Assembly (NCBI RefSeq): GCF_053078305.1
Contig: NZ_CP166879.1
Strand: one strand, 5' to 3'
DNA length: 64,000 bases
Part shown: positions 1 to 64,000 of the stretch, piece by piece
How positions within the stretch are numbered: the first letter of the stretch is position 1
Layout of the letters: each line of letters begins with the position of its first letter
Position numbers and translations under genes: made by a program
The notes under the pieces: generated by a model
The model's database searches: none
The model's input: the letters and a program-made list of their open reading frames with translations, nothing else
What the model was told of the DNA's origin: nothing

Positions 1-516
1 TGCTGTCACCCCCACATCATTGTTTTCCGCATCCGTCCAGAAAAACGCCTCCGGCAGTTTCCCCGCTTTCGCTGCCGCCACCGATGGCTCAAGACGCGTC
101 TGCGTTGACTTCCCGTAGTCCCATTTACGCCCATTGTGCTCAAACGTGTAGTTCGCCGCTTCCATCGCATTACGCCAGGCGTTAATTTCATCGCCCTTCA
201 TCCCTCGCGCTTTCTCCGCGGTCAGCAGGTCCGTGATTTTCTCCCCGTCAAAACCCCAGCGCCCCGAGATGTCAGCTTTGCGGTTTTCTTCCGTATCCGC
301 CACCTCCACCACACTCTGGCCCACTGGCCACAGAACTGATGCCACCCTGCTGATGCCGGTAATGACTCCGGCACTGTTATAAACCACCTTCAGCGTCTCT
401 GCTGAAAATAACGACTGACACTCATACCAGTCCTGACCATCCTCTGATTTCAGGTACATCGCACCCGGCACATCCGGATTTTCCGGCGTGTATTGTCTGA
501 AATTCTTTATGTGCAT
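1..516 (-). CDS. Tail fibre assembly protein (Tfa family), partial; C-terminus beyond window start
   Basis: ATG at 516 read from sequence; translation MHIKNFRQYTPENPDVPGAMYLKSEDGQDWYECQS... continues without stop to position 1; lies immediately downstream of the tail fibre gene. Confidence 0.7.
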   Translation of the reverse strand, partial: MHIKNFRQYTPENPDVPGAMYLKSEDGQDWYECQSLFSAETLKVVYNSAGVITGISRVASVLWPVGQSVVEVADTEENRKADISGRWGFDGEKITDLLTAEKARGMKGDEINAWRNAMEAANYTFEHNGRKWDYGKSTQTRLEPSVAAAKAGKLPEAFFWTDAENNDVGVTA

Positions 517-557
517 CTGTAAGTCCTCCCGGTTACATGTCTGAAAGATGATGCGCT

Positions 558-2285
558 TTATAATGGAAAATACTCAAACCCCGAAGCTCCTGACGACACA
601 TACTCACCCACGCTGACTGTACGCCACTGAGAACCATCAAATGTCACCTGAAGCGGCCTGTAAGATACCCTGTCAATAAGGGTTTTGTTTCCGTCGTTGT
701 AACCGCCAATCCCCGTAATCATTGCACCAATATCCAAATCCACTGCCCATGTAGTGCTGTCTGTTTGCGGCGCATAAGTCTGTTTATTACCCAGCCTGAT
801 ACCCACAACCCGGCTCTTCCCGTCTGATGCCCCGGGCGGCCCCATCGGCCCGGTTTCTCCACGCTCACCTCTGGGACCGGGGTCTCCTTTCTCCCCTTTC
901 GGTCCCTGCGCTCCCCGCGGACCAGCGGGGCCTGTTGCTCCCGTTTCACCTTTCGGACCCTGTGCTCCGGGGTCGCCTTTCTCTCCTTTCGGACCGGGAA
1001 CACCACCTCCTGCTGCAGCCTCTTCTGCCTTTGTTTTCGCTTCATTTGCCACATCCATTGCCGCCTTCACGGCCTTCGGCGTGGCTGCCTTTGTTTCGTC
1101 ATTACTGCCAGTATCACTGCTTAACTGCACCACACCTTTCTGCGTCGTGCTGGCATCCCGCTGGCTGACCGTATCCGGTTTGTTTTTTGTGCTGTAATCC
1201 ACCCGCCAGTGGAAATACCGTGTGTCGCCGTAAACCGTACAGGTACAGACCGTGCCATTAATAAACCCCGTTGCACCGTATTCGCCAATGGTGACCCGGA
1301 CTATGGCAGCCTCATACGTTCCCATCACCTCAATGACACAGCCACCCAGATTGAGTTTTCCCGGTCCGACATCCGTGATGACTTTATTCATTGACGCAAG
1401 CAGTGATGCCTTCATCATCCAGTAAGGCTGGTCAAATGCCCCTTTTTCTTTCAGCCAGGCAACAAACTCGCGTGTTTTCCATTCACCGGCCCCCGTATGA
1501 ATGTCCCGCCCGTATACTCTGGCTGCTCCCACGGTGTTCAGAAACTTCACCTTATCCGGGATATCGTCACCGTTTTTCGCTTTCTCCAGGCATCCGTCCG
1601 CTTTGTCCATTGCCGCTTTCACCGCTTTCGGGGTGGCTGCCTTCGTTTCATCATCACTGTCCGTTGCGCTGCTTAACTGCACAATTCCCTTCTGTGCCGT
1701 CGTCGCATCCGGCCCTCCCGGCTCGCCTTTTTCGCCCTTCTCTCCCCGTTCACCTTTCACACCCTGAAGCCCCTGTGGTCCTGTCTCACCACGCTCACCC
1801 TTTGGCCCCCGCTCGCCGGTATCGCCTTTTGGCCCGGGAATACCCTGCGGCCCGGTGTCCCCCTTATCCCCCTTCGGTCCCCGTGCATTCTCTGCCCGTT
1901 TTTTTGCCTCCTCCGCACTGGCTGCGGAGGCTTCCGCACGTTTCAGGATTTCCGCTGCCACCGCTTCCAGCTCTGCAAGGGCTTTCGGGTAATACTGTGC
2001 GTCTTCCAGGTCCATCAGAAATTTATTCAGCGTTCCCGGTGCAGAATCCGCCTTCACCAGAATGTCACCCACATATGACGGCGCGTACCCTTCCGTGTTC
2101 AGCGTCACCCGGTACAACCCCGGCTCAACATCCATACTGTAACTGCCGGTTTCCCCCGGCAGACCATACGCCACCGTGGTGACAATCACCGTCTCCGTTG
2201 TGCGTCGCGCTTTCAGCTCTATCGTGCATCCCGGTACCGCTTTTCCCGTACCATCCTTCAGCACACCCGATATTCTGACTGTCAT
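558..2285 (-). CDS. Side tail fibre protein with collagen-like Gly-X-Y repeats
   Basis: 575-aa ORF; two blocks of [13 protein letters not shown]... triplet repeats; GGGGGA RBS upstream of ATG at 2285; position downstream of J. Confidence 0.85.
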
Positions 2286-2427
2286 GGATTTCCCCCATAA
2301 AAAAACCGCAGTACCGGTTTCCCGGCCTGCGGTAAAATTTGTGGTTTGTTGGTGTTAAAACGGTGCCATCCGGCTGACCACCCTCAGCAACCGGTCGGCG
2401 GGGGATATTCTCCCCCGCCACGGTTTC

Positions 2428-2568
2428 TTACTGCTTACACTGTAAGAACGCCGCAATCTCCGCGCCCGCTATCCGGAACCGGAACTCGCACAGTGAACTG
2501 TGGGTGATCCAGATAATGAGCACTACCGTGATACAAATCACGGTGGTTTTTAACGGTTTTTGCGACAT
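2428..2568 (-). CDS. Hok/Gef-family type I toxin-like small membrane protein (46 aa)
   Basis: Read by eye (below ORF-track size cutoff): MSQKPLKTTVICITVVLIIWITHSSLCEFRFRIAGAEIAAFLQCKQ; hydrophobic helix then LCExRxR...AAF motif as in Hok/RelF; AAGGAG RBS 9 nt upstream. Confidence 0.5.
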   Translation of the reverse strand: MSQKPLKTTVICITVVLIIWITHSSLCEFRFRIAGAEIAAFLQCKQ

Positions 2569-2766
2569 AAACGCTTGCTCCTTTTACGGAGAGGCGCTAA
2601 CCTTCCACTTGTTGAAGGTAGGAACGTCAGGCCTCGGGTTAAACATGAATGTTTGTCCGGGGCCTTTTCACATCCGGCCTTCAGGTGCTCCCTCCGGCCA
2701 TCAGCCAAAGGCACCCGCGCATAATGTACGGTTTTTGTCTCCTTCCGGCAATCCGGCTCCTCATGA

Positions 2767-5700
2767 TCACGAAATACTGATACCCGCCGTGGACTTCTTC
2801 ATCACGACAACCAGCAGATCGCTGATACTCGCTGTCGGGTACCATCCATTCACCAGCCAGGCAGACACAGAAAACTCCAGCGTCATATGCCCCCTTCCTG
2901 CAGGCATATCAATCACCCCTGAATACACCTGAGACTCAGCCAGCGCCGTCCTTTCAAAAAGCACCCTGCCGTTACATTTCACCATCAGCCGGCATGATGA
3001 ATAAATATCGTTATGCTCTCTCTCATGTTTAGCGCCGCTGAAAGCCACTGCCGGGATCACAATTTGCCGGTCAAAAGGCTGATCGTCATAAATCCTGACG
3101 GTAATGGTCCCCGATGGCCACCGCTCCGGTGCGCGGGAGTCCCGCGGGAAAGCCTTCCCCACGGTTTTAACAATATCGCCTTCAATCTGGTTGGCAGACA
3201 GTTTTCCAAGTATCCGGCAGTTCTGGTTAATGGTCACATTATTGAGCGTGCCCGAGTTCGCACTGATATGTCCGCTGATGTCCGCATTGCGGGCCGTCAG
3301 CCTGCCCTCCGGCGTCAGGGAGAACGTCGGGGGATTGCCGGACGAGGTGATGCTCACTGCAAACAACCGCTTCAGGAACACATCGTTCATGAACAGCTGA
3401 TTCCCCTGCGCCACAAACAGCGGCGTGGTGTTGCCGTTCTCCGGGTTAATCATCGCGATACGGTCCGCCTGCAGCAGTATATTGCTCAGGGGCTGGCCAT
3501 CAGCATCCTCAATCCCCGCACCAATACCGGCAACATACGGAATGCCGTTTTTCGTTTTCTGCACCTTCAGCATGTACAGCGCAGCCAGGTCGTTATTTGT
3601 GTCTGTCTGCACCCGCTGTATCTGCTGTATGGTGGCACTCTGGTCTTCCAGGGTTTTACTGACCGTCTGCGTGATTTCATTGCGGGTTTCGGTGATGGTG
3701 GTCTTCATCTCCGCCATCTCATCATCAAGCTGGCTGTTATCAATCAGCTCCCACATCCCCTGTGCCAGATGTGTCTTCCCGATTTCTCCTCTGAAAAAGT
3801 CCAGATACCCTTCCGCATCATTGCTGGCCCGGCCACTGGCTTCCACAAACGCAGATTTCCCCACCAGGTTGACGCTGCGCACATAAAACCAGAAATCCTT
3901 CCCCGGCTTAATGTGCGGGCCGGAGACACTCCACTGGCGGCCTGTCCCCAGATAACGGGCAGAGGTTTCCACCTGAGATGTGTCTGCGATTTTTGCCTCC
4001 GAAAACCAGAACTCAAATTGTACCGTCGGGTCATACACCGTAAGATGCGGGACCGCCGTTATCTGATAATACCCCGGCGTCAGCTCAATGCTGTCCGGTG
4101 CTGCCGGGGCGTTAATCCGGAACGTGGTGGTGGCAGGTTCGCCCTGCTGGCCGTAGCTGTTTATCGCCCTGACCGTCAGGGTGTATTCCCCGGGCGGCAG
4201 GCCACTGAAACGGTGCTCCGTATCGGCAGTGATGGCGCTGGTCACCAGGCGGCTGTTTTCACCACTGCCACTGGTCAGGCGCAGACTGAAGCGCACGCCC
4301 TTCACCACCCGCGGCGTGTCCCATTTTGCCAGCGCCATATACTGGCCGTCTGAGGCACTCACCTCCACCGTGAGGTGCTGCACTGCCGGCGGGATGACGC
4401 TGTTCAGTGAACCGGAGAGCGGCTCAAAGCGGGCCCCGTTATCCACGATGGCTTCTTTTTCCGGTACGTGCTGCACTGCCGTGATGGCAAAGGTGCCGTC
4501 CGTGTTTTCCCGGATGGAAACACAGCGGAACAGGCGACGACGCAGTGACGGCAGGGAGAGTCCCCACACACCGTATGTCTCCACGCCATCCGGCAGGGCG
4601 CTGACCTGTATCCGGTCAGGGGCGGGGTGTGCAGTGATGTCCACGCGCACCGGCTTACCGCTGCCGTTAATCAGGTTCACCGTCGATGTACCTGCTTCCG
4701 GCAGTGTCACCTCACGGTCCAGCGTCAGTGTGCGGCTGGCGGCATCGATGGACAGGATGCGTCCACCGGTCAGGGTCCCGGCATAGTCGTTATCACAGAT
4801 TTCAATGATGTCACCGGGCGTGTGCCGCAGCCCCTGTGACCCGAGCATGAAATCCACCGTCTGTGTTTCCAGCAGTTCTGTCTTTATCACCCACAGTCCG
4901 GCACGGTGGGCCTGACCGCGGCTGGTACAGCCGAACGCATCCATCTTCAGCAGATTGCGCCCGTAGCGCAGGATGGCGTCCGGGTCTTCCACCAGTTCCG
5001 TGGAAGTCTGCCAGCCGTTCTGCGGGTCAGTGTAATTCACCTCCACCGCCGTGTGCCGGTCCTTCAGGGCACTGAAGCTGTAGCGGAACCCCACGCCGTT
5101 ATCATCCACCACCACATCGCTGTTGGTGTACGGCCACACCACATCCGACGGACGGTCCTGAACGAACGTCAGCGTCTGGCCGTTCCATACCGGCATACAG
5201 CGCATCGCCGAGCAGAAATCCCCCAGGACATCCCACACCTTACGCTGCTGTGACAGGTACGCATTGAAAGTCATCCGCGGCTCTGTTCCCCCGAAACCAT
5301 CCGGGACCGTCTGGTCACAGTACTGCCCGATGGCATACAGTGCCCACTTGTCCACGTCCGGGGCCCCCAGGCGTTTTCCCATCCCGTAGCGCGGGTGGGT
5401 CAGCATGTCCCACAGGCACCAGGCCGGGTTATTGCTGTATGCCGGTTTCAGACTCCCGTCCCAGATACCGCTGTAGGTGCGTTTTTCCGGGTCATAGTTT
5501 GACGGCACCTGAATGATGCGACCACGGATATGGTAGTTCACCGTCAGCTGCTGGCCACCAAACTGCTCCGCATCCACCTGCAGCCCCACAATGGCCGTGT
5601 TCGGGTAGCACTGTTTCACATCGATGATTTCGGTGTATGACGACCACAGCGTTCTGTTCTGCAGCTGGTCCGTGGTGCTGTCCGCCGTCTCCCTGACCAT

Positions 5701-6240
5701 CCGGATGTTAAAGGGGCGCTCAGGGAGATTATTCAGAATCACCGACGTCAGGTACTGCGAGGTGGTCTTGCCGTTAATGGTGATATCCTTCTCCGTCACC
5801 CAGTGCCCGTTACGCTCAAGCTGAATCAGCAGGCGGACAGAAGAGGGATTACGGTCACCCTTTGAGGTGGTCTCCACCAGTGACTGTACCCCGAAGGTGA
5901 CCCGCAGACGGTCAATGTTCGCTGACGTGATGGTGCGCGTCACCGGCTTTGCCTTCGTCACCTCCACGCCCAGTGCGGTTTCCGCCCCGGAGGACTCAAA
6001 GCCTTCCGGCGGTGTCTGCTCCTGCTCCCCGGCACGCCAGACGGCGGTCACACCGTGTATCACAGGATTACCGTCCGTGTCCGTCAGCGGGGTTTTGTTC
6101 ACCAGAATACTCTGCAGTCCCTTCACCGGGCCTTCCACCGGTCCCTCACCAATGGCATCAATCACGCTCATCATCTGCGTGGATTTGAGATTGTCCTTCG
6201 CCTCACGCGGTGTGTGCCCCTTGCCGCCCCCTTTACCCAC
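2767..6240 (-). CDS. J: Tail tip / host specificity protein J
   Basis: Track ORF 2767..6291; likely GTG start at ~6240 ([17 protein letters not shown]..., GAGGGGGA RBS); length and sequence are lambda J-like throughout. Confidence 0.9.
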
Positions 6241-6284
6241 TCTGTCCCCCTCTCCTGTCTGATGTCTGAATCTGTTTATGCCCA

Positions 6285-6311
6285 AAAACAACAGGCACCC
6301 CGGAGGGTGCC
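6285..6311 (-). terminator. Intrinsic terminator-like hairpin ~45 nt upstream of J start
   Basis: Minus strand CAGGCACCC-TCCG-GGGTGCCTG followed by TTGTTTTT. Confidence 0.45.
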
Positions 6312-6327
6312 TGTGTCATGACGGAAT

Positions 6328-6488
6328 AAAATTTCTGAAATTCTTCACATTTCCGGCAATTGCCTGTAGCCACTATAATGACGCAGCGTTACAGTTTTTT
6401 TGCTCAATAAAAGCAATAATTATCAGACCTCCTTAAGGTGACTATTCGTCTCCCGTCAGTATCCGGCGATATTACGGGAGATTTTTTT
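6328..6488 (+). ncRNA. Candidate small RNA mini-cassette, copy 1 of 3 (promoter-like box to intrinsic terminator)
   Basis: Box AAATTTCTGAAATTCTTCACATTT, TATAAT at ~6374, hairpin CTCCCGT...ACGGGAG plus T7 at ~6449-6488; no convincing ORF. Confidence 0.3.
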
Positions 6489-6566
6489 GCTTCAGCCACA
6501 CCACAACATCCTGCTCATTTACGCCACTGGTACCCTGGCGGTCATCCGTTCTGTAAACCTGCGACA

Positions 6567-6722
6567 GAAAAAGTCTGAATTTCTTCACATTTTCTGTACG
6601 TTCCCGTGGCAGATATCATTCCGGGGCGTTACAGTTTTTTCGGGTCAATAAAAACAAAACTCCTTGAACGTTAATCTTCATCGGTTCTGTCCCGCAGTCT
6701 CCGGACTCTGCGGGATTTTTTT
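6567..6722 (+). ncRNA. Candidate small RNA mini-cassette, copy 2 of 3
   Basis: Same 5' box (AAGTCTGAATTTCTTCACATTTT), TATCAT at ~6614, hairpin CCCGCAG...CTGCGGG plus T-run at ~6690-6722. Confidence 0.3.
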
Positions 6723-6795
6723 ATCCCTTAACCCCGGCATGATGTTTTCTGTCTTCTGCCACAGATACCCGGCAAGCTCCCTGCACCTCTGCAGC

Positions 6796-6950
6796 AAAAA
6801 ATTTCTGAATTTCTTCACATTTTCGCAAAATCCATGTGGCGCTTATAATTTCGCTGCGTTAATGTTTTTCTGCCCAAAAAAATAACTCCATAACGTTAAT
6901 CTTCATCGTTATTTCCCGCAGCTCCGCTAACTCTGCGGGATTTTTTTTAT
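6796..6950 (+). ncRNA. Candidate small RNA mini-cassette, copy 3 of 3
   Basis: Same 5' box, consensus TATAAT at ~6844 with TTCGCA 16 nt upstream, hairpin CCCGCAG...CTGCGGG plus T8 at ~6916-6950, abutting the stop of I. Confidence 0.35.
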
Positions 6951-6952
6951 TT

Positions 6953-7633
6953 TTATCCCCGCCCGATAACCACCACTTTCCCGTCTCCGCCCTCATCACG
7001 GGTGCTGATATCCTGGGATATCCGTCGTGAACCAACCAGCATTTCACCGTAAGGCACCGGCATCGGGTTACCCTGGGCAATCATGTTGTCCAGTGACGAA
7101 AAATACGTGTTCTGTTTACCGTTATCCGTACTTTTATACTCCGGCGTCTTTGCCTTCGGGGCCAGCATCTGAGCCACACCACCCAGTATCATGCTGGCAC
7201 CCAGTGAGAACAGCATCGTGGTGGCAGTCAGCCCTCCGGCACTCAGGGCTGCGCCCCATGCCGCCAGTGTTGCACCACCAGTGAAAAATGACCCGACAAT
7301 CGCTGCAACCCCCAGCACCACCTGAAAAACACCATTTCCCCCGGCTCCGGCCAGTCGCGGCACAATGTGGATGACCGCTCCCTCACCCAGTTGTTCGTGA
7401 AGACGGGCGTACACCGCCTCCGGTGCGGTATCCTCACCGGCAATACGTATCTGATACCAGCCTTCGTTCATCTGACCGCGGAATCCCGGCACCTGCAGCG
7501 ACAGGGCACGGATGGCCTCCGCTGCCGTGTTCACATACAGGCTGATGCGGCGACCAAATCGTTGTAAATCCCCGTGAAGGCAGATGCGGACCAGTGGCGG
7601 TGACGCCAGACAGAATGCGTTCGTCGTTGCCAT
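6953..7633 (-). CDS. I: Tail assembly protein I
   Basis: 226 aa; conserved ...RICLxGDLQRFGRRI...NGKQNTYFSSLDNM... throughout; overlaps end of K as in lambda. Confidence 0.9.
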   Translation of the reverse strand: MATTNAFCLASPPLVRICLHGDLQRFGRRISLYVNTAAEAIRALSLQVPGFRGQMNEGWYQIRIAGEDTAPEAVYARLHEQLGEGAVIHIVPRLAGAGGNGVFQVVLGVAAIVGSFFTGGATLAAWGAALSAGGLTATTMLFSLGASMILGGVAQMLAPKAKTPEYKSTDNGKQNTYFSSLDNMIAQGNPMPVPYGEMLVGSRRISQDISTRDEGGDGKVVVIGRG

Positions 7634-8274
7634 TTCTCTGAATACCTCTCCCGTTTACTCAGTTGTTCAGGTATATGGTGAAGCAGTTCACCGTTGCCAC
7701 AGTAAATGGCGGCATGATTCGGCACCGATGAACCAAAGCAGCACAGCAGGATATCGCCCGCCTGTGCACAGGACGGAGACACCCGGTAAAAGCCGTTGTC
7801 TGCCAGGTTGTCCAGGTACAGGTTCTGACCGTTGCGCCACCAGTCATCCTCACGCACAAAATCCGGCAGCGTTATCCCCGCCAGATGGTATGCATCCCGG
7901 AACAGGGTGTAACAGTCCGTCACACCGTGTTCAAAGCGCCGTCCGGTCAGGTGCGGCACACAGCGGAACCGGTGAATTTCACCCCGGCAGACCAGCCACC
8001 AGGGCAGGGCACTCTTTATCTGCAGCCGCCGGTCCGCCTCGCTCAGCCAGGGCAGACCACCGGGATGACTGTGGACCAGCGCCACAATCTCCCCCTGCAT
8101 CTGTGCCTGCAGCCAGTCTTCCGGTGTAATACGAAAATACGCCTCCGGCTCTGCGGAGATATTCACGCAGGGCTGGTACCGTTCGCCCTCCGGGGTGCTT
8201 ATCACGAAGCCGCACGACTCCGCTGGCGCACACCGCCGGGCATGCACCAGAATCGCTGATTCAGTCTGTGTCAT
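7531..8274 (-). CDS. K: Minor tail protein K
   Basis: Internal ATG at ~8274 in track ORF 7531..8535 gives MTQTESAILVHARRCAPAESCGFV...HSHPGG (lambda K-like). Confidence 0.85.
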   Translation of the reverse strand: MTQTESAILVHARRCAPAESCGFVISTPEGERYQPCVNISAEPEAYFRITPEDWLQAQMQGEIVALVHSHPGGLPWLSEADRRLQIKSALPWWLVCRGEIHRFRCVPHLTGRRFEHGVTDCYTLFRDAYHLAGITLPDFVREDDWWRNGQNLYLDNLADNGFYRVSPSCAQAGDILLCCFGSSVPNHAAIYCGNGELLHHIPEQLSKRERYSEKWQRRTHSVWRHRHWSASAFTGIYNDLVAASACM

Positions 8275-8284
8275 AAACCGGGAT

Positions 8285-8983
8285 TTACTGCGAAAGTTTA
8301 TTGATGGAAAGGAAACCGCCAAAATTGACCGCCATGCCGCGCATCTCACACCCGCGCATGCATTTACTGCATCTGTCCTTCCGGATATCCGTGGTAGGGT
8401 TGTCGAACTCATCCGCCACTGCCGGACCGTTATACCCGCACTCATCGCCCCGGTAATCCCACATACAGGTGTTCGCCAGCATGATGCGACCGGGAAACAG
8501 CGCCCCGTCCGTCTCCGTCGGTGTCGCCAGCACAAACGAGGCCGTCATGGCCGTCAGCGCTGATAACTGCTCCACCACCCACCGGTCCGTCAGCTCCTGC
8601 TCCGGGTCTGCCTCCGGATTCCCCGCCACAAAGTTCACCGCATCAAGAAAACGCGCATACACCCGGCGGCGGACCACCGTGGCACCCACCAGGCTCTGCA
8701 AATCCTCCGCCATCCCGGTGACAAGGCCGAAAAGATTGGACACCGTCAGCGACGGGCGGGCACTGCTGCCCTTTCCGTTCATCTCAAAGCCGCTGCCCTC
8801 AATCGGGTACGCCTGATATTCACGCCCCTGCCAGGTCACCGGCTCCCCTTTTTCATTCAGCTCATTGCAGAAAAAATACCGCTCACCGCCCTGCACCGTC
8901 AGGTCGATTTCCCAGAGCACCACCCGCGGTGACTGCTCTGACTTAACCGACTCGTTCAGGCTTTCTTCGTGAATATCCTGCAT
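8285..8983 (-). CDS. L: Minor tail protein L
   Basis: Internal ATG in track ORF 8285..9025 gives MQDIHEESLNE...GFLSINKLSQ, 232 aa as lambda L. Confidence 0.9.
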   Translation of the reverse strand: MQDIHEESLNESVKSEQSPRVVLWEIDLTVQGGERYFFCNELNEKGEPVTWQGREYQAYPIEGSGFEMNGKGSSARPSLTVSNLFGLVTGMAEDLQSLVGATVVRRRVYARFLDAVNFVAGNPEADPEQELTDRWVVEQLSALTAMTASFVLATPTETDGALFPGRIMLANTCMWDYRGDECGYNGPAVADEFDNPTTDIRKDRCSKCMRGCEMRGMAVNFGGFLSINKLSQ

Positions 8984-8994
8984 ATATCCGCCCA

Positions 8995-9019
8995 TAAAAA
9001 AGGGGCGCAGACGCGCCCC
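8995..9019 (-). terminator. Intrinsic terminator between porin moron and L
   Basis: Minus strand GGGGCGC-GTCT-GCGCCCC followed by TTTTT, just upstream of the L RBS. Confidence 0.5.
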
Positions 9020-9192
9020 GAACAATAAAAGTCCAATTTAAAATAAAACCAATAAAGGTAATAACAGAAAGTTAAATCAGCACATGCCAGATGGCAATTG
9101 CTGATCGCAGTGACCAATGAAAACTGTGTTTTCATTGATACAGGCCGCCTGTAAGGGCAGACGGCCCGTATTTATTAACTTATCAGCAATAA

Positions 9193-10347
9193 TCAGAACT
9201 GATAAGTCATACCCACAGCAACGATATTATCTGTCGCAACACCGGCTTTCCGGGTAAATTCACTTTCATCAATCAGGTTAATTTTATAATCAACATAGGT
9301 GGACATATTCTTGTTAAAGTAATAAGTCGCACCGACATCAATATATTTAACCAGATCCTGATCGCCATGGTTCACACCACCAACCATAACATCCTGTCCG
9401 CGGGACTGAAGGTAGGCAAGGGACGGGCGCAGACCAAAATCAAACTGATACTGAACAACGGCTTCGATATTCTGAGCTTTATCCGCAACACCTTGATCAC
9501 CAAAGGTCGTCATATTCTGGGTTTCAGAATACACTGCTGCCAGATACAGGTTATTGGCATCATATTTAAGACCAGTTCCCCAGAATTCAGCATGTTTACC
9601 TTTTGCCACACTACCTGAGTCAACTGTTTTTTCTCCAACCTTTTTACCTGATTCAGGATCAAGAACATCTGCAGTACCGTTCAACCCCTGAACCTGCTTA
9701 TCGGTACGATCTGACTTGGTATACGCAGCGACAAAACCAAAACCATCAAACTCATAGCTGGCCGAGAAACCATACCCGTCGCCATTAGCCTTCTGAAGGT
9801 CATCACGCTCATTTTTGCCCTGATACTGCGCCGCAAAATTCAGACCATCAACCAGTCCGAAGAAGTCTGTATTACGGTAAGTCAGGACACCGGAAGTTCG
9901 GGCCGTCATAAAGTTATCGGTCTGCGTCCAGCCATCACCACCAAACTCAGGCAGTACGTCAGTATATGATCCGACATCGTAAGCAATACCATAGTTACGT
10001 CCGTAATCAATGGTACCAACATCTGCAAATCTCAGACCTGCAAATGCCAGACGGGTTTTATTTCCCGCGGAACCTTCAGATTCCGTTTTGTTACCAGAGA
10101 ACTGGTATTCCCACTGACCAAATCCGGTCAGTTGATCATTAATCTGCGTTTCGCCTTTAAAGCCGAGACGAGCATAAGTCTGGTCTCCGTCATTACCTTT
10201 ATCATCCGAGAAGTAATGCAGAGCGGTTGCACGCCCGTAAAGATCCAGTTTATTACCATCTTTATTATAAACTTCTGCTGCCTGCGCCCCCGCAGCAAAC
10301 ATCACTGCCACTGCTACAGCAGAAAGTGCCACTGTCATTTTTTTCAT
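9193..10347 (-). CDS. OmpC/OmpF/NmpC-family general porin (prophage moron)
   Basis: 384 aa with signal peptide; [15 protein letters not shown]... and C-terminal ...YVDYKINL...F typical of enterobacterial 16-strand porins; AT-rich upstream region 10348-10545. Confidence 0.9.
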
Positions 10348-10545
10348 GATTTAATCCTTATTTAAACTGAACTATTCATGCATTCAGATGTCATGAACAA
10401 AAATTAAAATATTTTAATACAAATTCTTAGTTCAATTTATATTATGTAACAAAATGTAAATACAAGATCGATTTCGCACTTTCTGACAAGACAGATTAAA
10501 AATAATTAACAACTAAACAATAAAGAGTGATTTATAGGATAATTC

Positions 10546-10887
10546 TCATCTGACTACCTGCTCTATCGTGCAACTGAAATCACTGTACCGGGCGTTATCC
10601 GTAATACTCCACTCCCGGCACACCACCCTGACCGTCCGGTTATGTTTCGGGGGCTTCCACAAAAAAGCCCGGTAACCACCATGCCATGACAGAAACGCGG
10701 ACAGTGCCTCCCGCTCAGCATCCGTTGTCACCCGAAAAACCACCTGAAAGGTCTTCAGTTGCGCATTCAGTCCTGCCGGACGACGTTGCTGATAACCGTC
10801 GCCAAACTTCACCGTCACCACCGACGGTTTCTCCGTCACCTGCATCCCTTCCCGGGGACACCAGTGAAGGGTCTTAATCTCATCCAC
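10546..10887 (-). CDS. M: Minor tail protein M
   Basis: 113 aa; ...FGDGYQQRRPAGLNAQLKT...; immediately downstream of tape measure. Confidence 0.85.
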   Translation of the reverse strand: MDEIKTLHWCPREGMQVTEKPSVVTVKFGDGYQQRRPAGLNAQLKTFQVVFRVTTDAEREALSAFLSWHGGYRAFLWKPPKHNRTVRVVCREWSITDNARYSDFSCTIEQVVR

Positions 10888-20401: not shown

Positions 20402-22339
20402 TCAGCCGCCGGACGCACTGCCGTAGTTCACACCGGTGATCACCGCCACCGCCGCGGTACGGCGACGACGCCAGTTGATCCAGCGCTCCGCACGGATGGC
20501 CACACTGCCTGTCTGGAACATGGAAACCAGCTCCACCGGCGACGGCGTGGTACTGTCGCCGGTCGGCTCAGACTGCATTTCCAGTGATGCCTCGCGGGAC
20601 ATATCCACTGCCACGCCGCCGTCATCCGCCAGATAAATATCCGGGGCATTCACCAGCACCAGCTGGTCACCCACGTACTGGGAGACAATCACCGGCAGCC
20701 CCTGGAAGGAGCCACCCAGCAGGGTCATGTCCGGGTATTCTTTCTGACCCAGCGCATTTTTACGCATGGACAGTGCCAGGGCATTGGTGCTGGACATCAG
20801 CCAGACCGCACCGGTGGGTTGCAGGTTTGCTGCCACAAACTGTCCAAACGCAGCCTCTGCATCCGCATCCGGGTTACCGCTTGATGCCGTGCCCTTCACA
20901 TCATGGGTGATGGACGCCGGGGAGACATCTGCCACCGCCGCTTTTTTCGGGTCCACAAAGTCTGTATCCAGACGCGCCACCACCGCTTCCGCCAGCGCAT
21001 TACGGACCAGTGCATCAGCAGCCGGACTGGAAAAACGGATCAATTCTTCCGTCAGTACCGCAATGGCCGACACCTTCGCATGACTGAAGGTGATGGATTC
21101 AAAATCAAACTTCGTCAGGGGTTTTGCCTTACCCTCACCCACCCAGCCGGCAGCACCGCCGGACACCTGGGCGTGCACACGGATATTGAACGGCACCTGA
21201 CGAAGTGCAGGGATCCCGCCCTGACCAAATCGCCCGATAATGGTCTGAGGACGCAGGTAATCAATAAAGTCCTGTGCGTATTCCTGATATTCAGACAGGC
21301 TGCCTGCCCACTGCGGATCCGTGGTGGTCCCCGCGCCCACTGCCGATTTCAGGACATGATGCAGACGACTGTCATCCGGATACTGACGACGGGCCACTTC
21401 CAGGGCTTCAGAGCGGACACCTTTAGCCGCAGCCAGCGATTTGGCAAAACGTGCGAAACCAATCCCCTTATCCAGTTTCTGCTCCACACGGATCACCGGC
21501 GCAGAAGCCACCGCGGCCACATTCCCGTTACCGGCCTGTTTCACCGGCTGCGCCGTGGCGGCCTTACCGGCTTCCAGTTCACGCAGGCGCTTCAGGTGCG
21601 CATCCACCTGACGGATTTCCGCTGCGGTGTTGTCGTAATGCTCTTCCTCCTCCACATCCAGCGTGCGCCCTTCCTCTGCGGCTTTGGTCATGACCTCCTC
21701 AAGGGAGGCTGCCAGCGCTGCACGCTTGTTTTCAAAACTTTTAATCTGTTCGCCAATATTCATTATGGTCTTTTCCTTATGAAAAACGGTTGTTGACTGT
21801 GCCGCAGCGCCGGCAGAAGATGCGATTTTCACCACCGGTTTCCGGTTGCCGGACGCGGCAGAAAACGGGCGGTCGTAAGATTTAATGGTCCGGATAGTGC
21901 ATTCCGCATTCGCGGGCACGGTGACGGCAGACACCTCCATCAGCTCCCAGCGCAGAAAATGCACTCCGCCTCCGTCCAGAAAGGTGTATTCATGAGGACG
22001 GAAGCCCACGGACAGCCCCCTGACCAGCCCGGTCTTAATGGCCGCCCAGACCTCATCCAGCCGGGCAGCCAGTTGCGACGGCATATCCGGTACGGGTTTC
22101 ACCAGTGTTGCCGTGATTTCCAGCCCTTCGCTGACCCGGCGCACCGTACACTGCCCCACCGGGCGGGAATGGTCATGCTGCCAGAGAAACGGGATCGCAC
22201 TGCCAAACTCCGCGCCCTCCGGCTCCAGGATGTCACCATCCCGATCCGGAGAAGGCGTTGACGCAATCCCGGTGATCACCCGCTCATCCTCACTGAAGGA
22301 TTTCACCGTCAGCAGGGAGCAGGCCCGTTTAAGAGTCAC
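20402..22339 (-). CDS. Prohead protease - major capsid protein fusion (HK97 fold)
   Basis: 645 aa; N-terminal ...GIASTPSPDRDGDI... protease domain, C-terminal HK97-type capsid domain. Confidence 0.8.
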   Translation of the reverse strand: MTLKRACSLLTVKSFSEDERVITGIASTPSPDRDGDILEPEGAEFGSAIPFLWQHDHSRPVGQCTVRRVSEGLEITATLVKPVPDMPSQLAARLDEVWAAIKTGLVRGLSVGFRPHEYTFLDGGGVHFLRWELMEVSAVTVPANAECTIRTIKSYDRPFSAASGNRKPVVKIASSAGAAAQSTTVFHKEKTIMNIGEQIKSFENKRAALAASLEEVMTKAAEEGRTLDVEEEEHYDNTAAEIRQVDAHLKRLRELEAGKAATAQPVKQAGNGNVAAVASAPVIRVEQKLDKGIGFARFAKSLAAAKGVRSEALEVARRQYPDDSRLHHVLKSAVGAGTTTDPQWAGSLSEYQEYAQDFIDYLRPQTIIGRFGQGGIPALRQVPFNIRVHAQVSGGAAGWVGEGKAKPLTKFDFESITFSHAKVSAIAVLTEELIRFSSPAADALVRNALAEAVVARLDTDFVDPKKAAVADVSPASITHDVKGTASSGNPDADAEAAFGQFVAANLQPTGAVWLMSSTNALALSMRKNALGQKEYPDMTLLGGSFQGLPVIVSQYVGDQLVLVNAPDIYLADDGGVAVDMSREASLEMQSEPTGDSTTPSPVELVSMFQTGSVAIRAERWINWRRRRTAAVAVITGVNYGSASGG

Positions 22340-22402
22340 ATCAGCCTCCTGAAAATAAAAAAACCGCCGCAGCGGTCCATGATGGTTACAGGGTGAACAG
22401 GG

Positions 22403-24064
22403 TTATATGAAAAAAACCGCATATTCTTTCTTTTTGGGCTCCGGATTCAGGGACATCAGGGATACCGCATTGAACAGCGCCATCAGCGGGTCAATTTTCC
22501 CCCGTCCGCTGGCCTGTTTGGTAATAAGGATGGCGTTACCTTTAGGCTCCACCCGGGCATTGCCAACGCACCAGGCCATCAGTGGCTGACCACCATGCAC
22601 CAGCACTCCCTCAGCCAGTTTGCGCTCGGTGGTTTTGATGGCCCCGCCCAGCTTCCAGCCCTGGCTTATCCCCACAACAATTCCGTCGGGGATCCCGGCT
22701 TCTGCCAGTGAATCCAGAATCTGCCCCACACCTGACGGGTCAATACCGATATGGTCCAGTAACTCAGCCTCATGAATACGACGCACATACTCCGCCACTT
22801 CCGCCGTGTCATCCCCGACCCGACGGACAATCGTCATGTCTCCACTGGCCACAAAATCCTGAAACCGGGATGCCTCACTCTTCCGTCTGACCACCGCGGT
22901 TTCATGCGCCCAGGCATGGCCCCAGCCCAGCCATTCGCGGGTTTCCCTGTCACGACCAATCACGTACATTCCCAGCAGATCATCCAGGCCCCCGCCGTCA
23001 ATCCCCACCGTCACCACATCAGCGCGCTGCAGGATATCGTCCAGGCTGACGCGCCTGCCCTGCTGCTCCCAGAAATCCGCACCCGCCCAGCGGTCAGAAC
23101 GCAGGGCAAGACCAATTTCCACATTGGCGTGTTTTGACATGAAGCCACGAAATGCCTCCTCACCAGCCTCCCGGGCTTTACGGTACTCCCGGTACAGAAA
23201 AGCCTCATCCACCGAATAACCGAGATTCGGGTTAACCATGGCGAGGTTTTCCATCAGCAGGTGCTCACCGCGCTCCACCATCTCCGGCGGATGCTCAAAT
23301 ATCACCGGCAGAAAGTGCGGATCATTAATTTTGCCGTCGCGCACATCCCGGGCGTACTGCAGTTTCTGTCTGAACACCCCGGCGGGCGGCTCATTCGACT
23401 GGGTGGTTGTGTACACCACAAACCCTTCCGGGCGGGAGGCAAGGCCGCCGATGGCTTCACGTAACATGTCCTCCGCTTTGTACTGCTTGCCAAATAACCA
23501 CAGTTCATCAATCAGCGTCCCCACGGACTTGATACCGGACACCGTATTCGGATCGGCAGCCACCACCTTAAGGGTGGTGTCCGTCACCCGATGGGTGATG
23601 GTCCGGATATGTGTCTGCACCTGACAGAGGTCATCCAGATCATCGTCCCGTCGTACCATATCCCTGGCAGGGTTGAAGGCGTTAGCCGCCACCTCCACGG
23701 TCGGGGCCAGAATGGTGTAGCCCGCCGCCTGCCGCCAGTTCAGTAACAGCGCCGTCATCATGATCCCGGCAGCCAGCGTGGACTTGCTGTTTTTTTTGGG
23801 TATCAGAATGAACACTTCCTTTATATGGCGTACACCGGTCTGCGCATCGTAGGAGCCAAACAGGGCAGCCACCAGATCAAACACCCACGGTGCACAGGAC
23901 TCCCCGAACGTCGGGCTGCCCGGTGCATCCACAATCCGCAGTTGTTTAAAAATCGCCAGGGCATGTGCGGCCTGGTCCGGGTAAATCGGAGCCGGAATAA
24001 TCGACAGCCCCTTTTTCAGACGCTCTGCCCAGTCCGGGCAGGCCGTGCTCCACACAGGTATCAT
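22403..24064 (-). CDS. Terminase large subunit
   Basis: 553 aa; position between small subunit and capsid gene. Confidence 0.85.
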   Translation of the reverse strand: MIPVWSTACPDWAERLKKGLSIIPAPIYPDQAAHALAIFKQLRIVDAPGSPTFGESCAPWVFDLVAALFGSYDAQTGVRHIKEVFILIPKKNSKSTLAAGIMMTALLLNWRQAAGYTILAPTVEVAANAFNPARDMVRRDDDLDDLCQVQTHIRTITHRVTDTTLKVVAADPNTVSGIKSVGTLIDELWLFGKQYKAEDMLREAIGGLASRPEGFVVYTTTQSNEPPAGVFRQKLQYARDVRDGKINDPHFLPVIFEHPPEMVERGEHLLMENLAMVNPNLGYSVDEAFLYREYRKAREAGEEAFRGFMSKHANVEIGLALRSDRWAGADFWEQQGRRVSLDDILQRADVVTVGIDGGGLDDLLGMYVIGRDRETREWLGWGHAWAHETAVVRRKSEASRFQDFVASGDMTIVRRVGDDTAEVAEYVRRIHEAELLDHIGIDPSGVGQILDSLAEAGIPDGIVVGISQGWKLGGAIKTTERKLAEGVLVHGGQPLMAWCVGNARVEPKGNAILITKQASGRGKIDPLMALFNAVSLMSLNPEPKKKEYAVFFI

Positions 24065-24618
24065 CCGTTGCCCTCATTATCATTATTCACCACCAGGCGG
24101 GGTGGTGGTGGCACCGCAAAACGGTTAGCCGCTTTTTTCGCCGCGTCACCTTTTGCCGATTTTTTACCGGCATCCCCTTTTTTGTGGTGCGTGAACTGCG
24201 CCAGTCGCCAGGCTGCATCCAGAGCCAGTTTCGGATCAATGCTGATGTTTTCCACCAGGATCCGACCCATGGCTTTCACAGGATCAGGAAGGCCGTCCTC
24301 CATGTAATCAATACCGGATAGTGGAGAGAAACTTTGCCCGTCATCCGGTGGCACTGAAACCTGGTTTTTCTTTTCCACCGGAGGAACTTCCCGGTGGCAC
24401 GCCTGCGTCTTTTTCTGCCGGTAAACAGGAACCTCATCCACCTCCACCGTCTCGCCCTGCTTACGGGCTATAAACGCGAGCACTTCCGGATCTTTTGCCA
24501 GTTGTGAGCCTTTACATCTGGCGGACTTTTCCGAGTAACCAGCCTCAATAGCAGCAGCCGTTCTGTTTTTGCCCGACATGAGCGCCAGCGCAAATTTTCT
24601 TTTTTGCGTCGTCAGCAT
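24061..24618 (-). CDS. Terminase small subunit
   Basis: Internal ATG (MLTTQKRKFALALMSGKNRTAAAIEAGYS...) with GGAGG RBS in track ORF 24061..24654. Confidence 0.7.
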   Translation of the reverse strand: MLTTQKRKFALALMSGKNRTAAAIEAGYSEKSARCKGSQLAKDPEVLAFIARKQGETVEVDEVPVYRQKKTQACHREVPPVEKKNQVSVPPDDGQSFSPLSGIDYMEDGLPDPVKAMGRILVENISIDPKLALDAAWRLAQFTHHKKGDAGKKSAKGDAAKKAANRFAVPPPPRLVVNNDNEGNG

Positions 24619-24901
24619 TCTTTCCTCCGGGGAAAAACAGAAAAACGTCAGCAATCCTCCCGGTAAGAATGGAGGCGGCAGGGAAAATGTTTACCGCTGC
24701 CCTGTAAACATTTTGCGAAAAAAAGGTATAAACATTTACCTCCCACAACGTTATGAATAAAAAGAAAAAAACGGTAAAAATCCATCAGTAGGTTATAAAC
24801 ATGTTTATAACTTCTGAAGGGGAATTTTTTCTCTGCGTGAGAGGGGGCGCGGTGTCCGGAGCGATCGTTTTTTACGCCGGATGATACCCCCCCGGGTCGG
24901 G

Positions 24902-25267
24902 TTACAGTCCGATGATGTCGTCCGCTCTGCCACTACCTCCGGACACCTCCGGCAGTGTCGGGTCCGGCATACCACCCGCCGCTTCACGAGCAGACTTTTG
25001 TCGATGGCATTCGGTACAGAGCGTCCAGAGATTCGTCTCCTCATTACCACCACCGAACTGAAGTGCAATTCGGTGATCGAGTTCACTGTCACAGAGGTCA
25101 ACCACACGACCACAGAGACAGCACTGCCCGGCATCCCTGAGCCAGATATGACGCTTGAGGGAAACACGTGCACTGCCACTGACACGACGCTGTTCACCCT
25201 TCAGAATATTCACCCGTCGGGTATTCAGTGTTTTGATTCTGCTCTGGAGTGTACGAAGCTCAGCCAT
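24902..25267 (-). CDS. HNH endonuclease (terminase-associated)
   Basis: 121 aa; CxxC...DHRIALQFGGGNEETNLWTLCTECHRQKS HNH motif. Confidence 0.85.
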   Translation of the reverse strand: MAELRTLQSRIKTLNTRRVNILKGEQRRVSGSARVSLKRHIWLRDAGQCCLCGRVVDLCDSELDHRIALQFGGGNEETNLWTLCTECHRQKSAREAAGGMPDPTLPEVSGGSGRADDIIGL

Positions 25268-25308
25268 GTAAAATCCCCGTCATAAGGCAATCAGTAAAGG
25301 AAATAAAT

Positions 25309-25509
25309 ATGTCATCGAAAAACCGGACCCGCAGAACCACAACCCGCAATATCCGTTTCCCCAATCACATGATTGAACAGATCAACATCGCCCTTGAGCA
25401 TAAAGGGTCCGGTAACTTTTCAGCGTGGGTTATTGAAGCCTGCCGGAGAAGGCTGGCAACAGATGCAACGCACCTGCGCCCGGCCAGCATGACAAATAAC
25501 GAGAAATGA
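25309..25509 (+). CDS. YlcI/YnfO-family small protein (DUF3950-like)
   Basis: MSSKNRTRRTTTRNIRFPNHMIEQINIALEHKGSGNFSAWVIEACRRRL; internal start of track ORF 25249..25509. Confidence 0.6.
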   Translation: MSSKNRTRRTTTRNIRFPNHMIEQINIALEHKGSGNFSAWVIEACRRRLATDATHLRPASMTNNEK

Positions 25510-25641
25510 ACGTTCGGTTACAGGAGCAGGTACCCACTGTCCTCCAACAATATTTCATCTTCATACCCGGCGGAACAAGACTTACCCAGCCGGGGATGTA
25601 CAGAATAACAACAGAGTGATAATTAATTTCTGATGAAATAA

Positions 25642-25989
25642 TCAGGGTGCAGAAGGACTAAAGATAAACGTTTTCTTCACGCCTTTACGCGGCCTGTCCT
25701 TCTCAAATCGCCATTTTGCCATCGCCTTTACAACCTGCTCATCAAACAGATGGTGCGGCTCTGAACGGATAAACTCAATTCGGGTGACAGTACCATCAGC
25801 ACCAATATCAAACTTCACATCAACCCGTCCCTTTATATAATTTGCCGCTGCATAGGCCGGATATTGTGGTAATGCCTTAACCAACTGTCGGGGCATATCT
25901 GTTTTATGTTGCGTACAGCCCATAACCAGAGAAGACAACAAAATAATTAACGGAAGATTTCTTTTCATTTTCATTTTCATTCCCGGCAC
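25642..25989 (-). CDS. TonB C-terminal-domain lipoprotein (moron in the bor slot)
   Basis: Signal peptide with lipobox VMGC; ...LPQYPAYAAANYIKGRVDVKFDIGADGTVTRIEFIRSEPHHLFDEQVVKAMAKWRF... matches the TonB_C signature. Confidence 0.7.
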   Translation of the reverse strand: MPGMKMKMKRNLPLIILLSSLVMGCTQHKTDMPRQLVKALPQYPAYAAANYIKGRVDVKFDIGADGTVTRIEFIRSEPHHLFDEQVVKAMAKWRFEKDRPRKGVKKTFIFSPSAP

Positions 25990-26318
25990 AGATAAGAATA
26001 AGTCTTATTCTAACAATGCCACCCTGTCGGCCATCAATCCTCTGCTTAATGGCAACGACAATTATCCGACTTAAATCACAAATCAGACACATGACATAAC
26101 AGGTCTTGCGAGGTAACACATCGTCCGGTTTCTTCCACCATCGCACCGGACCAGCGACCATGAGGGGACAACGCCGCGCTCCGTTAACGCGGTAAACCCC
26201 GGTGTGTATCGTTTTTGATTATCCCCGCACACTCGCGCAGAGGAGTCTCCCGGTCGGGCTGCGGTCTCTGTTAATGCAGGAATACGGCGACAATACCGCG
26301 CATGAATAATAAGGTCGC

Positions 26319-26543
26319 TCAACACACTGGCTGTAATGCAGCGGATACCATGCGGCATTTAGCGGCATTCATCGTATACTCAACGGTTAGCTCTTCATTC
26401 GTGGCATTCACCTGAAAGGTCCGGGAGTGTAATTGCGTACATTTACCACTGAACGAACCTTCAACAAGAACACGACCACGCTGCAAAATACGGAACGGAA
26501 TTGTTCCCTGAAAAGGCTTTACGGTTACCAATAATTTCTGCAT
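26319..26543 (-). CDS. Hypothetical protein
   Basis: Track ORF; MQKLLVTVKPFQGTIPFRILQRG...; no recognisable family. Confidence 0.3.
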   Translation of the reverse strand: MQKLLVTVKPFQGTIPFRILQRGRVLVEGSFSGKCTQLHSRTFQVNATNEELTVEYTMNAAKCRMVSAALQPVC

Positions 26544-26566
26544 GCATTCTCCGAATAACAAAAATA

Positions 26567-27040
26567 CTAGTTAATACACTGAGTGCGGATATATTCCTGA
26601 AGCATTCTCAATGCTGCCTGGTCGCTGATGATTCCGTCTCTGATACCGAGAACGTTTCGTCCAGCAACCGGAGAGAGTTCGACGGCGGCATCATTGCCCA
26701 CGCCGGAGGTGCCGGTGGCTTCACGCACGGTACCGGGGCAGGTGGCGTTGATCCGCAGGCGCTTACGACCAGCGGCAACATCAGCACGCAGAGTTTCATT
26801 TTCAGCTCTCGCATCGGCTAATTCCCTCGAGTATTTTGCATCGAGCGCAGCAACATCGCGCTGGCGCACCTGCATATCAGTAATGGTTGCGTTTGCCAGC
26901 TCCAGCTCTCTGGCTTTTTTATCACGCTGCGCTTTGTAGGTGATGGCGTTATCGCGGTAATGATTCAGCCCCAGACTAAGCGCACCACAGACCACCAGCA
27001 GAATAACGGTAAACGCGGAAAGCATTCGGTTTATGCTCAC
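26567..27040 (-). CDS. Rz: Rz i-spanin
   Basis: 157 aa; N-terminal TM segment, coiled-coil periplasmic domain; Rz1 embedded in alternative frame. Confidence 0.85.
26608..26802 (-). CDS. Rz1: Rz1 o-spanin lipoprotein (embedded in Rz)
   Basis: [36 protein letters not shown]...; lipobox, Pro-rich. Confidence 0.75.
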
Positions 27041-27168
27041 CCCAGCATCCCCGACGAAGATAACATCATCCAGCCCATGGAAAGAAAAAGAGCAACCAGC
27101 ATTAGTGAAAATGAAATGCCGATGATTACACAGAGGATCTTCGCCAGCATTATGAGTTTGTCTGACAT
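27037..27168 (-). CDS. Small membrane protein (43 aa) between endolysin and Rz
   Basis: [55 protein letters not shown]; stop overlaps Rz start. Confidence 0.45.
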
Positions 27169-27190
27169 GTTTAATCCTCCCTTCACGATT

Positions 27191-27367
27191 TCAACGCAAT
27201 GACCAGTTTTGCCAGCCCATACAGCATCGGAGACACAGCGATATACCGACCGCCACCCACTTAATAGCAAAAGCCAGTGCTCTGCTGATGTCATCAGTTA
27301 CTGGCGCTTTCAGTTCAAGGCCGTTTTTCATAGTCAACCTCAACAGAATTCGTTTATACTTTTCCAT
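27191..27367 (-). CDS. Small protein (58 aa) with C-terminal hydrophobic segment
   Basis: MEKYKRILLRLTMKNGLELKAPVTDDISRALAFAIKWVAVGISLCLRCCMGWQNWSLR; AAGGGAGAA RBS. Confidence 0.4.
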   Translation of the reverse strand: MEKYKRILLRLTMKNGLELKAPVTDDISRALAFAIKWVAVGISLCLRCCMGWQNWSLR

Positions 27368-27523
27368 GTTCTCCCTTGCCTTATCCAAGGTCAGAAACAC
27401 AAAACCCCGCTTGCTGCCAACAAACGGGGTTTTTACTTTTATTCACTTAGGTTTTGCCAGTTCGCAGGATTTCGTGTTATCCGTCCGCGTTGGCCAACGT
27501 CATTTTTCAGCAAAATATTCTGC

Positions 27524-28057
27524 TTATCTGTCGATACCCCAGCACGCCAGCGCGCTCTCCTGGTCACGACGGGATACCTGACCATAACAGTTATTTGAGC
27601 GGATACGGCAGTCTCTGCCACCGTCCTTAATCCACCAGCGAAGCGCCTCACACGCTCCCCTGCGATCTCCTGCATTAATTCGTTTATAAAACGTCGACGT
27701 GAAACACTTACCCGGGCCAATGTTGTAAGGACAGAATGACGCAATACCCGCTTTCTGGGGTTCAGTCAGTGGCACTCTGATGTTTTTCTCCACCCATGCC
27801 AGCGCCTTATCCCGTTCAATGGCGTTAACCTGGTCGCATTTTTCCTTCGACAGCTTCATGCCAGGGACGACAGGCTTACCATCCACCCGGGTGGCACCAC
27901 GGCAGATGGTCCAGATACCCGCACCATCACGGTATGCCGTGGTGTGGTTACCTTCTTTTTCGTCAAGAAACTGGTCGAGGATTTCAGGCGCAGAAGCACC
28001 TGCAGCAATCAGCGCCAGAACGACCGCTGATAAACCATAGCGGAATTTCCTGCTCAT
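27524..28057 (-). CDS. R: SAR endolysin (phage lysozyme, R21-like)
   Basis: 177 aa; N-terminal SAR/signal-anchor helix, lysozyme catalytic region. Confidence 0.9.
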   Translation of the reverse strand: MSRKFRYGLSAVVLALIAAGASAPEILDQFLDEKEGNHTTAYRDGAGIWTICRGATRVDGKPVVPGMKLSKEKCDQVNAIERDKALAWVEKNIRVPLTEPQKAGIASFCPYNIGPGKCFTSTFYKRINAGDRRGACEALRWWIKDGGRDCRIRSNNCYGQVSRRDQESALACWGIDR

Positions 28058-28061
28058 CAGC

Positions 28062-28277
28062 TTACTCTCCCCGCGCCGCCTTACGCCGGTCCTCTCTGAT
28101 TTTGAAATACAGGTTCGTCAGATATGTCAGCAGCCCAAACAGCAGACTCCCCAGCACGCCTATTGCCGCCCACTGAGACGGGGAAACCCTGTCCAGCAAC
28201 TGCAGGAACCAGTAGCCCGTTCCCACCGCTGACGTGGTGTATGACACACCTGTTGTGATTTTTTCCATCTGGTACAT
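28062..28277 (-). CDS. S: Pinholin (S21-like), dual-start
   Basis: [71 protein letters not shown]. Confidence 0.9.
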
Positions 28278-28353
28278 ACCCCGTCTCCCGCAAGCCGGAA
28301 GCTCACAACAATATAAAGACCACCGGCACACACCGATGGTCCCTTGCGCATGC

Positions 28354-28599
28354 TTACATCATCATGTCGCTGTCAGGTGTGGGGTCACCGCCATCTGAAG
28401 CACTCCCCTCACCCGCGATACCTTCCGGCTCCGGAACTGCCGGTGCGCCCAGCAGTTCATCCAGAATGGCATCCACTTCTGCATCAAGACGCGCCTCAAG
28501 GTTCTGGCGGAGTTTCTGTTTCAGTGCGCTCAGGACTTCTTCAGAGCGCAGGACTTCCTTCACTGCCTCTGCAGTGACCAGGGATGTAATTTCTGACAT
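28354..28599 (-). CDS. Hypothetical acidic protein upstream of holin
   Basis: Internal start [28 protein letters not shown]... of track ORF 28354..28773. Confidence 0.35.
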
Positions 28600-28639
28600 G
28601 GGATTTTCTCGTCGAAAGGTGTGATTAAGAAAGTTGCAG

Positions 28640-28819
28640 CTAAATGAGCGGCTCTTCGGGTTTGCTTCCGGCTGACTGACTGGCGCTGATTTTCTCTGCG
28701 GCCCTTTTATCAATCTGCCTGCGCCAGAAATCGCGCACTGCCCTGTACCCACCCGAAAGAAGATACAGCACACAGACCGCCGTACAGAAGTACAGCATTA
28801 ACTGGTTCAGAAATGTCAT
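28640..28819 (-). CDS. Small membrane protein (59 aa)
   Basis: Read by eye: MTFLNQLMLYFCTAVCVLYLLSGGYRAVRDFWRRQIDKRAAEKISASQSAGSKPEEPLI. Confidence 0.3.
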   Translation of the reverse strand: MTFLNQLMLYFCTAVCVLYLLSGGYRAVRDFWRRQIDKRAAEKISASQSAGSKPEEPLI

Positions 28820-28969
28820 GGTTTCTCACCGTGATAGTTGACATGATTTACTTATTTTTGTAGAAAAACACCGCAGACTTCGGTGTCATCATGGTCGTTT
28901 TACCAGCCGCCAGCATTCATGTAGTGGACACAGTTCATCCCTTTCCTTCATTGCTGGCGGCCTTTTTTA

Positions 28970-30937
28970 TCATGCCGCGGCGTCCGCGTTGTTCACTTCC
29001 ACCTTCACACTGTCAATCAGCAGCGTATATGTCGCCGCCTTTGATATGCCTGTCAGTTGCAGTTTGTCCGCCGCCCCTGATGCCGGAGATTTCACCAGTG
29101 TGAACGGTGTACCCCGTTTCTCATCCAGTACCGGCGTCACCTGAATGCTGTTGTTTCCGGCAAACTCAAAAGCCAGTGTGTGCCATCCGTTATCAAAGAC
29201 CCCGAACGTATCCAGCTTCGCATTCTGCTTCTTGTGGTACATCGCGTTCAGGTTCGTCGCATCCGTCTGCAGGAAGAAGGACATCAGCATGTCGTTGCCT
29301 TCCTCTGCCAGCGTCACTCCCTCCGGCAGGGACGACAACTGCCAGTAAATACCCAGGGCAAACTGATTCGGCACCAGTGCGCCCGGCACCTTAAACCGCA
29401 CGCTCACACGTCCGCCTTTCTTCAGCAACTCTGCCCCCTTCCCGGCGGCATCATGCTCCAGAAACCAGATGTGGCTTTCCGGTTTGTTCAGTTGCAGGGC
29501 CTTACCACCGGTGGCACCCTCATCACTGACCACGGCCTCAGCGATGTTTTTATCAACACTGTCTCCGCTCGCCGGTTTGTGATAATAGCGCCAGCCCTGT
29601 GATGCCAGGTCTTCACCGGACGCCAGCAGACTCATCAGGGTTCGGTTACTGACCGGGGCTTCCGGCTCTCTCTCCGGGCCTTCACCGGAAGGTCCGGTGG
29701 GCTTCACCGTATCAGGCTGTTTTCCGGTAATGAATTCAGCGGTTCTCCCGGCATGCACCAGAATCGCCGTTGCCAGACGGTCGGAAATAATCCCACGGCG
29801 AGCCCATGAACTGAAATGGCTGGCCCTGTCCACAGATGTCCAGGTCTTCTGGTCATTACGCCACTTTGAACCGTAATAACCGACGGCTTCCAGGTCCGGG
29901 TCTTCTGCCGGGTCATTGGTCTGCACATTCGCACCATTCTCATCCGTCATTAACGGTACAAAGAAAATGTTCTGCGACTCCTTACCCTTATACCCTCCGT
30001 ATACTGATGCATACCCTTCCGCATGACGCTGCTTCCAGAAATACGTTGTGTCCCCGCAAATCCACGGTACCGCTGATGCGCTGCCTCCTGTGCTCTGTGA
30101 TGCCTGACCGGCAAGCTCCGTTCTGAACTGATTCACCATCGCACTAAACAGCCCCGGATGCTGCGCATGCGTCCCCACTGCCGCATCACCTTCTCCCTGC
30201 ATCCACACCACCGCAAGCAGACGGTTTTTCGGGTTCTTCGCCAGTGCGGCTTTAGTCCGGCTCACCAAATCCTGATACAGCGGCTTACCCACACCCCAGC
30301 GCAGTGAATTTTCCGATGCACCGGCTGATTCGTTGTATGTGCCGTCTGCACCCGTTGTGAATGCCGAAGCACCACGGCAGCACGGAACCAGCAGAATGCC
30401 CGCATTCGCCGGTATAAACGGCAGCAGTTTTTTGGCGATATGCAGCCCCTGCCCCACGGTTCCGTACTGCCCCTTTGACAGGTCCGCTTTCGGATGGTTA
30501 AGACGGCTCATGTCCTGCACATCATGCAGACAATGGTCCGCCGGAATAATGTCGTTATACTTACAGGCGGCACCGCCCGGTGTCACCGTACTGCGACGCG
30601 CCAGCTGCTTAATACGCGGGTCCGGACGGTCATATGTCTCCGGCAGCGGAAGGCCTTCACCATACGACATGCCGTTTGACTGCCCTGCCAGAACCACAAC
30701 AAAGTAATACTCCGGGTCGCTGGTGGCGCTGATTACTGTGCCTTCTCCATCCGACGGCTTCACCACCACAGGTGTGGTGACATCACCTTCCGCCGCAATG
30801 GCCTGCATCAGGGTATAAGGCGTGATGGCCACCGGGCTGCCAAATGGCTGCCACCCCTCCTTCAGTTTTTGAGTCAGTCGCTCCGCAAGGTCTGACGGCG
30901 ACGCCGCCCTGACCACGTCATAGTGTTTAAATGCCAT
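28970..30937 (-). CDS. NanS-p-type sialate O-acetylesterase (SGNH/DUF303 with C-terminal lectin-like domain)
   Basis: 655 aa; VVLAGQSNGMSYG motif; position between the toxin slot and the holin as in Stx prophages. Confidence 0.8.
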   Translation of the reverse strand: MAFKHYDVVRAASPSDLAERLTQKLKEGWQPFGSPVAITPYTLMQAIAAEGDVTTPVVVKPSDGEGTVISATSDPEYYFVVVLAGQSNGMSYGEGLPLPETYDRPDPRIKQLARRSTVTPGGAACKYNDIIPADHCLHDVQDMSRLNHPKADLSKGQYGTVGQGLHIAKKLLPFIPANAGILLVPCCRGASAFTTGADGTYNESAGASENSLRWGVGKPLYQDLVSRTKAALAKNPKNRLLAVVWMQGEGDAAVGTHAQHPGLFSAMVNQFRTELAGQASQSTGGSASAVPWICGDTTYFWKQRHAEGYASVYGGYKGKESQNIFFVPLMTDENGANVQTNDPAEDPDLEAVGYYGSKWRNDQKTWTSVDRASHFSSWARRGIISDRLATAILVHAGRTAEFITGKQPDTVKPTGPSGEGPEREPEAPVSNRTLMSLLASGEDLASQGWRYYHKPASGDSVDKNIAEAVVSDEGATGGKALQLNKPESHIWFLEHDAAGKGAELLKKGGRVSVRFKVPGALVPNQFALGIYWQLSSLPEGVTLAEEGNDMLMSFFLQTDATNLNAMYHKKQNAKLDTFGVFDNGWHTLAFEFAGNNSIQVTPVLDEKRGTPFTLVKSPASGAADKLQLTGISKAATYTLLIDSVKVEVNNADAAA

Positions 30938-31149
30938 GAATCCTCCCGGTCGGGATAATGTTGTGAGTCAGATAAGGGGCGGGCTGAAGTCCGGAAGTTA
31001 CAGGACAATGACAGAAGGAAGACTACAGCCCGCAATACGAAAAAGGCCGCGCAGTTGCGCAGAGTGATTACTGTCGGGTATTATTCGCCAGCTGAAAAAT
31101 TGATTACTTCACGTTTTGTTGTTTATTCCTTGCTGCCCGCATCTCACCA

Positions 31150-31960
31150 TGCGGGCTTTTTTTATCCATAAGAAAGCCCCTCCGGAGAGGGGCTGGAGTA
31201 GCGCTATGTACCGTTCATTGCATGATGCCGGGTGCCTCCCGGTGAGTTCAGCCCGGTGCCACCGAACCCGCGTCATTCTCGCTAACGATCATCAGAGACC
31301 ATACCGTACACCAGCCGCCCCTCCGCACAGGGGGATTCATCATGCAGAAATTTTTTAACAAATTCTCAGTCGGGAAGACAACCTTCAACTGACTGAATTG
31401 TGAGCAACATAGCATTTAACGGGGAACCTGTTTTCTGCAGTAAAAAGGCCCACCGGAGCGGACGGGCCTGGAAGGATAGCGGTCATGTGATGCCGGTTTC
31501 CCGGTAACTCAGCACCGGTATCTGAGTCAACGTTTTCTCTACTGGGTCATTTCCGATACGCCCTGCCTGCTGACAGGCTTTCATCACATCTGAAAATATA
31601 GCACCCTGACTGATACTGTAGTACCCAAGGTTCCAGAAACTGTGATGTATCCGGCACAGAAAAGCCCCTCCGGAGAGGGGCTGACGCTGCGTATCTGTAT
31701 CATCATGCGCATGGTGCCGGGTGCCTCCCGGTGAGTTCAGTATCAGCACCTGAACCCGCACAGAAAGGATAAGGGATGTAACCAAACACCTGTCGCTGAT
31801 ATGCCCCTCCGCTCAGGGGGATTCACCATGCCAGTTTCTTTTAACAAACTCCCCGCAAATCAGACAACTGTCAACCGTCTGAATTGTGAGACATTTAAAA
31901 TTTTCGGGGCAACAGGAAGACAATCATCACGACACCGGCAACCAGCGACCGGCACCAGAT
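31150..31960. repeat. Two diverged copies (~490-bp spacing) of a structured non-coding element
   Basis: Shared segments AAGCCCCTCCGGAGAGGGGCT, TGCCGGGTGCCTCCCGGTGAGTTCAG, CCCCTCCGCxCAGGGGGATTCA, CTGAATTGTGAG at ~31174/31664, 31223/31713, 31317/31804, 31394/31879. Confidence 0.6.
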
Positions 31961-32956
31961 TTAACGTATGTGCACACAACCTGAACCGGCATCAAAAAAC
32001 AAACCGTGCACTGACAGAAAACGGGAAACCTCCGTCCGCTGATCATCACTCATTAAGGACCACACAAAGGCGTTATGCTCATCTTCAAGTTTCCGTCTTC
32101 TTGTTTGCCTTACAAGCAACTCAGCCGTCACCTGTACAATGTCAATGACCTCCTTCTCTTCAGCAATGTACGGCCTGTTCCAGTTGTCTGTGTTAATCTT
32201 CTCCGTCACCGGCGCTGACTTTTTGCAAGTTTCCCCATTAAACCCGACGCCATAAACAACAACATCATCGCTTTGCTTTTCGTTATCAATAATGACGAAT
32301 AATACAGAAACCGATGTATCAGCGAACCCGCCTGAAATCTGAACCAACTCAACAACGCGGTTGCCAAAATACTGACGCATTGCCAGCTCACCACGCCTGT
32401 AACCAACCCCGGGAAAGCACAAAAAAAATGAAAATCTTGCCTTCATGCTCGCCAGAACATAAAACGCGTCATCCAGAACACCGGAGGTCTTTTTATAAGG
32501 CATCATCGCTGAAATCTTCTCCCTGATATCCGCGCTCTGTGCTTTGTACTGTAGCGAAAAAGGCGGATTCATGATGACACAATCGAACGTGTCCGTGTCA
32601 CTGACATCATCGATGGCGTTGAAGAAATTTTCATTGACCGTCTTCACTGTGGCATCCGGGAAATTATCCGGGATATGCACCAACGGAGAGGCCTGTATAT
32701 CCACAGCATACAGACTTCCCACCGTGAGAAACTGCTCCAGTTGCCCGGAGCCACACGCACCATCAAAAATACTCAGGGGCAGATCACCACAATATTCCCG
32801 CACTTTTTCAGCGACAAACCGACGCAAAGGAACGGACGTGATGTACTCTGCGTATTTTCTGGCGACATCGCGATTATTGGACTCCTGAAAAACCATTTGT
32901 GAAAGGCTCTGTGGTTGATATGCGCCGGGCGTGGCGCGGAGGCAAAAAAGGCCCAC
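31961..32956 (-). CDS. DNA N6-adenine methyltransferase, gamma-like motif order (orphan)
   Basis: FDGACGSGQL (motif I) followed by VIMNPPF (motif IV); start may be internal at ~32896. Confidence 0.7.
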   Translation of the reverse strand: MGLFCLRATPGAYQPQSLSQMVFQESNNRDVARKYAEYITSVPLRRFVAEKVREYCGDLPLSIFDGACGSGQLEQFLTVGSLYAVDIQASPLVHIPDNFPDATVKTVNENFFNAIDDVSDTDTFDCVIMNPPFSLQYKAQSADIREKISAMMPYKKTSGVLDDAFYVLASMKARFSFFLCFPGVGYRRGELAMRQYFGNRVVELVQISGGFADTSVSVLFVIIDNEKQSDDVVVYGVGFNGETCKKSAPVTEKINTDNWNRPYIAEEKEVIDIVQVTAELLVRQTRRRKLEDEHNAFVWSLMSDDQRTEVSRFLSVHGLFFDAGSGCVHIR

Positions 32957-32981
32957 AAAAGCGAGCCAGGAAAAATAAGTG

Positions 32982-33058
32982 TGGTGCGTTGTACTGGATT
33001 CGAACCAGTGACCGATTGCTTAGAAGGCAATTGCTCTGTCCGGCTGAGCTAACAACGC
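32982..33058 (-). tRNA. argO: tRNA-Arg (anticodon TCT), argO-like
   Basis: Cloverleaf read by eye; anticodon loop CTTCTAA; GGTTCGAATCC T-arm; CCA end. Confidence 0.8.
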
Positions 33059-33071
33059 AGTGTACAGATAA

Positions 33072-33148
33072 TGGACCGCCATCGAGGACTCGAACCCCGC
33101 GCAACCAGCTTCGAAGGCTGGCGCTCTATCCCGATGAGCTAATGGCGG
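33072..33148 (-). tRNA. argN: tRNA-Arg (anticodon TCG), argN-like
   Basis: Anticodon loop CTTCGAA; GGTTCGAGTCC T-arm. Confidence 0.75.
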
Positions 33149-33155
33149 TATGTGA

Positions 33156-33231
33156 TGGTGGCCCTTGCTGGATTTGAACCAGCGACCTGGCGATTATGAG
33201 TCGCTCGCTCTCACCACTGAGCTAAAGGGCC
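33156..33231 (-). tRNA. ileZ: tRNA with CAT anticodon, ileX-like (tRNA-Ile2), ileZ-like
   Basis: GGCCCTTTAGCTCAGTGG...GACTCATAATCGC...GGTTCAAATCC...CCA; close to E. coli ileX. Confidence 0.75.
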
Positions 33232-33271
33232 GGGCGCAGGATAATAACGGTACGTAACTAATCCTGCAATA

Positions 33272-34330
33272 TCATCCGTTCTGACTGGCTAAATCCTGAA
33301 CTTCCCTGACCGTCTGCTCAAAACGTTCAGTCTCCAGCTCAACGCCAGTTGCACGACGCCCCAGCGCCATCGCTGCTTTGACTGTCGAACCCGACCCCAT
33401 GAAAAAATCTGCAACCAGGTCACCCGGACGACTGCTCGCGCTGATTATCTGCTGCAGCATTTCTGCCGGTTTTTCGCACGGATGTTTCCCGGGATAGTAC
33501 TGCACCGGTTTATGCGTCCACACATCGGTGTACGGCACCTGCGCCGTCACGCCAAAATACCGCCGCAGATGCTTATATTCACTCTGCAGTTCCGTATAGT
33601 GTCGGTTCAGTTCACTGTATGTGCTGACCAGTTGGTGATGTGGCTTTTCCAGTTCTCCGCGCTGATGCTTCTCTTCTGCCACCCGGGCAAACAGCGCCTG
33701 TAATTTCAGATAATCGCTTTCGTCCGGTAGCTGCCACTGACTGGCACTGAACCAGTGCGACACCATGTTTTTCTTTCCTGTGGCATCAGCAATCTGTTTT
33801 GCCGTTATCCCCAGGGCAGCACGTGCATCACGAAAGTAAGCAATCAGCGGGGCCATCACATGCTGTTTCAGTGCCCTGCCCTTCGCCTCATACCCGGCAT
33901 CTTTCGGACGATACGGCCCCTGATAATGTTCCGCGAACAGAATGCGCTCTGTGGCGGGGAAATACGCCCTCAGGCTTTCCTTGTTGCACCCGTTCCAGCG
34001 TCCGGACGGCTTCGCCCAGATAATATGGTTCAGCACACTGAAGCGTTCACGCATCATGATTTCAATGTCAGATGCCAGGCGATGGCCACAGAACAGGTAA
34101 AGACTTCCGGCAGGTTTCAGCACCCGCCAGAACTGCGCCAGACACTGGTCCAGCCACTTCAGGTAATCATCGTCGCCCTTCCACTGGTTATCCCAGCCCT
34201 CAGGCTTCACTTTAAAGTACGGCGGGTCCGTGACTATCAGGTCAACAGAATTTTCGGGTAACGACCGGATAAATTCCAGGCAGTCGGCGTTGATTAACTC
34301 ACAACTGGATATTTTTACAGTATTAAGCAT
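33272..34330 (-). CDS. DNA methyltransferase, beta-class (N6-adenine or N4-cytosine), orphan
   Basis: 352 aa; DPPY (motif IV) near N-terminus, FFMGSGST (motif I) near C-terminus. Confidence 0.85.
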   Translation of the reverse strand: MLNTVKISSCELINADCLEFIRSLPENSVDLIVTDPPYFKVKPEGWDNQWKGDDDYLKWLDQCLAQFWRVLKPAGSLYLFCGHRLASDIEIMMRERFSVLNHIIWAKPSGRWNGCNKESLRAYFPATERILFAEHYQGPYRPKDAGYEAKGRALKQHVMAPLIAYFRDARAALGITAKQIADATGKKNMVSHWFSASQWQLPDESDYLKLQALFARVAEEKHQRGELEKPHHQLVSTYSELNRHYTELQSEYKHLRRYFGVTAQVPYTDVWTHKPVQYYPGKHPCEKPAEMLQQIISASSRPGDLVADFFMGSGSTVKAAMALGRRATGVELETERFEQTVREVQDLASQNG

Positions 34331-34480
34331 GGATCATTAAGCCTGTCTCTGATAGGCTCATTCTGCTTTTGCGCAAAGCAGTGGGCCTGAGGTTTGCTTG
34401 TGATCCGGACGCATGAGCAGATGGCTGGTGAGTGCCCCTAACACCCACCAGCCGCCCATTTACCACAAATAAAAAAGCCT

Positions 34481-34678
34481 TCAGGACTGAAGGCGTCTGT
34501 AACAACCGAACTGATAGTCTGCCAGACCCGCCATAACAAGCTGGGTCAGTATTAACTGGCAGCGTTCACGTGAAAGATAAGTATTCTGCGCAATCTCCCC
34601 GACTGTCGCCGGTTCGGTGGCACTTAATTCATTAAACACCACTCTGGCGGTTTCTGTCATATCCTGCTGTTTCAGCAT
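34481..34678 (-). CDS. Small hypothetical protein (possible DNA-binding)
   Basis: Internal start MLKQQDMTETARVVFNELSATEPATVGEIAQNTYLSRERCQLILTQL... Confidence 0.3.
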   Translation of the reverse strand: MLKQQDMTETARVVFNELSATEPATVGEIAQNTYLSRERCQLILTQLVMAGLADYQFGCYRRLQS

Positions 34679-34801
34679 GTCTTTTTCCCTTTTCCGGTTA
34701 ACGTGACACACCAATAACTCTTGTCAAAAAAGCCAGCAAGCTGAAAGACCGGTATTCACCACCACCAGCGCGTTTACTGTACTGACGAGATTTTCGGACA
34801 T

Positions 34802-34826
34802 AAAAAAAACCACCTGGCGGTGGTTT
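34802..34826 (-). terminator. tR-prime-like intrinsic terminator downstream of Q
   Basis: Minus strand CCACC-GCCA-GGTGG followed by T8. Confidence 0.6.
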
Positions 34827-34837
34827 TTTCTTACTTT

Positions 34838-34885
34838 GCCATCGCGTACAAAATCGGCAAAATATCAGATTTATACGAAACATAC
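34838..34885 (-). promoter_or_regulatory. Candidate late promoter pR-prime
   Basis: Minus strand TTGCAA, 17 nt spacer, TATGTT between Q stop and the terminator. Confidence 0.35.
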
Positions 34886-34890
34886 GCGAT

Positions 34891-35580
34891 TTAATTGACT
34901 TTTGCAATATCTCGTCGTGAAAAGGTCGCTTTTTGTTGCGCTCTTATTTTCACGGAGCAAATCAAGGATTCTCTATCGAGGCGCTTAAAAATATCGCACA
35001 TCTCACGCCAGTAGTTCGCATAATTATGGCTCCAGTTATCAGGCTTAACTCCACACAGTCTGGCAAGCTCCTGTCTCTGGTAGACCTCACACCCGGTAAC
35101 CCATCCTCTGACATCCTGTGCCGCCAGCCAGATCAACTTCTTCACACGCTCCAGCGTTTTCACTGCAATTTTTCTGGAGCCGGACTGAGTTTTAAATTCA
35201 CTCCACACCCACTGTGTTATGGTGACCTGATCTTCCCAGCAAACATTTCCACTGTAGCACCACAGTAACCACGCCTTCTGATGTTCTTCCAGTTCCAGAA
35301 CGGCACGCCGCCACGATGATGTTGCAAACTCAACCGGACTGACCAGAGCAATTGACGTCCCTTTCGCCAGTGATTGTTTGCCCGGGATCGGTGGATTATC
35401 CCGCGTGATCATTTTTCCGGTTACCTCATCGCGGTAACGAATTTTTTTACGTCTGTAACGCCCTGTATCGAACAGGGCATTTTCCTGCCAGGCTTCCAGC
35501 TGGCCTTTTGTCGACCCACTGAGATCCGCAGTGGCAATCATGAGTTGCTCACGAACAAACTGTAAATACTGGCTATTCAT
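34891..35580 (-). CDS. Late-gene antiterminator Q-like protein
   Basis: 229 aa at the Q position (downstream of rusA, upstream of promoter/terminator pair); Cys-containing; family not verified. Confidence 0.5.
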   Translation of the reverse strand: MNSQYLQFVREQLMIATADLSGSTKGQLEAWQENALFDTGRYRRKKIRYRDEVTGKMITRDNPPIPGKQSLAKGTSIALVSPVEFATSSWRRAVLELEEHQKAWLLWCYSGNVCWEDQVTITQWVWSEFKTQSGSRKIAVKTLERVKKLIWLAAQDVRGWVTGCEVYQRQELARLCGVKPDNWSHNYANYWREMCDIFKRLDRESLICSVKIRAQQKATFSRRDIAKVN

Positions 35581-35935
35581 GCACACCCACCTCTGTAATT
35601 CTTATCTCCAGCCGTCCACCAGATACTGGCTGGCCACGTACAATATTGATTTCATCAAACTGCTCATCGTCCATTAACAACCCCGCGTGCGTCAGCGCAT
35701 CCAGCGGTGCTTTCAGAATATTGTCCAGGTCACGGCGGCGCTTATCCGGTGGCTCTGCAATAATTTTTATTGCCAGCCGTCCGGACAGGCTTAATTTCAG
35801 TCGCTGCTGGCGAACAATAAGCGCCACTGCCCGGCGATAACGCTCCCCGGCTTTTGATACAAAATATGTGCTGCCACGGCGTCGCCAGTAAGTGTTCACC
35901 GTCGGCGGGTAAGGTAAAACCAAATCTATGAGCAT
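35573..35935 (-). CDS. rusA: Holliday junction resolvase RusA
   Basis: 120 aa; ...DKRRRDLDNILKAPLDALTHAGLLMDDEQ...GGRLEIRITE. Confidence 0.9.
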   Translation of the reverse strand: MLIDLVLPYPPTVNTYWRRRGSTYFVSKAGERYRRAVALIVRQQRLKLSLSGRLAIKIIAEPPDKRRRDLDNILKAPLDALTHAGLLMDDEQFDEINIVRGQPVSGGRLEIRITEVGVHE

Positions 35936-35947
35936 CAGTCACCTCTT

Positions 35948-36997
35948 TTACCCGAGCACGCCAGTCGCAAAGGCGTGATCAAGAAAACGAAAAATTAACT
36001 CAATCTGAGAGCCGTACTTTTTCTCAAACTCCAGCGGGTCTGCATGAAGTTCGTTGTGGTGCTCCCGGCACAACGGTAGCGTGAAAATATCGTGGGCCTT
36101 TGTCCCCATTCCCCCCTGACCATGACCAATCAGGTGATGCGGATCGTCAGCAGGCTTACCACAACACGCACACGGCTGTGTCTTTACCCAGCGCGTGTAT
36201 TTCTCATTAACCCAACGGCGACGTTTAGGCCGCCTCATGAACGATTCAGGAGACTCCGGATCAACGGCGATACTGACAACCGTTTTTTTCTGTGGTGGAT
36301 TTTGTTGCTGGTGGACGTGAAGTGGCAGCGCAATATTTTTTGTGCGCTGCTTCAGTATGCTGATGGCTGTCTGTTCTCCCGGTACGATGTCACTCTCACG
36401 GTATACGGAGCGGATTTTTTCCGCTGGTAATCCCAGCGAACGACGCGCTACTGCCTCAGGTAGTGCATCCACCACCTGATTGCAGGCCGCCCACCAGGAT
36501 AATTCGGCCAGCGATAACTCCCTCTCCTGCGTGCCGCTTATTGCGTGACGGATGACGTCAATCATCCAGGCAACCAGATTCTGCTGAGCAAGTTGATCGA
36601 GTGATTCTGATGTCTGGTCGCGCAGCTGGTTGTCACAGTGCCAGCACAACACCATCGCGCCGGTACCGTAACGGTGAATGACGGTTTCGCTGTGATGATA
36701 ATCGCCGTGTGGCCACTGGCAGGATTTCACGTGACGTAATAACCAGTCAGACAGTGCACCTGCACCACCCGCAGCACGAATCACCCGTTCGTTGCTGAAA
36801 AATGGCAGTAATGTTTTATCCTCTGCCAGCGGCTGTCGAACGGCGGGAACGACTCCGGACGGCAGACCGCGCATGTTTTTCGGTTCCGGCTCCACCAATA
36901 TTCTGCCGTTATGGAATGCTGACATTGATTCACGGCCCGGCTTAAGGAGCACCATCCCGAGTTCCGGTACCAGAACAGGTCGAAGTAATACCCGCAC
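35948..36997 (-). CDS. DUF968-like phage protein with C-terminal HNH-like Cys/His motif
   Basis: 349 aa; ...CACCGKPADDPHHLIGHGQGGMGTKAHD...CREHHNELH. Confidence 0.55.
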   Translation of the reverse strand: MRVLLRPVLVPELGMVLLKPGRESMSAFHNGRILVEPEPKNMRGLPSGVVPAVRQPLAEDKTLLPFFSNERVIRAAGGAGALSDWLLRHVKSCQWPHGDYHHSETVIHRYGTGAMVLCWHCDNQLRDQTSESLDQLAQQNLVAWMIDVIRHAISGTQERELSLAELSWWAACNQVVDALPEAVARRSLGLPAEKIRSVYRESDIVPGEQTAISILKQRTKNIALPLHVHQQQNPPQKKTVVSIAVDPESPESFMRRPKRRRWVNEKYTRWVKTQPCACCGKPADDPHHLIGHGQGGMGTKAHDIFTLPLCREHHNELHADPLEFEKKYGSQIELIFRFLDHAFATGVLG

Positions 36998-36998
36998 G

Positions 36999-37268
36999 TT
37001 ACCTCCAGATGCGCTGCTGGAATGTGCGGGACGGACGCGGTGGGCGTTCGGAATAAGGGAGCCTGACGGAGATTATCCAGTGACGACGATCGAAGCTGAG
37101 ATCTTTCTGAAACTCGTAACCACGTCTGCGGTAGCACTGGATCAGCCATTCGGCCTGTTCTTCAGTGCATGGGGGATGCTGGTACCAGTCGGTTTTAAAT
37201 ACGTGCGAACGCCGCCCTTGCCTACTGGCAAGGGCGGCAGAATTGTGCAATCTGGTATCGTGCGCCAT
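36999..37268 (-). CDS. Hypothetical nin-region protein
   Basis: Track ORF; no family recognised. Confidence 0.3.
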   Translation of the reverse strand: MAHDTRLHNSAALASRQGRRSHVFKTDWYQHPPCTEEQAEWLIQCYRRRGYEFQKDLSFDRRHWIISVRLPYSERPPRPSRTFQQRIWR

Positions 37269-37321
37269 CGGGATCTCCGGTGGCACGGTGTTTCTCAGCG
37301 ACGGTTCAAGTCAGCCTGATT

Positions 37322-37594
37322 TTATAGCTGCTTCTGAATATCATCAACAGGTAATCCTGCCAACTCTCTTACCTCAGAAAGAAGAGAAAGGCTTACAACA
37401 ACCTCATTACTTCGCATAACAAAACCACATTGAAAAGAACCATCACTGTTTCTGTAAACAACAACCGGGCGCGTGCTCTCATAAAACCCCGGGATCAAAC
37501 TGGCTGGGATTTTCACAACACCTCCTGACGTAAAGGAAATGAAATGCATTATCGCTTCTCTCGGACTATAACCATGAAAAGAGACGCATTTCAC
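37322..37594 (-). CDS. Hypothetical nin-region protein
   Basis: Track ORF; no family recognised. Confidence 0.3.
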   Translation of the reverse strand: MKCVSFHGYSPREAIMHFISFTSGGVVKIPASLIPGFYESTRPVVVYRNSDGSFQCGFVMRSNEVVVSLSLLSEVRELAGLPVDDIQKQL

Positions 37595-37772
37595 TCAGTA
37601 AATCTGAGGATTTTATGCGCAAAAACAATGACTTTTTCTGTCTGCCGTTTATACAATCTGAATTACGTCTGTTTTTTGAACAACGATAAATCAGCAAACA
37701 TTCTCAAATAAAGATTGCCTCCATAGTCCACATGGTGTAACACTATGTGTTATATAAAATGCAGAGGCAGGT

Positions 37773-38144
37773 ATGCGAATTTTCAAAAACGCCTGGTTTG
37801 AACGTTTCGCCCGAAAACATCGGATTTCCGATAAATCGCTGCGCGAAATCGTGGAGCAGGCCGATAAGGGGATCATATCCGCAAATTTGGGTAGTGGTGT
37901 CATTAAACAAAGATTAGCCCGAAGTGGTGGCGGAAAATCAGGCGGTTACCGGACAATAATTTTTTACCGCGTTGCAGAAAAAGCCTTTTTCATCTACGCA
38001 TACGCAAAGAATGAACGAGAGAATATCACCGCTATAGAGGAAAATGCTTTTCGAAAAGCCGCTCCCCATGTCCTCAATCTTACTGATGAACAGCTGGCAC
38101 AATTGATTCTACAAGGCCAGTTCACGGAGGTACCCAATGAGTAA
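37773..38144 (+). CDS. Type II toxin, Gp49/RelE-like (DUF891-like)
   Basis: 123 aa; ...GGYRTIIFYRVAEKAFFIYAYAKNERENITAIEE...; 8-nt overlap with downstream HTH gene. Confidence 0.6.
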   Translation: MRIFKNAWFERFARKHRISDKSLREIVEQADKGIISANLGSGVIKQRLARSGGGKSGGYRTIIFYRVAEKAFFIYAYAKNERENITAIEENAFRKAAPHVLNLTDEQLAQLILQGQFTEVPNE

Positions 38145-38454
38145 AAATTACCGCAGTGATGCACTTGCATCTGTACATGAAATGATGGAGTCACTCCATG
38201 ATATCGGTGCAATCACAAAACAAACTATGCGCGAATTCGATGAAACTTGTCTTCAGCCTGCGCCGGTAATGTCTCCAGAAAGGATCCGTGCACTGCGAGA
38301 ACGAGAGCATCTGTCTCAACCTGTTTTTGCCAGATACCTCAACGTCAGTAAAAACCTGATATCAGACTGGGAACGAGGAGTGAAACGCCCGGGAGGTGCA
38401 GCTCTTCGGCTTCTTTCAGTTGTCGAGAAAAACGGGATCCAGGTAATATCCTGA
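38137..38454 (+). CDS. XRE-family HTH antitoxin / regulator
   Basis: 105 aa; ...LREREHLSQPVFARYLNVSKNLISDWERGVKRP... helix-turn-helix. Confidence 0.6.
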   Translation: MSKNYRSDALASVHEMMESLHDIGAITKQTMREFDETCLQPAPVMSPERIRALREREHLSQPVFARYLNVSKNLISDWERGVKRPGGAALRLLSVVEKNGIQVIS

Positions 38455-38556
38455 TATTCTAATACAACAAAACCCGCCGAAGCAGGTTAAGTGCGGGTGC
38501 GTTGAGGATGCCTGGCACATCAGAGGTGGCGAGGGATTTCTCCCTCGCCTGGTCTC

Positions 38557-38712
38557 TTACTCCTCAGGTTCGTAAGCTGTGAAGACAGCGACCTCCGTCT
38601 GGCCGGTTCGGATTCGTACCTCGCAGAGGTCTTTCCTCGTTACCAGTGCCGTCACTATGACGGTTAAACAGATGACGATCAGGGCGATTAACATCGCCTT
38701 TTGCTGCTTCAT
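38557..38712 (-). CDS. hokD: Hok-family type I toxin (HokD/RelF-like)
   Basis: MKQQKAMLIALIVICLTVIVTALVTRKDLCEVRIRTGQTEVAVFTAYEPEE, internal start of track ORF (a mok-like upstream extension). Confidence 0.9.
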   Translation of the reverse strand: MKQQKAMLIALIVICLTVIVTALVTRKDLCEVRIRTGQTEVAVFTAYEPEE

Positions 38713-38983
38713 AGCCTGCTTCTCCTTGCCTTTCGGCACGTAAGAGGCTAACCTACATTTGTGAGACATAGATTGGGCCTCAGATTAATGTTAAGCGTCT
38801 TGCAGGACGCGAAATGTTAACTGGGGCTTTTCTCTATCTGCCTTTTGGTGTTCATGCCTGAGACAGATAGCCTCAAGCACCCGCAGCGATTTTACAGAAA
38901 TAAGTTATTATTTTCTATCTCACCCTTCACTTATCTCATTCCTAGCTATACTCATCGTTCACACAACATTAAAGGGCATAAAA

Positions 38984-39157
38984 ATGACCGTTCATGGTAT
39001 ACAGGAAGGCAGTATTGTTAACTTACGTGAAAAAGATGGGGAATGGCTTGTAGTACAAACTATTAAAAACGACGACCTTACATATCAACTCCGAAATACA
39101 GATACCAGCGAAGAAGTAAACGTCGCACTTCAGGACATTATCTCCCCAAATAAATAA
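38984..39157 (+). CDS. Small hypothetical protein (57 aa)
   Basis: Read by eye: MTVHGIQEGSIVNLREKDGEWLVVQTIKNDDLTYQLRNTDTSEEVNVALQDIISPNK; AAAGGG RBS. Confidence 0.3.
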   Translation: MTVHGIQEGSIVNLREKDGEWLVVQTIKNDDLTYQLRNTDTSEEVNVALQDIISPNK

Positions 39158-39279
39158 TCAAATTAGCGGGGCGAACAATGCCCCGCACTGTGCTACTTAT
39201 CATCCCCAGCGGCAAATCGAATACACCACCAGCGCCACCGCCATTGCAATACCAACATTTGAGAAGGCTTCAGGCCAGC

Positions 39280-39633
39280 TCATTGGCGCACCTCCTTCGG
39301 CGGTTCTGGTAGCGACATCCAGTGTGTGGCTTCACACACGATGGGCGCACCGAAACACTGCGCATACTGGAAGTCACCCGTATTATCCAGGTTAAAACCT
39401 GTAAACTGTTCACCCGTGCTGGACACAAACAGTTGTACATCAACACCAACTGGCGGCATTCGCTCACTACAGCTTATCCAACCATCCGGAGTTACCGGAG
39501 AATTGCCAGCCTTGCGCATGGCAATCTCCATGATTTCAACCATATCTCCTGGTGGAATTTTACAAAGTTGCCCAATACATTTCTGCTGCCTGGCATATTC
39601 GAGGATGTGCTCCAGCTTGATACGATTAATCAT
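39280..39633 (-). CDS. DUF551-like phage protein
   Basis: 117 aa; ...WISCSERMPP...; nin region. Confidence 0.5.
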   Translation of the reverse strand: MINRIKLEHILEYARQQKCIGQLCKIPPGDMVEIMEIAMRKAGNSPVTPDGWISCSERMPPVGVDVQLFVSSTGEQFTGFNLDNTGDFQYAQCFGAPIVCEATHWMSLPEPPKEVRQ

Positions 39634-39983
39634 GATTTATCTCCCTGAAGCATGGCTTCGCGGCAGTCGTTCCAGCCTTCAGCATAATCACTATACGCAA
39701 GAGGCCAACCGTTTATGTATTCACGCGGCAACTTATCAGGCACTGGCGGGGCGGCGTATAGCTGGTGCGTTCCATCAGGCAGCGAGTGACCAACATACTC
39801 ACCGAACCCGTCAACACACATGCACCCATCTTCAATAATACATGAAGCTACAGGCTTCGCTTCCAGCGATGCCAGTGCGATAAGAGCCAGCTCACGAATT
39901 TCACCGCCGTCTATATCGTCAATGTCATCGCGGCCAGAAATGTTAGCCAGCCATTGCAGTCGCTCTTTGGTAATAGTGGTCAT
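39630..39983 (-). CDS. Hypothetical nin-region protein
   Basis: 117 aa; stop/start overlap with neighbours. Confidence 0.45.
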   Translation of the reverse strand: MTTITKERLQWLANISGRDDIDDIDGGEIRELALIALASLEAKPVASCIIEDGCMCVDGFGEYVGHSLPDGTHQLYAAPPVPDKLPREYINGWPLAYSDYAEGWNDCREAMLQGDKS

Positions 39984-39984
39984 C

Positions 39985-40329
39985 TCACTCTCCTTCTATG
40001 CGAATACCAGCAGCAGTCAGTACTGCATTGACCTCATCAGCGTAGTAGTACGTTAATCCACTTGATGATTTAGCCAGCTTGAATGGTTCTGGTAACTTCA
40101 CTGTGCGGGACTCCTGCTCGTCGATACGCTGTTTTGCTTCCTCCAGTTCATCCAGCAAATCAGCGATAATATCCACTTCACGATGACGGATTTCACGCTT
40201 AAACGCAGCCAAAGCTGCATCACAATCCTGCTCAGCGTTTGGACTGTCTGGTTTCTCCTGATACCACGCCAGCATCGACCGATAGTTTTGTGCTGCCTCA
40301 CGCAGCGCCTGATAATTAATCCCACTCAC
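39985..40329 (-). CDS. Hypothetical protein (start uncertain)
   Basis: Possible GTG start with AAGGAGG RBS inside track ORF 39985..40509. Confidence 0.35.
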   Translation of the reverse strand: MSGINYQALREAAQNYRSMLAWYQEKPDSPNAEQDCDAALAAFKREIRHREVDIIADLLDELEEAKQRIDEQESRTVKLPEPFKLAKSSSGLTYYYADEVNAVLTAAGIRIEGE

Positions 40330-40441
40330 TGGTTGCCTCCTTTGTGGATCTGCGCTGCGATGCACGAAAAAAAAAGACTCCCGCGTATGACTGTTAAGAG
40401 CTGGTGCGAACGCCGCGTTAAGAACGGCAGCATCACAGCCG

Positions 40442-40762
40442 TCATTGATATAGAGCGCAATTTTTTCTCCAGGCGCGCTTTGGCTTCCTGCAACTGCATA
40501 CCCCGGCACGCACGCGGGATATACTCAGCAATTTGAGCGATAGATTTTTCGTTCTGTTTAAACATGCTTCACCTCGACAGGCTTGATGGTGTCGATCAGT
40601 AGTCGGCGGCGCGTATTTTCTGCAAAGTGGCGGCGTCCGGTTTCTTTGTGGTAAAACTCGTTTTTGTCGACGACCCACATCCGCTCCGTCTGGTGCAATT
40701 TTTTTTACCTGCGGACCGTCTTTGGTGATCACGATGCCGGTATGGGTTTTTACGATTGTCAT
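40442..40762 (-). pseudogene. ORF whose plausible reading frame changes at a homopolymer run (possible frameshift, or separate short gene from internal ATG)
   Basis: After MTIVKTHTGIVITKDGPQVKK the track frame becomes low-complexity and basic; the alternative frame reads ...MWVVDKNEFYHKETGRRHFAENTRRRLLIDTIKPVEVKHV and ends overlapping the next ATG. Confidence 0.25.
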
Positions 40763-40861
40763 GCCACCACCTCTTCGAATTTCAATTGTTCACCCCAGAT
40801 TTCACATGACTCTGAACACGAGCCGGTATCGAATCGCCTGGCCTGCACCATCGCCTGATAG

Positions 40862-41047
40862 TTAATCTTCATCATCCTCACCCCACTCATCACAATAAGC
40901 TTCAACCGGAGTTTTTCCTGCTTCATAGTCATCACGCCATGCTTCAGCATCGGCGGCACTTCCACCGCGTAACTCTGCATAGTCCATTAACAGTTCATGC
41001 CATTCTTCAAAACTGGCGTTATATTTAGTTGAACCAAAATCAGCCAT
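40862..41047 (-). CDS. Small acidic protein
   Basis: 61 aa; track ORF. Confidence 0.35.
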   Translation of the reverse strand: MADFGSTKYNASFEEWHELLMDYAELRGGSAADAEAWRDDYEAGKTPVEAYCDEWGEDDED

Positions 41048-41222
41048 TTTGTTCTTCCTCTTCGTCTTTTATTTCGTGATATGAGTAATTGCAGTAGTTA
41101 AAGAAAATTTCTTTTGCTTCGTCATGAATTTCATCAGGTGTTGCGTCATCGTCCACTTCGAATACATCCTCGAAACCTCCACCGGCTATTCCCGTTTCAA
41201 TAATTATTTTGAACTTTCGCAT
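41040..41222 (-). CDS. Small acidic protein
   Basis: 60 aa; track ORF. Confidence 0.35.
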   Translation of the reverse strand: MRKFKIIIETGIAGGGFEDVFEVDDDATPDEIHDEAKEIFFNYCNYSYHEIKDEEEEQNG

Positions 41223-41369
41223 TTCACTACCACCCTGCCGGGCGGTCTCCTGATGTTCTGAGGGTGCAGGAATCCCTCCTGTTAAGGATTAAATTTTATT
41301 TACAGTGCTGATTTTAATTATTCAGATCTGGATTATGCTTTCTCTTTTACCTGCCGTAGTTCCTGGTAA

Positions 41370-41675
41370 TTAATTTCGCTCACTGGTTGCCTCCTGGAAA
41401 ATAACGGCATGTCCCAGTTTCTCCGCCAGTGCCAGTTCTGCCTTAGCGCCTGCCGACCGCTGCCAGCCTTTCAGCATATAAACCGCATCCACACAACGAA
41501 TCATTGCCATGCAAATATCCATGTAATGTGGCTGAGTCAGCCCGTCCGGAAGTACTGCCGGGTTTAAAACGGTATGCCCTTCCCGTTTCAGTGCTTCTTC
41601 CGCCTTGTGAAATGCCTCGCAGTTGAAATTTTCATATCCCGTCATTGGACCGGCGATATAAACCCTAACCCTCAC
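41370..41675 (-). CDS. DUF4406-like (nucleoside 2-deoxyribosyltransferase-like) protein
   Basis: 101 aa; MRVRVYIAGPMTGYENFN... Confidence 0.45.
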   Translation of the reverse strand: MRVRVYIAGPMTGYENFNCEAFHKAEEALKREGHTVLNPAVLPDGLTQPHYMDICMAMIRCVDAVYMLKGWQRSAGAKAELALAEKLGHAVIFQEATSERN

Positions 41676-41926
41676 TCCTGAATCCTCCTGTCGAAATAAA
41701 CGTAGTTATTCACTGTGCGCAACTTCATTCCGAACTTTTCGGCAATTTCCCGTCGGGGTACGCCGCGCTGATACAGTTGCCGCGTCAGCTCAATATCACG
41801 CTGTGAATATTTTGCCGACGGGTGAAAATCGCCACGTAACATCATGCTGATGCCCAACTCCCGTGCCTTCGTTCTCACTGCCGCTTCAGTTCGTCCGATA
41901 AGTGCGCCAATGCTTTTCACCTTCAT
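41672..41926 (-). CDS. Small HTH DNA-binding protein
   Basis: Internal start MKVKSIGALIGRTEAAVRTKARELGISMM... in track ORF 41672..42073. Confidence 0.4.
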   Translation of the reverse strand: MKVKSIGALIGRTEAAVRTKARELGISMMLRGDFHPSAKYSQRDIELTRQLYQRGVPRREIAEKFGMKLRTVNNYVYFDRRIQE

Positions 41927-41985
41927 AGTTCCCGCACACTGACGGAGTATCAGGATTTCAGCCCGGCACCACTTCTTCCAGCCAC

Positions 41986-42699
41986 TCACTGCTGCTCTCT
42001 GGTGGCGGTAATATCCCGGAGAATATCCCGGCACTTGTTCAGCTCCCGCAGAGCGGCACAGACTCGCTCCCACTTCTGAACCTGACCTTTTGCCCGGCGC
42101 AGCTCGCGGTTAGCCACATGCAGCGATGGTAGAATCAGGTCATCTGCTTTCGTTTCGGTGACCGATGGCTGTAACTTCACAATGTCTTCCACGATTTCTG
42201 TTTTCATTTCTTCCTGTGTTTCCGCTTCCCGGACTGGTAACGCAACACCTGCTGGCTGAGGAAAGGCTTTACCATCGTTTTTCTCTGCGGATGTAACTTC
42301 CAGCTCTGCTGGTAAATCAGCGCCCGGTATGCAGTAACGAAATTTACCGCCCTGATTCACGCGAATCAGACGCCCTTTGCTGATTGCCATGGCCAGCGAT
42401 GAATTCGCCCGGCGGGAGGTAATCCCGAACATCAGTGCCAGCTCATCCGCCGTTTGTGGGCCATGTTGTTCAATCGCCTCAGTCAGCATTTGCGCTGTCA
42501 CTTTCGGTACCGGTGACACTGGTTCACTTTCACCAGCCTGAATCAGCCACCACATCGACCCCTTGTTATCCGCTTCACCGCGGCGCTTCAGTTTCCACAG
42601 TTCGTTGACAGCATCTTCGCGGCTGATTCCAAGGCGCGATGCCACTACCTGTGAAGAGGCTCTTTTCAGTGCTTTCAGTGCGTCAAATACGGTTTCCAT
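41986..42699 (-). CDS. Hypothetical replication-module protein
   Basis: 237 aa immediately downstream of the DnaC-like gene. Confidence 0.4.
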   Translation of the reverse strand: METVFDALKALKRASSQVVASRLGISREDAVNELWKLKRRGEADNKGSMWWLIQAGESEPVSPVPKVTAQMLTEAIEQHGPQTADELALMFGITSRRANSSLAMAISKGRLIRVNQGGKFRYCIPGADLPAELEVTSAEKNDGKAFPQPAGVALPVREAETQEEMKTEIVEDIVKLQPSVTETKADDLILPSLHVANRELRRAKGQVQKWERVCAALRELNKCRDILRDITATREQQ

Positions 42700-42728
42700 T
42701 AAAATTTCCTCCGGATAAAAATTACTTC

Positions 42729-43469
42729 TCAGTTCCTGTGCTGGCTGACGTTCGGACGCCAGCTCTCCCAGTTAAACGTCACCCAGCGACCACCGTTCAT
42801 GGACATGCGGTCCATCACCCGCTCGCCGAGAAGTGTATTCATCGCTGCATGGTTAAGATTTGTCAGCATCCCCACACTGAGTAACGATGCCGTTCTGCGG
42901 TCAACAATCTGATTCAGCGTGACCTGCTCATTACGCGTATCCCGTTGCATGCCAATTTCATCCAGTACCAGCAGGTCAACGCCACACAATCCCTGCAAAA
43001 ATTTTTCGCCCGAGTTTTTGTTGTCGTAGCTGCCATGTAACGCCAGCATCACATCCGCCACTGTTATCACAATCACACTGCGACCTTTCGCCAGAAGGTG
43101 GTTGCCAATAGCCGCCGCCAGGTGGTTTTTTCCTGTGCCAGGCCTGCCACTGAAAACAAAATTCGTACAGCCGCCTTCCAGCTCTGCCGCAATGGATTTC
43201 GCCTGACTCAGGGCATGGCGCTGACCATCGTTCTGCACCCGGTAGTTACCGAACGTACACTTCCGGTGAAGCGGCTGGATACCGGAGCGGTTAATGATTT
43301 TTTCAACCCGCGTCTGATGATTCAGACGATTAACCTCCTCGCTTCGCTTACGCCCTTCAGCAAGCTGCCATTCCCGCCACTCCGCCACCGTACGGTACGG
43401 AGGGATTGCATCCTGCGGCACAAATCTGCTGACTCTTGCCAGAACACCACCTGACGTAATGTTTTTCAT
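42729..43469 (-). CDS. DnaC-like helicase loader (AAA+ ATPase)
   Basis: 246 aa; Walker A GRPGTGKNHL, Walker B LLVLDEIG. Confidence 0.85.
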   Translation of the reverse strand: MKNITSGGVLARVSRFVPQDAIPPYRTVAEWREWQLAEGRKRSEEVNRLNHQTRVEKIINRSGIQPLHRKCTFGNYRVQNDGQRHALSQAKSIAAELEGGCTNFVFSGRPGTGKNHLAAAIGNHLLAKGRSVIVITVADVMLALHGSYDNKNSGEKFLQGLCGVDLLVLDEIGMQRDTRNEQVTLNQIVDRRTASLLSVGMLTNLNHAAMNTLLGERVMDRMSMNGGRWVTFNWESWRPNVSQHRN

Positions 43470-43475
43470 GATGCG

Positions 43476-44465
43476 CTACCCCCTGAAACCCGGCGGAATT
43501 TCGGTATCCGGTTCAGAAATATGATTCACGCAACGCTGCGCGGGACCACGCCACAGTCGAATAACCAGTTCATCCCATTTCTCACGGAGTTTTTCCGGGC
43601 TCTTGATGTTTTTTATCCAGAACGGATCCCGTTGTGCCCGGCTGAACATTTCGCAAATTTGTCTGTGACTTCTTCCATCCAGCATCCGCATTGTGCGCAC
43701 GTCATTGGCCCACGCCGTCCAGTTGGGCTCTTTCGGTCGCGTGATCTCACCATCGTCACTGGCAGCCTGTTCGTACAGGTTTACAACCCGCCCCCAGATC
43801 CACTGCGCACACGTCAAATCCTCCCGGGTTCCCCACTGGCGTTTTTTCACGCTGAACACAACTGCATCAGGATGGCGGGTTAAAAACGCCTGTTCAGCCG
43901 TCAGCTCGTCCGGTTGCGAAGCGTCCGGACAAGAGAGTTTTTTATTCTCTGTTGTATTCTCTGTTGTATTCTCTGTTGTATTCTCTGTTGTATTCTCTGT
44001 AGGATCATCGGGCCATTTTGACCTGATGACATTGGGCCGTTTTGAACCAATGGAACGTTTCATTTTGACCTCTTCCATCGTGTCATTTTGACCTGATGGA
44101 GTGGCGCATTTTGACCCGATGGATTCGTTCACTTTGCCATCATCTAAAAGCGCGCTATCGTAGTTAATTGTGTAAAAATTAGTCATATCACGCTTCGATT
44201 TATTGAGCTTTTCGCTACGCAAAAGCCCCAGCGCTTTCAGACTTGCAAACGCACGCTTTAACGTTGACTCTGACCAGAACGGAAACTGTTCCAGCCATTG
44301 TTCCGTTGTGTTGTAAATCCAGCGAACGCCATCACATTCCATGCCGGAACTGGTATCCCTCAACCAGTAATGCAGTTGCTGCAACACAATGGCTTCGTTT
44401 AAACCAATCTTCATCGCCAGCTGTGTGTTTATAACCAGCGGGCGTTCAGCAAAAAGAAGGCTCAT
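43476..44465 (-). CDS. Replication initiator (O-like) containing origin iterons
   Basis: Internal start in track ORF 43476..44507; central TENTTENTTENTTENTTEN encoded by 12-bp tandem repeats. Confidence 0.65.
   Translation of the reverse strand: MSLLFAERPLVINTQLAMKIGLNEAIVLQQLHYWLRDTSSGMECDGVRWIYNTTEQWLEQFPFWSESTLKRAFASLKALGLLRSEKLNKSKRDMTNFYTINYDSALLDDGKVNESIGSKCATPSGQNDTMEEVKMKRSIGSKRPNVIRSKWPDDPTENTTENTTENTTENTTENKKLSCPDASQPDELTAEQAFLTRHPDAVVFSVKKRQWGTREDLTCAQWIWGRVVNLYEQAASDDGEITRPKEPNWTAWANDVRTMRMLDGRSHRQICEMFSRAQRDPFWIKNIKSPEKLREKWDELVIRLWRGPAQRCVNHISEPDTEIPPGFRG
43941..44001. repeat. About five tandem 12-bp repeats (TTCTCTGTTGTA), candidate origin iterons
   Basis: Seen directly in sequence inside the initiator gene. 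Confidence 0.7.
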
Positions 44466-44967
44466 AATTCCATCCGGCTTTTTGTTGGTACTGGTGACGA
44501 TAGGCACGCTTGAAAGCGATTGCTTTTTCTATAAGCTCGTCTGTCTCACGTTCCACAACAGCTGGATCTGCAAAAAGCAGCCCGGACTCCACCACATCGC
44601 CATATTCTTTGTTTAACCCGGCAATCATGTACGTAATGCTTTTTCCGTCAGTAATTTCGCGGTACAACCTGAAATCACTAATCCGGATAGCCTCCATAAT
44701 TGCCGGAATCAGCGCCGTGAATTTTTCTCGCTTATCCCTGGTGTCGATAGCCTTCCAGCGTTCGAATATCTTCACCCGGTTAACGCCAAGCGCACGCTGA
44801 TCAACCCCGCCATCATCAAGCGTGACACGCTGAACATCGATGTTCGGGCGTTCCTGTAGAGCCCAGAAGGCTTCAGTAATTAATATCGTCGCCTGCTCCT
44901 GCGTCATTCCTGGTCGGCTTATCCAGGCATCCAGGGCATCGCGTGCCTGCTCAAGGGTGATTTTCAT
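44446..44967 (-). CDS. Hypothetical protein in the cII slot
   Basis: 173 aa between cro-like gene and initiator. Confidence 0.4.
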   Translation of the reverse strand: MKITLEQARDALDAWISRPGMTQEQATILITEAFWALQERPNIDVQRVTLDDGGVDQRALGVNRVKIFERWKAIDTRDKREKFTALIPAIMEAIRISDFRLYREITDGKSITYMIAGLNKEYGDVVESGLLFADPAVVERETDELIEKAIAFKRAYRHQYQQKAGWNYEPSFC

Positions 44968-45181
44968 TGTTCAACCGCCCCGCCCGCTTCGTCTTACGAT
45001 ATTCGTCATAAACTTTGGGGTCATACTGAAGCTCCCCGCCGGATGCCTCTTGCAGGCGCATCGCGCGACCTTCAGGTACTAGCTCCCCTTTCCAGCTATA
45101 AAGCGAAGCCAAACGAATACCAGCAGCTTGTGCGAGTTTTGTTTTTGAACCGAAATACAAAAGTGCGTCAGTTTTAAGCAT
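44951..45181 (-). CDS. dicC: Cro-like repressor DicC
   Basis: MLKTDALLYFGSKTKLAQAAGIRLASLYSWKG...; divergent from dicA. Confidence 0.85.
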   Translation of the reverse strand: MLKTDALLYFGSKTKLAQAAGIRLASLYSWKGELVPEGRAMRLQEASGGELQYDPKVYDEYRKTKRAGRLNNENHP

Positions 45182-45264
45182 TTAAAGCACCCTGAATGTT
45201 AGTCATGACTAACAAAATAGATGTTAACAAAAACATAGTCAATAAGATTTAGCATTAGCTAACT

Positions 45265-45672
45265 ATGGATACAAAAAATTTAACCATTGGCGAACGCATT
45301 AGATATCGCCGAAAAAGCCTCAAATACACCCAAAGGTCTCTTGCTAAAGCCCTGAAAATTTCTCATGTATCGGTTTCACAATGGGAACGGGATGACAGCG
45401 AACCGACAGGGAAGAATCTTTTTGCCCTCAGCAACGTACTGCAGTGCTCGCCAACATGGATTCTATTTGGCGATGAAGACAAGCAGCCATCACCACCTAT
45501 TGAGGAGCCAGTTGCTCTATCCCCCAAAGAACATGAGCTCCTTGAGCTTTTTAATGCATTGCCTGAATCAGAACAGGATGCTCAGCTCACCGAGATGCGC
45601 GCCCGAGTAAAAAATTTCAACAAACTCTTTGAAGAGTTATTAAAAGCCCGTCAACGAACAAACAAAAGATAA
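45265..45672 (+). CDS. dicA: Immunity repressor DicA (HTH XRE)
   Basis: MDTKNLTIGERIRYRRKSLKYTQRSLAKALKISHVSVSQWERDDSEPTGKNLFALSNVLQCSPTWILFGDEDKQP... Confidence 0.9.
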   Translation: MDTKNLTIGERIRYRRKSLKYTQRSLAKALKISHVSVSQWERDDSEPTGKNLFALSNVLQCSPTWILFGDEDKQPSPPIEEPVALSPKEHELLELFNALPESEQDAQLTEMRARVKNFNKLFEELLKARQRTNKR

Positions 45673-45838
45673 CGCAATCAATGCGTTATCTTTTTGATCG
45701 CTAAAAATGTTAGCCATAACAAACAAAAGCACTTGACCGGATTGTTAGTCATAGCTAATCTTACTTACATCAAGACACCGCACGGTGTTCTCAGCAAACA
45801 GTTCCGCTACCCCGGCGTTAAGGGGAAATGAGGTCAAC

Positions 45839-45991
45839 ATGGATACGCTCAATCTTGGCAACAACGAATCTCTGGTATGCGGCGTGTTTCCCAACCAGGA
45901 CGGCACGTTTACCGCGATGACGTATACCAAAAGTAAAAAGTTTAAAACCGAAGCTGGCGCGCGTCGCTGGTTAGCCAGAAACACTAACTGA
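45839..45991 (+). CDS. ydfA: YdfA-like small protein
   Basis: MDTLNLGNNESLVCGVFPNQDGTFTAMTYTKSKKFKTEAGARRWLARNTN. Confidence 0.55.
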   Translation: MDTLNLGNNESLVCGVFPNQDGTFTAMTYTKSKKFKTEAGARRWLARNTN

Positions 45992-46249
45992 TTAGCACCA
46001 GTAAAAACAGGTTGCCACTGGTTAATTTACCCTGAAAAGTCAGGGCATAACACGAAAGCGCACGGAGAAGCTCGTCTCTCTGTACTTTGTCGCTAAATTT
46101 AATTCGACCGTGCGCTTCCGGTTGTGGCAATCCGCGAAATGGCGCGGCGGTAAGTATGGCTGGGGTTTCCTCCATTGCTCCAGAAAATGCACCGGGTTGT
46201 CAGGTTGACCATACGCTTAAGTGACAGCCCCGCCACAATACCCATGTGT

Positions 46250-46300
46250 AGTCTTTGGTGGCATCAGTTCTACTCCGTGACTGCTCTGCCACCCTTTTTA
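46250..46300 (+). ncRNA. dicF: DicF-like small RNA
   Basis: ...TGGTGGCATCAGTTCTACTCCGTGACTGCTCTGCCACCC followed by TTTTT; similar to my recollection of E. coli DicF with terminal hairpin. Confidence 0.55.
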
Positions 46301-46788
46301 AAGTGAATTTTGTGATGCGGTGAATGCGGCTAAGCGCACGCGGAACAGTTAAAACCGTAAAGTGGTCTTTTACGGGGCGTAACGGGCATACTTCTGTATT
46401 CCGGCGTTAATTGTTAACTGGTTAACGTCACCTGGAGGCACCAGGCACTGCATCAACAAAGTTCACTTCGGTGATGAAGGGTAAGAGAAAATGTTGAATG
46501 TAGCTATTGAAAACCAGAACGGGTGGAATTATAGTGCACCTGCACCTCATAAAACGGGTGCCGGGCGTGGAAACCCGATGATGATCAACGCGCATAACCG
46601 CGCTCAGGCGGTTTTTTTTATGCGTCAAGCACAGCCACATTCAAATTATGGTGGGGCGTGCAGGGCAGCTGCAAGGCTGGCCGGCTCCGTTGGTCACCGG
46701 TATTTCCACCCCTGTACGTCTCACCACCTTTATGGTCGTGGAAAACCTCGGTGGTGAGTTATTTAAACTGATCAACGAGGCTGCCATC

Positions 46789-47346
46789 ATGGCTACTACC
46801 CTTACCCTTTCTCACCCTGACGTAACCATCGAAAATGGTCGCGCAGTCACCACGTCTGTTGCAGTTGCAGAGTTCTTCCACAAACTGCATAAAAACGTCA
46901 TTCAAAAAATTGAAGCTCTGGAATGTTCCGACGAATTCACTGAGCTTAATTTTCAGCCCAGCGAATACACCGACACAACCGGTCGCAAACTCCCAATGTA
47001 CCAAATCACCAAAAACGGCTTCGTTTTCCTGGTGATGGGCTTCACCGGCAAAAAAGCCGCTGCATTTAAAGAAGCCTACATCGCTGAGTTCGATCGCATG
47101 GAGAAAGAACTGCGCCAGAATAACGCCCCGTCTCCCGACAAAATGATTCACGGGGACGGACGTACCCTGGTTATCCGTCTCGACGAACACGGCAATATCA
47201 AATTCACTGAAACCGTTCCGGACGGCGCAATGGTCTGCACCCTGGATACCTTCCAGTTTTATCTGGAAAAACAAGGCTGGACTCTTGTAAACCGGAGCGC
47301 AATTAAAAATATGACTGTGGAGCAATTACTAAAAATTCATTGTTGA
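46789..47346 (+). CDS. Rha-family phage regulatory protein
   Basis: Internal start MATTLTLSHPDVTIENGRAVTTSVAVAEFFHKLHKNVIQKIEALE... in track ORF 46648..47346. Confidence 0.65.
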   Translation: MATTLTLSHPDVTIENGRAVTTSVAVAEFFHKLHKNVIQKIEALECSDEFTELNFQPSEYTDTTGRKLPMYQITKNGFVFLVMGFTGKKAAAFKEAYIAEFDRMEKELRQNNAPSPDKMIHGDGRTLVIRLDEHGNIKFTETVPDGAMVCTLDTFQFYLEKQGWTLVNRSAIKNMTVEQLLKIHC

Positions 47347-47356
47347 GGACGCGATA

Positions 47357-47545
47357 ATGGAAACGTTATTACCAAACGTTAATACGTCTGAAGGGTGTTT
47401 TGATATTGGTGTTCTGCTCAGTAACCGGGAGTTTACTGAAGATGCCATTAAGATGAGAAAATATGAGCCTTATCTTCTCAATGATAATTCCATACTCTCC
47501 AGAATTGCCCTTCTTAAACTTGGTATTTTCGGGGGGCAGCAGTGA
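47357..47545 (+). CDS. dicB: Cell division inhibitor DicB-like
   Basis: METLLPNVNTSEGCFDIGVLLSNREFTEDAIKMRKYEPYLLNDNSILSRIALLKLGIFGGQQ. Confidence 0.8.
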   Translation: METLLPNVNTSEGCFDIGVLLSNREFTEDAIKMRKYEPYLLNDNSILSRIALLKLGIFGGQQ

Positions 47546-47730
47546 CTTCTGCATTTGCACTGGTAATGACTGTTTTTCTTATAACGGGTGAGCCACAGAA
47601 TGTGATTACCGGAATTTATGCCAGTAAAGAATCATGCCTCCGGGCAAGAGACGAGCAAAAAATTTCTGGCGAATGCCTCCCGTTAAAAAAAGTATCGCTG
47701 TACCTGAATAACGAAATACCGGCTGGATAA
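47542..47730 (+). CDS. ydfD: YdfD-like lysis protein
   Basis: MTSAFALVMTVFLITGEPQNVITGIYASKESCLRARDEQKISGECLPLKKVSLYLNNEIPAG. Confidence 0.65.
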   Translation: MTSAFALVMTVFLITGEPQNVITGIYASKESCLRARDEQKISGECLPLKKVSLYLNNEIPAG

Positions 47731-47822
47731 TCCACCAGCCATATTAACGCCATACCCGTTGATTAAGCATGCCAGCAATGGCAGGGGTTCGTACAACCTT
47801 AAAATAGTTATGAGGTTTATCC

Positions 47823-50261
47823 ATGAGCACTGATAAAGAAGAATTTTCGCTATATTGCGAAGCAAAAAATGACAAGGTCAGAAAACGCCTTGGGATTAAA
47901 GGGGGTTTTTACTGGACTACAGCAAAAAAATTATCTGTTGCCATCTCACGGTGCGTTGTTGCAATGGACGAGGCAGGCTACGACGCTGATGATTTCAAAA
48001 AACCTGTCCGCGTCCATTTCCCCGTTGTGAATGACCTTCCACCGGAAGGCGTGTTTGATACCGAATTCTGCAACCGCTATGAAAAAGGCGGGGAAGATGG
48101 CATCACAATGATATTTATAGCGCCTTCCCCCTCAGTTCAGGACAAACCAGCCAGCACTGACAATACCAACGTCAATGGCGAAGACATGGCTGAGATTGAG
48201 GATAATATGCTCCTGCCAATTTCCGGTCAGGAACTGCCCATTCGCTGGCTTGCGCAACATGGCTGCGAAAAACCGGTAACGCACGTTTCACGGGAAGAAC
48301 TTCAGGCATTACATATCGCACGAGCTGAAGAACTGCCGGCTGTTACTGCCCTGGCTATTTCCCACAACACAAAGCTGCTCGACCCGCTGGAGATTCGCGA
48401 CCTTCACAAACTGGTACGCGACACAGACAAAGTTTTCCCTAATCCCGTTAATTCCAGTCTGGGGTTAATGACTGCTTTTTTCGAAGCATACCTGAACGCT
48501 GACTATACCGATCGAGGTCTGCTGACAAAAGAGTGGATGAAAGGAAATCGTGTTTCTCGCATCACCCGCACGGCTTCCGGTGCAAATGCCGGTGGCGGAA
48601 ATAAAACGGATCGTAATCCTGATTTAGTACACACCCTCGATACTCTGGATGTGGAGATTGCAGCAGCCACACTTCCGATGGATTTTAATATTTATGAAAT
48701 ACCCGTGAGCGTTTATCGTCGCGCAAAAGAAATCGTCCTGAAAAAAGAAAGTCCGTTCAGGGAATGGTCCCCAGCACTTCGCGCAACCCCTGGTATCCTG
48801 GACTATTCCCGCGCAGCTATTTTTGCACTTATCCGGAGCGCCCACCCTGAGTTTTATCACTACCCGGGACGTCTTCAGGGGTATATCAATGCCAACCTGA
48901 CAGAGACCGATCATGAGAATCCCACAACTGAAACTCTCACGGCTGCCCGGCATACACCGGAAAAAGATATCCTGGAAGAAATTAACGGAGGACTGGCTGC
49001 TGAGTGCAAAACAGAAGAAGAAAAAAATGATGAAGAAAACCCGCAACCATCTGGCGCAATGGCAGATGAACAGGCAACGGCTGAAACAATGGCAGCGGAT
49101 ACAGTTGAACATCATCAGGACCCGCAGCCGCTGGATGACAAGTCACAGGTAAAAGTTACTGCTGAAGAAGTAAATAAAATTATGGAGGCAGCAGACATCA
49201 GTCGACCAGATGCCGACAAATTGCTTGCCGCTTCTCGTGGTGAGTTTGTTGAAGGGATTAGCGACCCGAATGATTCGAAATGGGTTAAGGGGATTGAAAC
49301 CTGCGATTCTGTGAACCAGAACCAGCAAGAAACGGAACAGAACGGTCAGAAAGCGGAACAAAACAGCCCAAATGCGTTACAAAACGAGCCAGAAACGAAA
49401 CAACCTGAACCAGTCGTGCAACAGGAAGAGGAAAAAGTTTGTACCGCATGCAATCAGACTGGTGGTGGTAACTGCCCTGATTGTGGCGCAGTGATGGGTG
49501 ACGCAACCTACCAGGAGACATTCAACGAAGAAAGCCAGGATGAAGCCCGGGAAAAAGATCCGGAGGAAATGGAAAGTGCCGGACTCCCGAACAAGGAGTG
49601 CACCGAAGGCGATCAACATGCCAATGGCAATAATGAAACAGGCGAGACAGCAAATCCCTTAATTAAGGTGAACGGTCATCGTGAAATCACATCCACCAGC
49701 AGGTTGTGGCACCATCTGATGATTGACCTTGAAACAATGGGCAAAAATCCTGACGCACCAATAGCCTCAATAGGCGCTGTATTTTTCGATCCACAAACCG
49801 GAGAGCAGGGGCCTGAATTCAGCAAAATAATTGATATGGGTACATGTGGCGGCACTGTAGACATAAGCACCATCGAATGGTGGCTTCAACGCTCTGGCGA
49901 AGCCCGTGCCGCCATTTTAGCTGATCGAATACCGCTTGATGATGCGCTTTTACAATTACGGGAATTTATAGACGAAAACTCCGGTGAGTTTTTTGTTCAG
50001 GTCTGGGGAAATGGAGCCAACTTCGACAACGTGATTTTACGCCGTTCATATGAACGGCAGGAGATCCCCTGCCCGTGGCGTTACACCAATGATCGCGATG
50101 TAAGAACGATGGTCGCTCTGGGGTTGGTGATGGATTTCGATGCCCACAACGTCACCACATTTGAGGGTGAACGCCATAATGCCCTGCACGATGCGCGTTA
50201 CCAGGCAAAATACGTTTCAGCTATCTGGCAAAAACTGTTCCCGAGTCAGGCTGATTTTTAA
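47823..50261 (+). CDS. Large early-region protein with C-terminal DEDDh-type 3'-5' exonuclease domain
   Basis: 812 aa; C-terminal MIDLETMG..., ...WGNGANFD..., ...[11 protein letters not shown]...; acidic linker; [16 protein letters not shown]ys cluster. Confidence 0.6.
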
Positions 50262-50319
50262 TGTTCAACCCTGATCGCCGCTAACCGCATATAGTTAGCG
50301 GCGGTTATGAGATATAGCT

Positions 50320-50523
50320 ATGAGCAGCTTATTTTTAACCGAAGATGAATTGCTAATATTAACGGGCTGCAAATATGCAAGCCACCAGCGCAACTGGTTA
50401 ATAAAAAATGGGCTTCCGTTCTATACCAATCGTAGTGGAAAACCGATCGTCAGTCGGGAACTGTTTACCTGTAGAAACACTTTACCACCACGTGAGGCTG
50501 AACCTGATTTCGGTGCGATCTAA
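50320..50523 (+). CDS. Excisionase-like protein (DUF4224-like)
   Basis: 67 aa immediately upstream of integrase; ...LTEDELLILTGCKYASHQRNWLIKNGLPF... Confidence 0.5.
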   Translation: MSSLFLTEDELLILTGCKYASHQRNWLIKNGLPFYTNRSGKPIVSRELFTCRNTLPPREAEPDFGAI

Positions 50524-51548
50524 TGGGAAGACGAAGGAAAAATCCCGAACACGAAAAATTACCGCCAAAGGTATACCCCAATAAATATAGTTATGTATGG
50601 AAACCGACATCCAGAGAATCTGTAACCTTAACTGCAATCGAGGATGGTTTAGCCGCATTATGGAAAAAGTACGAAGAAACAATTAACCATCGCGATCGGG
50701 CAATGACATTTGGGCGTTTGTGGGAAAAATTTCTCGCCAGCGCCTATTACAGCGATCTTAGTCCCAGAACGCAAAAAGATTATCTGCAACATCAAAAAAA
50801 GCTGCTGGCCGTATTCGGTAAGGTGCTGGCCGATTCTGTAAAACCAGAGCACATCAGACGATACATGGACAAAAGGGGCGAGCAGAGTAAAACGCAGGCA
50901 AACCATGAAAAAAGCAGCATGTCACGCGTTTACAGTTGGGGGTATGAACGAGGGTATGTAAAGGCTAATCCTTGTGCCGGTGTAAGTAAATTCAAGGCCA
51001 AAAACCGAGAGCGCTATGTGACTGACAAAGAATACCAGGCCGTATTAAGCGTGGCTCCTGTGCCTGTTTTTATCGCAATGGAAATTGCATACCTGTGCGC
51101 AGCAAGGATTTCCGATGTGTTGTCTCTGAAATGGGAACAGATCGGAAACGACGGGATCTTTATCCAGCAAGGTAAAACAGGAAAGAAACAGATAAAAGCC
51201 TGGAGTCCCCGTCTGCAATCAGTTATAGAAAAAGCTAAACAGCTACCCAAGTCAGCCTATGTAATCAGCAATCAGTACGGCAACCGTTACATGTATAAAG
51301 GATTTAATGAAATGTGGGTTGAGGCAAGAAATTTGGCTGGACAAATATCAGGGATCGCGACGGATTTTACATTCCATGACCTTAAAGCCAAGGGGATATC
51401 AGATTACGAAGGTAGTAGCCGGGATAAGCAACTTTTCTCTGGTCACAAGACCGAAGGACAGGTGCTAATCTATGATAGAAAAGTAAAGATCTCACCCACA
51501 CTGGATGTACCATTACCCCAGAATATTCCAACAAAATATTCCAAGTAA
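50523..51548 (+). CDS. int: Tyrosine integrase
   Basis: 341 aa; phage integrase family; adjacent to tRNA 3' end. Confidence 0.9.
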   Translation: MGRRRKNPEHEKLPPKVYPNKYSYVWKPTSRESVTLTAIEDGLAALWKKYEETINHRDRAMTFGRLWEKFLASAYYSDLSPRTQKDYLQHQKKLLAVFGKVLADSVKPEHIRRYMDKRGEQSKTQANHEKSSMSRVYSWGYERGYVKANPCAGVSKFKAKNRERYVTDKEYQAVLSVAPVPVFIAMEIAYLCAARISDVLSLKWEQIGNDGIFIQQGKTGKKQIKAWSPRLQSVIEKAKQLPKSAYVISNQYGNRYMYKGFNEMWVEARNLAGQISGIATDFTFHDLKAKGISDYEGSSRDKQLFSGHKTEGQVLIYDRKVKISPTLDVPLPQNIPTKYSK

Positions 51549-51600
51549 TTCCAAGTGTGATTTTCGTCATTGACTTAATGATGTGTAAGTGATTGAATTC

Positions 51601-51690
51601 TGGTGGAGAGAGGGGGATTTGAACCCCCGGTGGAGTTGCCCCCACTCCGGTTTTCGAGACCGGTCCGTTCAGCCGCTCCGGCATCTCTCC
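51601..51690 (-). tRNA. serU: tRNA-Ser (anticodon CGA), serU-like; prophage attachment site
   Basis: GGAGAGATGCCGGAGCGGCTGAACGGACCGGTCTCGAAAACCGG...GGTTCAAATCCCCC...CCA read from minus strand. Confidence 0.85.
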
Positions 51691-51783
51691 GTTCAGATGG
51701 TTGCCATGATGCCAGGAAATTTGGCATTTTAACAGTCCCTGTCCGTGCAATTTTGTTCAAGTGACGAGTTTGCGAGCAAAACG

Positions 51784-52581
51784 ATGATTAAGTGGCCCTG
51801 GAAAGTACAAGAATCAGCACATCAAACTGCCCTTCCCTGGCAGGAAGCACTATCGATCCCCCTTTTAACGTGTCTGACGGAACAGGAACAAAGCAAATTA
51901 GTCACTCTTGCCGAACGTTTTTTACAGCAAAAGCGGCTTGTTCCTTTACAGGGCTTTGAACTGGATTCATTAAGAAGCTGCCGGATAGCACTTCTATTTT
52001 GCCTACCCGTTCTGGAGTTAGGACTGGAATGGCTGGATGGTTTTCATGAAGTCTTAATTTATCCTGCGCCATTTGTGGTCGATGATGAATGGGAAGACGA
52101 TATCGGTCTGGTGCATAACCAACGTATTGTTCAGTCAGGTCAGAGCTGGCAGCAAGGGCCTATCGTTTTGAACTGGTTGGATATACAAGATTCTTTTGAT
52201 GCTTCTGGTTTTAACCTGATTATTCATGAAGTCGCTCATAAGCTGGACACCCGTAACGGCGATCGCGCCAGCGGAGTTCCCTTTATTCCGTTGCGTGAGG
52301 TTGCTGGCTGGGAACACGATCTTCATGCTGCAATGAACAACATTCAGGAAGAAATCGAATTGGTTGGCGAGAATGCGGCGAGCATTGATGCTTATGCTGC
52401 CAGTGATCCTGCTGAATGTTTTGCCGTACTTTCTGAATATTTCTTTAGCGCCCCAGAACTTTTTGCTCCTCGTTTCCCTTCATTGTGGCAACGTTTCTGC
52501 CAATTTTATCAACAAGATCCTTTGCAGAGACTGCATCACGCTAATGATACAGACTCGTTTTCGGCGACGAATGTTCATTAA
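51784..52581 (+). CDS. mtfA: Mlc titration factor MtfA (zinc-dependent peptidase)
   Basis: [20 protein letters not shown]...; HEVAH motif; internal start of track ORF 51745..52581. Confidence 0.9.
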
Positions 52582-52681
52582 TTAACAACTTTGCAGATTA
52601 ATTAACCAATTGAAATGACTTATGAAATTTAGTGTTGACAGACAAGGTACCGCTAAGTAATATGCGCCCCGTTCACACGAT

Positions 52682-52757
52682 TCCTCTGTAGTTCAGTCGG
52701 TAGAACGGCGGACTGTTAATCCGTATGTCACTGGTTCGAGTCCAGTCAGAGGAGCCA
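52682..52757 (+). tRNA. asnT: tRNA-Asn (anticodon GTT)
   Basis: TCCTCTGTAGTTCAGTCGGTAGAACGGCGGACTGTTAATCCG...GGTTCGAGTCC...CCA. Confidence 0.9.
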
Positions 52758-53069
52758 AATTCTAAAAATTCGCTTCTTAGCGCAATGTCACTAACCTTAG
52801 TTGAACATTGTTTTTTAACGGATAGCGGGTTTTTAACATCTTAAGCGCCCTCGACCTTTATGGTTGAGGGCGTTTTGCTATGAATGCCATCACCATTTTC
52901 CCCTCGATTATAAAACTTGAGTTATTCAGTAGTCTCCCCTCTTGCAACTCACACCCAAAACTGCCTAACGAAAAGTTATTAATTTTCAATCATATTGCTA
53001 TCAGGATTTACATTTTTTCGCTGTGCTAGAAAGGGCGCATTTATGTTAGCTCGTTCAGGGAAGGTAAGC

Positions 53070-61070
<8,001 letters not shown>

Positions 61071-61651
61071 TTTTTCGCTATATTTTCTTACAGAGTGCTC
61101 CATTCGGGGCGCTCTGCTTTTACATTCGTTTGCTATCAAACGCTCCATTAATATACCTGCATTTTCCCATACCTCCCTGTTAGTCTGAAGATAGTCGAGC
61201 CTCCTTTCGTTTTTAATAAACGCTTTCACACATGGTATAACCACCTGTTCCACGCCAGCGGGAAACAAAGTATATGATCTATTTTGATAACGATCATTGT
61301 TGCTATGTAGTCAAATTACGTTAATGTTTAGCTAAGTACATCAAGGAGGAAGATATGTCAGGACGTACAAACAATATCAGTTCATATTTCAATATTACAA
61401 ATTACATCAGTACCACTCATAATAATGTATGCCTGTTAACGGGGATTTAAGTTCAGGTTGTCTTATTTATGATGGTGAAATACATTACAATGTTTTAGTT
61501 CCACCAGATTCGCGTTCGGTGTGACTATGATCGTATCCGGTGAGTACAGCTTTGATCCAAAGGCTGGTTTTCTGTGATGATTGACCAGCCTCAGAGTATT
61601 GATGACACCACCGTTCATAACAGATCGGCATTACTTTGCATACGTACTGCC

Positions 61652-62704
61652 TCAAATTCTCGCCAAAACACTTTTTAATGCCTTTGCGAATTCATCCAGA
61701 CTTATATTGTCAATTTTTTTCCCAACGACGACTGACTCCGAAACATCGGCCATTGCGGGCCATCGCGTTTTGTAATCAGCATAAATTGCAACAACGGGAG
61801 TATTATAGGCACTTGCCATATGTAATATTGAGGTGTCAGGAGTTATTGCGATATAAGCATCTTTTATGATTGCTGCTGAACGTTTAATCGAGGGTGATAA
61901 GGATAAACGGTAGACATTATTATAACAATCCACTAATACCCTGGCTTTATCTTCCCCTTTTGGTCCATGAACGATCACTATTGGTATATCTGTTTCACTT
62001 TGAATTTTTTCTATTAGATTTTCTGCAATCGATAGTGAAAATGTACGTTCCTGCGAGCTACCTTCTAAATTAAGCGCAATGTAAGATCCTAACGATCGCA
62101 TTTCCTCGCGCACCTCATCGAGTACATCCTCACTTAGTGGCAATTCATATATTGGCCTGACTGCTGGAAAACCCGCCTCACGCATCATAAATGCCCATGT
62201 CATGGGTACGGGAGCCCGGAGATTCTGATCCATCCGGGACGCGTTCTTACACACAGGGGAATAGCACTTCATGGTTAAACCAACAACCTGAAAATTCGTT
62301 TTTGCTTTCAACTTACTGATAAATAACATCGTTTTCAGGTTCTTTTTACGCATCGCCTCTATACAAAGATCCGGCGTACCGTATTGCTGTGTTATGTTCT
62401 TCGCTAAATCTTTTATTTCTTTTAATGTTGCGTGATCCTGCATAGTCATTGTGACTAATGTTAATTTAGTCTGTTCAAGTTTGAGCGCATTAAAGACTTC
62501 TAAATTAATTGTCGACGTAACAATTAGTAGATGCTTAATTTTATGCAATTCAAGCGCCCGAATAACAGGAAAGATGGCCATAGCATCGCCAATCTGATCG
62601 GGAATATGGATGACAACAAAATCTGTTTTTTCAATATTGAAATTATAAGCTTTATAATCGTAGTAACTAAATGCAATATGTCTCAACAATGATGCTAAAA
62701 ACAT
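61652..62704 (-). CDS. yeeL: Glycosyltransferase family 9 (heptosyltransferase-like), YeeL-like, apparently intact
   Basis: 350 aa single ORF; chromosomal position between yeeJ and shiA. Confidence 0.65.
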   Translation of the reverse strand: MFLASLLRHIAFSYYDYKAYNFNIEKTDFVVIHIPDQIGDAMAIFPVIRALELHKIKHLLIVTSTINLEVFNALKLEQTKLTLVTMTMQDHATLKEIKDLAKNITQQYGTPDLCIEAMRKKNLKTMLFISKLKAKTNFQVVGLTMKCYSPVCKNASRMDQNLRAPVPMTWAFMMREAGFPAVRPIYELPLSEDVLDEVREEMRSLGSYIALNLEGSSQERTFSLSIAENLIEKIQSETDIPIVIVHGPKGEDKARVLVDCYNNVYRLSLSPSIKRSAAIIKDAYIAITPDTSILHMASAYNTPVVAIYADYKTRWPAMADVSESVVVGKKIDNISLDEFAKALKSVLARI

Positions 62705-63008
62705 ACCTAACCTCGCCTCCCTACTGGTTATAATGCAATGCAGTCTATCAGACTCATCAGGGTGCCATTTTGTGCATATGCGGACTTTTATGTTTCATAT
62801 CTCGAACCTGTGGGTCCTCTGCTTAATCCTTAAACAACACCAGCAACTCCCGCGCTTTCATCTTCCAGCGAATTTTTCATGTTGCCGCTAATCAGCCATA
62901 AAATCATTTGCAGATGCGCTCTGTCGAGGTAGTCTCATAAGGTTCGTTTATAGATCGACGGCAATGTGAGTTACCTTTTCCATACTAATTATAAAAAGAC
63001 AGTACAAA

Positions 63009-64000
63009 CAGGATCATTATGGACTCCACGCTCATCTCCACCCGTCCCGATGAAGGGACGCTTTCGTTAAGTCGCGCCCGACGAGCTGCGTTAGGCAGTT
63101 TCGCTGGTGCCGTCGTCGACTGGTATGATTTTTTACTCTATGGCATCACCGCCGCACTGGTGTTTAATCGCGAGTTTTTCCCGCAAGTAAGCCCGGCGAT
63201 GGGAACGCTCGCCGCATTTGCTACCTTTGGCGTCGGATTCCTTTTCCGTCCGCTCGGCGGTGTCATTTTCGGTCACTTTGGCGACCGACTGGGACGTAAG
63301 CGCATGTTAATGCTGACCGTCTGGATGATGGGTATCGCGACAGCCTTGATTGGTATTCTTCCTTCATTCTCGACCATTGGGTGGTGGGCACCTATTTTAC
63401 TGGTGACGCTGCGTGCCATTCAGGGATTTGCCGTCGGCGGCGAATGGGGAGGCGCGGCGTTGCTTTCCGTTGAAAGTGCACCAAAAAATAAAAAAGCCTT
63501 TTACAGTAGCGGTGTACAAGTTGGCTACGGTGTAGGTTTACTGCTTTCAACCGGACTGGTTTCATTGATCAGTATGATGACGACTGACGAACAGTTTTTA
63601 AGCTGGGGCTGGCGTATTCCTTTCCTGTTTAGCATCGTACTGGTACTGGGAGCATTGTGGGTGCGCAATGGCATGGAAGAGTCCGCGGAATTTGAACAAC
63701 AGCAACATTATCAAGCTGCCGCGAAAAAACGCATCCCGGTTATCGAAGCTCTGTTACGACATCCCGGTGCTTTCCTGAAGATTATTGCGCTACGACTGTG
63801 CGAGTTGCTGACGATGTACATCGTTACCGCCTTTGCACTTAATTATTCAACCCAGAATATGGGGTTACCGCGCGAACTTTTCCTTAATATTGGTTTGCTG
63901 GTAGGTGGATTAAGCTGCCTGACAATTCCCTGTTTTGCCTGGCTTGCCGATCGTTTTGGTCGCCGCAGGGTTTATATCACAGGTGCGTTAATCGGAACGT
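63009..64000 (+). CDS. shiA: Shikimate transporter ShiA (MFS), partial; continues beyond window end
   Basis: Read by eye: MDSTLISTRPDEGTLSLSRARRAALGSFAGAVVDWYDFLLYG... open to end of window. Confidence 0.85.

Follow-up and report, generated by a model that had tools for sequence, protein, structure and literature searches.

What occupies the spacer that separates the J-like gene from the tail-fibre gene in a lambdoid prophage? The spacer lies in a 64,000-nucleotide stretch of contig NZ_CP166879.1 (assembly GCF_053078305.1), referred to here as the window. It spans 2286..2766 and is bounded by a J-like ORF of 1174 aa (6291..2767) and a tail-fibre ORF of 575 aa with collagen-like repeats (2285..558), both on the minus strand. 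Its length is 481 bp, against the 480 bp of the initial annotation, which had placed a Hok-like toxin gene here. The analysis described below indicates that the spacer very probably holds a moron, namely a hok/sok-type type I toxin–antitoxin cassette.

The prophage sits beside tRNA-Ser and mtfA, with int at about 50.5–51.5 kb. Leftwards from int follow an immunity/DicF region, a nin region with hokD, Q, a tRNA cluster, the lysis, head and tail genes, J, hok and the tail fibre. This gene order places the spacer hok and hokD (38712..38557) in one prophage, so that hok is indeed a second Hok locus besides hokD, as had been proposed. The two products are 44% identical over 32 residues. No complete RefSeq genome is identical to the window; the best match reaches 97.4% identity over 82% of 24 kb, and the prophage is therefore regarded as a mosaic. 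In a related prophage, several type II toxin–antitoxin modules are annotated as well. The elements of the gene are:

2428..2568, minus strand: hok coding sequence, 46 codons and a stop; product MSQKPLKTTVICITVVLIIWITHSSLCEFRFRIAGAEIAAFLQCKQ.
2578..2583, minus strand: hok Shine–Dalgarno (SD) sequence AAGGAG, 9 bases ahead of the ATG; in the predicted fold its GGAG (2581..2578) is paired to CUCC (2591..2588).

The minus-strand ORF of 46 aa and its AAGGAG ribosome-binding site are thus present as first described (2568..2428 and 2583..2578). The peptide reads MSQKPLK / TTVICITVVLIIWIT / HSSLCEFRFRIAGAEIAAFLQCKQ and has the Hok/Gef architecture: a basic N-terminus, one hydrophobic helix, an L-C-E motif and a later conserved E. 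The hydrophobic helix and the SLCEFRFR...EIAAF motif singled out by the initial annotation are both there. By itself such an ORF is no proof of a gene, because short ORFs are common here; the first 6 kb contain 69 of at least 25 aa. This abundance of short frames in GC-rich DNA is what speaks for a chance ORF in an intergenic spacer. Profile searches speak against it. The Pfam profile PF01848 (HOK_GEF) matches residues 10–44 on model positions 8–42 of 42 (E=2.5e-11, score 43.4), which upholds the assignment to Hok/Gef. PHROG 251 matches at E=1.8e-21, and NCBIfam Hok models match at E of about 1e-9, under their curated cut-offs. The best of these is HokA of E. coli K-12 (NF007290), presumably sharing a two-cysteine C-terminal pattern (...SLCE...AAFL.CK) with the peptide. 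With a score of 38.2, far under the equivalog cut-off of 89, the peptide is no HokA orthologue; the Hok subfamily model NF007279 is likewise missed (37.2 against 73). Judged by these scores, the peptide is a family-level relative and not the orthologue of a named K-12 Hok. The family-conserved residues C16, T18, L30, C31, E32 and E41 (logo numbering; 10.1101/2025.08.07.668861) all have counterparts in the window peptide.

Selection has acted on this frame. The ORF is conserved across genera, it is an intact 46-codon frame in 52 of 53 unique cassettes, and dN/dS of hok against its relatives is 0.09–0.66. Profile matches and substitution ratios together establish the ORF, at the level of sequence, as a Hok/Gef family peptide under purifying selection. 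Matches from three independent profile libraries already refute a chance ORF; with a frame conserved across genera and dN/dS below 1, its probability is negligible. Loss of function is nevertheless tolerated, since a frameshifted allele (P0046) is recorded on 241 contigs; many partial proteins are recorded too.

The gene had been called unannotated, and for RefSeq this is untrue. Twelve complete RefSeq E. coli genomes, most of them from human STEC isolates, contain a 651-bp stretch around the ORF at 100% identity, and a 13th contains it at 99.8%; roughly 1,500 E. coli genomes have some match to it. In each of the 13 the ORF carries the label 'Hok/Gef family protein' (WP_000078852.1 in the record examined), and its neighbours there are gpJ and a 'prophage tail fiber N-terminal domain-containing protein'. 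The same name is given to all protein relatives from E. coli, Salmonella, Serratia and Yersinia. In genomes with 98.3% identical DNA, the gene under the stretch is annotated 'hypothetical protein'. The family has also been catalogued: the 2026 preprint survey of Escalera-Maurer et al. covers 32,532 hok loci and reports enrichment in prophages (10.1101/2025.08.07.668861). The implied novelty therefore fails together with the missing annotation. The survey was deliberately confined to coding sequences and left out Sok, mok and mRNA structure. Its toxicity assays covered 45 representative Hok constructs, and the only ones named non-toxic are 19_179, 60_1482 and 69_1540 (10.1101/2025.08.07.668861). 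Construct 79_1563, which stands for the 60%-identity cluster '79' (Table S2), differs from the window peptide solely by Q46R; because it was tested and lies outside the three non-toxic constructs, it is by implication toxic. It ends in R, and the exact window peptide (…KQ) is another sequence. Construct 72_1589 of cluster '72' (Table S2) is identical to the lom-adjacent relative of Stx phages, whose peptide is 65% identical to that of the window. It was likewise cloned for the toxicity assay and is outside the non-toxic three (10.1101/2025.08.07.668861).

Related cassettes occupy two positions. Among IMG/VR loci, the window type lies almost always in the order J-hok-tail fibre (28 loci); in these the N-terminus of the tail fibre is 85–100% identical, but for the C-terminus of J the identity is mostly no more than about 58%. 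Cassettes of the Stx-phage type always have the order lom-hok (32 loci), with hok just after lom, and Stx-phage homologues next to lom include 933W L0129 and 75/02 gp62. From these two positions it follows that this Hok lineage belongs to the lom/moron slot, in agreement with the initial annotation. The cassette is oriented in the sense direction of the late operon. A search of genome contigs returned only six loci, some of them on evidently contaminated MAGs (Planococcaceae, Collinsella, Xanthomonas), and these were excluded from claims on taxonomy. A literature search found nothing on hok next to lom as a prophage moron and, for the Stx-phage homologue next to lom, no experimental study beyond the toxicity drop assay.

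Homology extends well beyond the reading frame. BLAST against 87 fetched loci delimits a conserved cassette of about 380 bp (about 2737..2358), with relatives down to about 70–74% DNA identity; homology to the distant relatives stops at about 2358, just past an fbi-like box. The Rfam family RF01794 matches 2716..2557 on the minus strand over the full model length (48.5 bits, E=2.1e-9), short of the 59 bits of its gathering threshold; at hokD in the window the model scores 121 bits. Although named 'sok', RF01794 in practice models the hok leader, because it matches the hok strand and, at hokD, ends at the hok AUG. The following features are read from the sequence and its predicted folds:

2746..2751, minus strand: candidate hok −35 box TTGCCG, putative and read from the sequence, with a 17-nt spacer to the −10 box.
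2723..2728, minus strand: candidate hok −10 box TACATT; among 53 relatives T1 and T6 never vary, and conservation of A2 is at least 90%.
2299..2716, minus strand: predicted full-length hok mRNA of about 418 nt, from a putative start G at 2716 to the U-run of the terminator.
2701..2716, minus strand: tac-like 5' element GGGUGCCUUUGGCUGA, pairing with 2377..2362 in the full-length fold or with 2667..2659 in the leader-only fold.
2659..2667, minus strand: ucb-like box AAAGGCCCC, with which the 5' end pairs instead in the leader-only fold.
2591..2635, minus strand: predicted Sok-target hairpin GAGGCC...GCCUC of the leader fold, which fits the hairpin of the Rfam consensus.
2396..2420, minus strand: 3'-UTR hairpin UGGCGGGGGA / UCCCCCGCCG of the full-length fold.
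2378..2386, minus strand: dcb-like box UGAGGGUGG, pairing with the pyrimidine-rich leader segment 2621..2613 in the full-length fold.
2362..2377, minus strand: fbi-like box UCAGCCGGAUGGCACC, partner of the 5' end in the full-length fold.
2299..2333, minus strand: predicted intrinsic terminator ACCGCAGGCCGG...CCGGUACUGCGGU followed by U7, three bases upstream of the tail-fibre ribosome-binding site.

A consensus promoter and terminator scan of 2100..3000 gave no promoter, and its single match was the 3'-UTR hairpin on the wrong strand. The terminator was missed because this simple scan allows no bulge. The two candidate promoters, those of hok and sok, match the consensus at 8/12 and 6/12 positions respectively, and both are under the scan threshold. 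Where the window has the candidate hok −35 box, the Stx-phage relative has TTGCCC.

Two alternative folds of the mRNA are predicted. The full-length RNA (2716..2300) has a minimum free energy of −188.6 kcal/mol (z = −8.0 against shuffles) and is closed by pairing of its 5' and 3' ends. The closing helix joins GGUGCCUUUGGCUGA (2715..2701) to UCAGCCGGA.GGCACC (2377..2362), which is the fbi/tac pairing that the initial annotation had suggested looking for by fold prediction. In the same fold AUGUCGCAA pairs with 2456..2448, and the SD and the start codon are both base-paired. In the leader-only fold the 5' end pairs instead with the ucb-like box and the long target hairpin is freed. Compensatory changes were sought in an alignment of 53 relatives (A3). 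There, 84% of cells are paired against 37–44% with slid partners, a control biased towards the structure, which comes from the window sequence itself; 26 pairs are changed on both sides. Within the tac/fbi helix, columns 74/432 (GC 31, CG 21) and 75/431 (GC 44, AU 9) are swapped. Column 73, in the 5' element, covaries both with column 114 (UA 36, CG 8, UG 7) and with column 433. Compensatory changes thus support both predicted pairings of the 5' end, fbi-like and ucb-like. Coupled covariation with the same three-way pattern was reportedly described in hok mRNAs by Gultyaev, Franch and Gerdes in 1997. The dcb-like helix (helix 8) is paired in 78.9% of cells, with 6 pairs changed on both sides, and the 3'-UTR hairpin covaries at columns 375/405 (AU 27, GC 25) and 378/403 (GC 48, CG 5). 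The fbi/tac element surmised at the outset is thereby supported by predicted fold, z-score and compensatory change alike.

An antisense RNA is predicted on the opposite strand, opposite the hok leader:

2575..2603, plus strand: candidate sok promoter, with −35 box TTGCTC (2575..2580), 17 nt and −10 box TAACCT (2598..2603).
2610..2669, plus strand: predicted Sok RNA of about 60 nt, its start placed by the spacing from the −10 box.

The sok promoter is treated as putative because it was read from the sequence and lies below the scan threshold. Its −35 box overlaps the complement of the hok SD and occurs among the aligned relatives as TTGCTC, TTGACT, TTGCCT or TTTACT. Of the six positions in the complement of the −10 box (AGGTTA), five are invariant among the 53 relatives and the sixth is conserved to at least 90%. 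This complement coincides with the 3' arm of the target hairpin, AGGUUAG. In that hairpin (helix 7) the 3' arm is invariant and variation is one-sided, in the 5' arm. Such confinement of variation to the arm opposite the −10 box argues for a constraint beyond base pairing. The R1 sok promoter, TTGCGC/TATCCT, has the same position relative to its target hairpin, and the Rfam consensus alignment is consistent with an R1-like arrangement. The RNA itself, a prediction from these signals at 2610..2669, would consist of a free 5' tail of roughly 20 nt, a 35-nt stem-loop (2630..2664) and UUUUC; its predicted fold has −21.8 kcal/mol, and the centroid leaves the 5' tail free. A conserved candidate promoter and a terminator hairpin therefore answer to the sok-like antisense promoter first envisaged, with the reservation that the promoter falls below the scan threshold.

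It is in how Sok would block translation of hok that the mechanism leaves the R1 model. All leader ORFs were enumerated in the 53 relatives, and no conserved mok was found: there is no shared start, frame or end. Leader ORFs differ even among copies that are 95–97% identical. Most relatives have short leader ORFs ending upstream of the SD; three others (L011, L027, L033) have a 69-codon mok-like overlapping frame that begins at the same ATG as the leader ORF of the window:

2584..2646, minus strand: 20-codon leader ORF MFNPRPDVPTFNKWKVSASP, in frame with hok, its TAA abutting the SD; not conserved.

An R1-type mok after GAGGC was considered and rejected, as no start codon lies at a usable distance. 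The flanking UTRs had been thought able to accommodate mok/sok-type control; they do contain tac/fbi, ucb and candidate sok features, and the mok part of the proposal falls for want of a conserved frame. The predicted Sok leaves the hok SD uncovered. Because Sok lies off the SD and mok is not conserved, the coupling step either differs from that of R1 or is dispensable. From sequence, the 20-codon in-frame leader ORF is the only candidate coupler in the window.

The region by which Sok would recognize its target is hypervariable:

2604..2630: hypervariable patch B, comprising the predicted 5' tail of Sok and the upper target hairpin.

A second variable patch, at about 2665..2673, corresponds to the 3' tail of Sok. 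In a variation profile of 21 loci that share more than 90% identity with the window, the minority-base fraction is 0.15–0.22 in patch B, 0.10–0.22 across both patches and 0–0.02 over most of the cassette. Such a pattern fits antisense specificities that have diversified. It could also stem from relaxed constraint, since the pyrimidine-rich segment can still pair with the purine-rich 3' box through G-U pairs. A joint reading can be offered tentatively, with the odds against it. Under it, 2604..2630 and about 2665..2673 would form a recombination or diversification hot spot that gives each cassette a private Sok/hok code. Translational coupling would not be needed for Sok action in this mok-less lineage, where Sok would cause decay or refolding; in the window it could instead act through the short leader ORF that stops on the SD.

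Patch B occurs in 24 alleles among 83 cassettes; they include the window allele, CTGACCATTCATCCTAAGCAAGTGAA and CTGACTTTCGATCTTCAGCAAATTGA. These combine with the alleles of the second patch in several ways. Copies in one genome or tandem array usually differ in their patch alleles, as all three do in L042. Exceptions are the two copies in genome 2534681673 and two of three in genome 2617271340, which share alleles.

R1 hok/sok, studied by Gerdes and co-workers, is the paradigm of type I toxin–antitoxin systems, and the window cassette resembles it. Both have a Hok of roughly 50 aa, an mRNA of roughly 0.4 kb with tac/fbi and alternative ucb pairing, a target hairpin starting GAGGC with the antisense −10 box (a candidate here) inside its 3' arm, and a short antisense RNA (predicted here) with a free 5' tail and one stem-loop. 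Differences are the absence of a conserved mok frame in the window cassette, a peptide of 46 aa ending ...AAFLQCKQ, an fbi-like box that is 63–78 nt away from the predicted 3' end and is followed by a distinct terminator hairpin, and a location in a phage late operon where R1 hok/sok lies on a plasmid. The cassette is an ordinary one: its Hok cluster is already known and annotated, and was recently catalogued. It departs from R1 modestly, in lacking a conserved mok and in the hypervariability of the region for Sok recognition, and represents no new kind of system. A second comparison is hokW/sokW of Sakai prophage 5 (Sp5), a working prophage-borne type I system; on prophage induction Sok disappears, Hok is made and phage release is doubled (Takada et al. 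2021, PMC8621323). HokW has 51 aa and starts MKQQKAM; the published primers encode MKQQKAM... and ...VDYESEK (PMC8621323). It thus resembles the hokD product of the window (38712..38557) and not the 46-aa peptide, which is no orthologue of HokW, with 44% identity over 32 aa to the HokD/HokW type. The PHROG label 'MokW-like' for the Stx-phage homologue had raised the possibility that the locus is the published hokW/sokW; this was rejected on the primer sequences and on the position next to lom. The label is a name only, and the gene is separate from hokW/sokW.

By analogy with R1, the following mechanism is proposed. (i) The full-length hok mRNA would be stable, translationally inert and refractory to the antisense RNA. 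(ii) Slow trimming from the 3' end would remove the fbi-like box. (iii) The 5' end would then switch to the internal ucb-like box, and the target hairpin and ribosome site would become available. (iv) In a healthy lysogen, the short, unstable Sok would use its free 5' tail to pair with the target hairpin, leading to decay or a translational block. (v) When Sok synthesis stops, Hok would be made, inserted in the inner membrane and depolarize it. Prophage loss, general transcription shut-off or Q-antiterminated late read-through against the sok promoter could each stop Sok synthesis; read-through of the last kind would both supply hok RNA and oppose the sok promoter. The most likely role, and the least certain part of this account, is help with lysis and release on induction, of the kind demonstrated for hokW/sokW of Sp5, stabilization of the prophage, or both.

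The same data have to be weighed against other explanations. Several chromosomal hok loci of E. coli K-12 are reported to be silent or decayed. The window locus might be a similar relic, with the peptide frame kept and the cassette neither regulated nor expressed. The lack of a conserved mok, the leader ORFs that vary among near-identical copies, promoters weak by consensus, the common frameshifted and truncated alleles (P0046 on its 241 contigs) and the loss of the 5' part of the cassette in one relative (L057) would all suit decay. Against decay, the window copy retains an intact ORF and SD, both candidate −10 boxes, the tac, fbi and ucb boxes and the terminator, and these elements persist down to about 70–74% DNA identity with compensatory changes and a dN/dS below 1. 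The Q46R variant, moreover, was tested and is outside the three constructs reported non-toxic (10.1101/2025.08.07.668861). A silent relic is accordingly considered quite unlikely. A narrower objection concerns Sok alone: mRNA folding and late phage transcription might control hok unaided by any functional antisense RNA, the conservation of the −10 box then reflecting RNA structure only. Since AGGUUAG, the complement of that box, doubles as the 3' arm of a conserved hairpin, its invariance does have a second possible cause, and the sok promoter matches the consensus at only 6/12 positions. Set against this are the limitation of helix variation to the arm opposite the −10 box, as an extra constraint would give, and a plus-strand hairpin and U-tail exactly where an RNA of about 60 nt would end. 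The layout also follows that of R1 sok position by position, an arrangement with which the Rfam consensus alignment is consistent, and the related hokW/sokW has an experimentally shown Sok (PMC8621323). Control without an antisense RNA is thus very unlikely.

Prophage morons often serve exclusion, and this frequent task favours a reading in which the same molecular system serves chiefly for defence or exclusion: shut-off of host transcription by an infecting lytic phage would set Hok free, and the infection would be aborted. In keeping with it, R1 hok/sok on a high-copy plasmid lowered T4 plating, according to work as cited in PMC8621323. A PADLOC search for defence systems gave no match, the survey describes hok as not enriched near defence systems (10.1101/2025.08.07.668861), and the sole phage-borne hok studied aided release of its own phage (PMC8621323). 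Defence as the main role is therefore unlikely, and the preferred reading remains a regulated hok/sok-type moron that would act in release or stabilization.

The locus bears on the biology of these prophages in several ways. Short type I toxin genes are easily missed in annotation, and the NCBI pipeline catches this one. If the private code suggested for Sok and hok is true, several copies, in prophages and tandem arrays, could coexist without cross-silencing of their toxins. The diversity of alleles at the Sok recognition region is in any case a natural test set for antisense specificity. Through this cassette, a prophage that already carries hokD gains a second membrane toxin. The site in the late operon means that read-through on induction could switch the cassette on, and such late switch-on may be relevant to the timing of lysis and to phage release in Shiga-toxin-type E. 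coli lineages.

Variation in the hok/sok-type cassette between J and the tail-fibre gene is concentrated in two hypervariable patches, at 2604..2630 and about 2665..2673. Elsewhere the cassette, as aligned in A3 (53 relatives), is near-identical among 21 loci that are more than 90% identical to the window. The patches coincide with the ends of the predicted antisense RNA, Sok: the first (patch B) encodes its 5' tail and the second its 3' tail. Patch B occurs as 24 alleles among 83 cassettes; in this set, copies that share a genome or a tandem array usually differ in their allele. Complete hok cassettes are found in tandem arrays of two or three, spaced by about 495 bp. Each tandem copy has its own Sok-target allele and encodes a slightly different peptide.

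Tandem hok cassettes in related loci
L042 (IMGVR_UViG_2757320580_000004): three cassettes, hok starts at 2008, 2502 and 3001
L041: two cassettes, hok starts at 3001 and 3497
L047: two cassettes, recognized by their leader pattern

An inactivated form of the toxin gene is also on record. The protein relative P0046, found on 241 contigs, is a frameshifted allele, MSQKPLKTTVICITVVLIIWITHMFTVRVPVPDSGRGDCGVLTV. It represents a natural toxin knock-out, in which the reading shifts into the mok-like frame. In four RefSeq genomes (H14–H17), DNA 98.3% identical to the window stretch is present and the gene is annotated 'hypothetical protein'. A scan of genome contigs identified further cassette copies (L003, L005 and L006) in assemblies labelled Planococcaceae, Collinsella and Xanthomonas pisi, where they lie on short contigs. 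The likeliest explanation is that the assemblies are contaminated and that these contigs come from enterobacteria or phages.

At the locus of the second hok gene of the prophage, hokD (locus 38557..38769, minus strand), an in-frame ATG upstream of the gene yields a 70-aa product consisting of MSHKCRLASYVPKGKEKQA followed by HokD. The layout resembles that of MokC and HokC, which likewise share a frame. In a related prophage with annotation, hokD lies in the nin region and adjoins HicAB. The hokD leader and other elements of the prophage are as follows.

Small RNA and tRNA features of the prophage
38707..38882, minus strand: hokD leader, strong match to Rfam RF01794 (121 bits)
31164..31374 and 31654..31860, minus strand: two copies of STnc100, a phage-borne small RNA
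46243..46294, plus strand: DicF
46542..46618, plus strand: isrK
46644..46731, plus strand: C4 antisense RNA
32985..33231: three tRNA genes (Arg, Arg and Ile by annotation of a related prophage)

The homologous prophage L088 (NZ_AP045167.1) was aligned to window positions 30000..54000. Its annotation lists, in addition to hokD, several other toxin–antitoxin modules (a PemK/MazF toxin, HicAB and RelBE).

Stx-converting phages carry a cassette homologue directly downstream of lom.

Stx-phage homologue
L002, 2570..2710: gp62 of phage 75/02; also L0129 of 933W, and in Sp5

The PHROG label of this homologue is 'MokW-like host killing'. Despite the label, it and the published hokW/sokW are separate loci. 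No study of its regulation was found in the literature. One Stx-type cassette, L057 (IMGVR_UViG_2529293141_000015), differs at its 5' end: unrelated sequence replaces the promoter and tac region, the latter a 5' element of the predicted hok mRNA (A3 columns 1–100). Outside these columns the cassette is intact. No lom match was found upstream of its hok; the only match in its flanks is a weak one to the J C-terminus, about 1.6 kb upstream.

When related loci L009–L039 are compared with the window, the C-terminal 200 aa of J (2767..3400) are mostly only about 58% identical, whereas the hok cassette and the tail-fibre N-terminus are 85–100% identical. This contrast points to a probable recombination boundary at the cassette or just upstream of it.

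What the first reader, a model, noticed from the sequence alone, without database searches (positions are those of the whole stretch)
6292..6952. Three tandem promoter-to-terminator mini-cassettes between tail genes I and J: candidate prophage small-RNA array
In lambda, I and J abut. Here ~660 bp are inserted between them with no convincing ORF. The insert holds three diverged copies of a ~230-bp unit. Each has a conserved 5' box (AAATTTCTGAA[A/T]TTCTTCACATTT), a -10-like hexamer (TATAAT, TATCAT, TATAAT) and a plus-strand hairpin with a T-run (CCCGCAG...CTGCGGG TTTTTTT in copies 2 and 3). The units are therefore antisense to the late operon and would give ~95-105-nt transcripts. A further minus-strand terminator-like hairpin sits ~45 nt upstream of the J start, which is unexpected inside a Q-antiterminated operon. 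My hypothesis is a set of regulatory small RNAs, either acting in trans on host targets or as antisense/convergent-transcription control of J expression. I cannot place them in a named sRNA family from memory.
Basis: partly seen in the sequence, partly recalled or inferred. Interest (0 to 1): 0.75.

Follow-up and report, generated by a model that had tools for sequence, protein, structure and literature searches.

The report
Tandem PasB-type prophage small-RNA genes
The 660-bp insert between phage tail genes I and J holds three tandem, diverged copies of a small-RNA gene of the known PasB (EPEC) / EcOnc22-24 (EHEC) family; the family is already described, and only the stacking into an array with a divergent first copy is new.

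Summary
Window 6292-6952 is non-coding DNA between tail genes J (GTG start at 6240) and I (stop at 6954), both on the minus strand. It holds three plus-strand units. Each has a conserved upstream box, a -10 hexamer and a strong hairpin followed by 7-8 T.

The units are not an unknown class. PasB of EPEC E2348/69 is an 83-nt RNA seen on Northern blots, Hfq-dependent, with 37 RIL-seq interactions. It maps to exactly this I-J spacer in the same antisense orientation and aligns with the units. EcOnc22/23/24 of EHEC Sakai (about 85 nt, destabilised without Hfq) fall in the same spacers. Rfam has no model for the family, which explains why the units could not be named.

Units 2 and 3 are clear PasB-family genes and share a 17-nt core (AACGTTAATCTTCATCG). 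Unit 1 has the family promoter but a divergent body and terminator. That body occurs unannotated in 109 of 5,426 complete E. coli genomes.

Related loci carry one unit (141), two (4), three (3) or four (4). The literature I could search does not mention tandem PasB arrays.

The box is an invariant TCTGA-N6-TCACA dyad, which resembles a CRP site but is not at the canonical spacing. The best reading is independent, Hfq-dependent, trans-acting sRNA genes expressed from the lysogen. Interest is moderate.

The parts
2767..6240 (-). Context: tail tip / host-specificity gene J. The likely start is the GTG at 6240, preceded by a GGAGAGGGGG Shine-Dalgarno sequence.
   Evidence: ORF list and sequence reading. 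A 99.7% identical RefSeq locus is annotated as phage attachment tail tip protein J.
6283..6314 (-). Terminator-like hairpin on the tail-operon sense strand (ACAGGCACCC-TCCG-GGGTGCCTGT, then TGTTTTT). It lies between the first sRNA promoter and J.
   Evidence: Found by the scan. Of 201 related units (internal array units included), 110 have it directly upstream. There is one compensatory variant (C-G to U-A) and a U.G intermediate. L032-type loci carry a different, non-homologous hairpin at the same place.
6329..6352 (+). Unit 1 upstream box. The dyad TCTGA-AATTCT-TCACA is at 6334-6349.
6374..6379 (+). Unit 1 -10 hexamer, TATAAT.
   Evidence: aligned with the PasB promoter in A1
6386..6488 (+). 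Unit 1 predicted transcript. It is about 103 nt from a start 7 nt after the -10, or about 88 nt if the 5' end corresponds to that of PasB, at about 6401. This is the divergent 'type B' body: core CCUCCUUAAGGUGACUAUUCGU, terminator 6449-6481, T-run 6482-6488.
   Evidence: Fold. The same body is found in 109 of 5,426 E. coli genomes, unannotated. It is 66% identical to PasB.
6569..6592 (+). Unit 2 upstream box. The dyad TCTGA-ATTTCT-TCACA is at 6574-6589.
6614..6619 (+). Unit 2 -10 hexamer, TATCAT.
6626..6722 (+). Unit 2 predicted transcript, with a PasB-type body. The core AACGUUAAUCUUCAUCG is at 6667-6683, the terminator at 6690-6715 and the T-run at 6716-6722.
   Evidence: D5; 76% identical to PasB, 80% to the Sakai homologue
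6799..6822 (+). Unit 3 upstream box. The dyad TCTGA-ATTTCT-TCACA is at 6804-6819.
6822..6849 (+). Unit 3 sigma-70-like promoter: TTCGCA, 16-nt spacer, TATAAT (10 of 12 matches).
6856..6948 (+). Unit 3 predicted transcript, with a PasB-type body. The core AACGUUAAUCUUCAUCG is at 6892-6908, the terminator at 6914-6940 and the T-run at 6941-6948.
   Evidence: 90% identical to the Sakai Sp15 homologue that I equate with EcOnc22
6954..7535 (-). Context: tail assembly gene I. Its stop codon lies about 5 nt from the unit 3 T-run.
   Evidence: RefSeq annotation of the 99.7% identical locus, transferred by coordinate offset; ORF list

Best explanation
The insert is a tandem array of three independently transcribed small-RNA genes of the PasB / EcOnc22-24 family. 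These are sRNA 'morons': genes with their own promoter and terminator lodged in the I-J spacer of a lambdoid prophage and pointing against the tail operon.

**Shown here**
- The position and orientation match those of PasB.
- The sequence is homologous to PasB and its relatives.
- Each unit keeps an intact box, -10 hexamer and intrinsic terminator.

**Shown by others for homologues**
- They give an 83-85 nt transcript whose stability depends on Hfq.
- On Hfq they form chimeras with many mRNAs from elsewhere in the genome.

**Inferred**
- In a lysogen the late operon is silent, and host RNA polymerase fires each unit.
- The RNA ends at its own terminator, binds Hfq through the terminator U-tail, and pairs in trans with host and virulence mRNAs. 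Pairing would use the conserved single-stranded stretch upstream of the terminator (AACUCCWUAACGUUAAUCUUC, which contains an anti-Shine-Dalgarno CUCC).
- Units 2 and 3 share the same core, so they mainly raise dosage. Unit 1 has a different core and probably a different target set.
- The invariant TCTGA-N6-TCACA dyad upstream of every promoter is probably the binding site of one host transcription factor that co-regulates all units. CRP is the leading candidate, held weakly.
- The array probably arose by unequal recombination between cassettes that occur singly in other phages.
For: **Identity with PasB**
- PasB's published coordinates (NC_011601 1466261-1466343, minus strand) lie between the tail assembly gene and gpJ, antisense to both.
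- The reverse complement of the PasB Northern probe nearly matches the unit 3 terminator.
- Alignment A1 shows a shared box, -10, core and terminator.

**Experimental support for homologues**
- PasB falls 6.8 log2-fold in the hfq mutant and has 37 RIL-seq interactions. Its partners include ler, bfpB, bfpI, perB, ftsZ, hflX and an intergenic RNA next to pasA with 774 chimeras.
- EcOnc22/23/24 are about 85 nt, destabilised in the hfq mutant, on the plus strand, in prophages Sp15, Sp14 and Sp11. They fall in the J-I spacers of Sakai.
- Correcting the old Sakai coordinates by about +128 to +146 places the Hfq peak on the PasB-like body. I calibrated the offset on AgvB1 and checked it on STnc100 in Sp17.

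**Conservation**
- Across 28 units that are less than 92% identical, the best conserved blocks are the box, part of the -10, the core and the terminator stem.
- In units selected only by their body, 52 of 53 keep CTGA-N6-TCACA while the 6-nt spacer varies.

**Structure and coding**
- The terminators fold strongly.
- There is no conserved ORF.

**Array sizes**
- Related loci with complete flanks carry 1, 2, 3 or 4 units in 141, 4, 3 and 4 cases respectively.
Against: - There are no expression data for this strain or for any array.
- Unit 2 has a weaker -10 (TATCAT) and no recognisable -35.
- Unit 1's body is only 60-66% identical to known members, and BLAST does not link it to them, so its expression and its Hfq dependence are extrapolated.
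- The reported PasB 5' end lies 22 nt downstream of the TATAAT. Either the RNA is processed or the promoter assignment is slightly off.
- No PasB target has been validated individually, and no seed has been mapped. My own search for complementarity with PasB's top RIL-seq partner was not significant.
- The CRP-like dyad would be centred near -44.5, not at the class II position of -41.5.
Confidence: 0.85

Rival explanations
1. The units act mainly in cis on the phage. Their RNAs are perfectly complementary to the I-J intercistronic part of the late transcript, and their promoters fire head-on against late transcription. They could therefore tune expression of J and the downstream tail-fibre genes by antisense pairing, RNase III cleavage or transcriptional interference.
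For: The orientation is always antisense to the tail operon, and the position is fixed between I and J in every locus examined. A sense-strand terminator-like hairpin always sits between the cassette and J. It is replaced by a non-homologous hairpin in L032-type loci, which suggests that transcription into J is managed.
Against: PasB is abundant in uninduced lysogens, where the late operon is silent, and its Hfq partners are mRNAs from elsewhere in the genome. The best conserved body segment is a short core typical of trans-acting sRNAs, not the whole antisense stretch. Lambda itself needs no such element, because I and J abut there (established knowledge). Cis and trans roles could coexist.
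Confidence: 0.15
2. Only the I-proximal unit 3 is a working gene. Units 1 and 2 are decaying duplicates or recombination debris with no function.
For: Units differ by 21-39%. Unit 2 has a weaker -10. 141 of 152 related loci with complete flanks manage with a single unit.
Against: All three units keep the invariant dyad, a -10 with A2 and T6, and a strong terminator with a T7-8 run. Each unit type also occurs as the sole or the J-proximal unit in other phages. The unit 1 body is conserved at 80% identity or more across 107 of the 109 genomes that carry it. This argues for selection rather than decay.
Confidence: 0.12
3. The functional products lie on the minus strand. On this reading, the hairpins and boxes are processing, stability or termination signals within the late mRNA, or they encode a short peptide.
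For: The reverse complement of the core reads AAGGAG, which is Shine-Dalgarno-like. There is a weak cmscan hit to STnc560 on the minus strand at 6260-6413, with E = 0.33.
Against: The STnc560 score is 18.9 bits against a gathering threshold of 55, and blastn finds no Salmonella phage relative. Minus-strand ORFs behind the AAGGAG differ in length, frame and stop codons between homologues (and sequence reading). The hairpins have T-runs only on the plus strand, apart from the J-proximal one. The Northern probe and the RIL-seq strand for PasB are antisense to the tail genes.
Confidence: 0.03

Closest known systems
PasB (pathogenicity-associated sRNA B) of EPEC O127:H6 E2348/69, prophage PP6. Sources: Pearl Mizrahi et al. 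2021, PMC8550237; Zhu, Shabalina and Storz 2026 preprint, 10.64898/2026.05.13.724894.
   Same: It lies in the same I-J spacer, in the same antisense orientation. It has the same upstream box and TATAAT, a homologous core, and the same CCCGCAG...CTGCGGG-U7 terminator. Units 2 and 3 are 76% identical to it.
   Different: PasB is described as a single gene per prophage. Here three units are stacked. Unit 1 has a different core and terminator, and BLAST does not link it to PasB. The preprint does not mention PasB's promoter, CRP, or tandem copies of PasB; its only uses of 'tandem' are to rule out tandem duplication for PasA and PasD.
EcOnc22 / EcOnc23 / EcOnc24 of EHEC O157:H7 Sakai, prophages Sp15, Sp14 and Sp11. 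Source: Tree et al. 2014, PMC4104026, Table S2.
   Same: They are plus-strand Hfq-CRAC peaks in the J-I spacers, about 85 nt on Northern blots and destabilised without Hfq. The Sp15 unit is 90% identical to unit 3.
   Different: There is a single unit per prophage. Equating them with PasB is my inference. It rests on synteny and a calibrated coordinate offset. Pearl Mizrahi's Table S6 lists no EHEC homologue for PasB.
Other prophage sRNA morons: the anti-sRNAs AgvB and AsxR, PasA/PasC, PasD/STnc100, DicF.
   Same: They are short Hfq-binding RNAs with their own promoter and terminator, carried by lambdoid prophages and expressed in lysogens.
   Different: They differ in sequence and in position (downstream of PR' or in the immunity region). 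The Rfam models for AgvB, AsxR, STnc100 and DicF do not hit 5800-7500, although STnc100 and DicF hit elsewhere in the window.
Tandem multicopy sRNA families: OmrA/OmrB, PrrF1/PrrF2, Listeria LhrC1-4 (recalled from my own knowledge).
   Same: They are adjacent paralogous sRNA genes, each with its own promoter under a common regulator, with partly shared and partly diverged pairing regions.
   Different: They are chromosomal core-genome loci, not phage cassettes, and are unrelated in sequence. I did not test this resemblance.

Membership tests
PasB / EcOnc22-24 sRNA family | The gene lies in the I-J spacer of a lambdoid prophage, antisense to the tail operon. | tested here: met
   Window: I and J are on the minus strand and the units on the plus strand. 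PasB and the Sakai loci have the same layout.
PasB / EcOnc22-24 sRNA family | The sRNA body is homologous in sequence to PasB (units 2 and 3). | tested here: met
   nhmmer E = 2e-33 and 2e-37. Identity is 76% to PasB and 80-90% to the Sakai unit. See also alignment A1.
PasB / EcOnc22-24 sRNA family | The sRNA body is homologous in sequence to PasB (unit 1). | tested here: inconclusive
   The promoter half is clearly homologous: 93.8% identity to Sakai over query positions 1-146 (window 6255-6400). The body is only 60-66% identical. blastn with the body alone finds 109 genomes, not the roughly 800 that carry PasB-type units.
PasB / EcOnc22-24 sRNA family | There is a 3' Rho-independent terminator with a U tract. 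| tested here: met
   All three units fold into one. One compensatory stem variant occurs in L024: CCCACAG/CTGTGGG.
PasB / EcOnc22-24 sRNA family | A transcript of about 83-85 nt accumulates in an Hfq-dependent way and forms Hfq-mediated chimeras with mRNAs. | not testable with these tools
   Known only for the homologues in E2348/69 and Sakai.
Any curated Rfam family | The covariance-model score reaches the gathering threshold. | tested here: not met
   Nothing in 5800-7500 has E below 0.19. The best hit is STnc560 at 18.9 bits against a threshold of 55. The gathering search of the whole window gives no hit in this region.
Anti-sRNA class (AgvB/AsxR) | RNAs of 51-60 nt with a shared 42-nt 3' region, encoded downstream of PR'. 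| tested here: not met
   The Rfam AgvB and AsxR models do not hit the region. The location is different, and the predicted length is 78-103 nt.
CRP-activated promoter (class II) | A TGTGA-N6-TCACA dyad is present. | tested here: met
   9 of 10 core positions match in all three units. The two half-sites are invariant while the spacer varies in body-selected homologues. The CRP consensus itself is recalled from my own knowledge.
CRP-activated promoter (class II) | The dyad is centred near -41.5 relative to the transcription start. | tested here: not met
   There are 24 nt between TCACA and the -10 hexamer. This puts the centre at about -44.5, or -42.5 at best (sequence). No transcription start has been mapped.
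CRP-activated promoter (class II) | CRP binds the site and expression depends on cAMP. | not testable with these tools
   The only support is circumstantial. PasB is higher in overnight LB cultures than in DMEM, the opposite of CRP-repressed Spf. That comparison is confounded by growth phase and oxygen.
Phage 'moron' | An extra gene with its own promoter and terminator is inserted between two genes that are adjacent in related phages. | tested here: met
   Each unit has a promoter and a terminator. I and J abut in lambda (established knowledge).

The most novel reading that the evidence does not exclude
The I-J spacer of lambdoid prophages may be a cassette-stacking site for PasB-type sRNA genes. 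The genes share one promoter controlled by a host factor (the invariant TCTGA-N6-TCACA dyad, possibly a CRP site) but carry at least three different pairing cores. Recombination would assemble them into arrays of one to four. Lysogens would then gain a co-regulated, combinatorial set of regulatory RNAs. The unit 1 type would be an undescribed sRNA with its own targets.
Probability: 0.3. Interest if true: 0.55.

Novelty: new variant of a known kind. Interest (0 to 1): 0.4.

Why it matters
PasB-type RNAs contact virulence mRNAs in EPEC, including ler, bfp and per. Their homologues sit in Stx-converting phages of EHEC.

Some STEC prophages carry two to four stacked copies with different pairing cores. 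If those copies are expressed, the dose and target range of this regulator differ between strains in a way that current BLAST-based surveys miss, because the unit 1 type is invisible to a PasB query.

The arrays would also be a case of tandem multiplication of a Pas-family sRNA. The recent survey ruled out tandem duplication for PasA and PasD and does not address it for PasB.

The invariant dyad gives a concrete, testable handle on what signal switches the family on.

Beyond that, the result is mostly a clean identification. The candidate sRNA array belongs to a family already validated by experiment.

Tried and rejected
1. **Rfam.** There is no significant family. The STnc560 minus-strand hit (E = 0.33) is treated as chance, and blastn finds no Salmonella phage relative.
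2. **AgvB/AsxR.** This was my first recollection. These RNAs sit downstream of PR', not between I and J, and their models do not hit the region.
3. **Genome-contig scan.** I used the terminator pattern CCCGCAG-N-CTGCGGGATTTTTT. Only two E. albertii contigs hold real units, so I did not establish the taxonomic range myself.
4. **Whole-spacer duplication.** I checked whether the inter-unit spacers are remnants of the 3' end of I and the J leader. Local alignments are no better than shuffles. The apparent alignment of the hairpin region in A1 is forced.
5. **Consensus structure.** RNAalifold on all unit types failed because MAFFT misaligns the type B terminator; only 3 pairs were predicted. I relied on single-sequence folds instead.
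6. **Seed mapping.** I compared PasB with its top RIL-seq partner. RNAduplex energies are no better than for shuffled sRNA. The longest Watson-Crick match is 8 nt, reached by 49 of 500 shuffles.
7. **Other readings of the box.** I considered sigma-E, sigma-32, sigma-54, TyrR, CpxR, OmpR and RcsB, all by eye and from memory. None fits the pattern of two invariant pentamers with a variable 6-nt spacer as well as a CRP-family dyad. TTCACA cannot be the -35, because it lies 24 nt from the -10.
8. **Short-peptide coding.** There is no conserved ORF.
Full report
**1. What is in the sequence**

Window 6241-6953 is the spacer between two minus-strand tail genes. J starts at the GTG at 6240. Gene I has its stop at 6954-6956. 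In a RefSeq chromosome that is 99.7% identical over window 6250-6990 (E. coli S19-141), the neighbours are annotated as gpJ, tail assembly protein, C40 peptidase (K) and minor tail protein L.

The repeat finder returns three direct copies of an 81-nt core at 6319, 6559 and 6789. They are 69-73% identical, with spacings of 240 and 230. A profile HMM built from related units hits the 64-kb window three times and nowhere else, with E = 1e-25, 2e-33 and 2e-37.

Each unit reads, on the plus strand, in this order:
- an A/T-rich box containing TCTGA-N6-TCACA (exact matches at 6334, 6574 and 6804; chance expectation 0.17);
- 24 nt further on, a -10 hexamer: TATAAT 6374-6379, TATCAT 6614-6619, TATAAT 6844-6849;
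- a conserved GCGTTA;
- a U-rich then A-rich stretch;
- a conserved core;
- a GC-rich hairpin followed by T7-T8.

No ORF is conserved among homologous units. The longest is 16-39 codons, on varying strands and frames.

**2. What it is**

Rfam 15 has nothing for this region. The literature does.

Pearl Mizrahi et al. 2021 (PMC8550237, Table S6) list PasB at NC_011601 1466343-1466261 on the minus strand. It is 83 nt, lies in prophage PP6, and was probed with AATCCCGCAGTGATCGCGGAGCT. In the RefSeq record these coordinates lie between the tail assembly gene (end 1466255) and gpJ (start 1466496), antisense to both.

The reverse complement of the probe is AGCTCCGCGATCACTGCGGGATT. It differs at only 4 positions from unit 3's AGCTCCGCTAACTCTGCGGGATT. 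The whole PasB locus aligns with the window units: box, TATAAT, GCGTTA, core and terminator.

PasB was confirmed by Northern blot. It drops 6.8 log2-fold in the hfq mutant and has 37 RIL-seq interactions. Partners I could read from Table S3 include ler, bfpB, bfpI, perB, ftsZ, galE, glk, gshA, hflX, ffh and an intergenic RNA next to pasA (774 chimeras).

In EHEC Sakai, Tree et al. 2014 (PMC4104026, Table S2) list EcOnc22, 23 and 24. They are on the plus strand in prophages Sp15, Sp14 and Sp11, run at about 85 nt on Northern blots, and are destabilised in the hfq mutant. In NC_002695.2 these coordinates lie at the J-I spacers of those three prophages.

The 2014 coordinates refer to an older sequence version. 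I calibrated the offset with AgvB1: old peak 1941783-1941835, Rfam hit now at 1941920-1941981. I checked it with STnc100/EcOnc06 in Sp17. Both give an offset of about +128 to +146.

With that offset the EcOnc22 Hfq peak falls inside the PasB-like transcript of Sp15, which is predicted at 2902836-2902927. Without it the peak would lie upstream of the promoter. Equating EcOnc22-24 with PasB is my inference. Pearl Mizrahi's table lists no EHEC homologue for PasB.

**3. The three units compared**

| Unit | Identity to PasB | Identity to Sakai Sp15 unit |
|---|---|---|
| 1 | 66% | 60% |
| 2 | 76% | 80% |
| 3 | 76% | 90% |

These figures are for the sRNA bodies taken from the PasB-equivalent 5' end.

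Units 2 and 3 share an identical 17-nt core, AACGTTAATCTTCATCG (D5). They also share the CCCGCAG...CTGCGGG stem, with different loops.

Unit 1 has a promoter half that is 93.8% identical to the Sakai locus over the first 146 nt of the query (window 6255-6400). Its body is different: CCUCCUUAAGGUGACUAUUCGU, with terminator CTCCCGT...ACGGGAG.

A sensitive blastn with the unit 1 body alone finds 109 of 5,426 complete E. coli genomes, always unannotated. It does not find the roughly 800 genomes that carry PasB-type units. A PasB BLAST survey would therefore miss this type.

Four-unit arrays contain a third body type: AACGCCAACAGGUUAGUCAACAUCGUU.

**4. Distribution**

- Megablast with the 741-bp region hits 807 of 5,426 complete E. 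coli genomes. Of these, 83 cover at least 80% of the three-unit query.
- Among phage records, 96 match by megablast and 147 by blastn. Most are Stx-converting phages, and none annotates an RNA there.
- In IMG/VR contigs and the other loci fetched, those with complete flanks carry one unit (141), two (4), three (3) or four (4).
- Every unit type in the window also occurs in other loci, as the only unit, as the J-proximal unit, or in a related variant. The array therefore looks like a concatenation of cassettes rather than in-place divergence.
- The inter-unit spacers show no significant similarity to the end of I or to the J leader.

The Zhu, Shabalina and Storz preprint (10.64898/2026.05.13.724894) describes PasB as embedded in a phage structural operon with conserved synteny. 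It names NC_049945, which is one of my hits. It argues that multiple PasA and PasD copies come from repeated acquisition, not tandem duplication. It does not mention PasB arrays, promoters or CRP.

**5. The promoter box**

Across 28 units that are less than 92% identical, the box is the most conserved block of the whole unit.

To avoid circularity, I also selected units only by body and terminator. Of these, 52 of 53 carry CTGA-N6-TCACA. The one exception has TATGA. The six spacer positions vary: ATATCT, ATTTCT, AACTCT, GTTTAT, AATTCT, ATTTCC.

Two invariant pentamers around a free 6-nt spacer are the signature of a dimeric transcription factor. TCTGA-N6-TCACATTT matches 9 of 10 core positions of the CRP consensus TGTGA-N6-TCACA, a consensus I recall from my own knowledge.

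- Against CRP: the dyad centre lies 32.5 nt upstream of the -10, which is about -44.5. The class II position is -41.5.
- Weakly for CRP: PasB is higher in overnight static LB cultures than in DMEM, the opposite of CRP-repressed Spf. Growth phase and oxygen differ as well, so this comparison is confounded.

I hold the CRP reading at roughly one in three. I hold the more general claim, that one host factor co-regulates all units, more firmly.

**6. The hairpin before J**

The minus-strand hairpin at 6314-6291, followed by TGTTTTT, is real. Of 201 related units (internal array units included), 110 have it directly upstream. Variants show a compensatory change (CAGGCACCC/GGGTGCCTG to CAGGCATCC/GGATGCCTG) and a U.G intermediate.

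The abundant L032-type loci have a non-homologous hairpin at the same place: CCCCGGTATC...GATACCGGGG, with T-runs on both sides. The fact that one hairpin is replaced by another at the same position suggests that stopping non-antiterminated transcription before J matters.

One possibility is that it stops divergent or read-through transcripts in the lysogen. I could not test this, and it remains unexplained.

**7. Mechanism**

*Shown here:* position, orientation, homology, intact promoter-like and terminator elements in all three units, and absence of coding potential.

*Shown by others for homologues:* expression in lysogens, a size of 83-85 nt, Hfq dependence, and trans partners on Hfq.

*Inferred:*
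- Each unit is fired by host RNA polymerase while the late operon is silent.
- The RNA binds Hfq and pairs in trans through the conserved core. The core contains an anti-Shine-Dalgarno CUCC.
- Units 2 and 3 add dosage, and unit 1 adds a new specificity.
- The reported PasB 5' end lies 22 nt downstream of the TATAAT, within a conserved U-run. This suggests processing of a primary transcript of about 98 nt.

A cis-antisense effect on the I-J part of the late mRNA, or promoter interference during lytic growth, is possible but unsupported.

**8. Verdict**

The family is already known. The new points are the tandem arrays of one to four units, the divergent unit 1 type and the invariant dyad. Interest is moderate.

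Noticed in passing
window 31164-31374 and 31654-31860 (-): There are two STnc100 sRNA copies in tandem about 490 nt apart, scoring 168 and 135 bits. STnc100 is the family that the 2026 preprint links to PasD. This is a second case of tandem prophage sRNA genes in the same window.
   Followed up: no
window 46243-46731 (+): DicF, isrK and C4 antisense RNA hits lie within 500 nt of each other. This is presumably the immunity or early region of a prophage in the window.
   Followed up: no
window 38707-38882 (-): There is a sok antitoxin RNA hit at 121 bits, which indicates a hok/sok-type toxin-antitoxin locus.
   Followed up: no
window 32985-33231 (-), 51604-51690 (-), 52682-52754 (+): There are five tRNA hits, three of them clustered at 32985-33231.
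   Followed up: no
window 9193-10347 (-): A 384-aa ORF is lodged among the tail genes, upstream of L. The 99.7% identical RefSeq locus annotates it as porin OmpC. It looks like a porin moron inside the tail operon.
   Followed up: partly
window 6283-6314 (-); L032 6640-6700: A terminator-like hairpin on the tail-operon sense strand lies just before J and shows a compensatory variant. Other phages carry a non-homologous, bidirectional hairpin at the same position. Its role inside a Q-antiterminated operon is unexplained.
   Followed up: partly
window 6497-6512 (+): The spacer between units 1 and 2 contains CCACACCACAACATCC. This is a C/A-rich CACAACA motif like the GcvB R1 target consensus mimicked by AgvB. 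It lies downstream of the unit 1 terminator, so it would be transcribed only by read-through.
   Followed up: no
window 6723-6800 (+); L039 7760-7833 and 8213-8285: A spacer of about 75 nt recurs after PasB-type units in three- and four-unit arrays: ATCCCTTAA.CCCGGC.TGAT..TTCTGTC.TCTGCCAC.GATA.CC. It has no similarity to the end of I or to the J leader. Its origin is unknown.
   Followed up: partly
L124, L125, L126 (Sakai NC_002695.2): The coordinates in Tree et al. 2014 Table S2 are offset by about +128 to +146 from the current Sakai RefSeq version, at least between 1.94 and 3.49 Mb. Anyone mapping EcOnc RNAs onto NC_002695.2 needs this correction.
   Followed up: yes

Follow-up and report, generated by a model that had tools for sequence, protein, structure and literature searches.

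The tail operon of this prophage carries, exactly at the junction between the tail genes M and L, an inserted cassette of 1,562 bp (8984-10545 on the minus strand of the window, i.e. the whole 64-kb stretch of DNA that was analysed), which is probably a self-contained porin-swap moron of the NmpC/Lc-IpeX kind placed in a lambda-type tail operon. The module as such is a known one, and what is new is this copy and its M/L locus. The anatomy of the insertion, the identity of the porin, the conserved structure of the RNA, the homology of the 3'UTR to that of nmpC/ipeX and the complementarity to ompC were established here. All the sequence features that had been described in an earlier note on this DNA were recovered, and all of them lie on the minus strand. 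The features are as follows, with the evidence for each.

10546..10887, minus strand: tail gene M, 113 aa, upstream flank of the insertion (open reading frame list and junction alignment)
10348..10545, minus strand: 5' regulatory region, 198 bp, GC about 0.28 (composition, missing from the empty M/L junction, blocks kept in 7 variants)
10441..10460, minus strand: OmpR-box-like site TTTACATTTTGTTACATAAT, a putative OmpR binding site (pattern match)
10406..10435, minus strand: putative sigma-70 promoter, TTGAAC (10430-10435), 18-nt spacer, TATTTT (10406-10411)
9193..10347, minus strand: porin coding sequence, 384 aa with signal peptide at residues 1-23, NmpC/Lc-type 16-strand general porin (open reading frame list, profile and structure alignments)
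9138..9171, minus strand: hairpin 1, 14 bp (minimum free energy (MFE) fold; 3 compensatory double-change pairs, 99% of cells paired)
9115..9137, minus strand: hairpin 2, 10 bp (MFE fold; 4 compensatory double-change pairs, 100% of cells paired)
9075..9106, minus strand: hairpin 3, outer stem of 7-8 bp plus inner stem (MFE fold; 1 compensatory pair, 98% of cells paired)
9045..9076, minus strand: conserved unpaired 'seed' UUUAACUUUCUGUUAUUACCUUUAUUGGUUUU (unpaired in MFE and consensus folds)
9020..9044, minus strand: second unpaired module, including UUUAAAUUGGAC at 9031-9042 (fold and duplex predictions)
8996..9019, minus strand: intrinsic terminator GGGGCGC-GUCU-GCGCCCC plus U6 (GGGGCGCGTCTGCGCCCC+TTTTTT), 7 G-C pairs (terminator scan)
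8984..8995, minus strand: L leader with a putative replacement ribosome binding site (RBS) from the cassette, AUGGGCGGAUAU followed by the L AUG
8285..8983, minus strand: tail gene L, downstream flank (TIGR01600 phage_tail_L, 376 bits; RefSeq annotation of an identical locus)

The boundaries of the insertion were obtained from comparison with related phages. Gene M, whose stop codon TGA occupies 10546-10548, is 95-97% identical at the DNA level to genes for minor tail proteins in Stx phages, and in related Stx-type phages, which are without the cassette, the M stop and the L start overlap. At the empty junction of phage BP-4795 the L ATG is overlapped by the M stop (CTGATGCAG), and here the two are separated by 1,562 bp. 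In total 121 phage records aligned to the query at its M and L ends alone (10% coverage). Set against the Hendrix/Juhala definition of a moron (Juhala et al. 2000, as cited), the cassette is extra DNA separating two genes that lie side by side in related phages (the 121 records and BP-4795), has a GC content of 0.28-0.48 compared with 0.53-0.67 in the tail genes M, L, K and H, and ends with a downstream terminator of its own (7 G-C pair stem plus T6, 9019-8996), so that the proposal of a moron between M and L was borne out. With M and L overlapping at the empty junction, L must receive a new RBS from the cassette. The L leader is kept as TATGGGYGGA across cassette variants, and the start of L follows the cassette in 41/41 retrieved copies.

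The cassette resembles lambdoid morons (lom and bor of lambda, gp15 of HK97) in having its own terminator, a putative promoter of its own, a deviant composition and a position between genes that are adjacent in relatives, and it differs from them in that its cargo is a porin plus a putative riboregulatory 3'UTR and in that it splits a translationally coupled gene pair (M stop/L start), the coupling being replaced by the putative new RBS. The nmpC and lc genes, unlike this cassette, are located in the Q-S region, antisense to the late operon; the cassette is co-directional with late transcription and, again unlike those loci, must supply the next gene with an RBS. The Q-S region of the present prophage contains three tRNAs and STnc100.

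The whole cassette was matched in 108 and its 3' region in 110 of 5,426 complete E. coli genomes, and none was found in 50,697 phage records. Every intact cassette locus examined had the M-L location. Many of the cassette carriers among the matches listed were Shiga-toxin-producing isolates from humans and cattle. Assignment of the present prophage as Stx-converting was considered and rejected, the open reading frame at 31961-32956 being methyltransferase-like and not Stx. The seed pattern GATTTAAYTTTCN{2,3}TTATTACCTT gave 0 matches in GTDB representative genomes, which for an accessory element present in about 2% of E. coli says nothing on other species. A literature search for a porin between tail genes or a 'phage porin' moron returned no description of the cassette.

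The presence between M and L of a full-length porin with a signal peptide, as described earlier, was verified by several lines of evidence. The protein scored 507.9 bits with the NCBIfam OmpC-subfamily model NF007841 (cutoff 484) and could be aligned end to end with solved OmpC, OmpK36 and OmpF structures (E to 1e-131), residues 24-384 spanning the complete chains of 3upg, 6rck and others. It carries a signal peptide ending in ...AQA/AEVYNK, the PEFGGD eyelet motif and a C-terminal YQF; the family cutoff, the signal peptide, the L3 PEFGG and the C-terminal aromatic residue together place it among the general diffusion porins (OmpC/OmpF/PhoE group), and with the PhoE and OmpF equivalog models it stayed under the cutoffs.

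The label 'OmpC-family' used in the earlier note holds in the broad sense only, since the nearest relatives are the phage porins NmpC and Lc, and it was changed to 'NmpC/Lc-type'. The comparison with lc and nmpC showed that the closest relatives are the porins which the earlier note had named: identity was 68-71% to K-12 NmpC, as against 55-62% for OmpC, OmpF and OmpN, and 67-69% to the Lc/NmpC-type porins of 40 phage records, in which the genes (60-80% porin identity) are annotated as NmpC, OmpD or porin. The protein is thus phage-borne with its highest identity to NmpC/Lc-type porins, which assigns it to that phage subfamily, and an OmpC orthologue was rejected (58-59% to K-12 OmpC vs 68% to NmpC); the PGAP name 'porin OmpC' derives from the subfamily model. 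The signal peptide MKK(L/M)TVA(I/L)SAVA is the same as in nmpC-ipeX and lc. The M-L cassette porins form a subgroup of their own that is internally 80-100% identical, and the present porin differs from the nmpC-ipeX and lc porins by a long hypervariable loop insertion (residues about 220-250).

The 3'UTR covers 197 nt (9192-8996), beginning after the porin stop codon (9193-9195) and closing with the last base of the T-run (8996). Its MFE was -82.8 kcal/mol compared with -48.1 +/- 4.2 for 200 dinucleotide shuffles (z = -8.3, 0/200), and 12 nt separate the terminator, whose stem is invariant in all variants, from the downstream L ATG (8983). The description of a structured 3' region with a strong terminator next to L was therefore accurate (197 nt, z = -8.3, 7 G-C pairs plus T6). 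Across 8 variants, which represent about 4-5 independent lineages only, 99.3% of the cells were paired and 8 pairs showed compensatory changes (0/500 shuffles). The best-conserved part of the 3'UTR is the unpaired stretch, and the hairpin stems drift with compensation. An RNase E-like site (GA/UUU) follows hairpin 3, and the seed carries the elements CUGUUAU and CCUUUAUU. The element UUUAAAUUGGAC of the second module is complementary to GUUCAGUUUAAA in the 5'UTR of the porin gene itself (10361-10372), a borderline result (8/300 shuffles).

In nmpC-ipeX of DLP12 and lc of PA-2, a porin gene is combined with a 3'UTR RNA that inhibits expression of OmpC and OmpF (Castillo-Keller et al. 2006, as cited). 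What the earlier note had offered as a guess, that the 3' region might be IpeX-like, is now a homology that was tested with a covariance model built from M-L cassette 3'UTRs only. With this model the nmpC 3'UTRs of P7 (49.8 bits, E = 2.5e-9), of DLP12 (the ipeX region; 41.4 bits, E = 1.6e-7) and of PhiR30_1 and PhiR49_1 (40-42 bits) were found, at E-values spanning 2.5e-9 to 3.3e-7 that are rough owing to a shortened calibration, and the best background match reached 12.6 bits. The predicted RNA lies, like IpeX, between a phage porin stop codon and a Rho-independent terminator (9192-8996) and shares sequence and structure homology with the nmpC/lc 3'UTR.

Three hairpins are shared with nmpC-ipeX and lc, as are an A/U-rich seed that stays unpaired (CUGUUAU..AUUACC(C)UUUAUU) and the terminator GGGGCG..CGCCCC-U; the primary sequences of the hairpins are not alignable with those of the cassette, and the cassette 3'UTR has about 25 extra nt between seed and terminator. 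The best match of the model was nmpC of the P1-like P7/phi456, and the P7 3'UTR has AUUUAACUU..UGUUAU..AUUACCUUU as well as UAUUGUU-GGGGCGC in common with the cassette, including the extra segment before the terminator. The P7 gene differs in being situated between odaA and ssb in a P1-type genome and in encoding a porin only 67% identical to the cassette porin. No match in the cassette was obtained with Rfam, searched at E <= 1 for 8000-11500 and at the gathering threshold for the whole window, and MicC (RF00121) or any other curated family was therefore rejected (the K-12 micC control scored 125 bits). Likewise, the DLP12 nmpC 3'UTR had no match in Rfam 15 at the gathering threshold, so that no curated family was usable for comparison.

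The seed is predicted to be complementary to ompC mRNA from -36 to -5, forming 28 bp, split into three helices of 15+8+5 bp, over a region that includes the Shine-Dalgarno sequence, and the seed core UUAUUACCUU is predicted to be complementary also to the ompF Shine-Dalgarno region (10 bp). When the whole 3'UTR was paired with a 115-nt target, RNAduplex gave unrealistically long duplexes with weak z-scores, and the pairing was therefore recomputed with the unpaired stretch alone and then with the 34-nt seed against a background of real sequences. The 59-nt unpaired stretch gave a dG of -35.0 with ompC compared with -19.9 +/- 3.6 for shuffled sequences (0/300) and -30.8 for the MicC control. 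For the 34-nt seed the ompC initiation region was the top non-self target among 8,706 real-sequence windows (-27.8), as it was for the MicC positive control (-26.5) and the K-12 nmpC 3'UTR (-26.7). When the two RNAs were cofolded all hairpins were retained and an intermolecular helix of 15+8+5 bp was added (ddG -17.1 kcal/mol). Of the 5,426 E. coli genomes, 5,360 carry an ompC 5'UTR with an identity of 99% or more.

The cassette seed and that of DLP12 nmpC are alike in placing the ompC initiation region first. The P7 seed UUAUUUAUUACC, unlike these, forms a perfect 12-mer with the ompF initiation region and places ompF, not ompC, first. A comparable arrangement is seen for MicC, whose 5' end GUUAUAUGCCUUUAUUG resembles the cassette seed GUUAUUACCUUUAUUG, which pairs with the same segment of the ompC leader at similar predicted energy and which is linked to a porin gene (ompN), as the cassette RNA is; MicC differs in being a free-standing gene that runs divergently to ompN and in carrying its seed at the 5' end, the cassette element being a 3'UTR. 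We tentatively suggest, as a possibility that we rate below even, that IpeX and the related 3'UTRs of phage porin genes might be ordinary antisense regulators whose seeds have diversified by host-porin target, the present type and DLP12 towards ompC and P7 towards ompF, that the M-L cassette might add a second module pairing with its own 5'UTR, and that a single transcript might couple synthesis of the phage porin to loss of the host porin. The mechanism of the IpeX family is described as unresolved in the literature. The original description of ipeX reportedly found no complementarity to ompC and an Hfq-independent action on ompC, which counts against pairing by the seed; if the antisense reading were correct, plain base-pairing would explain an action that was said not to depend on simple complementarity.

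An unlikely alternative, though the one that survives best, is that the 3'UTR acts only in cis as a stability and termination module without any trans regulation, the hairpins guarding the porin mRNA from 3' exonucleases, the terminator insulating the tail genes, and the similarity to the ompC leader being a relic of a porin locus or an A/U-rich coincidence. Hairpins and terminator would suffice for the strong folding and the covariation. The A/U-rich seed also gave strong scores on several unrelated windows, including the coding sequence of the porin itself (-25.1, rank 4), and with the full 59-nt stretch and 80-nt windows the ompC region was merely 6th of 4,348. In the divergent cassette types C and D (L004, L005, L009), CUGUUAU is replaced by CAUUUUAU and pairing with ompC is weaker (-24 to -27). 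A purely cis-acting role is, however, difficult to reconcile with conservation being highest in the unpaired stretch while the stems drift, with the recurrence of the seed core in DLP12, P7 and lambdoid nmpC 3'UTRs whose hairpin sequences are otherwise unrelated, and with the rank of the ompC initiation region as top non-self target, on par with MicC. In addition, the homologous ipeX region has been reported to repress OmpC and OmpF (PMC12197685; PMC5069750).

The AT-rich region of about 200 bp upstream of the porin gene that the earlier note had pointed out was delimited to 198 bp with a GC content of 0.28, compared with 0.55-0.65 in the tail genes, and its role as a promoter is putative. The OmpR-box-like pattern TTTACATTTTGWWACAT (17-mer) occurs once in the 64-kb window (0.02 expected), and the sole further exact match in unrelated loci is the K-12 ompC C1 site (positions 1913-1929 of L011). 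The OmpR-box-like site is also the best local alignment to the ompC upstream region (20/23) and to the ompF F1 region (16/18). The TTGAAC and TATTTT hexamers are both kept in 7/7 aligned variants; a sigma-70 scan at a threshold of 9/12 gave no minus-strand site in the 5' region, TTGAAC-N18-TATTTT scoring 8/12.

This lack of a consensus promoter in the scan would fit a cassette that is a silent passenger, carried along by recombination of tail modules and without a role in the lysogen, e.g. by H-NS acting on the AT-rich leader, whose 28% GC is typical of H-NS-bound DNA, and the L009 copy lies in what remains of a decayed prophage, with IS fragments on either side. We consider silence improbable given that the porin reading frame is intact in 8/8 sequenced variants despite 80-95% divergence of the protein, the changes being mostly clustered in one surface loop while barrel, eyelet and signal peptide are kept, and given that the blocks of the promoter region and the RNA structure are conserved. 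The NmpC-type porin of the Perceval prophage was moreover expressed in an LF82 lysogen at about 10-fold over the local background (PMC9928086).

In the porin-swap moron that we favour, the porin would be transcribed in the lysogen from its own AT-rich promoter, probably in response to OmpR, and the strong terminator would halt transcription so that the tail genes L-K-I-J stay silent. The porin would be exported and assembled in the outer membrane, and the 3'UTR would present its unpaired conserved seed, either within the full transcript or in a processed fragment of about 80 nt. Pairing of the seed with the host ompC mRNA at -36 to -5 would occlude the Shine-Dalgarno sequence, with weaker pairing to the ompF Shine-Dalgarno region, and host OmpC, perhaps also OmpF, would be lowered and replaced by the phage porin, which would alter surface receptors, antigenicity and permeability. 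In the lytic cycle, Q-modified RNA polymerase would pass the terminator and L would be translated from the cassette RBS. Since the cassette is co-directional with the late tail operon, unlike the antisense nmpC and lc in the Q-S region, read-through late transcripts must contain it, but a mainly lytic role, in which co-transcription from pR' would let the porin and/or the anti-ompC RNA reshape the envelope of the dying cell (e.g. with less re-adsorption of progeny to debris and vesicles if OmpC were the phage receptor), appears very improbable given that a promoter-like region and strong terminator of its own are hallmarks of morons expressed in lysogens.

These results suggest that a moron can split a translationally coupled pair of tail genes, given a replacement RBS and a terminator that can be read through by Q-modified polymerase. 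For the IpeX family they provide a concrete base-pairing model, with a 15-bp helix over the ompC Shine-Dalgarno sequence and an 8-9-bp helix upstream. If the prediction is true, about 2% of sequenced E. coli genomes could swap a major surface porin for a phage porin with a hypervariable surface loop, and this would affect how susceptible the strains are to OmpC-dependent phages and colicins, how permeable they are to antibiotics, and their antigenicity.

The porin cassette is an insertion between M and L, two tail genes of a prophage whose tail gene order on the minus strand is H, M, L, then K, I, J. In the window 1,562 bp (8984-10545) separate the M stop from the L ATG; BP-4795 has no such gap, its M stop and L start overlapping (…GAACTGATGCAGGAT…). 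Of 50,697 phage records, 121, mostly Stx phages, match segment 8900-10650, and they do so at its M and L ends alone (megablast; 10% coverage, 94-97% identity). An earlier note had described an OmpC-family porin moron here (8995-10545), and its coordinates and description are correct: the ORF is preceded by 198 bp with 28% GC, compared with 53-67% in the flanking tail genes, and followed by 197 nt that end, before L, in a terminator reported by the terminator scan (GGGGCGC-GUCU-GCGCCCC-U6, 9019-8996). The L ATG lies 12 nt past the U6, and these final 12 nt of the cassette (AUGGGCGGAUAU) may supply L with a GGCGG-type ribosome-binding site in place of the lost translational coupling.

Features of the porin cassette and the flanking tail genes.
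10880-14122, minus strand: tail gene H (ORF list)
10546-10887, minus strand: tail gene M (ORF list)
9193-10347, minus strand: porin ORF of 384 aa, between M and L
9171-9138, minus strand: 3'UTR hairpin 1 (fold)
9137-9115, minus strand: 3'UTR hairpin 2 (fold)
9106-9075, minus strand: 3'UTR hairpin 3 (fold)
9078-9020, minus strand: unpaired stretch of about 59 nt, followed by the terminator (fold)
8285-8983, minus strand: tail gene L (ORF list and TIGR01600 match)

The NCBIfam OmpC-subfamily porin model gives the 384-aa porin 507.9 bits (cutoff 484), and residues 24-384 of the protein align to the entire chains in solved structures of OmpC, OmpK36 and OmpF (E down to 2.6e-131). Its signal peptide has 23 residues (ending in AQA, before AEVYNK), its eyelet carries the motif PEFGGD, and YQF stands at the C-terminus. 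Pairwise identity is 68% to NmpC, 58-59% to K-12 OmpC and to OmpN, and 55-57% to OmpF. The porins of cassettes at the M/L junction (M-L porins) form a group of their own, 80-100% identical among themselves and 68% to 71% identical to NmpC, with a signal peptide of the NmpC type; their phage homologues are Lc/NmpC-type porins. Nearly all of their length variation and much substitution are held by one surface loop (residues ~220-250; 9600-9700 in the window) with an insertion of 0-25 residues, and the barrel strands are conserved. The M-L cassette runs in the direction of the late operon, unlike nmpC and lc: the Lc/NmpC-type porins of lambdoid phages are encoded in the Q-S region, antisense to Q and S, and nmpC of P7 and phi456 lies between odaA and ssb.

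The whole cassette was found in 108 of 5,426 complete E. coli genomes, its 3' region in 110 and its 5' region in 92; the RefSeq name of the gene is 'porin OmpC', and STEC isolates from humans and cattle make up many of the matches listed. The cassette was located between M and L in every locus examined, including seven further loci that represent 73-100% identity in the cassette 3' region. A pattern scan with the seed (the conserved unpaired part of the 3'UTR, predicted to pair with ompC mRNA) matched 32 viral contigs, none of them outside the same four or five sequence types and each with the L start after the cassette, and found the pattern absent from the GTDB species-representative genomes. 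The M-L porin type was present in no isolated phage of the phage collection, where the 42 records with a homologue were all at most 69% identical. In strain DETEC-P1056 (L009 3598-6656) a copy lies inside a decayed prophage remnant, flanked by a tape-measure fragment, a frameshifted L and IS66-type fragments, and its porin ORF (373 aa) is still intact despite the decay. In strain LZHX12 the same tail operon has a second moron site between L and K, just past the porin cassette: the further block inserted there (L004 4957-6981) holds genes for a ClpP-like protease, an Arc-family repressor and YlcI/YnfO, together with a P22AR-domain pseudogene.

The gap between tail genes I and J (6291-6890) holds three direct repeats of ~230 bp with 69-73% identity (cores 6319-6399, 6559-6639 and 6789-6869), with no long ORF and no Rfam match; unannotated I-J gaps of a similar kind occur in two other cassette-bearing loci (L001, L003) and elsewhere. 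Other Rfam matches in the prophage (31164-31374, 31654-31860, 38707-38882, 46243-46731 and 32985-33231) comprise STnc100 twice, sok, DicF, IsrK, C4 antisense RNA and a three-tRNA cluster. The ORF at 31961-32956 (minus strand), just downstream of the three tRNAs in the stx position of Stx phages, is not Stx; its 331 aa are weakly similar to N6-adenine methyltransferase (hsdM-like, E = 5.6e-6). An integrase-like ORF (50523-51548) and a tRNA (51604-51690) mark the prophage end, outside which lies a 2,691-aa ORF (52995-61070, plus strand).

Judged from its folding and alignment, the cassette 3'UTR is a conserved structured RNA. The minimum free energy is -82.8 kcal/mol, compared with -48.1 +/- 4.2 for shuffles (z = -8.3). 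Of the pair cells in eight variants, whose identity goes down to 73%, 99.3% are standard pairs, and eight pairs are changed on both sides (three in hairpin 1, four in hairpin 2 and one in hairpin 3), values for pairing and compensation that were reached by 0/500 shuffles, with slid registers dropping to 36-46% paired; the number of independent lineages among these variants is only about four or five, and the covariation statistics are indicative, not definitive. The best-conserved part is the unpaired stretch, GAUUUAAYUUUC..UUAUUACCUUYAU. Its second part (UUUAAAUUGGAC, 9031-9042) has a complement in the 5'UTR of the porin itself (GUUCAGUUUAAA, 10361-10372); type C cassettes keep 12 bp of this pairing, one position being doubly compensated, and the other types keep 8 bp, at borderline significance (8/300 shuffles; cofold ddG -12.4).

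The 3'UTRs of K-12 nmpC (prophage DLP12), PhiR49_1, PhiR30_1, P7 and phi456 fold with the same element order: three hairpins, an unpaired A/U-rich segment (C/A)UGUUAU..AUUACC(C)UUU..AUU and a GGGGCG…CGCCCC-U terminator. A covariance model built from the M-L variants only, run with filters off over 35.7 kb of unrelated loci, gave the nmpC-type 3'UTRs 39.9-49.8 bits (E = 3.3e-7 to 2.5e-9, rough values from a shortened calibration) and the next match 12.6 bits. What the earlier note had described as 'in the manner of IpeX' is therefore homology and more than analogy. In the Rfam scan the DLP12 nmpC 3'UTR had no match, and MicC membership of the cassette 3'UTR was rejected. IpeX is reported to repress ompC and ompF (PMC5069750).

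Three helices are predicted between the unpaired stretch and the ompC leader: 15 bp (two G-U) at -19..-5, a span that takes in the GAGGG Shine-Dalgarno sequence (-13..-9), then 8 bp at -30..-23 and 5 bp at -36..-32. The duplex energy was -35.0 kcal/mol, compared with -19.9 +/- 3.6 for shuffles (0/300 as strong) and -30.8 kcal/mol for the MicC control (RNAduplex). When the window's 34-nt seed was set against 8,706 windows of real sequence, its best non-self match was the ompC initiation region (-27.8), as it was for MicC (-26.5) and the K-12 nmpC seed (-26.7); the seed is A/U-rich and also matches the porin's own CDS (-25.1), and ompC came only 6th among 4,348 windows of 80 nt when the full 59-nt stretch was used. 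In the cofold with ompC all hairpins were retained and the intermolecular helices were gained, with a ddG of -17.1 for an 81-nt 3' fragment and of -15.8 for the complete 3'UTR; with ompF the ddG was -15.0, via UUAUUACCUU paired with AGGGUAAUAA. K-12 can fairly stand in for the host here, since 5,360 of 5,426 E. coli genomes have an ompC leader of at least 99% identity.

The pairing varies within the family. Type C and D cassettes pair less well with ompC. The best match of the P7 seed (L048 2614-2800) is the ompF initiation region (-23.4), above ompC, and UUAUUUAUUACC of the P7 and phi456 seeds is a perfect 12-mer to the ompF Shine-Dalgarno-to-AUG region, which suggests seed diversification. 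In the K-12 nmpC 3'UTR (L012 2362-2531, minus strand), AACCUUCUGUUAUAU and CCUUUAUUU are complementary to ompC -21..-7 and -31..-23 (dG -26.7, 0/300 shuffles, RNAduplex). The abstract of the original 2006 ipeX description reportedly stated that there was no ipeX-ompC complementarity, in contrast to these 15+9 bp in the K-12 nmpC 3'UTR itself.

In the cassette 5' region no minus-strand sigma-70 site reached the scan threshold, and an alignment of seven variants contained conserved blocks. One of these, TTTACATTTTGTTACAT (10460-10444), has a pattern that occurs once in the window (expected 0.02) and whose other exact match is the C1 OmpR site of K-12 ompC; the block also gave the best local alignment to the upstream regions of both ompC and ompF. 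Downstream of it TTGAAC-N18-TATTTT (10435-10406) is conserved. These matches point to possible OmpR control of the cassette and to a putative transcription start site.

A phage porin with an IpeX-type 3'UTR is of an already known kind; in the literature searched, no description was found of the M-L porin subgroup and its place inside the tail operon, or of the extra RNA segment before the terminator and the explicit pairing model. Being co-directional with the late operon, the cassette would also belong to the late tail transcript, and during lytic growth the terminator would be read through by Q-modified polymerase. In the lysogen, transcription of the cassette would start at its own putative promoter and end at the terminator before L. 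A GA|UUU site lies 3' of hairpin 3, and the RNA may be processed and may depend on Hfq. The phage porin would enter the outer membrane while the 3'UTR seed would block translation of ompC, and perhaps of ompF too, with a porin swap of the kind described for PA-2/Lc as the expected outcome.

What the first reader, a model, noticed from the sequence alone, without database searches (positions are those of the whole stretch)
25642..26020. TonB C-terminal-domain lipoprotein moron with a Fur-box-like palindrome upstream
A 115-aa protein with a lipoprotein signal (lipobox VMGC) carries a clear TonB C-terminal-domain signature but lacks the TonB proline-rich spacer and N-terminal anchor. It occupies the lambda bor slot between Rz and the terminase region. 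Directly upstream is a palindrome (AGAATAAG-AC-TTATTCT, ~25995-26012) that matches about 12 of 19 positions of the Fur-box consensus by my manual alignment. A periplasm-facing TonB-CTD decoy could compete for TonB boxes of outer-membrane receptors, blocking TonB-dependent phages or colicins, or modulating iron uptake in the lysogen. I do not recognise this as a characterised phage function.
Basis: partly seen in the sequence, partly recalled or inferred. Interest (0 to 1): 0.65.

Follow-up and report, generated by a model that had tools for sequence, protein, structure and literature searches.

The report
Phage lipoprotein mimicking TonB's C-terminus
A prophage gene encodes a small lipoprotein that is little more than the receptor-docking end of the TonB energy transducer, probably anchored under the outer membrane, where it most likely acts as an unpowered TonB mimic; it is common in E. 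coli, Salmonella and Klebsiella prophages, several relatives (but hardly this copy) carry iron-repressor (Fur) sites, and I found no study that has tested what it does.

Summary
Window 25642..25968 (-) encodes a 108-aa lipoprotein precursor (lipobox LVMG|C, Thr at +2). Its mature part aligns without gaps to E. coli TonB residues 153-235 (37% identity; Pfam TonB_C E 8e-15; predicted fold TM 0.9 to TonB C-terminal-domain (CTD) structures). It has no membrane anchor and no proline-rich spacer.

It is not new as a sequence. RefSeq calls it "TonB family protein". At least 80% of the 701-nt locus query is in 413 of 5426 complete E. coli genomes. A 71% variant sits in classical phage 21, next to bor. 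Relatives at 34-50% identity hold the same spanin-to-terminase slot in Salmonella, Klebsiella and Rahnella prophages. I found no paper on its function.

The 8-1-8 palindrome is real (25995..26011) and overlaps a candidate extended -10. As a Fur box it is weak: 13/19, 8 bits against 10-18 bits for seven known E. coli sites. It is absent from the phage-21-type and P0007-type variants. However, 6 of 10 lineages of the family carry Fur-like boxes of 12 bits or more just upstream of the start codon (chance about 1e-8), so the family looks iron-regulated.

Best explanation (about 0.45): an outer-membrane-tethered, unenergised TonB mimic that binds TonB boxes and damps TonB-dependent entry. This is untested.

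The parts
25642..25968 (-). Coding sequence of the TonB-CTD lipoprotein (108 aa from the ATG that PGAP uses). Alternative ATGs are at 25974 and 25980. The open frame reaches a GTG at 25989, which is not conserved.
   Evidence: dN/dS 0.12 against the phage 21 variant
25918..25968 (-). Signal peptide (residues 1-17: MKRNLPLIILLSSLVMG). The lipobox LVMG|C spans 25915..25929, and Cys18 (25915..25917) would be the acylated first residue. Thr at +2 (no Asp) predicts sorting to the outer membrane by Lol.
   Evidence: Read from the sequence. A lipobox is kept in relatives at 33-89% identity. The sorting rule is established knowledge and was not tested here.
25654..25893 (-). TonB C-terminal domain (residues 26-105, equivalent to TonB 153-232), including the YP motif, both helices and strand beta3, which pairs with TonB boxes in the solved complexes.
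25963..25980 (-). (ATGAAA)3 repeat at the 5' end of the gene. Most near-identical copies have two units, so the charged start of the signal peptide varies in length.
25995..26011 (.). Perfect 8-1-8 palindrome AGAATAAG-A-CTTATTCT. It is a weak Fur-box resemblance and possibly a diverged operator. It does not form a stable RNA hairpin.
26007..26015 (-). Candidate extended -10 promoter element TGT-TAGAAT, overlapping the left arm of the palindrome. Related forms occur in phage 21 (TGT-CAGAAT), the Salmonella prophage (TGT-TAGTAT) and P0036 (TGA-TAGTAT).
   Evidence: Read. The two-hexamer scan did not report it. It is unverified.
26567..27040 (-). Rz i-spanin, with the embedded Rz1 o-spanin at 26608..26814. 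The lysis cassette is complete without the TonB-CTD gene.
26319..26561 (-). Small ORF of unknown function (phrog_2571) between Rz and the TonB-CTD gene.
25309..25509 (+). Convergent YlcI/YnfO-family gene (the ORF list gives 25249..25509; the shorter start is inferred from the 201-nt PGAP annotation of a near-identical copy). No terminator-like structure was found between it and the TonB-CTD gene.
22403..25267 (-). Downstream late genes: HNH endonuclease (24902..25267), small terminase (24061..24654 as an ORF) and large terminase (22403..24064).

Best explanation
The gene makes a small lipoprotein. After signal-peptide cleavage and acylation at Cys18, Lol should sort it to the inner leaflet of the outer membrane. 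An 8-residue tether then holds a complete TonB C-terminal domain just under the membrane.

The protein lacks the transmembrane helix and spacer that couple TonB to ExbB/ExbD, so it cannot transmit energy. [quoted passage not shown] It would therefore act as an unpowered competitor of TonB at the periplasmic face of these transporters. That would lower TonB-dependent uptake and so lower sensitivity to TonB-dependent phages, colicins and microcins, at some cost in siderophore and B12 uptake.

The gene is transcribed with the late operon. It may also have its own extended -10 promoter. In many relatives that promoter is overlapped by a Fur box, so the protein would be made when iron is scarce and the transporters are most abundant. 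In this E. coli copy the operator has diverged into a different palindrome, and Fur control is doubtful.

Shown here: domain identity, fold, lipobox, purifying selection, the recurrent genomic slot, and the enrichment of Fur-like boxes in relatives. Inferred: localisation, TonB-box binding, competition with TonB, and the phenotype.
For: Identity and completeness of the domain:
- establish the domain and its fold.
- The aromatic and structural residues that I recall from the TonB literature as functionally important (not checked here) map as follows: Y163, P164, G174, F180, G186, F202, W213, P220 and F230 are identical, and Y215 is replaced by F.
- Strand beta3 is present, and the protein ends four residues before TonB's own C-terminus.

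Selection and lipoprotein nature:
- dN/dS is 0.12 against the 71% variant.
- A lipobox is kept in relatives down to 33% identity.

Precedent and compatibility:
- TonB periplasmic fragments 33-239, 103-239 and 122-239 exported to the periplasm inhibit the TonB system.
- TonB beta3 pairs with the FhuA TonB box in the crystal structure (PMC11658791).
- In an AlphaFold model of the mature protein fused through a 20-residue linker to FhuA residues 1-22, exactly DTITVT (the TonB box DTITV plus the next Thr) is predicted as a beta strand, with pLDDT about 60-75.
- A natural analogue exists: T5 Llp is a periplasm-facing outer-membrane lipoprotein that blocks FhuA from below (PMC9586334).

Spread across mobile elements:
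- The gene holds the same slot after the spanin genes in E. coli, Salmonella, Klebsiella and Rahnella prophages at 34-50% identity.
- It also occurs on plasmids, once beside a Qat-like defence cluster.

Link to iron:
- Fur-like boxes of 12-18.6 bits lie about 10-50 nt upstream of the start codon in 6 of 10 lineages.
- The background chance of such a site is 0.004-0.02 per 153 nt, which gives a binomial P of 1e-12 to 2e-8.
Against: - There is no experimental or expression evidence of any kind.
- TonB Q160 and R166, which I recall as linked to TonB-box and plug contacts, are Leu and Tyr here, and Q160 varies across the family.
- A competitor of TonB would starve the cell of iron exactly when Fur derepresses it.
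- Chromosomal, non-phage members with strong Fur boxes (Gibbsiella; P0044; Erwinia/Pantoea) suggest an ordinary iron-starvation role rather than defence.
- From my recollection of the literature, transporters greatly outnumber TonB, so blocking them needs many copies of the protein.
- The prophage's own tail-tip protein J is of the lambda type (52% identity to the lambda J C-terminus), which gives no sign of a TonB-dependent receptor. The Llp/Cor logic of self-exclusion therefore does not obviously apply.
- The protein is not in PADLOC.
- The AlphaFold fusion result is not independent of the TonB-FhuA structures in the training set. No control fusion could be run, and the output does not show which strand the peptide pairs with.
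Confidence: 0.45

Rival explanations
1. Iron-starvation helper rather than inhibitor. The tethered TonB-like domain has a positive or regulatory role for outer-membrane transporters when iron is scarce. For example, it might hold or shield exposed TonB boxes, organise transporters, or tune signalling. Prophages would carry it as a fitness gene for the lysogen.
For: Strong Fur-like boxes precede chromosomal, non-phage members (18.6, 16.6 and 12.3 bits) in Gibbsiella and Erwinia/Pantoea. An inhibitor of iron uptake that is induced by iron starvation seems counter-productive.
Against: No mechanism is known by which an unenergised TonB domain would help transport. The only experimental precedent for free TonB C-terminal fragments is inhibition.
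Confidence: 0.15
2. New ligand. The TonB-like fold has been recruited to bind something other than TonB boxes, such as an imported protein or an envelope partner like ExbD or peptidoglycan. The resemblance to TonB would then be structural only.
For: TonB-like C-terminal domains can bind substrates directly: FusB with ferredoxin appears among the structural hits (7zc8, 9hi3). Q160 and R166 are not conserved. The family has its own conserved motifs (SEPxHLFD, KWRFE, KPxxGM). The Postle-lab preprint raises the question whether periplasmic TonB fragments also disturb the TonB-ExbD interaction.
Against: The short tether keeps the domain at the outer membrane, away from most of ExbD. The beta3 edge and the core aromatic residues are kept.
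Confidence: 0.12
3. Lysis or envelope accessory. An outer-membrane lipoprotein expressed late with the holin, endolysin and spanins that affects lysis or envelope integrity, as the PHROG label 'Rz-like spanin' implies.
For: PHROG 1267 (this family, E 2e-42) is filed under lysis. In at least four phage groups the gene lies just downstream of the lysis cassette, directly after the spanin gene or one to three small ORFs later.
Against: The window has a complete Rz/Rz1 pair. The protein has none of the features of an o-spanin: it is not proline-rich, not embedded in an i-spanin gene, and has a globular fold. The family also occurs on chromosomes and plasmids with no lysis genes nearby. Fur boxes make no sense for a lysis gene. 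The Rz-to-terminase region is a known site for accessory genes such as bor.
Confidence: 0.08
4. This copy is itself Fur-regulated through the palindrome at 25995..26011.
For: The palindrome overlaps the candidate -10 and would cover the transcription start. That is the position where relatives carry good Fur boxes. The match is 13/19 to the consensus. The tonB promoter itself matches only 12/19. The palindrome is kept in nearly all of the 98-100% identical copies and in the 89% variant.
Against: The PWM score is 8.0 bits (7-9.5 in leave-one-out tests), against 10-18 bits for seven known sites. Fifty-four window positions score as well. The chance of such a score in any 153 nt is 5-20%. The right arm is absent from the phage 21 variant, and the whole palindrome is absent from the P0007 variant.
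Confidence: 0.2
5. A decaying fragment of a captured tonB gene with no function.
For: Many frameshifted or truncated copies exist, mostly of the phage-21 type; one is annotated as 'partial' in prophage CP-933N.
Against: dN/dS is 0.12. A new lipoprotein signal is joined exactly at the domain boundary and is conserved down to 33% identity. The gene recurs in distinct phage groups and genera.
Confidence: 0.04

Closest known systems
C-terminal domain of E. coli TonB (residues about 150-239; PDB 1U07, 1XX3, 2GRX with FhuA, 2GSK with BtuB)
   Same: Same fold (target-normalised TM 0.88-0.92, rmsd 1.0-1.4 A) and 37-39% identity without gaps. The YP motif, the core aromatic residues and the TonB-box-pairing strand beta3 are all present.
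   Different: It has no transmembrane anchor, no proline-rich spacer and no link to ExbB/ExbD. Instead it has a lipoprotein signal, so it would hang from the outer membrane rather than the inner one. It ends four residues before TonB does. Q160 and R166 are replaced.
Engineered periplasmic TonB fragments (33-239, 103-239, 122-239) that are dominant-negative in E. coli
   Same: A TonB C-terminal domain in the periplasm that is uncoupled from the energy source. Such fragments abolish ferrichrome transport and cause iron-deficient growth.
   Different: Those fragments are laboratory constructs, soluble and over-expressed. This is a natural, lipid-anchored, minimal domain that is widespread on mobile elements, and its effect is untested.
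Superinfection-exclusion lipoproteins Llp (T5) and Cor (phi80, N15, T1)
   Same: Small phage-encoded lipoproteins that face the periplasm from the outer membrane and inactivate a TonB-dependent transporter from below (PMC9586334; PMC11436027).
   Different: No sequence or fold relationship was seen (no Cor or Llp family among the PHROG hits). Llp binds the FhuA plug, is specific for the phage's own receptor, and lies next to the receptor-binding gene. This gene lies after the lysis genes, would recognise the generic TonB box, and belongs to a phage with a lambda-type J protein.
Bor of phage lambda
   Same: A small lipoprotein accessory gene in the region between Rz and the packaging genes.
   Different: The sequences are unrelated. 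Bor is on the opposite strand and is linked to serum resistance. Phage 21 carries both genes side by side, so this gene is not a bor replacement.
Fur-repressed prophage cargo such as stx1AB (from my own knowledge: Calderwood and Mekalanos 1987)
   Same: An accessory gene of a lambdoid prophage with its own iron-repressed promoter inside the late region. The Salmonella relatives have the perfect motif TGATAAT-T-ATTATCA directly after a -10 element.
   Different: In this E. coli copy the operator is degenerate (8 bits), and regulation is unproven in every member.
FusB, a TonB homologue of Pectobacterium (PDB 7ZC8, 9HI3)
   Same: A TonB-like C-terminal domain; it ranks 5th among the structural hits.
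   Different: FusB is a full-length, energised TonB paralogue whose domain also binds ferredoxin. It is cited only to show that the fold can acquire other ligands.

Membership tests
TonB_C domain family (Pfam PF03544 / TIGR01352) | Profile match above the curated threshold | tested here: met
   PF03544 E 7.7e-15 over residues 41-108 of the 115-aa form. TIGR01352 scores 56.3 bits against a cutoff of 27.1.
TonB_C domain family (Pfam PF03544 / TIGR01352) | Fold with a three-stranded sheet and two helices, and the conserved YP motif | tested here: met
   AlphaFold pLDDT 87.5 with elements E-H-E-E-H-E. Foldseek top hits are 1u07, 2gsk and 2grx. Y36 and P37 are invariant or nearly invariant.
TonB energy-transducer protein (NCBIfam PRK10819 equivalogs) | N-terminal transmembrane helix that couples to ExbB/ExbD | tested here: not met
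   The protein is 108 aa and aligns only to TonB 153-235. All equivalog models score 49-73 bits against cutoffs of 265-448. The N-terminus is a cleavable lipoprotein signal.
TonB energy-transducer protein (NCBIfam PRK10819 equivalogs) | Proline-rich periplasm-spanning spacer | tested here: not met
   Only 8 residues (TQHKTDMP) lie between Cys18 and the start of the domain.
Bacterial lipoprotein | Signal peptide ending in a lipobox [LVI][ASTVI][GAS]C | tested here: met
   MKRNLPLIILLSSLVMG|C. The same architecture is in 11 relatives at 33-49% identity, and a lipobox regular expression matched in the Klebsiella-type loci. No dedicated lipoprotein predictor was available.
Bacterial lipoprotein | Acylation and outer-membrane localisation | not testable with these tools
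   Inferred from Thr at +2 (no Asp), using the Lol sorting rule from established knowledge.
Fur regulon (Fur box operator) | Operator scoring like known E. coli Fur sites and overlapping the promoter | tested here: not met
   This copy scores 8.0 bits and 13/19. Seven K-12 control promoters score 10-18 bits in leave-one-out tests and 12-16/19. The position over the candidate -10/+1 is appropriate. Six of ten lineages of relatives score 12 bits or more.
Fur regulon (Fur box operator) | Iron- and Fur-dependent expression; Fur binding | not testable with these tools
   No expression data or Fur-binding (ChIP) data were available.
Cor / Llp superinfection-exclusion lipoproteins | Homology to Cor or Llp, and a position next to the receptor-binding gene | tested here: not met
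   The PHROG hits are only phrog_1267 and TonB-like families. The gene is about 20 kb from J.
Spanin (o-spanin, Rz1 type) | Short proline-rich lipoprotein encoded within or next to the i-spanin gene and needed to complete the lysis cassette | tested here: not met
   A typical Rz1 is embedded in Rz at 26608..26814 (phrog_3198, E 3e-31). The TonB-CTD protein is globular. The PHROG 1267 label 'Rz-like spanin' is probably an annotation error.
Moron (autonomous accessory gene in a phage late region) | Present or absent between conserved neighbours in related phages | tested here: met
   Thirteen listed phage records share only the first 77-78 nt of the 701-nt query (its Rz-proximal end) and lack the gene. 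The gene recurs in otherwise different phages.
Moron (autonomous accessory gene in a phage late region) | Own promoter and terminator | tested here: inconclusive
   A candidate extended -10 (TGT-TAGAAT) recurs in similar form among relatives, but the two-hexamer scan did not call it. No terminator-like structure lies downstream.

The most novel reading that the evidence does not exclude
Prophages and plasmids of Enterobacterales carry a natural, iron-regulated, outer-membrane-tethered TonB decoy. It jams the generic TonB box and gives the host broad protection against all TonB-dependent invaders at once: T1- and phi80-type phages, group B colicins, and siderophore-microcins. This would be a receptor-independent form of exclusion aimed at the energy-coupling step. 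It would also be a natural template for TonB-system inhibitors.
Probability: 0.3. Interest if true: 0.75.

Novelty: new variant of a known kind. Interest (0 to 1): 0.58.

Why it matters
TonB-dependent transporters are the doors used by many phages, colicins, microcins and siderophore-antibiotic conjugates. All known phage exclusion lipoproteins of this class block one particular door. A tethered copy of TonB's docking domain would act on the handle that all the doors share.

If that is right, a gene present in hundreds of Shiga-toxigenic E. coli genomes, on more than a thousand Salmonella contigs, in Klebsiella phages and plasmids, and in the textbook phage 21 would change three things in lysogens:
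- sensitivity to competitors' toxins, including DNA-damaging colicins and microcins that induce Stx prophages;
- sensitivity to therapeutic phages and to 'Trojan horse' antibiotics;
- iron uptake in the host.

The Fur boxes in relatives make the idea easy to test, and the tests need only standard strains. If the protein instead helps iron uptake, it would be a new accessory component of a system studied for fifty years.

Tried and rejected
- Ten literature searches for a characterised phage or prophage TonB-like lipoprotein returned nothing relevant. They did supply the precedent for inhibitory TonB fragments and the Llp structure paper.
- PADLOC gave no hit.
- The sigma-70 and terminator scan found no promoter on the gene's strand and no terminator after it. 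RNA folding of the downstream region (z -0.9) and of the palindrome (-4.1 kcal/mol, z +0.5) showed nothing. The palindrome is therefore neither a terminator nor a leader hairpin.
- Self-exclusion like Llp or Cor was rejected. The J C-terminus is of the lambda type, and the gene is not near J.
- The o-spanin reading (PHROG label) was rejected, because Rz1 is present.
- The first scan of viral contigs with the wide alignment failed for lack of a conserved stretch. The second returned only 98-100% identical copies. The scan with P0037 found nothing.
- My first automatic choice of start codons in the Klebsiella loci cut through the Fur-like box and had to be redone.
- Counting consensus matches alone does not separate real Fur sites from background (tonB itself is 12/19). 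A PWM with leave-one-out controls was used instead. That PWM rests on only seven sites that I selected as the best consensus match in known Fur-controlled promoters.
Full report
1. What is in the sequence

On the minus strand an open frame runs from a GTG at 25989 to the stop at 25642. The GTG is replaced by ATG or GCG in near-identical copies. RefSeq annotation of a 99.9% identical locus starts at the third ATG, which corresponds to window position 25968, giving 108 aa.

The product begins MKRNLPLIILLSSLVMG|CTQHK. That is a positively charged start, a hydrophobic core and a lipobox, with Cys18 and Thr at +2. The rest aligns without a gap to E. coli TonB residues 153-235, 31 of 83 identical. 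Supporting results:
- Pfam TonB_C matches with E 7.7e-15.
- TIGR01352 scores twice its cutoff, while every full-length TonB model fails its cutoff.
- Solved TonB C-terminal domains match with E about 1e-16.
- An AlphaFold model built on a 21-sequence alignment has pLDDT 87.5 and superposes on 1u07, 2gsk and 2grx at 1.0-1.4 A, target-normalised TM 0.88-0.92.
- Nothing corresponds to TonB's membrane helix or proline-rich spacer.

2. Surroundings

On the same strand, upstream to downstream, lie: holin, lysozyme (27524..28057), Rz with embedded Rz1 (26567..27040 and 26608..26814), a small ORF (26319..26561), the TonB-CTD gene, a convergent YlcI/YnfO gene on the other strand, HNH endonuclease, and small and large terminase. 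The lysis cassette is complete without this gene. The PHROG family that corresponds to the gene (phrog_1267, E 2e-42) is labelled 'Rz-like spanin', and I consider that a mislabel. No terminator-like structure follows the gene.

3. Distribution

- The 701-nt locus query matches in 1582 of 5426 complete E. coli genomes. At least 80% of it is present in 413, nearly always annotated 'TonB family protein'.
- It is in phage JLK-2012, Lys8385Vzw and several Stx1a phages.
- A 71% identical variant is in classical lambdoid phage 21, annotated 'TonB C-terminal domain protein'. There it lies downstream of bor, so the two genes coexist. The same variant is in ev017, Perceval and the PhiR phages.
- Other phages share the flanking DNA but lack the gene.
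- dN/dS between the window copy and the phage 21 copy is 0.12. Frameshifted copies also exist.
- A full-library search gave short single-domain lipoproteins at 33-49% identity.

The contexts of these relatives are:
- a Salmonella prophage: DUF2514 spanin, then the TonB_C gene, then HNH and terminase (more than 1000 contigs);
- Klebsiella phages and plasmids;
- a Rahnella lambdoid prophage: lysis genes, then the TonB_C gene, then a lambda-type terminase;
- non-phage sites: the Gibbsiella chromosome next to ahpCF, an unassigned metagenomic contig with no phage genes (P0044), Erwinia/Pantoea, and a plasmid next to partition genes and a Qat-like defence cluster.

4. The palindrome and Fur

AGAATAAG-A-CTTATTCT is a perfect 8-1-8 repeat at 25995..26011. 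The window holds 12 such repeats against 3.3 in shuffled sequence, so a perfect repeat is not rare in itself. It does not form a meaningful RNA hairpin. Its left arm overlaps TGT-TAGAAT (26007..26015), which reads as an extended -10 element. Similar elements stand at the same place in phage 21, Salmonella and P0036.

Against the 19-bp Fur consensus the best match is 13/19, and 26 positions in the window do as well. I took seven Fur-controlled promoters from E. coli K-12 (fepA-fes, fepD-entS, fepB-entC, fhuA, tonB, cirA, fecI). They match 12-16/19. With a PWM built from them they score 10-18 bits in leave-one-out tests, while the candidate scores 7-9.5 bits, below all of them. A score of 8 bits turns up in 5% of random 153-nt stretches of the window and in 20% of AT-rich ones.

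The right arm is missing in the phage 21 variant, and the whole palindrome is missing in the P0007 variant. It is kept in the 89% variant and in nearly all of the 98-100% identical copies. As a Fur box this copy is therefore unconvincing.

5. Fur-like boxes in relatives

Relatives have much better Fur-like boxes in the same place, close upstream of the start codon.

| Relative | Site | Score |
|---|---|---|
| Salmonella prophage / P0034 | TTGATAATTATTATCAA, directly after TGT-TAGTAT | 14.9 bits |
| P0036 | | 15.2 bits |
| P0037 | TTGATAACGATTATCAA | 14.0 bits |
| Klebsiella group | GATAAT..ATTATCA, apparently between -35- and -10-like hexamers (my reading) | up to 12.1 bits; degenerate in the commonest variant |
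| Gibbsiella (P0039) | | 18.6 bits |
| P0044 | | 16.6 bits |
| Plasmid P0061 | | 13.7 bits |
| Erwinia/Pantoea P0152 | | 12.3 bits |
| Weak or absent: phage 21, Pantoea megaplasmid, Rahnella, P0154 | | 3.6, 3.0, 3.2, 0.5 bits |
| This lineage | | 8.0 bits |

I counted lineages as separate when their upstream regions did not look alignable. On that count, six of ten reach 12 bits, where background gives 0.4-2% per 153 nt. The binomial P is 1e-12 to 2e-8.

Caveats: the PWM rests on seven sites, and the lineage count is my own judgement. Even so, the family appears to be tied to Fur. The window's palindrome may be a diverged descendant of that operator; the alignment is suggestive but not conclusive.

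6. Mechanism

Established knowledge: TonB's beta3 strand pairs with the TonB box of transporters (PMC11658791). TonB periplasmic fragments exported on their own inhibit the system (10.1101/2020.01.05.895219).

Here the domain is complete, beta3 included. F180, F202, W213 and F230 are identical, and Y215 is replaced by F. The predicted outer-membrane anchor with an 8-residue tether would place the domain where T5 Llp sits when it blocks FhuA (PMC9586334).

I modelled the mature protein fused through a flexible linker to the first 22 residues of FhuA. In that model exactly DTITVT is predicted as a strand, with moderate confidence. This is compatible with beta-augmentation, but three limits apply:
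- the result is not independent of AlphaFold's training structures;
- no control fusion could be run;
- the output does not show which strand the peptide pairs with.

I therefore favour an unenergised TonB mimic that competes for TonB boxes (confidence about 0.45).

Points against:
- Q160 and R166 are not conserved.
- Blocking iron uptake when iron is scarce would be costly.
- Chromosomal members with Fur boxes hint at a physiological role in iron starvation.
- The phage's own J protein is lambda-like, so exclusion of self is not the logic.

The rival explanations are a helper role in iron starvation, a new ligand, a lysis accessory, and a non-functional remnant.

7. Novelty

The sequence is known and routinely annotated. 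In ten searches I found no paper that addresses its function, and it is not in PADLOC. It is best described as a new variant of known kinds: a TonB_C protein with a lipoprotein anchor, and possibly a receptor-blocking phage lipoprotein that works on the shared TonB box. The Fur link in relatives is, as far as I could find, unreported.

Noticed in passing
window 37535..37553: The strongest Fur-like site in the whole window (GGAAATGAAATGCATTATC, 18.1 bits, 14/19). It lies at the 5' end of the minus-strand ORF 37322..37594 and just before a small plus-strand ORF at 37544..37711. It scores as well as genuine E. coli Fur boxes.
   Followed up: partly
window 25642..25968; PHROG 1267: PHROG 1267 is this TonB_C lipoprotein family (E 2e-42, full length) but is labelled 'Rz-like spanin' in the lysis category. 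The window has its own Rz and Rz1, so the label looks like a propagated annotation error.
   Followed up: yes
window 25963..25980: The gene starts with (ATGAAA)3. Most 98-100% identical copies have two units, and some have AATAAAAATG, so the length of the signal peptide's charged start varies like a short tandem repeat.
   Followed up: partly
L014 5348..5737 and 7213..11737: A plasmid-borne homologue (P0061, 35% identity) lies between ParM/StbA partition genes and a Qat-like defence cluster (KAP NTPase, QatB, TatD). It has a 13.7-bit Fur-like box 14 nt before its start codon.
   Followed up: partly
L107 and related Klebsiella phage loci, about 30 nt upstream of MKKGF: Gene callers start the Klebsiella homologues at an ATG that lies inside the Fur-like box (GATAATG), giving a spurious MLIYIHGIGVF extension. 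The real start is probably MKKGF.
   Followed up: yes
proteins P0010, P0012, P0013, P0018, P0019, P0021, P0030, P0032: Many frameshifted or truncated copies of the phage-21-type variant exist, including the one annotated as 'partial tonB-like membrane protein' of prophage CP-933N. This suggests frequent decay in cryptic prophages.
   Followed up: no
whole window: There are twelve perfect inverted repeats with arms of at least 8 bases and spacers of 0-3, against 3.3 in shuffled sequence. They include nested ones at 24793/24794, 45197/45198 and 50041/50042.
   Followed up: no
L002 1..1059 (a 99.9% identical prophage in E. coli 2013C-3181): Upstream of the lysis genes this prophage type carries a TerB-family protein, a DUF3927 protein, the anti-adapter IraM and a SASA-family esterase as further cargo. 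There is no stx gene.
   Followed up: no

Follow-up and report, generated by a model that had tools for sequence, protein, structure and literature searches.

Two small genes that lie between the endolysin gene R and the spanin gene Rz in the lysis cassette of an E. coli prophage, here named ORF-A and ORF-B, were found to belong to families of genuine coding genes that are under selection, hydrophobic, modular and preceded by a hairpin. They are an ordinary, previously annotated accessory feature: both ORFs already figure as hypothetical proteins in thousands of genomes, Shiga-toxin (Stx) phages included. They were analyzed in a stretch of 64,000 nt from contig NZ_CP166879.1 (assembly GCF_053078305.1), hereafter the window.

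Layout of the lysis cassette

The coordinates of the cassette and of the late-gene antiterminator are given in Table 1. The initial annotation had placed two small hydrophobic-peptide genes, each with its own RBS, in an interval of ~480 bp between the endolysin and Rz, and had read this as a departure from the canonical cassette. The interval measures 483 nt from the R stop to the Rz GTG, both genes were recovered with PHROG matches and purifying selection in their own frames, and Shine-Dalgarno (SD) sequences were found for both. The arrangement as such is not unusual, as 988 of the 5,426 complete E. coli genomes contain 80% or more of this 651-bp stretch. GC content is 0.45–0.46 in the insert with ORF-A and ORF-B vs. 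0.54–0.55 for S, R, and Rz. The holin carries the dual-start motif MYQM. The N-terminus of R, MSRKFRYGLSAVVLALIAAGASAP, has its top 19-residue Kyte-Doolittle (KD) hydropathy of 1.91 at residues 9–27 and looks like a signal-arrest-release (SAR) domain; the assignment of R to the 933W/RrrQ type is based on the RefSeq name (rrrQ at some near-identical loci) and the N-terminal sequence rather than on an alignment, and the R protein of phage 933W has been employed as a SAR endolysin (PMC9239132). The window diverges from NZ_CP027312 upstream of the esterase gene.

Table 1 Features of the lysis region and of the antiterminator gene, with positions in the window
Feature	Position	Strand	Evidence and remarks
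Late-gene antiterminator Q	34891..35586	-	PF06323, 7.8e-84; ~7.5 kb upstream of the lysis cassette, same strand
tR'-like terminator near Q	34809..34821		
Terminator-like hairpin directly 5' of the holin gene	28315..28344	-	13-pair stem, then T-run
S, S21-type (P21-type) class II holin, pinholin type, 71 aa	28062..28277	-	PF04971, 9e-33; RefSeq: class II holin
R, lysozyme, 177 aa, 933W/RrrQ type	27524..28057	-	PF00959, 1e-25
Hairpin, 15 bp, GC-rich, A-run and U-run at flanks	27401..27433	-	Folding, terminator scan
ORF-A SD, AAGGGAGAA	27369..27377	-	
ORF-A, 58-aa frameshifted allele	27191..27367	-	PHROG 1115; PGAP 'frameshifted'
Intact-frame ORF-A stop TGA fused to ORF-B SD	27175..27185	-	Sequence; alignment with PhiR12_1
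ORF-B SD, AAGGGAGGA	27175..27183	-	
ORF-B, intact, 43 aa, WP_001280924.1	27037..27168	-	PHROG 4906
Rz i-spanin	26567..27040	-	PF03245, 1e-39; start GTG 27040 or ATG 27025 (PGAP)
Rz1 o-spanin lipoprotein, inside Rz	26608..26793	-	PF06085, 5e-21

Selection and coding status

In their own frames, dN/dS was 0.26 for ORF-A (p = 4e-14) and 0.45 for ORF-B (p = 3e-4), compared with 0.6–2.1 in the remaining two sense frames; the only antisense frame with comparably low values (0.34 and 0.47) is the one that shares wobble positions with the ORF, where they are expected. Both ORFs are conserved at the protein level across Escherichia and Salmonella, and the membrane helix contains invariant residues. An antisense ORF of 129 aa at 27209..27598 (+), open in several relatives, was rejected as a coding gene: its frame has a dN/dS of 0.81 vs. 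0.26 for ORF-A, it crosses the terminator, and its sequence is unlike that of a protein.

ORF-A and its frameshift

ORF-A had been described as a 58-aa protein. Its coordinates and its SD stand, but the native product of the family (PHROG 1115) has 60 aa, and what the window holds is a +2 frameshift allele of it, with a 2-nt insertion at ~27241..27246 relative to intact copies (alignment with PhiR12_1); its membrane helix has lost the C-terminal half, which is conserved in the family. The intact form scores 1.4e-42 against phrog_1115, with residues 1–60 aligned to profile positions 8–67 of 67, while the allele in the window matches at 4.4e-29 with residues 1–44 only. A locus identical to it is labelled 'frameshifted' (pseudogene) by PGAP, and the exact 58-aa product is present in databases as P0054. 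The gene in the window is most likely dead, the frameshift having swapped out the conserved helix end. Since frameshifted alleles also arose independently in other lineages (P0054, P0104), ORF-A is dispensable to the prophage.

The N-terminal head of native ORF-A is basic (10 K+R vs. 4 D+E) and is followed by a C-terminal transmembrane domain (TMD), with a KD hydropathy of 1.88; the intact protein ends in ...KLVIALKS, and relatives in ...RWW. An AF2 model built from 30 sequences (pLDDT 73, pTM 0.36) predicts a low-confidence N-terminus and a single long helix at residues 25–59 (pLDDT ~89), the C-terminal part of which is the membrane segment. E. coli and Salmonella share a conserved 5' UTR in front of the gene, and the SD lies partly within a small predicted stem (CCUUG/CAAGG).

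ORF-B and the junctions with its neighbors

The description of ORF-B as an intact 43-aa peptide with a single transmembrane segment proved accurate: it matches phrog_4906 over its full length (3.3e-20) and has one strongly hydrophobic membrane segment (KD 2.91, residues 11–29), preceded by a short, Lys-containing N-terminus and followed by a tail rich in Ser and Gly that ends in ...LSSSGMLG. Its homologue in 933W, EDL933_1392, is a predicted inner-membrane protein with one transmembrane helix (PMC4765031).

The stop codon of intact ORF-A (TGA, 27183..27185) shares nucleotides with the SD of ORF-B, a junction that is kept in 124 of 146 related loci and that suggests translational coupling. At the other end, the reported overlap of the ORF-B stop with the Rz start applies to the GTG at 27040 and is lost with the ATG at 27025 that PGAP prefers. 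Relatives carry other Rz N-termini behind ORF-B, with an ATG 8–10 nt past the ORF-B stop codon, and in several junction variants Rz has an SD of its own.

The hairpin and transcription

On the sense strand, the hairpin between R and ORF-A reaches –21.1 kcal/mol (z = –4.5; none of 200 shuffles was equally stable), vs. –14.3 kcal/mol on the antisense strand, where the U-run is also good. It is the top-scoring terminator-like site within 11 kb, and its stem covaries: 6 of the 15 pairs are altered on both sides, and 89% of cells are paired, compared with 41–55% in slid controls. The runs on both of its sides, noted in the initial annotation, are present, but "following R" is the weaker part of that description; the hairpin moves together with ORF-A and is therefore better placed by its position 33 nt upstream of that gene, and in genes of this family a terminator hairpin is always found upstream, unrelated contexts included. 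It is an element of the intrinsic-terminator type and marks where the ORF-A module begins at its 5' side. A scan of 25000..30000 against Rfam at E ≤ 1 gave only three sub-threshold chance matches, one of which (rimP-leader) merely detects this hairpin.

Between Q and the terminase (24000..35200), no sense-strand sigma-70-like promoter was found by a consensus scan, which covers sigma-70 consensus sites only and which weak or other promoters may escape. Neither the scan nor inspection by eye found a promoter between R and ORF-A, and a transcript that started there would run into the hairpin. Against an expectation of 11.8 ± 3.3, the same region has 22 terminator-like sites, most of them on the sense strand. 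All transcripts that cross the lysis genes thus probably stem from Q-modified RNA polymerase, an expression logic in keeping with a late, lysis-time role for both peptides.

Distribution and gene arrangements

ORF-B is present in 1,721 of the 5,426 complete E. coli genomes (about one third, often in multiple copies), at 4,620 places in total, and also in 191 phage records, mostly of Stx phages. It lies directly 5' of Rz at every locus with downstream DNA examined, few variants excepted, in which a truncated copy of ORF-A or another very small ORF stands between; most sequenced Stx1a and Stx2a phages have it in this position. The arrangements include S-R-A-B-Rz (110 loci), S-R-A-Rz, a different small ORF (A') followed by B-Rz, ant-B-Rz, and A-B-A'-Rz, while in the Qin prophage of K-12 rrrQ abuts rzpQ with no ORF between them. 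Both ORFs are therefore dispensable extras of the cassette.

Relatives of ORF-A in lysis regions are found directly before Rz or before a small lipoprotein gene, together with three types of endolysin (PF00959 lysozyme, GH19, M15 peptidase) and with different holins. The link of the family to lysis is not exclusive, because members also follow the major capsid gene or tail-fibre genes; tandem arrays occur as well. A profile search for the ORF-A superfamily yielded 33 matches among 1.84 billion representatives, nearly all of them peptides of 22–128 aa, and no larger homologue with a known domain. Three proteins of 536–653 aa that were matched in this search at E ~1e-5 seem to be chance strand-like matches.

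Comparison with protein families and classes

Neither ORF had a match in Pfam or NCBIfam at E ≤ 1, holin families included, or among the PADLOC defence HMMs at E ≤ 1 (0 families), and BLASTP against S, R, Rz, DUF1378, and each other gave nothing significant; the best similarity to the S21-type holin, at E = 0.024 over 16 residues, was not significant either. Both ORFs share with holins and pinholins a TMD in a small protein near the endolysin (<500 nt downstream of R), and both lack the hydrophilic, charged (basic) C-terminal tail. Antiholins are often isoforms of the holin that they bind and inhibit, and the two ORFs have no sequence relation to the holin. The releasin domain DUF2730 (an N-terminal N-out/C-in TMD and an anionic domain of ~70 aa) was not matched in Pfam, and ORF-B has no soluble domain. 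An i-spanin has an N-terminal TMD and a long periplasmic coiled-coil, and o- and u-spanins have a lipobox; the peptides have 43–60 aa, no lipobox, and no periplasmic domain, and the genuine Rz and Rz1 genes lie downstream.

Proposed role and alternative explanations

We tentatively favor, at somewhat short of an even chance, the explanation that the low-GC insert between R and Rz consists of two independent accessory genes, whose inner-membrane peptides are made late and adjust the membrane steps of lysis. The first module would comprise the hairpin, the SD and ORF-A, whose peptide would have a basic N-terminal head in the cytoplasm and a single membrane helix at its C-terminus, and the second would be ORF-B, an N-in peptide that is hardly more than a single membrane helix. 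Neither gene would have its own promoter, and the terminators before ORF-A and before the holin gene would let only Q-antiterminated polymerase pass, so that the peptides would be made only late in lytic growth, with ORF-A, ORF-B, and Rz translationally coupled. They would then gather in the inner membrane alongside the pinholin, the membrane-tethered SAR endolysin and the i-spanin, where the likeliest role would be a non-essential tuning of pinholin triggering, endolysin release or spanin action. While late-only expression and coupling are what we infer from this layout, the lysis-modulating role itself is a guess. Counting against it, cassettes that lack the two genes exist (K-12 Qin), and phages lambda and 21 lyse their hosts normally without genes of this type; the ORF-A family is not tied to lysis genes, given its capsid and tail-fibre contexts, and both peptides lack a holin-typical charged tail and any similarity to S, R or Rz. 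A bolder version, which we regard as clearly unlikely, would have lambdoid and Stx prophages carry, in the two types, a new class of accessory lysis regulators gated by a terminator. As small bitopic peptides they would bind the pinholin, the SAR anchor or the Rz helix and thereby shift lysis time, and the unit of hairpin and small ORF would be a mobile mini-cassette spreading from one late-operon junction to another.

It is somewhat unlikely that the peptides are moron-type cargo unrelated to lysis, hitch-hiking at late-operon junctions and acting for instance in superinfection exclusion at DNA entry or in the modulation of host membrane proteins. HK97 gp15, a small moron protein of the inner membrane by which superinfecting phage is excluded, offers a precedent, and the insert resembles a moron in being a late-gene insertion with low, deviating GC and a patchy distribution (presence/absence polymorphism). 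In Stx phages ant replaces or joins the small ORFs, relatives of ORF-A sit behind capsid and tail-fibre genes and in tandem arrays, and the taxonomic range is very narrow (33 representatives among 1.84 billion proteins). However, the sigma-70 consensus scan found no promoter belonging to the insert, the terminator is upstream instead of downstream, and PADLOC gave no match; expression in the lysogen, which exclusion would need, is unlikely because of this lack of an own promoter and the upstream terminator. Quite improbable, in our view, is the idea that the ORFs are selfish or near-neutral filler, kept by linkage and as translational-coupling leaders to Rz, in which case translation and not the peptide would matter. 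The fusion of the ORF-A stop to the ORF-B SD, the ORF-B stop that overlaps or abuts the Rz start, the C-terminal codons of family members that double as the SD of the next gene (the RWW-stop ending is GGTGGTGA), and the tolerance of frameshift alleles all point in this direction; dN/dS well under 1 in the ORF frame and the invariant residues of the membrane helix argue against it, as do the junction variants in which Rz has its own SD and the Qin prophage, where Rz comes straight after R and a leader ORF is absent.

We consider it highly improbable that ORF-A is a type I toxin-antitoxin-like unit, in which a toxic hydrophobic peptide would be kept in check by an antisense RNA of ~75 nt that would run from the promoter-like site 27331..27360 (+) over the ORF-A SD to the hairpin. 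In size and hydrophobicity the peptide resembles type I toxins, the hairpin is bidirectional with a good U-run on the + strand, and a promoter-like TAGTCA-N18-TATACT does occur on that strand (TGGTCA-N18-TATACT in L171). Promoter-like sites of this kind were nevertheless counted at chance level (2 vs. 1.8 expected; 7 vs. 9.1), no comparable motif was found by eye in L172, and the conservation of the motif is uninformative because it coincides with conserved codons (K-Y-K, L-T-M). Moreover, the hairpin is far more stable on the sense strand (–21.1 vs. –14.3 kcal/mol), there is no Rfam match, and the supposed toxin gene would have no promoter of its own.

Significance

Shiga toxin is released through phage lysis. 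If ORF-B tunes lysis, toxin-release kinetics could be approached by a new handle; if the two types are terminator-gated regulators, a shift in lysis time would shift the timing and amount of toxin released by Stx phages. If ORF-B has no measurable effect, it would be one more small prophage hitch-hiker. The ORF-A module, with its terminator first, would illustrate, on a small scale but cleanly, how genes with potential activity on the membrane are kept dependent on Q for their expression. No description of either ORF was found in the literature, including a survey devoted to the lysis cassettes of Stx phages, 279 in number (PMC8136144), and nothing relevant was found under the phage names PhiR12 and PhiR5. 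The EHEC translatome paper uses the 933W homologue of ORF-B only as a length-matched control protein.

Comparison with known systems

Type I toxins (Hok, Ldr, Ibs, TisB, ZorO) are likewise hydrophobic single-helix peptides of <60 aa that are often prophage-borne, but ORF-A and ORF-B have no match to their families, no promoter of their own was found for them, and they lie inside a polycistronic late operon. Lambdoid morons (HK97 gp15, lambda bor and lom) resemble them as extra genes of late operons with deviating GC and patchy occurrence, often coding for small membrane proteins. A classical moron brings its own promoter, has a terminator behind it and is active in the lysogen, whereas for ORF-A and ORF-B no promoter was found and the terminator stands 5' of the gene.

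Among antiholins, lambda S107 and S21-71 are holin isoforms extended at the N-terminus. The window's holin already has its own dual start (MYQM), and ORF-A and ORF-B are unlike the holin in sequence. Like the antiholins (S107, S21-71, T4 RI) and the holin modulator ORF52 of phage BSPM4 (PMC11657625), which are non-essential tuners of lysis timing, they would be small phage proteins produced together with the holin.

The releasin gp25 of phage Mu (DUF2730) is likewise small, tethered to the membrane and not a holin. Its gene lies close to those of the endolysin and the spanins, and the protein helps a SAR endolysin with a basic N-terminus to exit the membrane (PMC9239132). R in the window also opens with three basic residues (MSRKFR), like the type of endolysin that gp25 assists. 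However, gp25 has 99 aa in an N-out/C-in topology with an anionic cytoplasmic domain of 73 aa, while the layout of ORF-A is the opposite and ORF-B has no soluble domain; relatives of ORF-A also accompany GH19 and M15 peptidase endolysins.

In phage P1, as here, small membrane-protein genes (lydD and lydE) come straight after the gene for a SAR endolysin within one late operon, and their starts and stops overlap (PMC9025707). LydD differs in having 84 aa, two TMDs and five arginines at its C-terminus, compared with one TMD and no charged tail in ORF-A and ORF-B, which match no Pfam family. LydD acts as an accessory pinholin that is not strictly required (PMC9025707).

Organization of the lysis cassette

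The interval between R and Rz spans 483 nt and contains, in this order, a hairpin, ORF-A and ORF-B, the two ORFs lying at the coordinates and having the motifs that the initial annotation had assigned to them. The GC content of this insert is 0.45–0.46 vs. 0.54–0.55 in S, R and Rz. As judged from its sequence, the N-terminus of R resembles a SAR domain. Directly after Rz lies a 74-aa ORF (26319..26543, minus strand; hypothetical protein in RefSeq), which is probably the remnant of a larger gene, because it matches phrog_2571 only at positions 100–172 of 291. Also downstream of Rz, a 108-aa lipoprotein-like protein (25642..25968, minus strand; RefSeq name 'TonB family protein') carries a TonB C-terminal domain (PF03544, 5e-15), at the position occupied by bor in lambda.

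Lysis cassette features and the late-gene antiterminator in the window
Feature	Position	Strand	Evidence or signal
Q (antiterminator)	34891..35586	-	
S (holin, P21-type)	28062..28277	-	PF04971, 9e-33; dual-start motif MYQM
R (lysozyme, 177 aa)	27524..28057	-	PF00959
Hairpin (15-bp, GC-rich, A-run and U-run)	27401..27433	-	folding
ORF-A	27191..27367	-	SD AAGGGAGAA
ORF-B	27037..27168	-	SD AAGGGAGGA
Rz (i-spanin)	26567..27040	-	PF03245
Rz1 (o-spanin)	embedded in Rz	-	PF06085

Coding evidence and integrity of the ORFs

ORF-A and ORF-B are genes. Their conservation in related prophages, which the initial annotation had left to a homology search, was borne out: intact ORF-A matched phrog_1115 (1.4e-42) and ORF-B phrog_4906 (3.3e-20), and with 27 distinct DNA sequences for ORF-A (Salmonella sequences being part of the set) and 19 for ORF-B, substitutions counted along a minimum spanning tree gave a dN/dS in the ORF frame of 0.26 (p = 4e-14) and 0.45 (p = 3e-4), respectively, with values of 0.6–2.1 in the other sense frames and 0.81 in the frame of a long antisense ORF (27209..27598). 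No matching family was found in Pfam, NCBIfam, PADLOC or Rfam. Both peptides are hydrophobic (best 19-residue Kyte-Doolittle hydropathy of 1.88 for ORF-A, 2.91 for ORF-B and 1.91 for the endolysin SAR domain), and the AF2 model of ORF-A predicts a basic, poorly defined N-terminal stretch of 24 residues followed by a single helix (25–59).

In the window, ORF-A is a pseudogene. The position and SD proposed for the 58-aa protein hold, but it is not the native product, as alignment with phage PhiR12_1 places a 2-nt insertion at ~27241..27246 in a gene for a 60-aa protein, and PGAP labels it a frameshifted pseudogene in six complete STEC genomes whose prophages are 100% identical to the window across the stretch. 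The 58-aa product is devoid of the segment bearing most invariant residues (S45, Y49, G50, A52, L54, A57, K59). Databases contain the exact frameshift product (protein P0054) and a second frameshift allele that arose independently (P0104); intact copies predominate (145/150 loci). The suggested overlap of the ORF-B stop with the Rz start exists only if Rz starts at GTG 27040, and disappears with the PGAP start (ATG 27025). Relatives combine ORF-B with different Rz N-termini, the ATG of which sits 8–10 nt downstream.

The hairpin upstream of ORF-A

The hairpin is part of the ORF-A module. Wherever the context was examined, members of the ORF-A family had a GC-rich hairpin with a U-run 30–55 nt ahead of their start codon, though its sequence varied. 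In an alignment of 11 hairpins, 89% of the cells were paired vs. 41–55% with the partner slid by 1–3 columns, 6 of the 15 pairs had changed on both sides, and double changes occurred in 20 cells; none of 500 shuffles matched the double-change count, the percentage of paired cells or the covariation score. In two Salmonella loci the hairpin follows ant (L162) or R (L164), and the two loci share a homologous sequence from the hairpin to ORF-A.

An antisense promoter-like site (27331..27360, plus strand; TAGTCA-N18-TATACT) inside the 5' end of ORF-A would yield a ~75-nt RNA covering the ORF-A SD and ending at the hairpin. The motif coincides with conserved codons. ORF-A as a type I toxin is a weak explanation, since such promoter-like sites occur at chance level and the hairpin folds better on the sense strand (–21.1 kcal/mol, equalled by 0/200 shuffles) than on the antisense strand (–14.3 kcal/mol).

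Genomic contexts and distribution

Of 156 IMG/VR loci, 110 had the order S-R-A-B-Rz, the dominant one, and there were also A-only, ant-B and A-B-A' variants; loci scored as B-only have a different small ORF before B, namely A' (phrog_6632), whose product ends in QLIVAIKG. ORF-A relatives directly 5' of Rz were found in two kinds of Salmonella cassette, one having a lambda-type holin and GH19 endolysin and the other a class II holin, lysozyme and ant, as well as in phage GER2 (a 50-aa form with the C-terminus RWW). In GER2 (L170:1975-2003) and Salmonella (L162-L164), the conserved SD AAGGGAGAA precedes an 8-codon mini-ORF (GER2: ATGGGTAGGGAGGTTCTTTCCCTGTGA), the stop codon of which overlaps the GTG at which the ORF-A relative starts. 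This mini-ORF may encode a leader peptide or just reflect an alternative start. In phiSTEC1575-Stx2k, the ORF-A relative comes after a pair of holin genes and the gene of an M15 endolysin, and directly behind it is a 60-aa lipoprotein gene (L169:2149-2331; ATGA overlap, lipobox LLVGC, phrog_7528), with three Cys within the 30-residue mature part; the retrieved L169 stretch has no annotation of an Rz-like i-spanin.

Further family members are located after tail-fibre or major capsid genes, sometimes in tandem. One relative after tail-fibre genes has its own bidirectional terminator upstream (L171:2930-3189). On a JGI metagenome 3300007140 contig (L172:2923-3903), a 48-nt hairpin-containing repeat occurs in three copies after a lambda-like major capsid gene, with small single-helix ORFs between and after the copies, several ending in RWW and one being an ORF-A relative. 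The unit of hairpin and small ORF looks like a recurring mini-cassette.

The A+B arrangement is common: of the complete E. coli genomes (5,426), 988 contain at least 80% of the stretch. ORF-B by itself was counted at 4,620 places, spread over 1,721 genomes, with a single genome having as many as 11 copies. ORF-B was found in 191 phage records, most of them from Stx1a- and Stx2a-converting phages with the order R, ant, ORF-B, Rz (exemplified by ORF53 of P13374), and ORF-A in only 14, with relatives in Salmonella. The range of the families is very narrow; among 1.84 billion representatives, a profile of the ORF-A superfamily recovered 33 proteins, nearly all peptides of 22–128 aa. Both ORFs are accessory, because in K-12 Qin rrrQ abuts rzpQ with nothing in between.

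Proposed late transcription and possible role

Between Q, encoded on the same strand as the cassette, and the terminase region, a scan found no sense-strand sigma-70-like promoter. Terminator-like sites numbered 22 vs. 11.8 ± 3.3 expected (24000..35200), mostly on the sense (minus) strand, one of them immediately 5' of the holin gene and the strongest immediately 5' of ORF-A; a near-identical hairpin pair (AGCCCCTCTCCGGAGGGGCT) lies at 31175..31194 and 31663..31682. Methyltransferase-like genes (30900..34400, minus strand) occupy the place of stx in Stx phages, downstream of Q and a tRNA-Met/Arg/Arg cluster (32982..33231), and this region differs from the NZ_CP027312 prophage, which is otherwise identical.

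ORF-A and ORF-B would be made only from Q-modified late transcription. In intact copies, the SD of ORF-B overlaps the stop codon of ORF-A, and the stop of ORF-B abuts Rz, which suggests translational coupling. The peptides would enter the inner membrane alongside the pinholin, the tethered endolysin and the i-spanin. A terminator ahead of the gene, as for the holin, would suit a product whose leaky expression in the lysogen has to be avoided; we therefore favour, as a guess, a membrane-active, lysis-time role over one in lysogenic conversion. Any effect would be modest, because relatives exist outside lysis cassettes and frameshifts are tolerated.

Comparison with known systems

The small membrane-peptide gene pair is real and widespread. 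Both members are already annotated as hypothetical proteins, and no description was found in the literature, including a survey that covered 279 lysis cassettes of Stx phages (PMC8136144) and the spanin census. Neither ORF showed the charged C-terminal tail or family match of holins, the DUF2730 or topology of releasins (theirs is opposite), the defining features of spanins, or the own promoter and downstream terminator of classical morons. The best-supported reading is that of accessory membrane peptides expressed late, which may modulate lysis. Their closest analogues are P1 lydD/lydE, located 3' of the SAR endolysin gene lyz (PMC9025707), Mu releasin gp25 (PMC9239132), antiholins and the BSPM4 holin modulator (PMC11657625), as well as morons and type I toxins.

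What the first reader, a model, noticed from the sequence alone, without database searches (positions are those of the whole stretch)
28354..28969. Small ORFs between NanS-p and the holin
Between the esterase and S lie an 81-aa acidic protein and a 59-aa predicted membrane protein, both without recognisable family. In lambdoid phages this interval normally carries only regulatory sequence, so these are additional unexplained cargo near the lysis genes.
Basis: seen in the sequence. Interest (0 to 1): 0.3.

Follow-up and report, generated by a model that had tools for sequence, protein, structure and literature searches.

The report
Two small genes beside phage holin
The two small ORFs between the esterase and the holin are real, conserved phage genes of two already-catalogued families of unknown function (DUF1378 and DUF826). 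Comparison with distant phages shows that the membrane one is a recurrent extra gene of phage lysis cassettes, so it probably helps control when the cell bursts.

Summary
On the minus strand lie a 59-aa single-pass membrane protein (28640-28819) and an 81-aa acidic protein (28354-28599), between nanS-p and the pinholin S.

The claim "without recognisable family" is wrong. They are Pfam DUF1378 (E 6.5e-38) and DUF826 (E 3e-41). RefSeq names them so, with sequences 100% identical to these, and one paper on Stx2a phages mentions them.

Both are under purifying selection (pN/pS 0.15 and 0.18). Every complete copy of either ORF in 84 related loci is open. They occur in about 300 Stx-type phages and in 1003 of 5426 complete E. 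coli genomes, always in the order nanS-p, DUF1378, DUF826, S.

New here: distant DUF1378 members (Enterobacterales prophages and one Stenotrophomonas phage) sit at the end of lysis cassettes, in the order holin, endolysin, Rz/Rz1, DUF1378. In 26 of 35 IMG/VR loci the start overlaps the spanin stop. The neighbouring endolysin is usually a SAR endolysin. DUF826 was only ever seen directly downstream of DUF1378.

Best reading (inferred, not shown): these are late-operon accessory lysis factors acting at the inner membrane. They would work like Mu releasin gp25 or LambdaSo Lcc6 without detectable homology. They are dispensable, because about 74% of copies of this holin in E. coli lack the pair. 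The entity is already known; interest is modest.

The parts
28640..28819 (-). DUF1378 gene: 59-aa single-pass membrane protein. It has 2 residues before the transmembrane helix (about residues 3-24), a conserved GG[YW]xx[IV]R interface motif and a basic 34-aa cytoplasmic tail. Predicted topology is N-out/C-in.
   Evidence: Pfam PF07125 at 129 bits and PHROG 494. pN/pS 0.148. Intact in 84 of 84 loci. AF2 predicts one helix over residues 3-50. Hydropathy and charge.
28354..28599 (-). DUF826 gene: 81-aa acidic cytoplasmic protein. It has a conserved N-terminal helical part (residues 1-51), a variable acidic Pro/Glu/Ser-rich disordered tail, and a conserved C-terminal MM[ML].
   Evidence: Pfam PF05696 at 140 bits and PHROG 311. 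pN/pS 0.183 for the N-terminal part and 0.29 for the tail. Alignment. AF2 gives helices 10-17 and 20-49 at pLDDT 80-92, with the tail below 50.
28600..28639 (-). 40-nt spacer between the two genes, with the conserved sequence ACGAGAAAAUCCC before the DUF826 ATG (weak Shine-Dalgarno).
   Evidence: 12 sequence variants across the loci, all keeping [CG]GAGAAAA before the ATG (coordinates).
28820..28969 (-). Spacer between nanS-p and DUF1378. It holds an A-run plus a strong hairpin (28905-28962), which read on the + strand is a stem followed by TTTTTTAT. It then holds a short hairpin plus U-run (28860-28887), a conserved TGTCAAC box and the GGTGAG Shine-Dalgarno sequence.
   Evidence: Sequence. 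Fold of -41.7 kcal/mol, z -3.15. The same layout occurs in otherwise dissimilar variants and in a P2-like prophage. No sigma-70-like promoter on this strand.
28305..28344 (-). Conserved stem-loop plus U-rich run between the DUF826 stop and the S ribosome-binding site. It looks like an intrinsic terminator and would be read through by Q-modified polymerase (inferred).
   Evidence: Terminator scan: 13-bp stem. Four or more sequence versions keep the stem, and 3 pairs show compensatory changes.
28062..28277 (-). S: P21-family class II holin (pinholin) with a dual-start motif, Met1 and Met4.
   Evidence: Pfam PF04971, E 9e-33. RefSeq name 'class II holin family protein'.
27524..28057 (-). R: lysozyme with a SAR-type N-terminus (MSRKFRYGLSAVVLALIAAGASAP).
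   Evidence: Pfam PF00959. N-terminal hydropathy.
26567..27040 (-). Rz i-spanin, with embedded Rz1 (26608-26814, lipobox LVVSAC).
   Evidence: ORF list and translation.
28970..30937 (-). nanS-p: 655-aa esterase with DUF1737, SASA and DUF6645 domains. It is the upstream neighbour and, in the E. coli subfamily, the constant partner of DUF1378.
   Evidence: Pfam. Synteny.

Best explanation
The two ORFs are genuine late genes of a lambdoid prophage. They lie on the Q-dependent late transcript between nanS-p and S, so they are transcribed whenever the lysis genes are.

The 59-aa product (DUF1378) inserts in the inner membrane through its N-terminal helix, with a short basic tail in the cytoplasm. 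The 81-aa product (DUF826) is an acidic cytoplasmic helix with a disordered tail. It is found only next to DUF1378 and is probably its partner.

I infer that they are accessory lysis factors acting at the inner-membrane step: pinholin triggering and/or release of the SAR endolysin. That would tune lysis timing and, in Stx phages, toxin and virion release.

Shown: coding status, family membership, conservation, topology-type features and linkage to lysis cassettes. Inferred: co-transcription with S, a DUF1378-DUF826 interaction, and any effect on lysis.
For: (1) Real genes: Pfam and PHROG hits, pN/pS 0.15 and 0.18, intact in every related locus.

(2) Position: same strand, between nanS-p and S. 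No promoter-like site on that strand across the scanned span 27900-31300. nanS-p rises 1-2.4 log on mitomycin C induction (PMC10462455).

(3) Lysis-cassette linkage of DUF1378 in distant relatives (24-54% identity):
- In Stenotrophomonas phage BUCT709 the order is pinholin, SAR lysozyme, Rz/Rz1, DUF1378.
- Of 35 IMG/VR loci, 34 have DUF1378 within about 600 nt downstream of the spanin genes. In 26 of them the start overlaps the spanin stop.
- All 5 loci from GTDB species genomes (Pseudocitrobacter, Phytobacter, Brenneria, Pantoea, Mangrovibacter) have the same order.
- The adjacency survives exchange of holin type (P21-type, lambda-S-type, HP1-type, others), endolysin type and spanin type.

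(4) 26-27 of 28 neighbouring endolysins have SAR-like N-termini, as does R in the window.

(5) DUF826 occurs only directly downstream of DUF1378. This includes a distant lambdoid phage where both follow Rz (L089; PF05696 56.8 bits, hhalign 96%).

(6) Experimental precedents with the same architecture (small protein, N-terminal transmembrane helix, cytoplasmic tail): Mu gp25 releasin (PMC9239132) and LambdaSo Lcc6, which is required for pinholin/SAR lysis (bioRxiv 10.1101/2024.01.23.576932).
Against: - There is no experimental datum on these proteins. I found no Ribo-seq or proteomic record, and only one paper mentions them, without a function.
- About 74% of copies of this same holin in complete E. 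coli genomes lack the pair (8930 against 2333 places). The pair is therefore not required for pinholin lysis.
- In the E. coli subfamily DUF1378 is tied to nanS-p as tightly as to S. In a P2-like prophage nanS-p plus DUF1378 sit together without DUF826, which also fits a cargo module.
- A few distant members accompany soluble endolysins and lambda-S-type holins (L089, L141, L142). One lies away from any lysis gene (L101).
- No sequence similarity to releasin (hhalign probability 0.2%).
- Terminator-like hairpins bracket the pair.
Confidence: 0.45

Rival explanations
1. The pair is cargo travelling with the esterase. nanS-p, DUF1378 and optionally DUF826 form a mobile accessory module whose small proteins serve the esterase or the host, for example in localisation, release or membrane physiology. 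On this reading they have nothing to do with the lysis mechanism, and their place next to S reflects only the insertion hot-spot.
For: In every E. coli-type locus DUF1378 directly follows a SASA/DUF6645 esterase with a similar spacer of about 140-155 nt. In a P2-like prophage the unit nanS-p plus DUF1378 lies after LysC with the same spacer layout. Most copies of this holin lack the pair. Terminator-like elements bracket the pair.
Against: More than 40 distant DUF1378 loci have no esterase at all. There the gene is embedded in, and often translationally coupled to, the lysis cassette. No promoter of its own was found.
Confidence: 0.22
2. The pair is a negative regulator of lysis of the antiholin or lysis-delay type. 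DUF1378 and/or DUF826 would hold the pinholin or the SAR endolysin inactive and so lengthen the latent period. This would resemble T4 RI/RIII or P2 LysA rather than promote lysis.
For: The linkage and topology evidence is the same as for the main explanation. The pair is dispensable, as modulators are. DUF826 is a small helical cytoplasmic protein about the size of T4 RIII; that comparison rests on my own recollection and was not tested.
Against: The two characterised proteins with this exact architecture, gp25 and Lcc6, promote lysis. S already encodes its own antiholin through the dual start.
Confidence: 0.15
3. The pair is a prophage-expressed fitness or exclusion factor. On this reading it is transcribed in the lysogen and protects against superinfection or alters the envelope.
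For: It includes a small membrane protein, lies in a known moron-rich interval, and has terminator-like hairpins on both sides.
Against: No promoter-like site upstream. No match to any PADLOC defence model. Translational coupling to Rz in distant phages implies late expression.
Confidence: 0.08
4. The ORFs are not functional proteins; they are conserved only because the DNA or RNA is.
For: None beyond the hairpins in the spacers.
Against: pN/pS of 0.15-0.18 with an excess of third-position changes. Protein-level conservation down to 24-36% identity in unrelated DNA. All copies open.
Confidence: 0.03

Closest known systems
Pfam DUF1378 (PF07125) / PHROG 494, and Pfam DUF826 (PF05696) / PHROG 311
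   Same: The two proteins are full-length, high-scoring members. RefSeq proteins WP_000143455.1 and WP_001290219.1 are encoded by DNA 100% identical to the window's.
   Different: Nothing differs. The families have no assigned function, so membership names the proteins but does not explain them.
Phage Mu gp25 'releasin' (DUF2730)
   Same: Both are small N-out/C-in proteins with an N-terminal transmembrane helix and almost no periplasmic part. Both are encoded a few genes downstream of a SAR endolysin, and both families occasionally accompany soluble endolysins.
   Different: There is no detectable homology (hhalign probability 0.2%). gp25 is 99 aa with an anionic 73-aa cytoplasmic domain, whereas this protein is 59 aa with a basic tail. 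Mu has no holin, whereas these phages do.
Shewanella phage LambdaSo Lcc6
   Same: Lcc6 is 65 aa, with a transmembrane helix at residues 5-22 and a 43-aa cytoplasmic tail. It is needed for lysis by a pinholin plus SAR-endolysin system in a lambda-like phage. Its authors ask whether other lambdoid phages have such factors.
   Different: lcc6 lies far from the lysis cassette, near int/xis. Lcc6 is essential for lysis, while this pair is absent from most prophages with the same holin.
Lambdoid 'morons' in the Q-S interval (stx, nanS-p, tRNAs)
   Same: Same genomic interval, with flanking terminator-like hairpins.
   Different: No promoter of its own was found. DUF1378 relatives are integral to lysis cassettes elsewhere.

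Membership tests
Pfam DUF1378 (PF07125) | Full-length match to the profile above the gathering score of 25 bits | tested here: met
   129.1 bits, E 6.5e-38, profile positions 1-59 of 59. PHROG 494 E 1.3e-39.
Pfam DUF826 (PF05696) | Full-length match to the profile above the gathering score of 25 bits | tested here: met
   139.8 bits, E 3e-41, profile positions 1-75 of 75. PHROG 311 E 1e-36.
Releasin (Mu gp25, DUF2730) | Sequence membership in DUF2730 (PF10805) | tested here: not met
   No Pfam hit to DUF2730. hhalign of the DUF1378 profile against gp25 gives probability 0.2%.
Releasin (Mu gp25, DUF2730) | N-terminal transmembrane helix, N-out/C-in, with a minimal periplasmic part | tested here: met
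   Two residues precede the hydrophobic segment 3-21. Basic residues follow it (R26, R29, R33, R34). AF2 predicts a single helix over 3-50. Topology is predicted, not measured.
Releasin (Mu gp25, DUF2730) | Gene within a few genes of the endolysin gene | tested here: met
   In the window it lies two genes upstream of R. In distant relatives it lies 1-3 genes downstream of the endolysin.
Releasin (Mu gp25, DUF2730) | Promotes release of a SAR endolysin from the membrane | not testable with these tools
   This needs co-expression and fractionation experiments.
Lcc6-like lysis factor (LambdaSo) | Sequence similarity to Lcc6 (SO_4795) | not tested
   The Lcc6 sequence is not in the paper text or in any held supplement.
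Lcc6-like lysis factor (LambdaSo) | Protein of about 60 aa with an N-terminal transmembrane helix and cytoplasmic tail, in a phage with a pinholin and a SAR endolysin | tested here: met
   for the window. for the relatives.
Holin | Match to a holin family, or at least one transmembrane helix plus a lethal, triggerable hole-forming function | tested here: inconclusive
   No holin family in Pfam or PHROGs matches ORF59. A bona fide holin gene is always present alongside it. Function was not tested.
Moron (autonomous promoter-gene-terminator unit) | Own promoter upstream and terminator downstream | tested here: not met
   A terminator-like hairpin lies downstream, but no sigma-70-like promoter was found on the coding strand. 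The consensus scan is crude.
Known anti-phage defence proteins (PADLOC) | Match to a PADLOC model | tested here: not met
   0 families for both proteins at E up to 1.

The most novel reading that the evidence does not exclude
DUF1378, with DUF826 as an optional cytoplasmic partner, would define a third, sequence-unrelated family of small membrane-tethered accessory lysis factors, after Mu releasin and LambdaSo Lcc6. It would be built into the lysis cassettes of many Enterobacterales phages and present in essentially all Stx-converting phages that carry nanS-p. There it would set the timing of pinholin/SAR-endolysin lysis and hence of Shiga toxin release.
Probability: 0.35. Interest if true: 0.6.

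Novelty: already known. Interest (0 to 1): 0.33.

Why it matters
In Stx phages, toxin release depends on phage lysis. Two conserved, uncharacterised genes sit directly upstream of the holin in about 300 sequenced Stx-type phages and in about 18% of complete E. coli genomes.

If DUF1378 and DUF826 modulate the membrane step of lysis, they would affect latent period, burst size and the amount and timing of toxin released. They would also add a third example to the newly recognised class of small membrane accessory lysis proteins.

The practical gain from this check is smaller. It corrects the 'no family' claim and shows that the old single long ORF annotation (933W L0106, VT2-Sakai orf43) should be two genes. 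It also gives a concrete, cheap experiment.

Tried and rejected
- **Long 139-aa ORF (28354-28773), L0106/orf43 style.** Rejected: its extension overlaps ORF59 in a frame with pN/pS 2.1.
- **Antisense ORFs on the + strand (28364-28624 and 28344-28577).** One shares third codon positions with DUF826 and so shows low pN/pS. It carries stops in 18 of 40 alleles and in distant homologues. Rejected.
- **Homology of DUF1378 to Mu gp25.** hhalign probability 0.2%. Rejected as homology, kept as analogy.
- **DUF826 as the detached equivalent of the long cytoplasmic tail of 86-aa DUF1378 proteins.** hhalign probability 4%, and L089 has both a long tail and DUF826. Not supported.
- **Rfam.** No family in the region.
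- **PDB sequence search with the DUF826 profile.** Only noise, E above 0.5.
- **NCBIfam.** No model for either protein.
- **PADLOC.** Nothing.
- **Literature by locus tag** (L0106, Z1467, ECs1208-1210). Only irrelevant hits.
- **Ribo-seq and proteomics supplements of two EHEC papers.** No entry for these ORFs.
- **Collection scans with very diverse DUF1378 alignments.** A narrower alignment worked.
- **Fold search on the AF2 models.** Not attempted: each model is a single helix with a disordered tail, which would give meaningless matches.

Full report
**1. What is there**

All genes around the finding run on the minus strand. In order they are:
- nanS-p (28970-30937; DUF1737, SASA and DUF6645 domains);
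- a 59-aa ORF (28640-28819);
- an 81-aa ORF (28354-28599);
- the P21-family class II holin S (28062-28277);
- the lysozyme R (27524-28057);
- Rz/Rz1 (26567-27040).

The 59-aa protein has two residues, then a hydrophobic helix (about residues 3-24), then a basic tail; its pI is 9.2.

The mechanical ORF list also shows a 139-aa GTG ORF that contains the 81-aa ORF and overlaps the 59-aa ORF in another frame. That long version is what the original annotations of 933W (L0106) and VT2-Sakai (orf43) called.

**2. Are they genes?**

Yes. Both match Pfam families over their full length: DUF1378 (PF07125, 129 bits, E 6.5e-38) and DUF826 (PF05696, 140 bits, E 3e-41). They also match PHROGs 494 and 311, both of unknown function.

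I collected 80 related loci from IMG/VR plus three annotated records. The order nanS-p, DUF1378, DUF826, S is invariant. nanS-p diverges to 57% amino-acid identity while DUF1378 stays at 92-100% and S at 93-100%. All 84 DUF1378 ORFs and all 81 complete DUF826 ORFs are open and start with ATG.

Pairwise pN/pS among distinct alleles is 0.148 for DUF1378 and 0.183 for the DUF826 N-terminal 51 codons. The other two sense frames give 2.1-3.6. This also rejects the long 139-aa reading.

One antisense frame shares third codon positions with the sense frame and so inherits a low ratio. It is interrupted by stops in 18 of 40 DUF826 alleles, in all 22 DUF1378 alleles and in distant homologues.

**3. How known are they?**

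RefSeq annotates the 100%-identical DNA of E. coli 2013C-3033 as 'DUF826 domain-containing protein' (WP_001290219.1) and 'DUF1378 family protein' (WP_000143455.1). Reference phage records such as ArgO145 do the same.

The pair occurs in 306-309 phage records, all Stx-type or related E. coli/Shigella phages. It also occurs in 1003 of 5426 complete E. coli genomes, at 2333 places.

Only one paper in the library mentions them. It notes that 'some annotated genomes' have DUF826 and DUF1378 proteins between nanS-p and S, and gives no function. The claim 'without recognisable family' is therefore wrong. 'Unexplained' remains true.

**4. Anatomy**

DUF826 has three parts:
- an almost invariant N-terminal 51 residues, predicted as helices 10-17 and 20-49 (pLDDT 80-92);
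- a tail of variable length, acidic and rich in Pro, Glu, Ser and Thr, predicted disordered;
- a conserved C-terminal MM[ML].

DUF1378 is predicted as one continuous helix over residues 3-50. Across the whole family the conserved core is the transmembrane helix ending in GG[YW], followed by xx[IV]R[ND][YW] at the membrane interface.

The spacers are structured. After the nanS-p stop come an A-run and a strong hairpin (28905-28962). Read on the + strand, this is a stem followed by TTTTTTAT. A short hairpin with a U-run follows (28860-28887). Between DUF826 and S lies a 12-13-bp stem-loop with a U-rich run (28305-28344). Its stem is kept in at least four sequence versions, with three compensatory pairs.

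No sigma-70-like promoter is seen on the coding strand across the scanned span 27900-31300. Rfam finds nothing in the region.

**5. Where else DUF1378 is found: the informative result**

A profile search of 1.84 billion representative proteins finds only 37 hits, so this is a very small family. The distant members are 24-54% identical to the window's protein. Their contexts:
- **Stenotrophomonas phage vB_SmeS_BUCT709.** A true DUF1378 member (62 bits) is the last gene of the cassette: an unannotated P21-type pinholin, a SAR lysozyme, Rz/Rz1, then DUF1378, with an ATGA start/stop overlap.
- **35 IMG/VR loci of the distant subfamily.** In 34 the gene lies within about 600 nt downstream of the spanin genes. 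In 26 its ATG overlaps the Rz or Rz1 stop. It is usually followed by a terminator-like hairpin.
- **Five GTDB species genomes** (Pseudocitrobacter, Phytobacter, Brenneria, Pantoea, Mangrovibacter). All show holin, endolysin, Rz/Rz1, DUF1378.
- **Individual contigs** give the same picture, including a phage with a T7-type terminase that has holin_2_1, lysozyme, DUF1378.

The adjacency persists while the neighbours are swapped. Holins are of P21, lambda-S, HP1 and other types. There are several endolysin types and at least three spanin types. This argues for functional linkage rather than shared descent of one block.

Of 28 endolysins recognised next to distant DUF1378 genes, 26 have SAR-like N-termini as called. 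A 27th (L121) does too once its over-long ORF call is trimmed. Exceptions with soluble lysozymes and lambda-S-type holins exist (L089, L141, L142). One member sits away from any lysis gene (L101).

**6. DUF826**

In every case found, DUF826 lies directly downstream of DUF1378. This holds for the Stx-type loci, for L095/L096, and for L099/L100, where an HP1-type holin follows. It also holds for a distant lambdoid phage (L089/L090) in which the order is holin, lysozyme, DUF7940, Rz, DUF1378, DUF826. There the 68-aa protein scores 56.8 bits on PF05696 and 96% by hhalign.

DUF826 is absent from the 35 distant IMG/VR loci. It therefore looks like an optional companion of DUF1378.

**7. The E. coli subfamily is also tied to nanS-p**

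In all E. coli-type loci DUF1378 follows a SASA/DUF6645 esterase at a similar spacing. In a P2-like prophage the order is lysozyme, LysB, LysC, nanS-p, DUF1378, gpR. The spacer layout is the same and DUF826 is absent.

The same holin is present at 8930 places in 2449 E. coli genomes, against 2333 places for the pair. About three quarters of these holin copies therefore work without the pair. The pair is accessory, not essential.

**8. Mechanism**

*Shown:* two conserved coding genes on the late strand between nanS-p and S; a single-pass membrane protein and an acidic helical protein; recurrent, often translationally coupled, placement of DUF1378 in lysis cassettes that are mostly of the SAR-endolysin type.

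*From the literature:*
- nanS-p is induced 1-2.4 log by mitomycin C, in line with Q-dependent late transcription (PMC10462455).
- Mu gp25 'releasin' is a 99-aa N-out/C-in membrane-tethered protein needed to release a SAR endolysin (PMC9239132).
- LambdaSo Lcc6 is a 65-aa protein of the same architecture, strictly required for pinholin/SAR lysis (bioRxiv 10.1101/2024.01.23.576932).

*Inferred:* DUF1378 acts at the inner membrane on pinholin triggering or SAR-endolysin release, with DUF826 as a cytoplasmic partner, and so tunes lysis timing. I put this at about 0.45.

It works like a releasin or Lcc6 but is not a member of DUF2730 (hhalign probability 0.2%). Homology to Lcc6 could not be tested.

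*Rivals:*
- a nanS-p-linked cargo module unrelated to lysis (0.22);
- a lysis-delaying, antiholin-like regulator (0.15);
- a lysogen-expressed exclusion or fitness factor (0.08), against which there is no promoter and no PADLOC match;
- non-functional ORFs (0.03).

**9. Verdict**

The entity is already known as two named DUF families that are routinely annotated. Its function is still unknown.

The added value here is threefold:
- evidence that the two-gene annotation is right and the old long ORF wrong;
- a comparative argument that DUF1378 is a lysis-cassette accessory gene and DUF826 its companion;
- a direct experimental test.

Interest is modest (0.33). If the accessory-lysis reading holds (probability about 0.35), interest rises to about 0.6, because it would bear on Shiga toxin release.

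Noticed in passing
window 31164-31374, 31654-31860 (and weakly 31440-31613), minus strand: Two strong copies and one weak copy of the Rfam sRNA family STnc100 (168, 135 and 28.5 bits) lie between the methyltransferase gene and nanS-p, on the late-gene strand.
   Followed up: no
window 31961-32956 (-), 32982-33231 (-): Downstream of the tRNA-Met/Arg/Arg cluster, where Stx phages carry stxAB, this prophage has a SAM-dependent DNA methyltransferase gene instead. It is a non-Stx relative of Stx phages (compare).
   Followed up: partly
window 28905-28969: The hairpin right after the nanS-p stop is preceded by an A-run on the coding strand. On the + strand it therefore reads as a stem followed by TTTTTTAT, an intrinsic terminator facing antisense to the late genes. 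The same layout occurs in dissimilar variants and in a P2-like prophage.
   Followed up: partly
L084 2721-2936 and 3697-3891 (Stenotrophomonas phage vB_SmeS_BUCT709, OM816835): The deposited annotation lacks the P21-type pinholin gene (PF04971, 75 bits) upstream of the lysozyme. It also lacks the embedded Rz1 lipoprotein gene.
   Followed up: yes
L003 5308-5754 (933W ST933Wp43/L0106); L138 1327-1746 (VT2-Sakai orf43): Older reference annotations call one long ORF of 139-148 aa in place of the two genes and omit DUF1378. The selection pattern argues against the long ORF.
   Followed up: yes
L087 3186-3449; L089 3271-3477; L113, L127, L142: Another small membrane protein family of unknown function, DUF7940 (PF25612), recurs between the endolysin and Rz genes in lysis cassettes with lambda-S-type holins.
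   Followed up: no
L092 4184-4414: In a phage with a T7-type terminase, DUF1378 is followed by a 76-aa acidic Ala/Glu/Pro-rich ORF. It has no Pfam match but the same general character as DUF826.
   Followed up: partly
window 27041-27523 (-); loci L004-L083: The distance from S to R and from R to Rz varies between related prophages, from 8 nt to about 1.5 kb between S and R. Here R and Rz are separated by about 480 nt holding small ORFs, one with a hydrophobic stretch (27037-27294). These are insertion hot-spots inside the lysis cassette.
   Followed up: no
E. coli complete genomes: This P21-type holin is present at 8930 places in 2449 of 5426 genomes, up to 14 copies per genome. Only about a quarter of those places carry the DUF1378-DUF826 pair.
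   Followed up: partly
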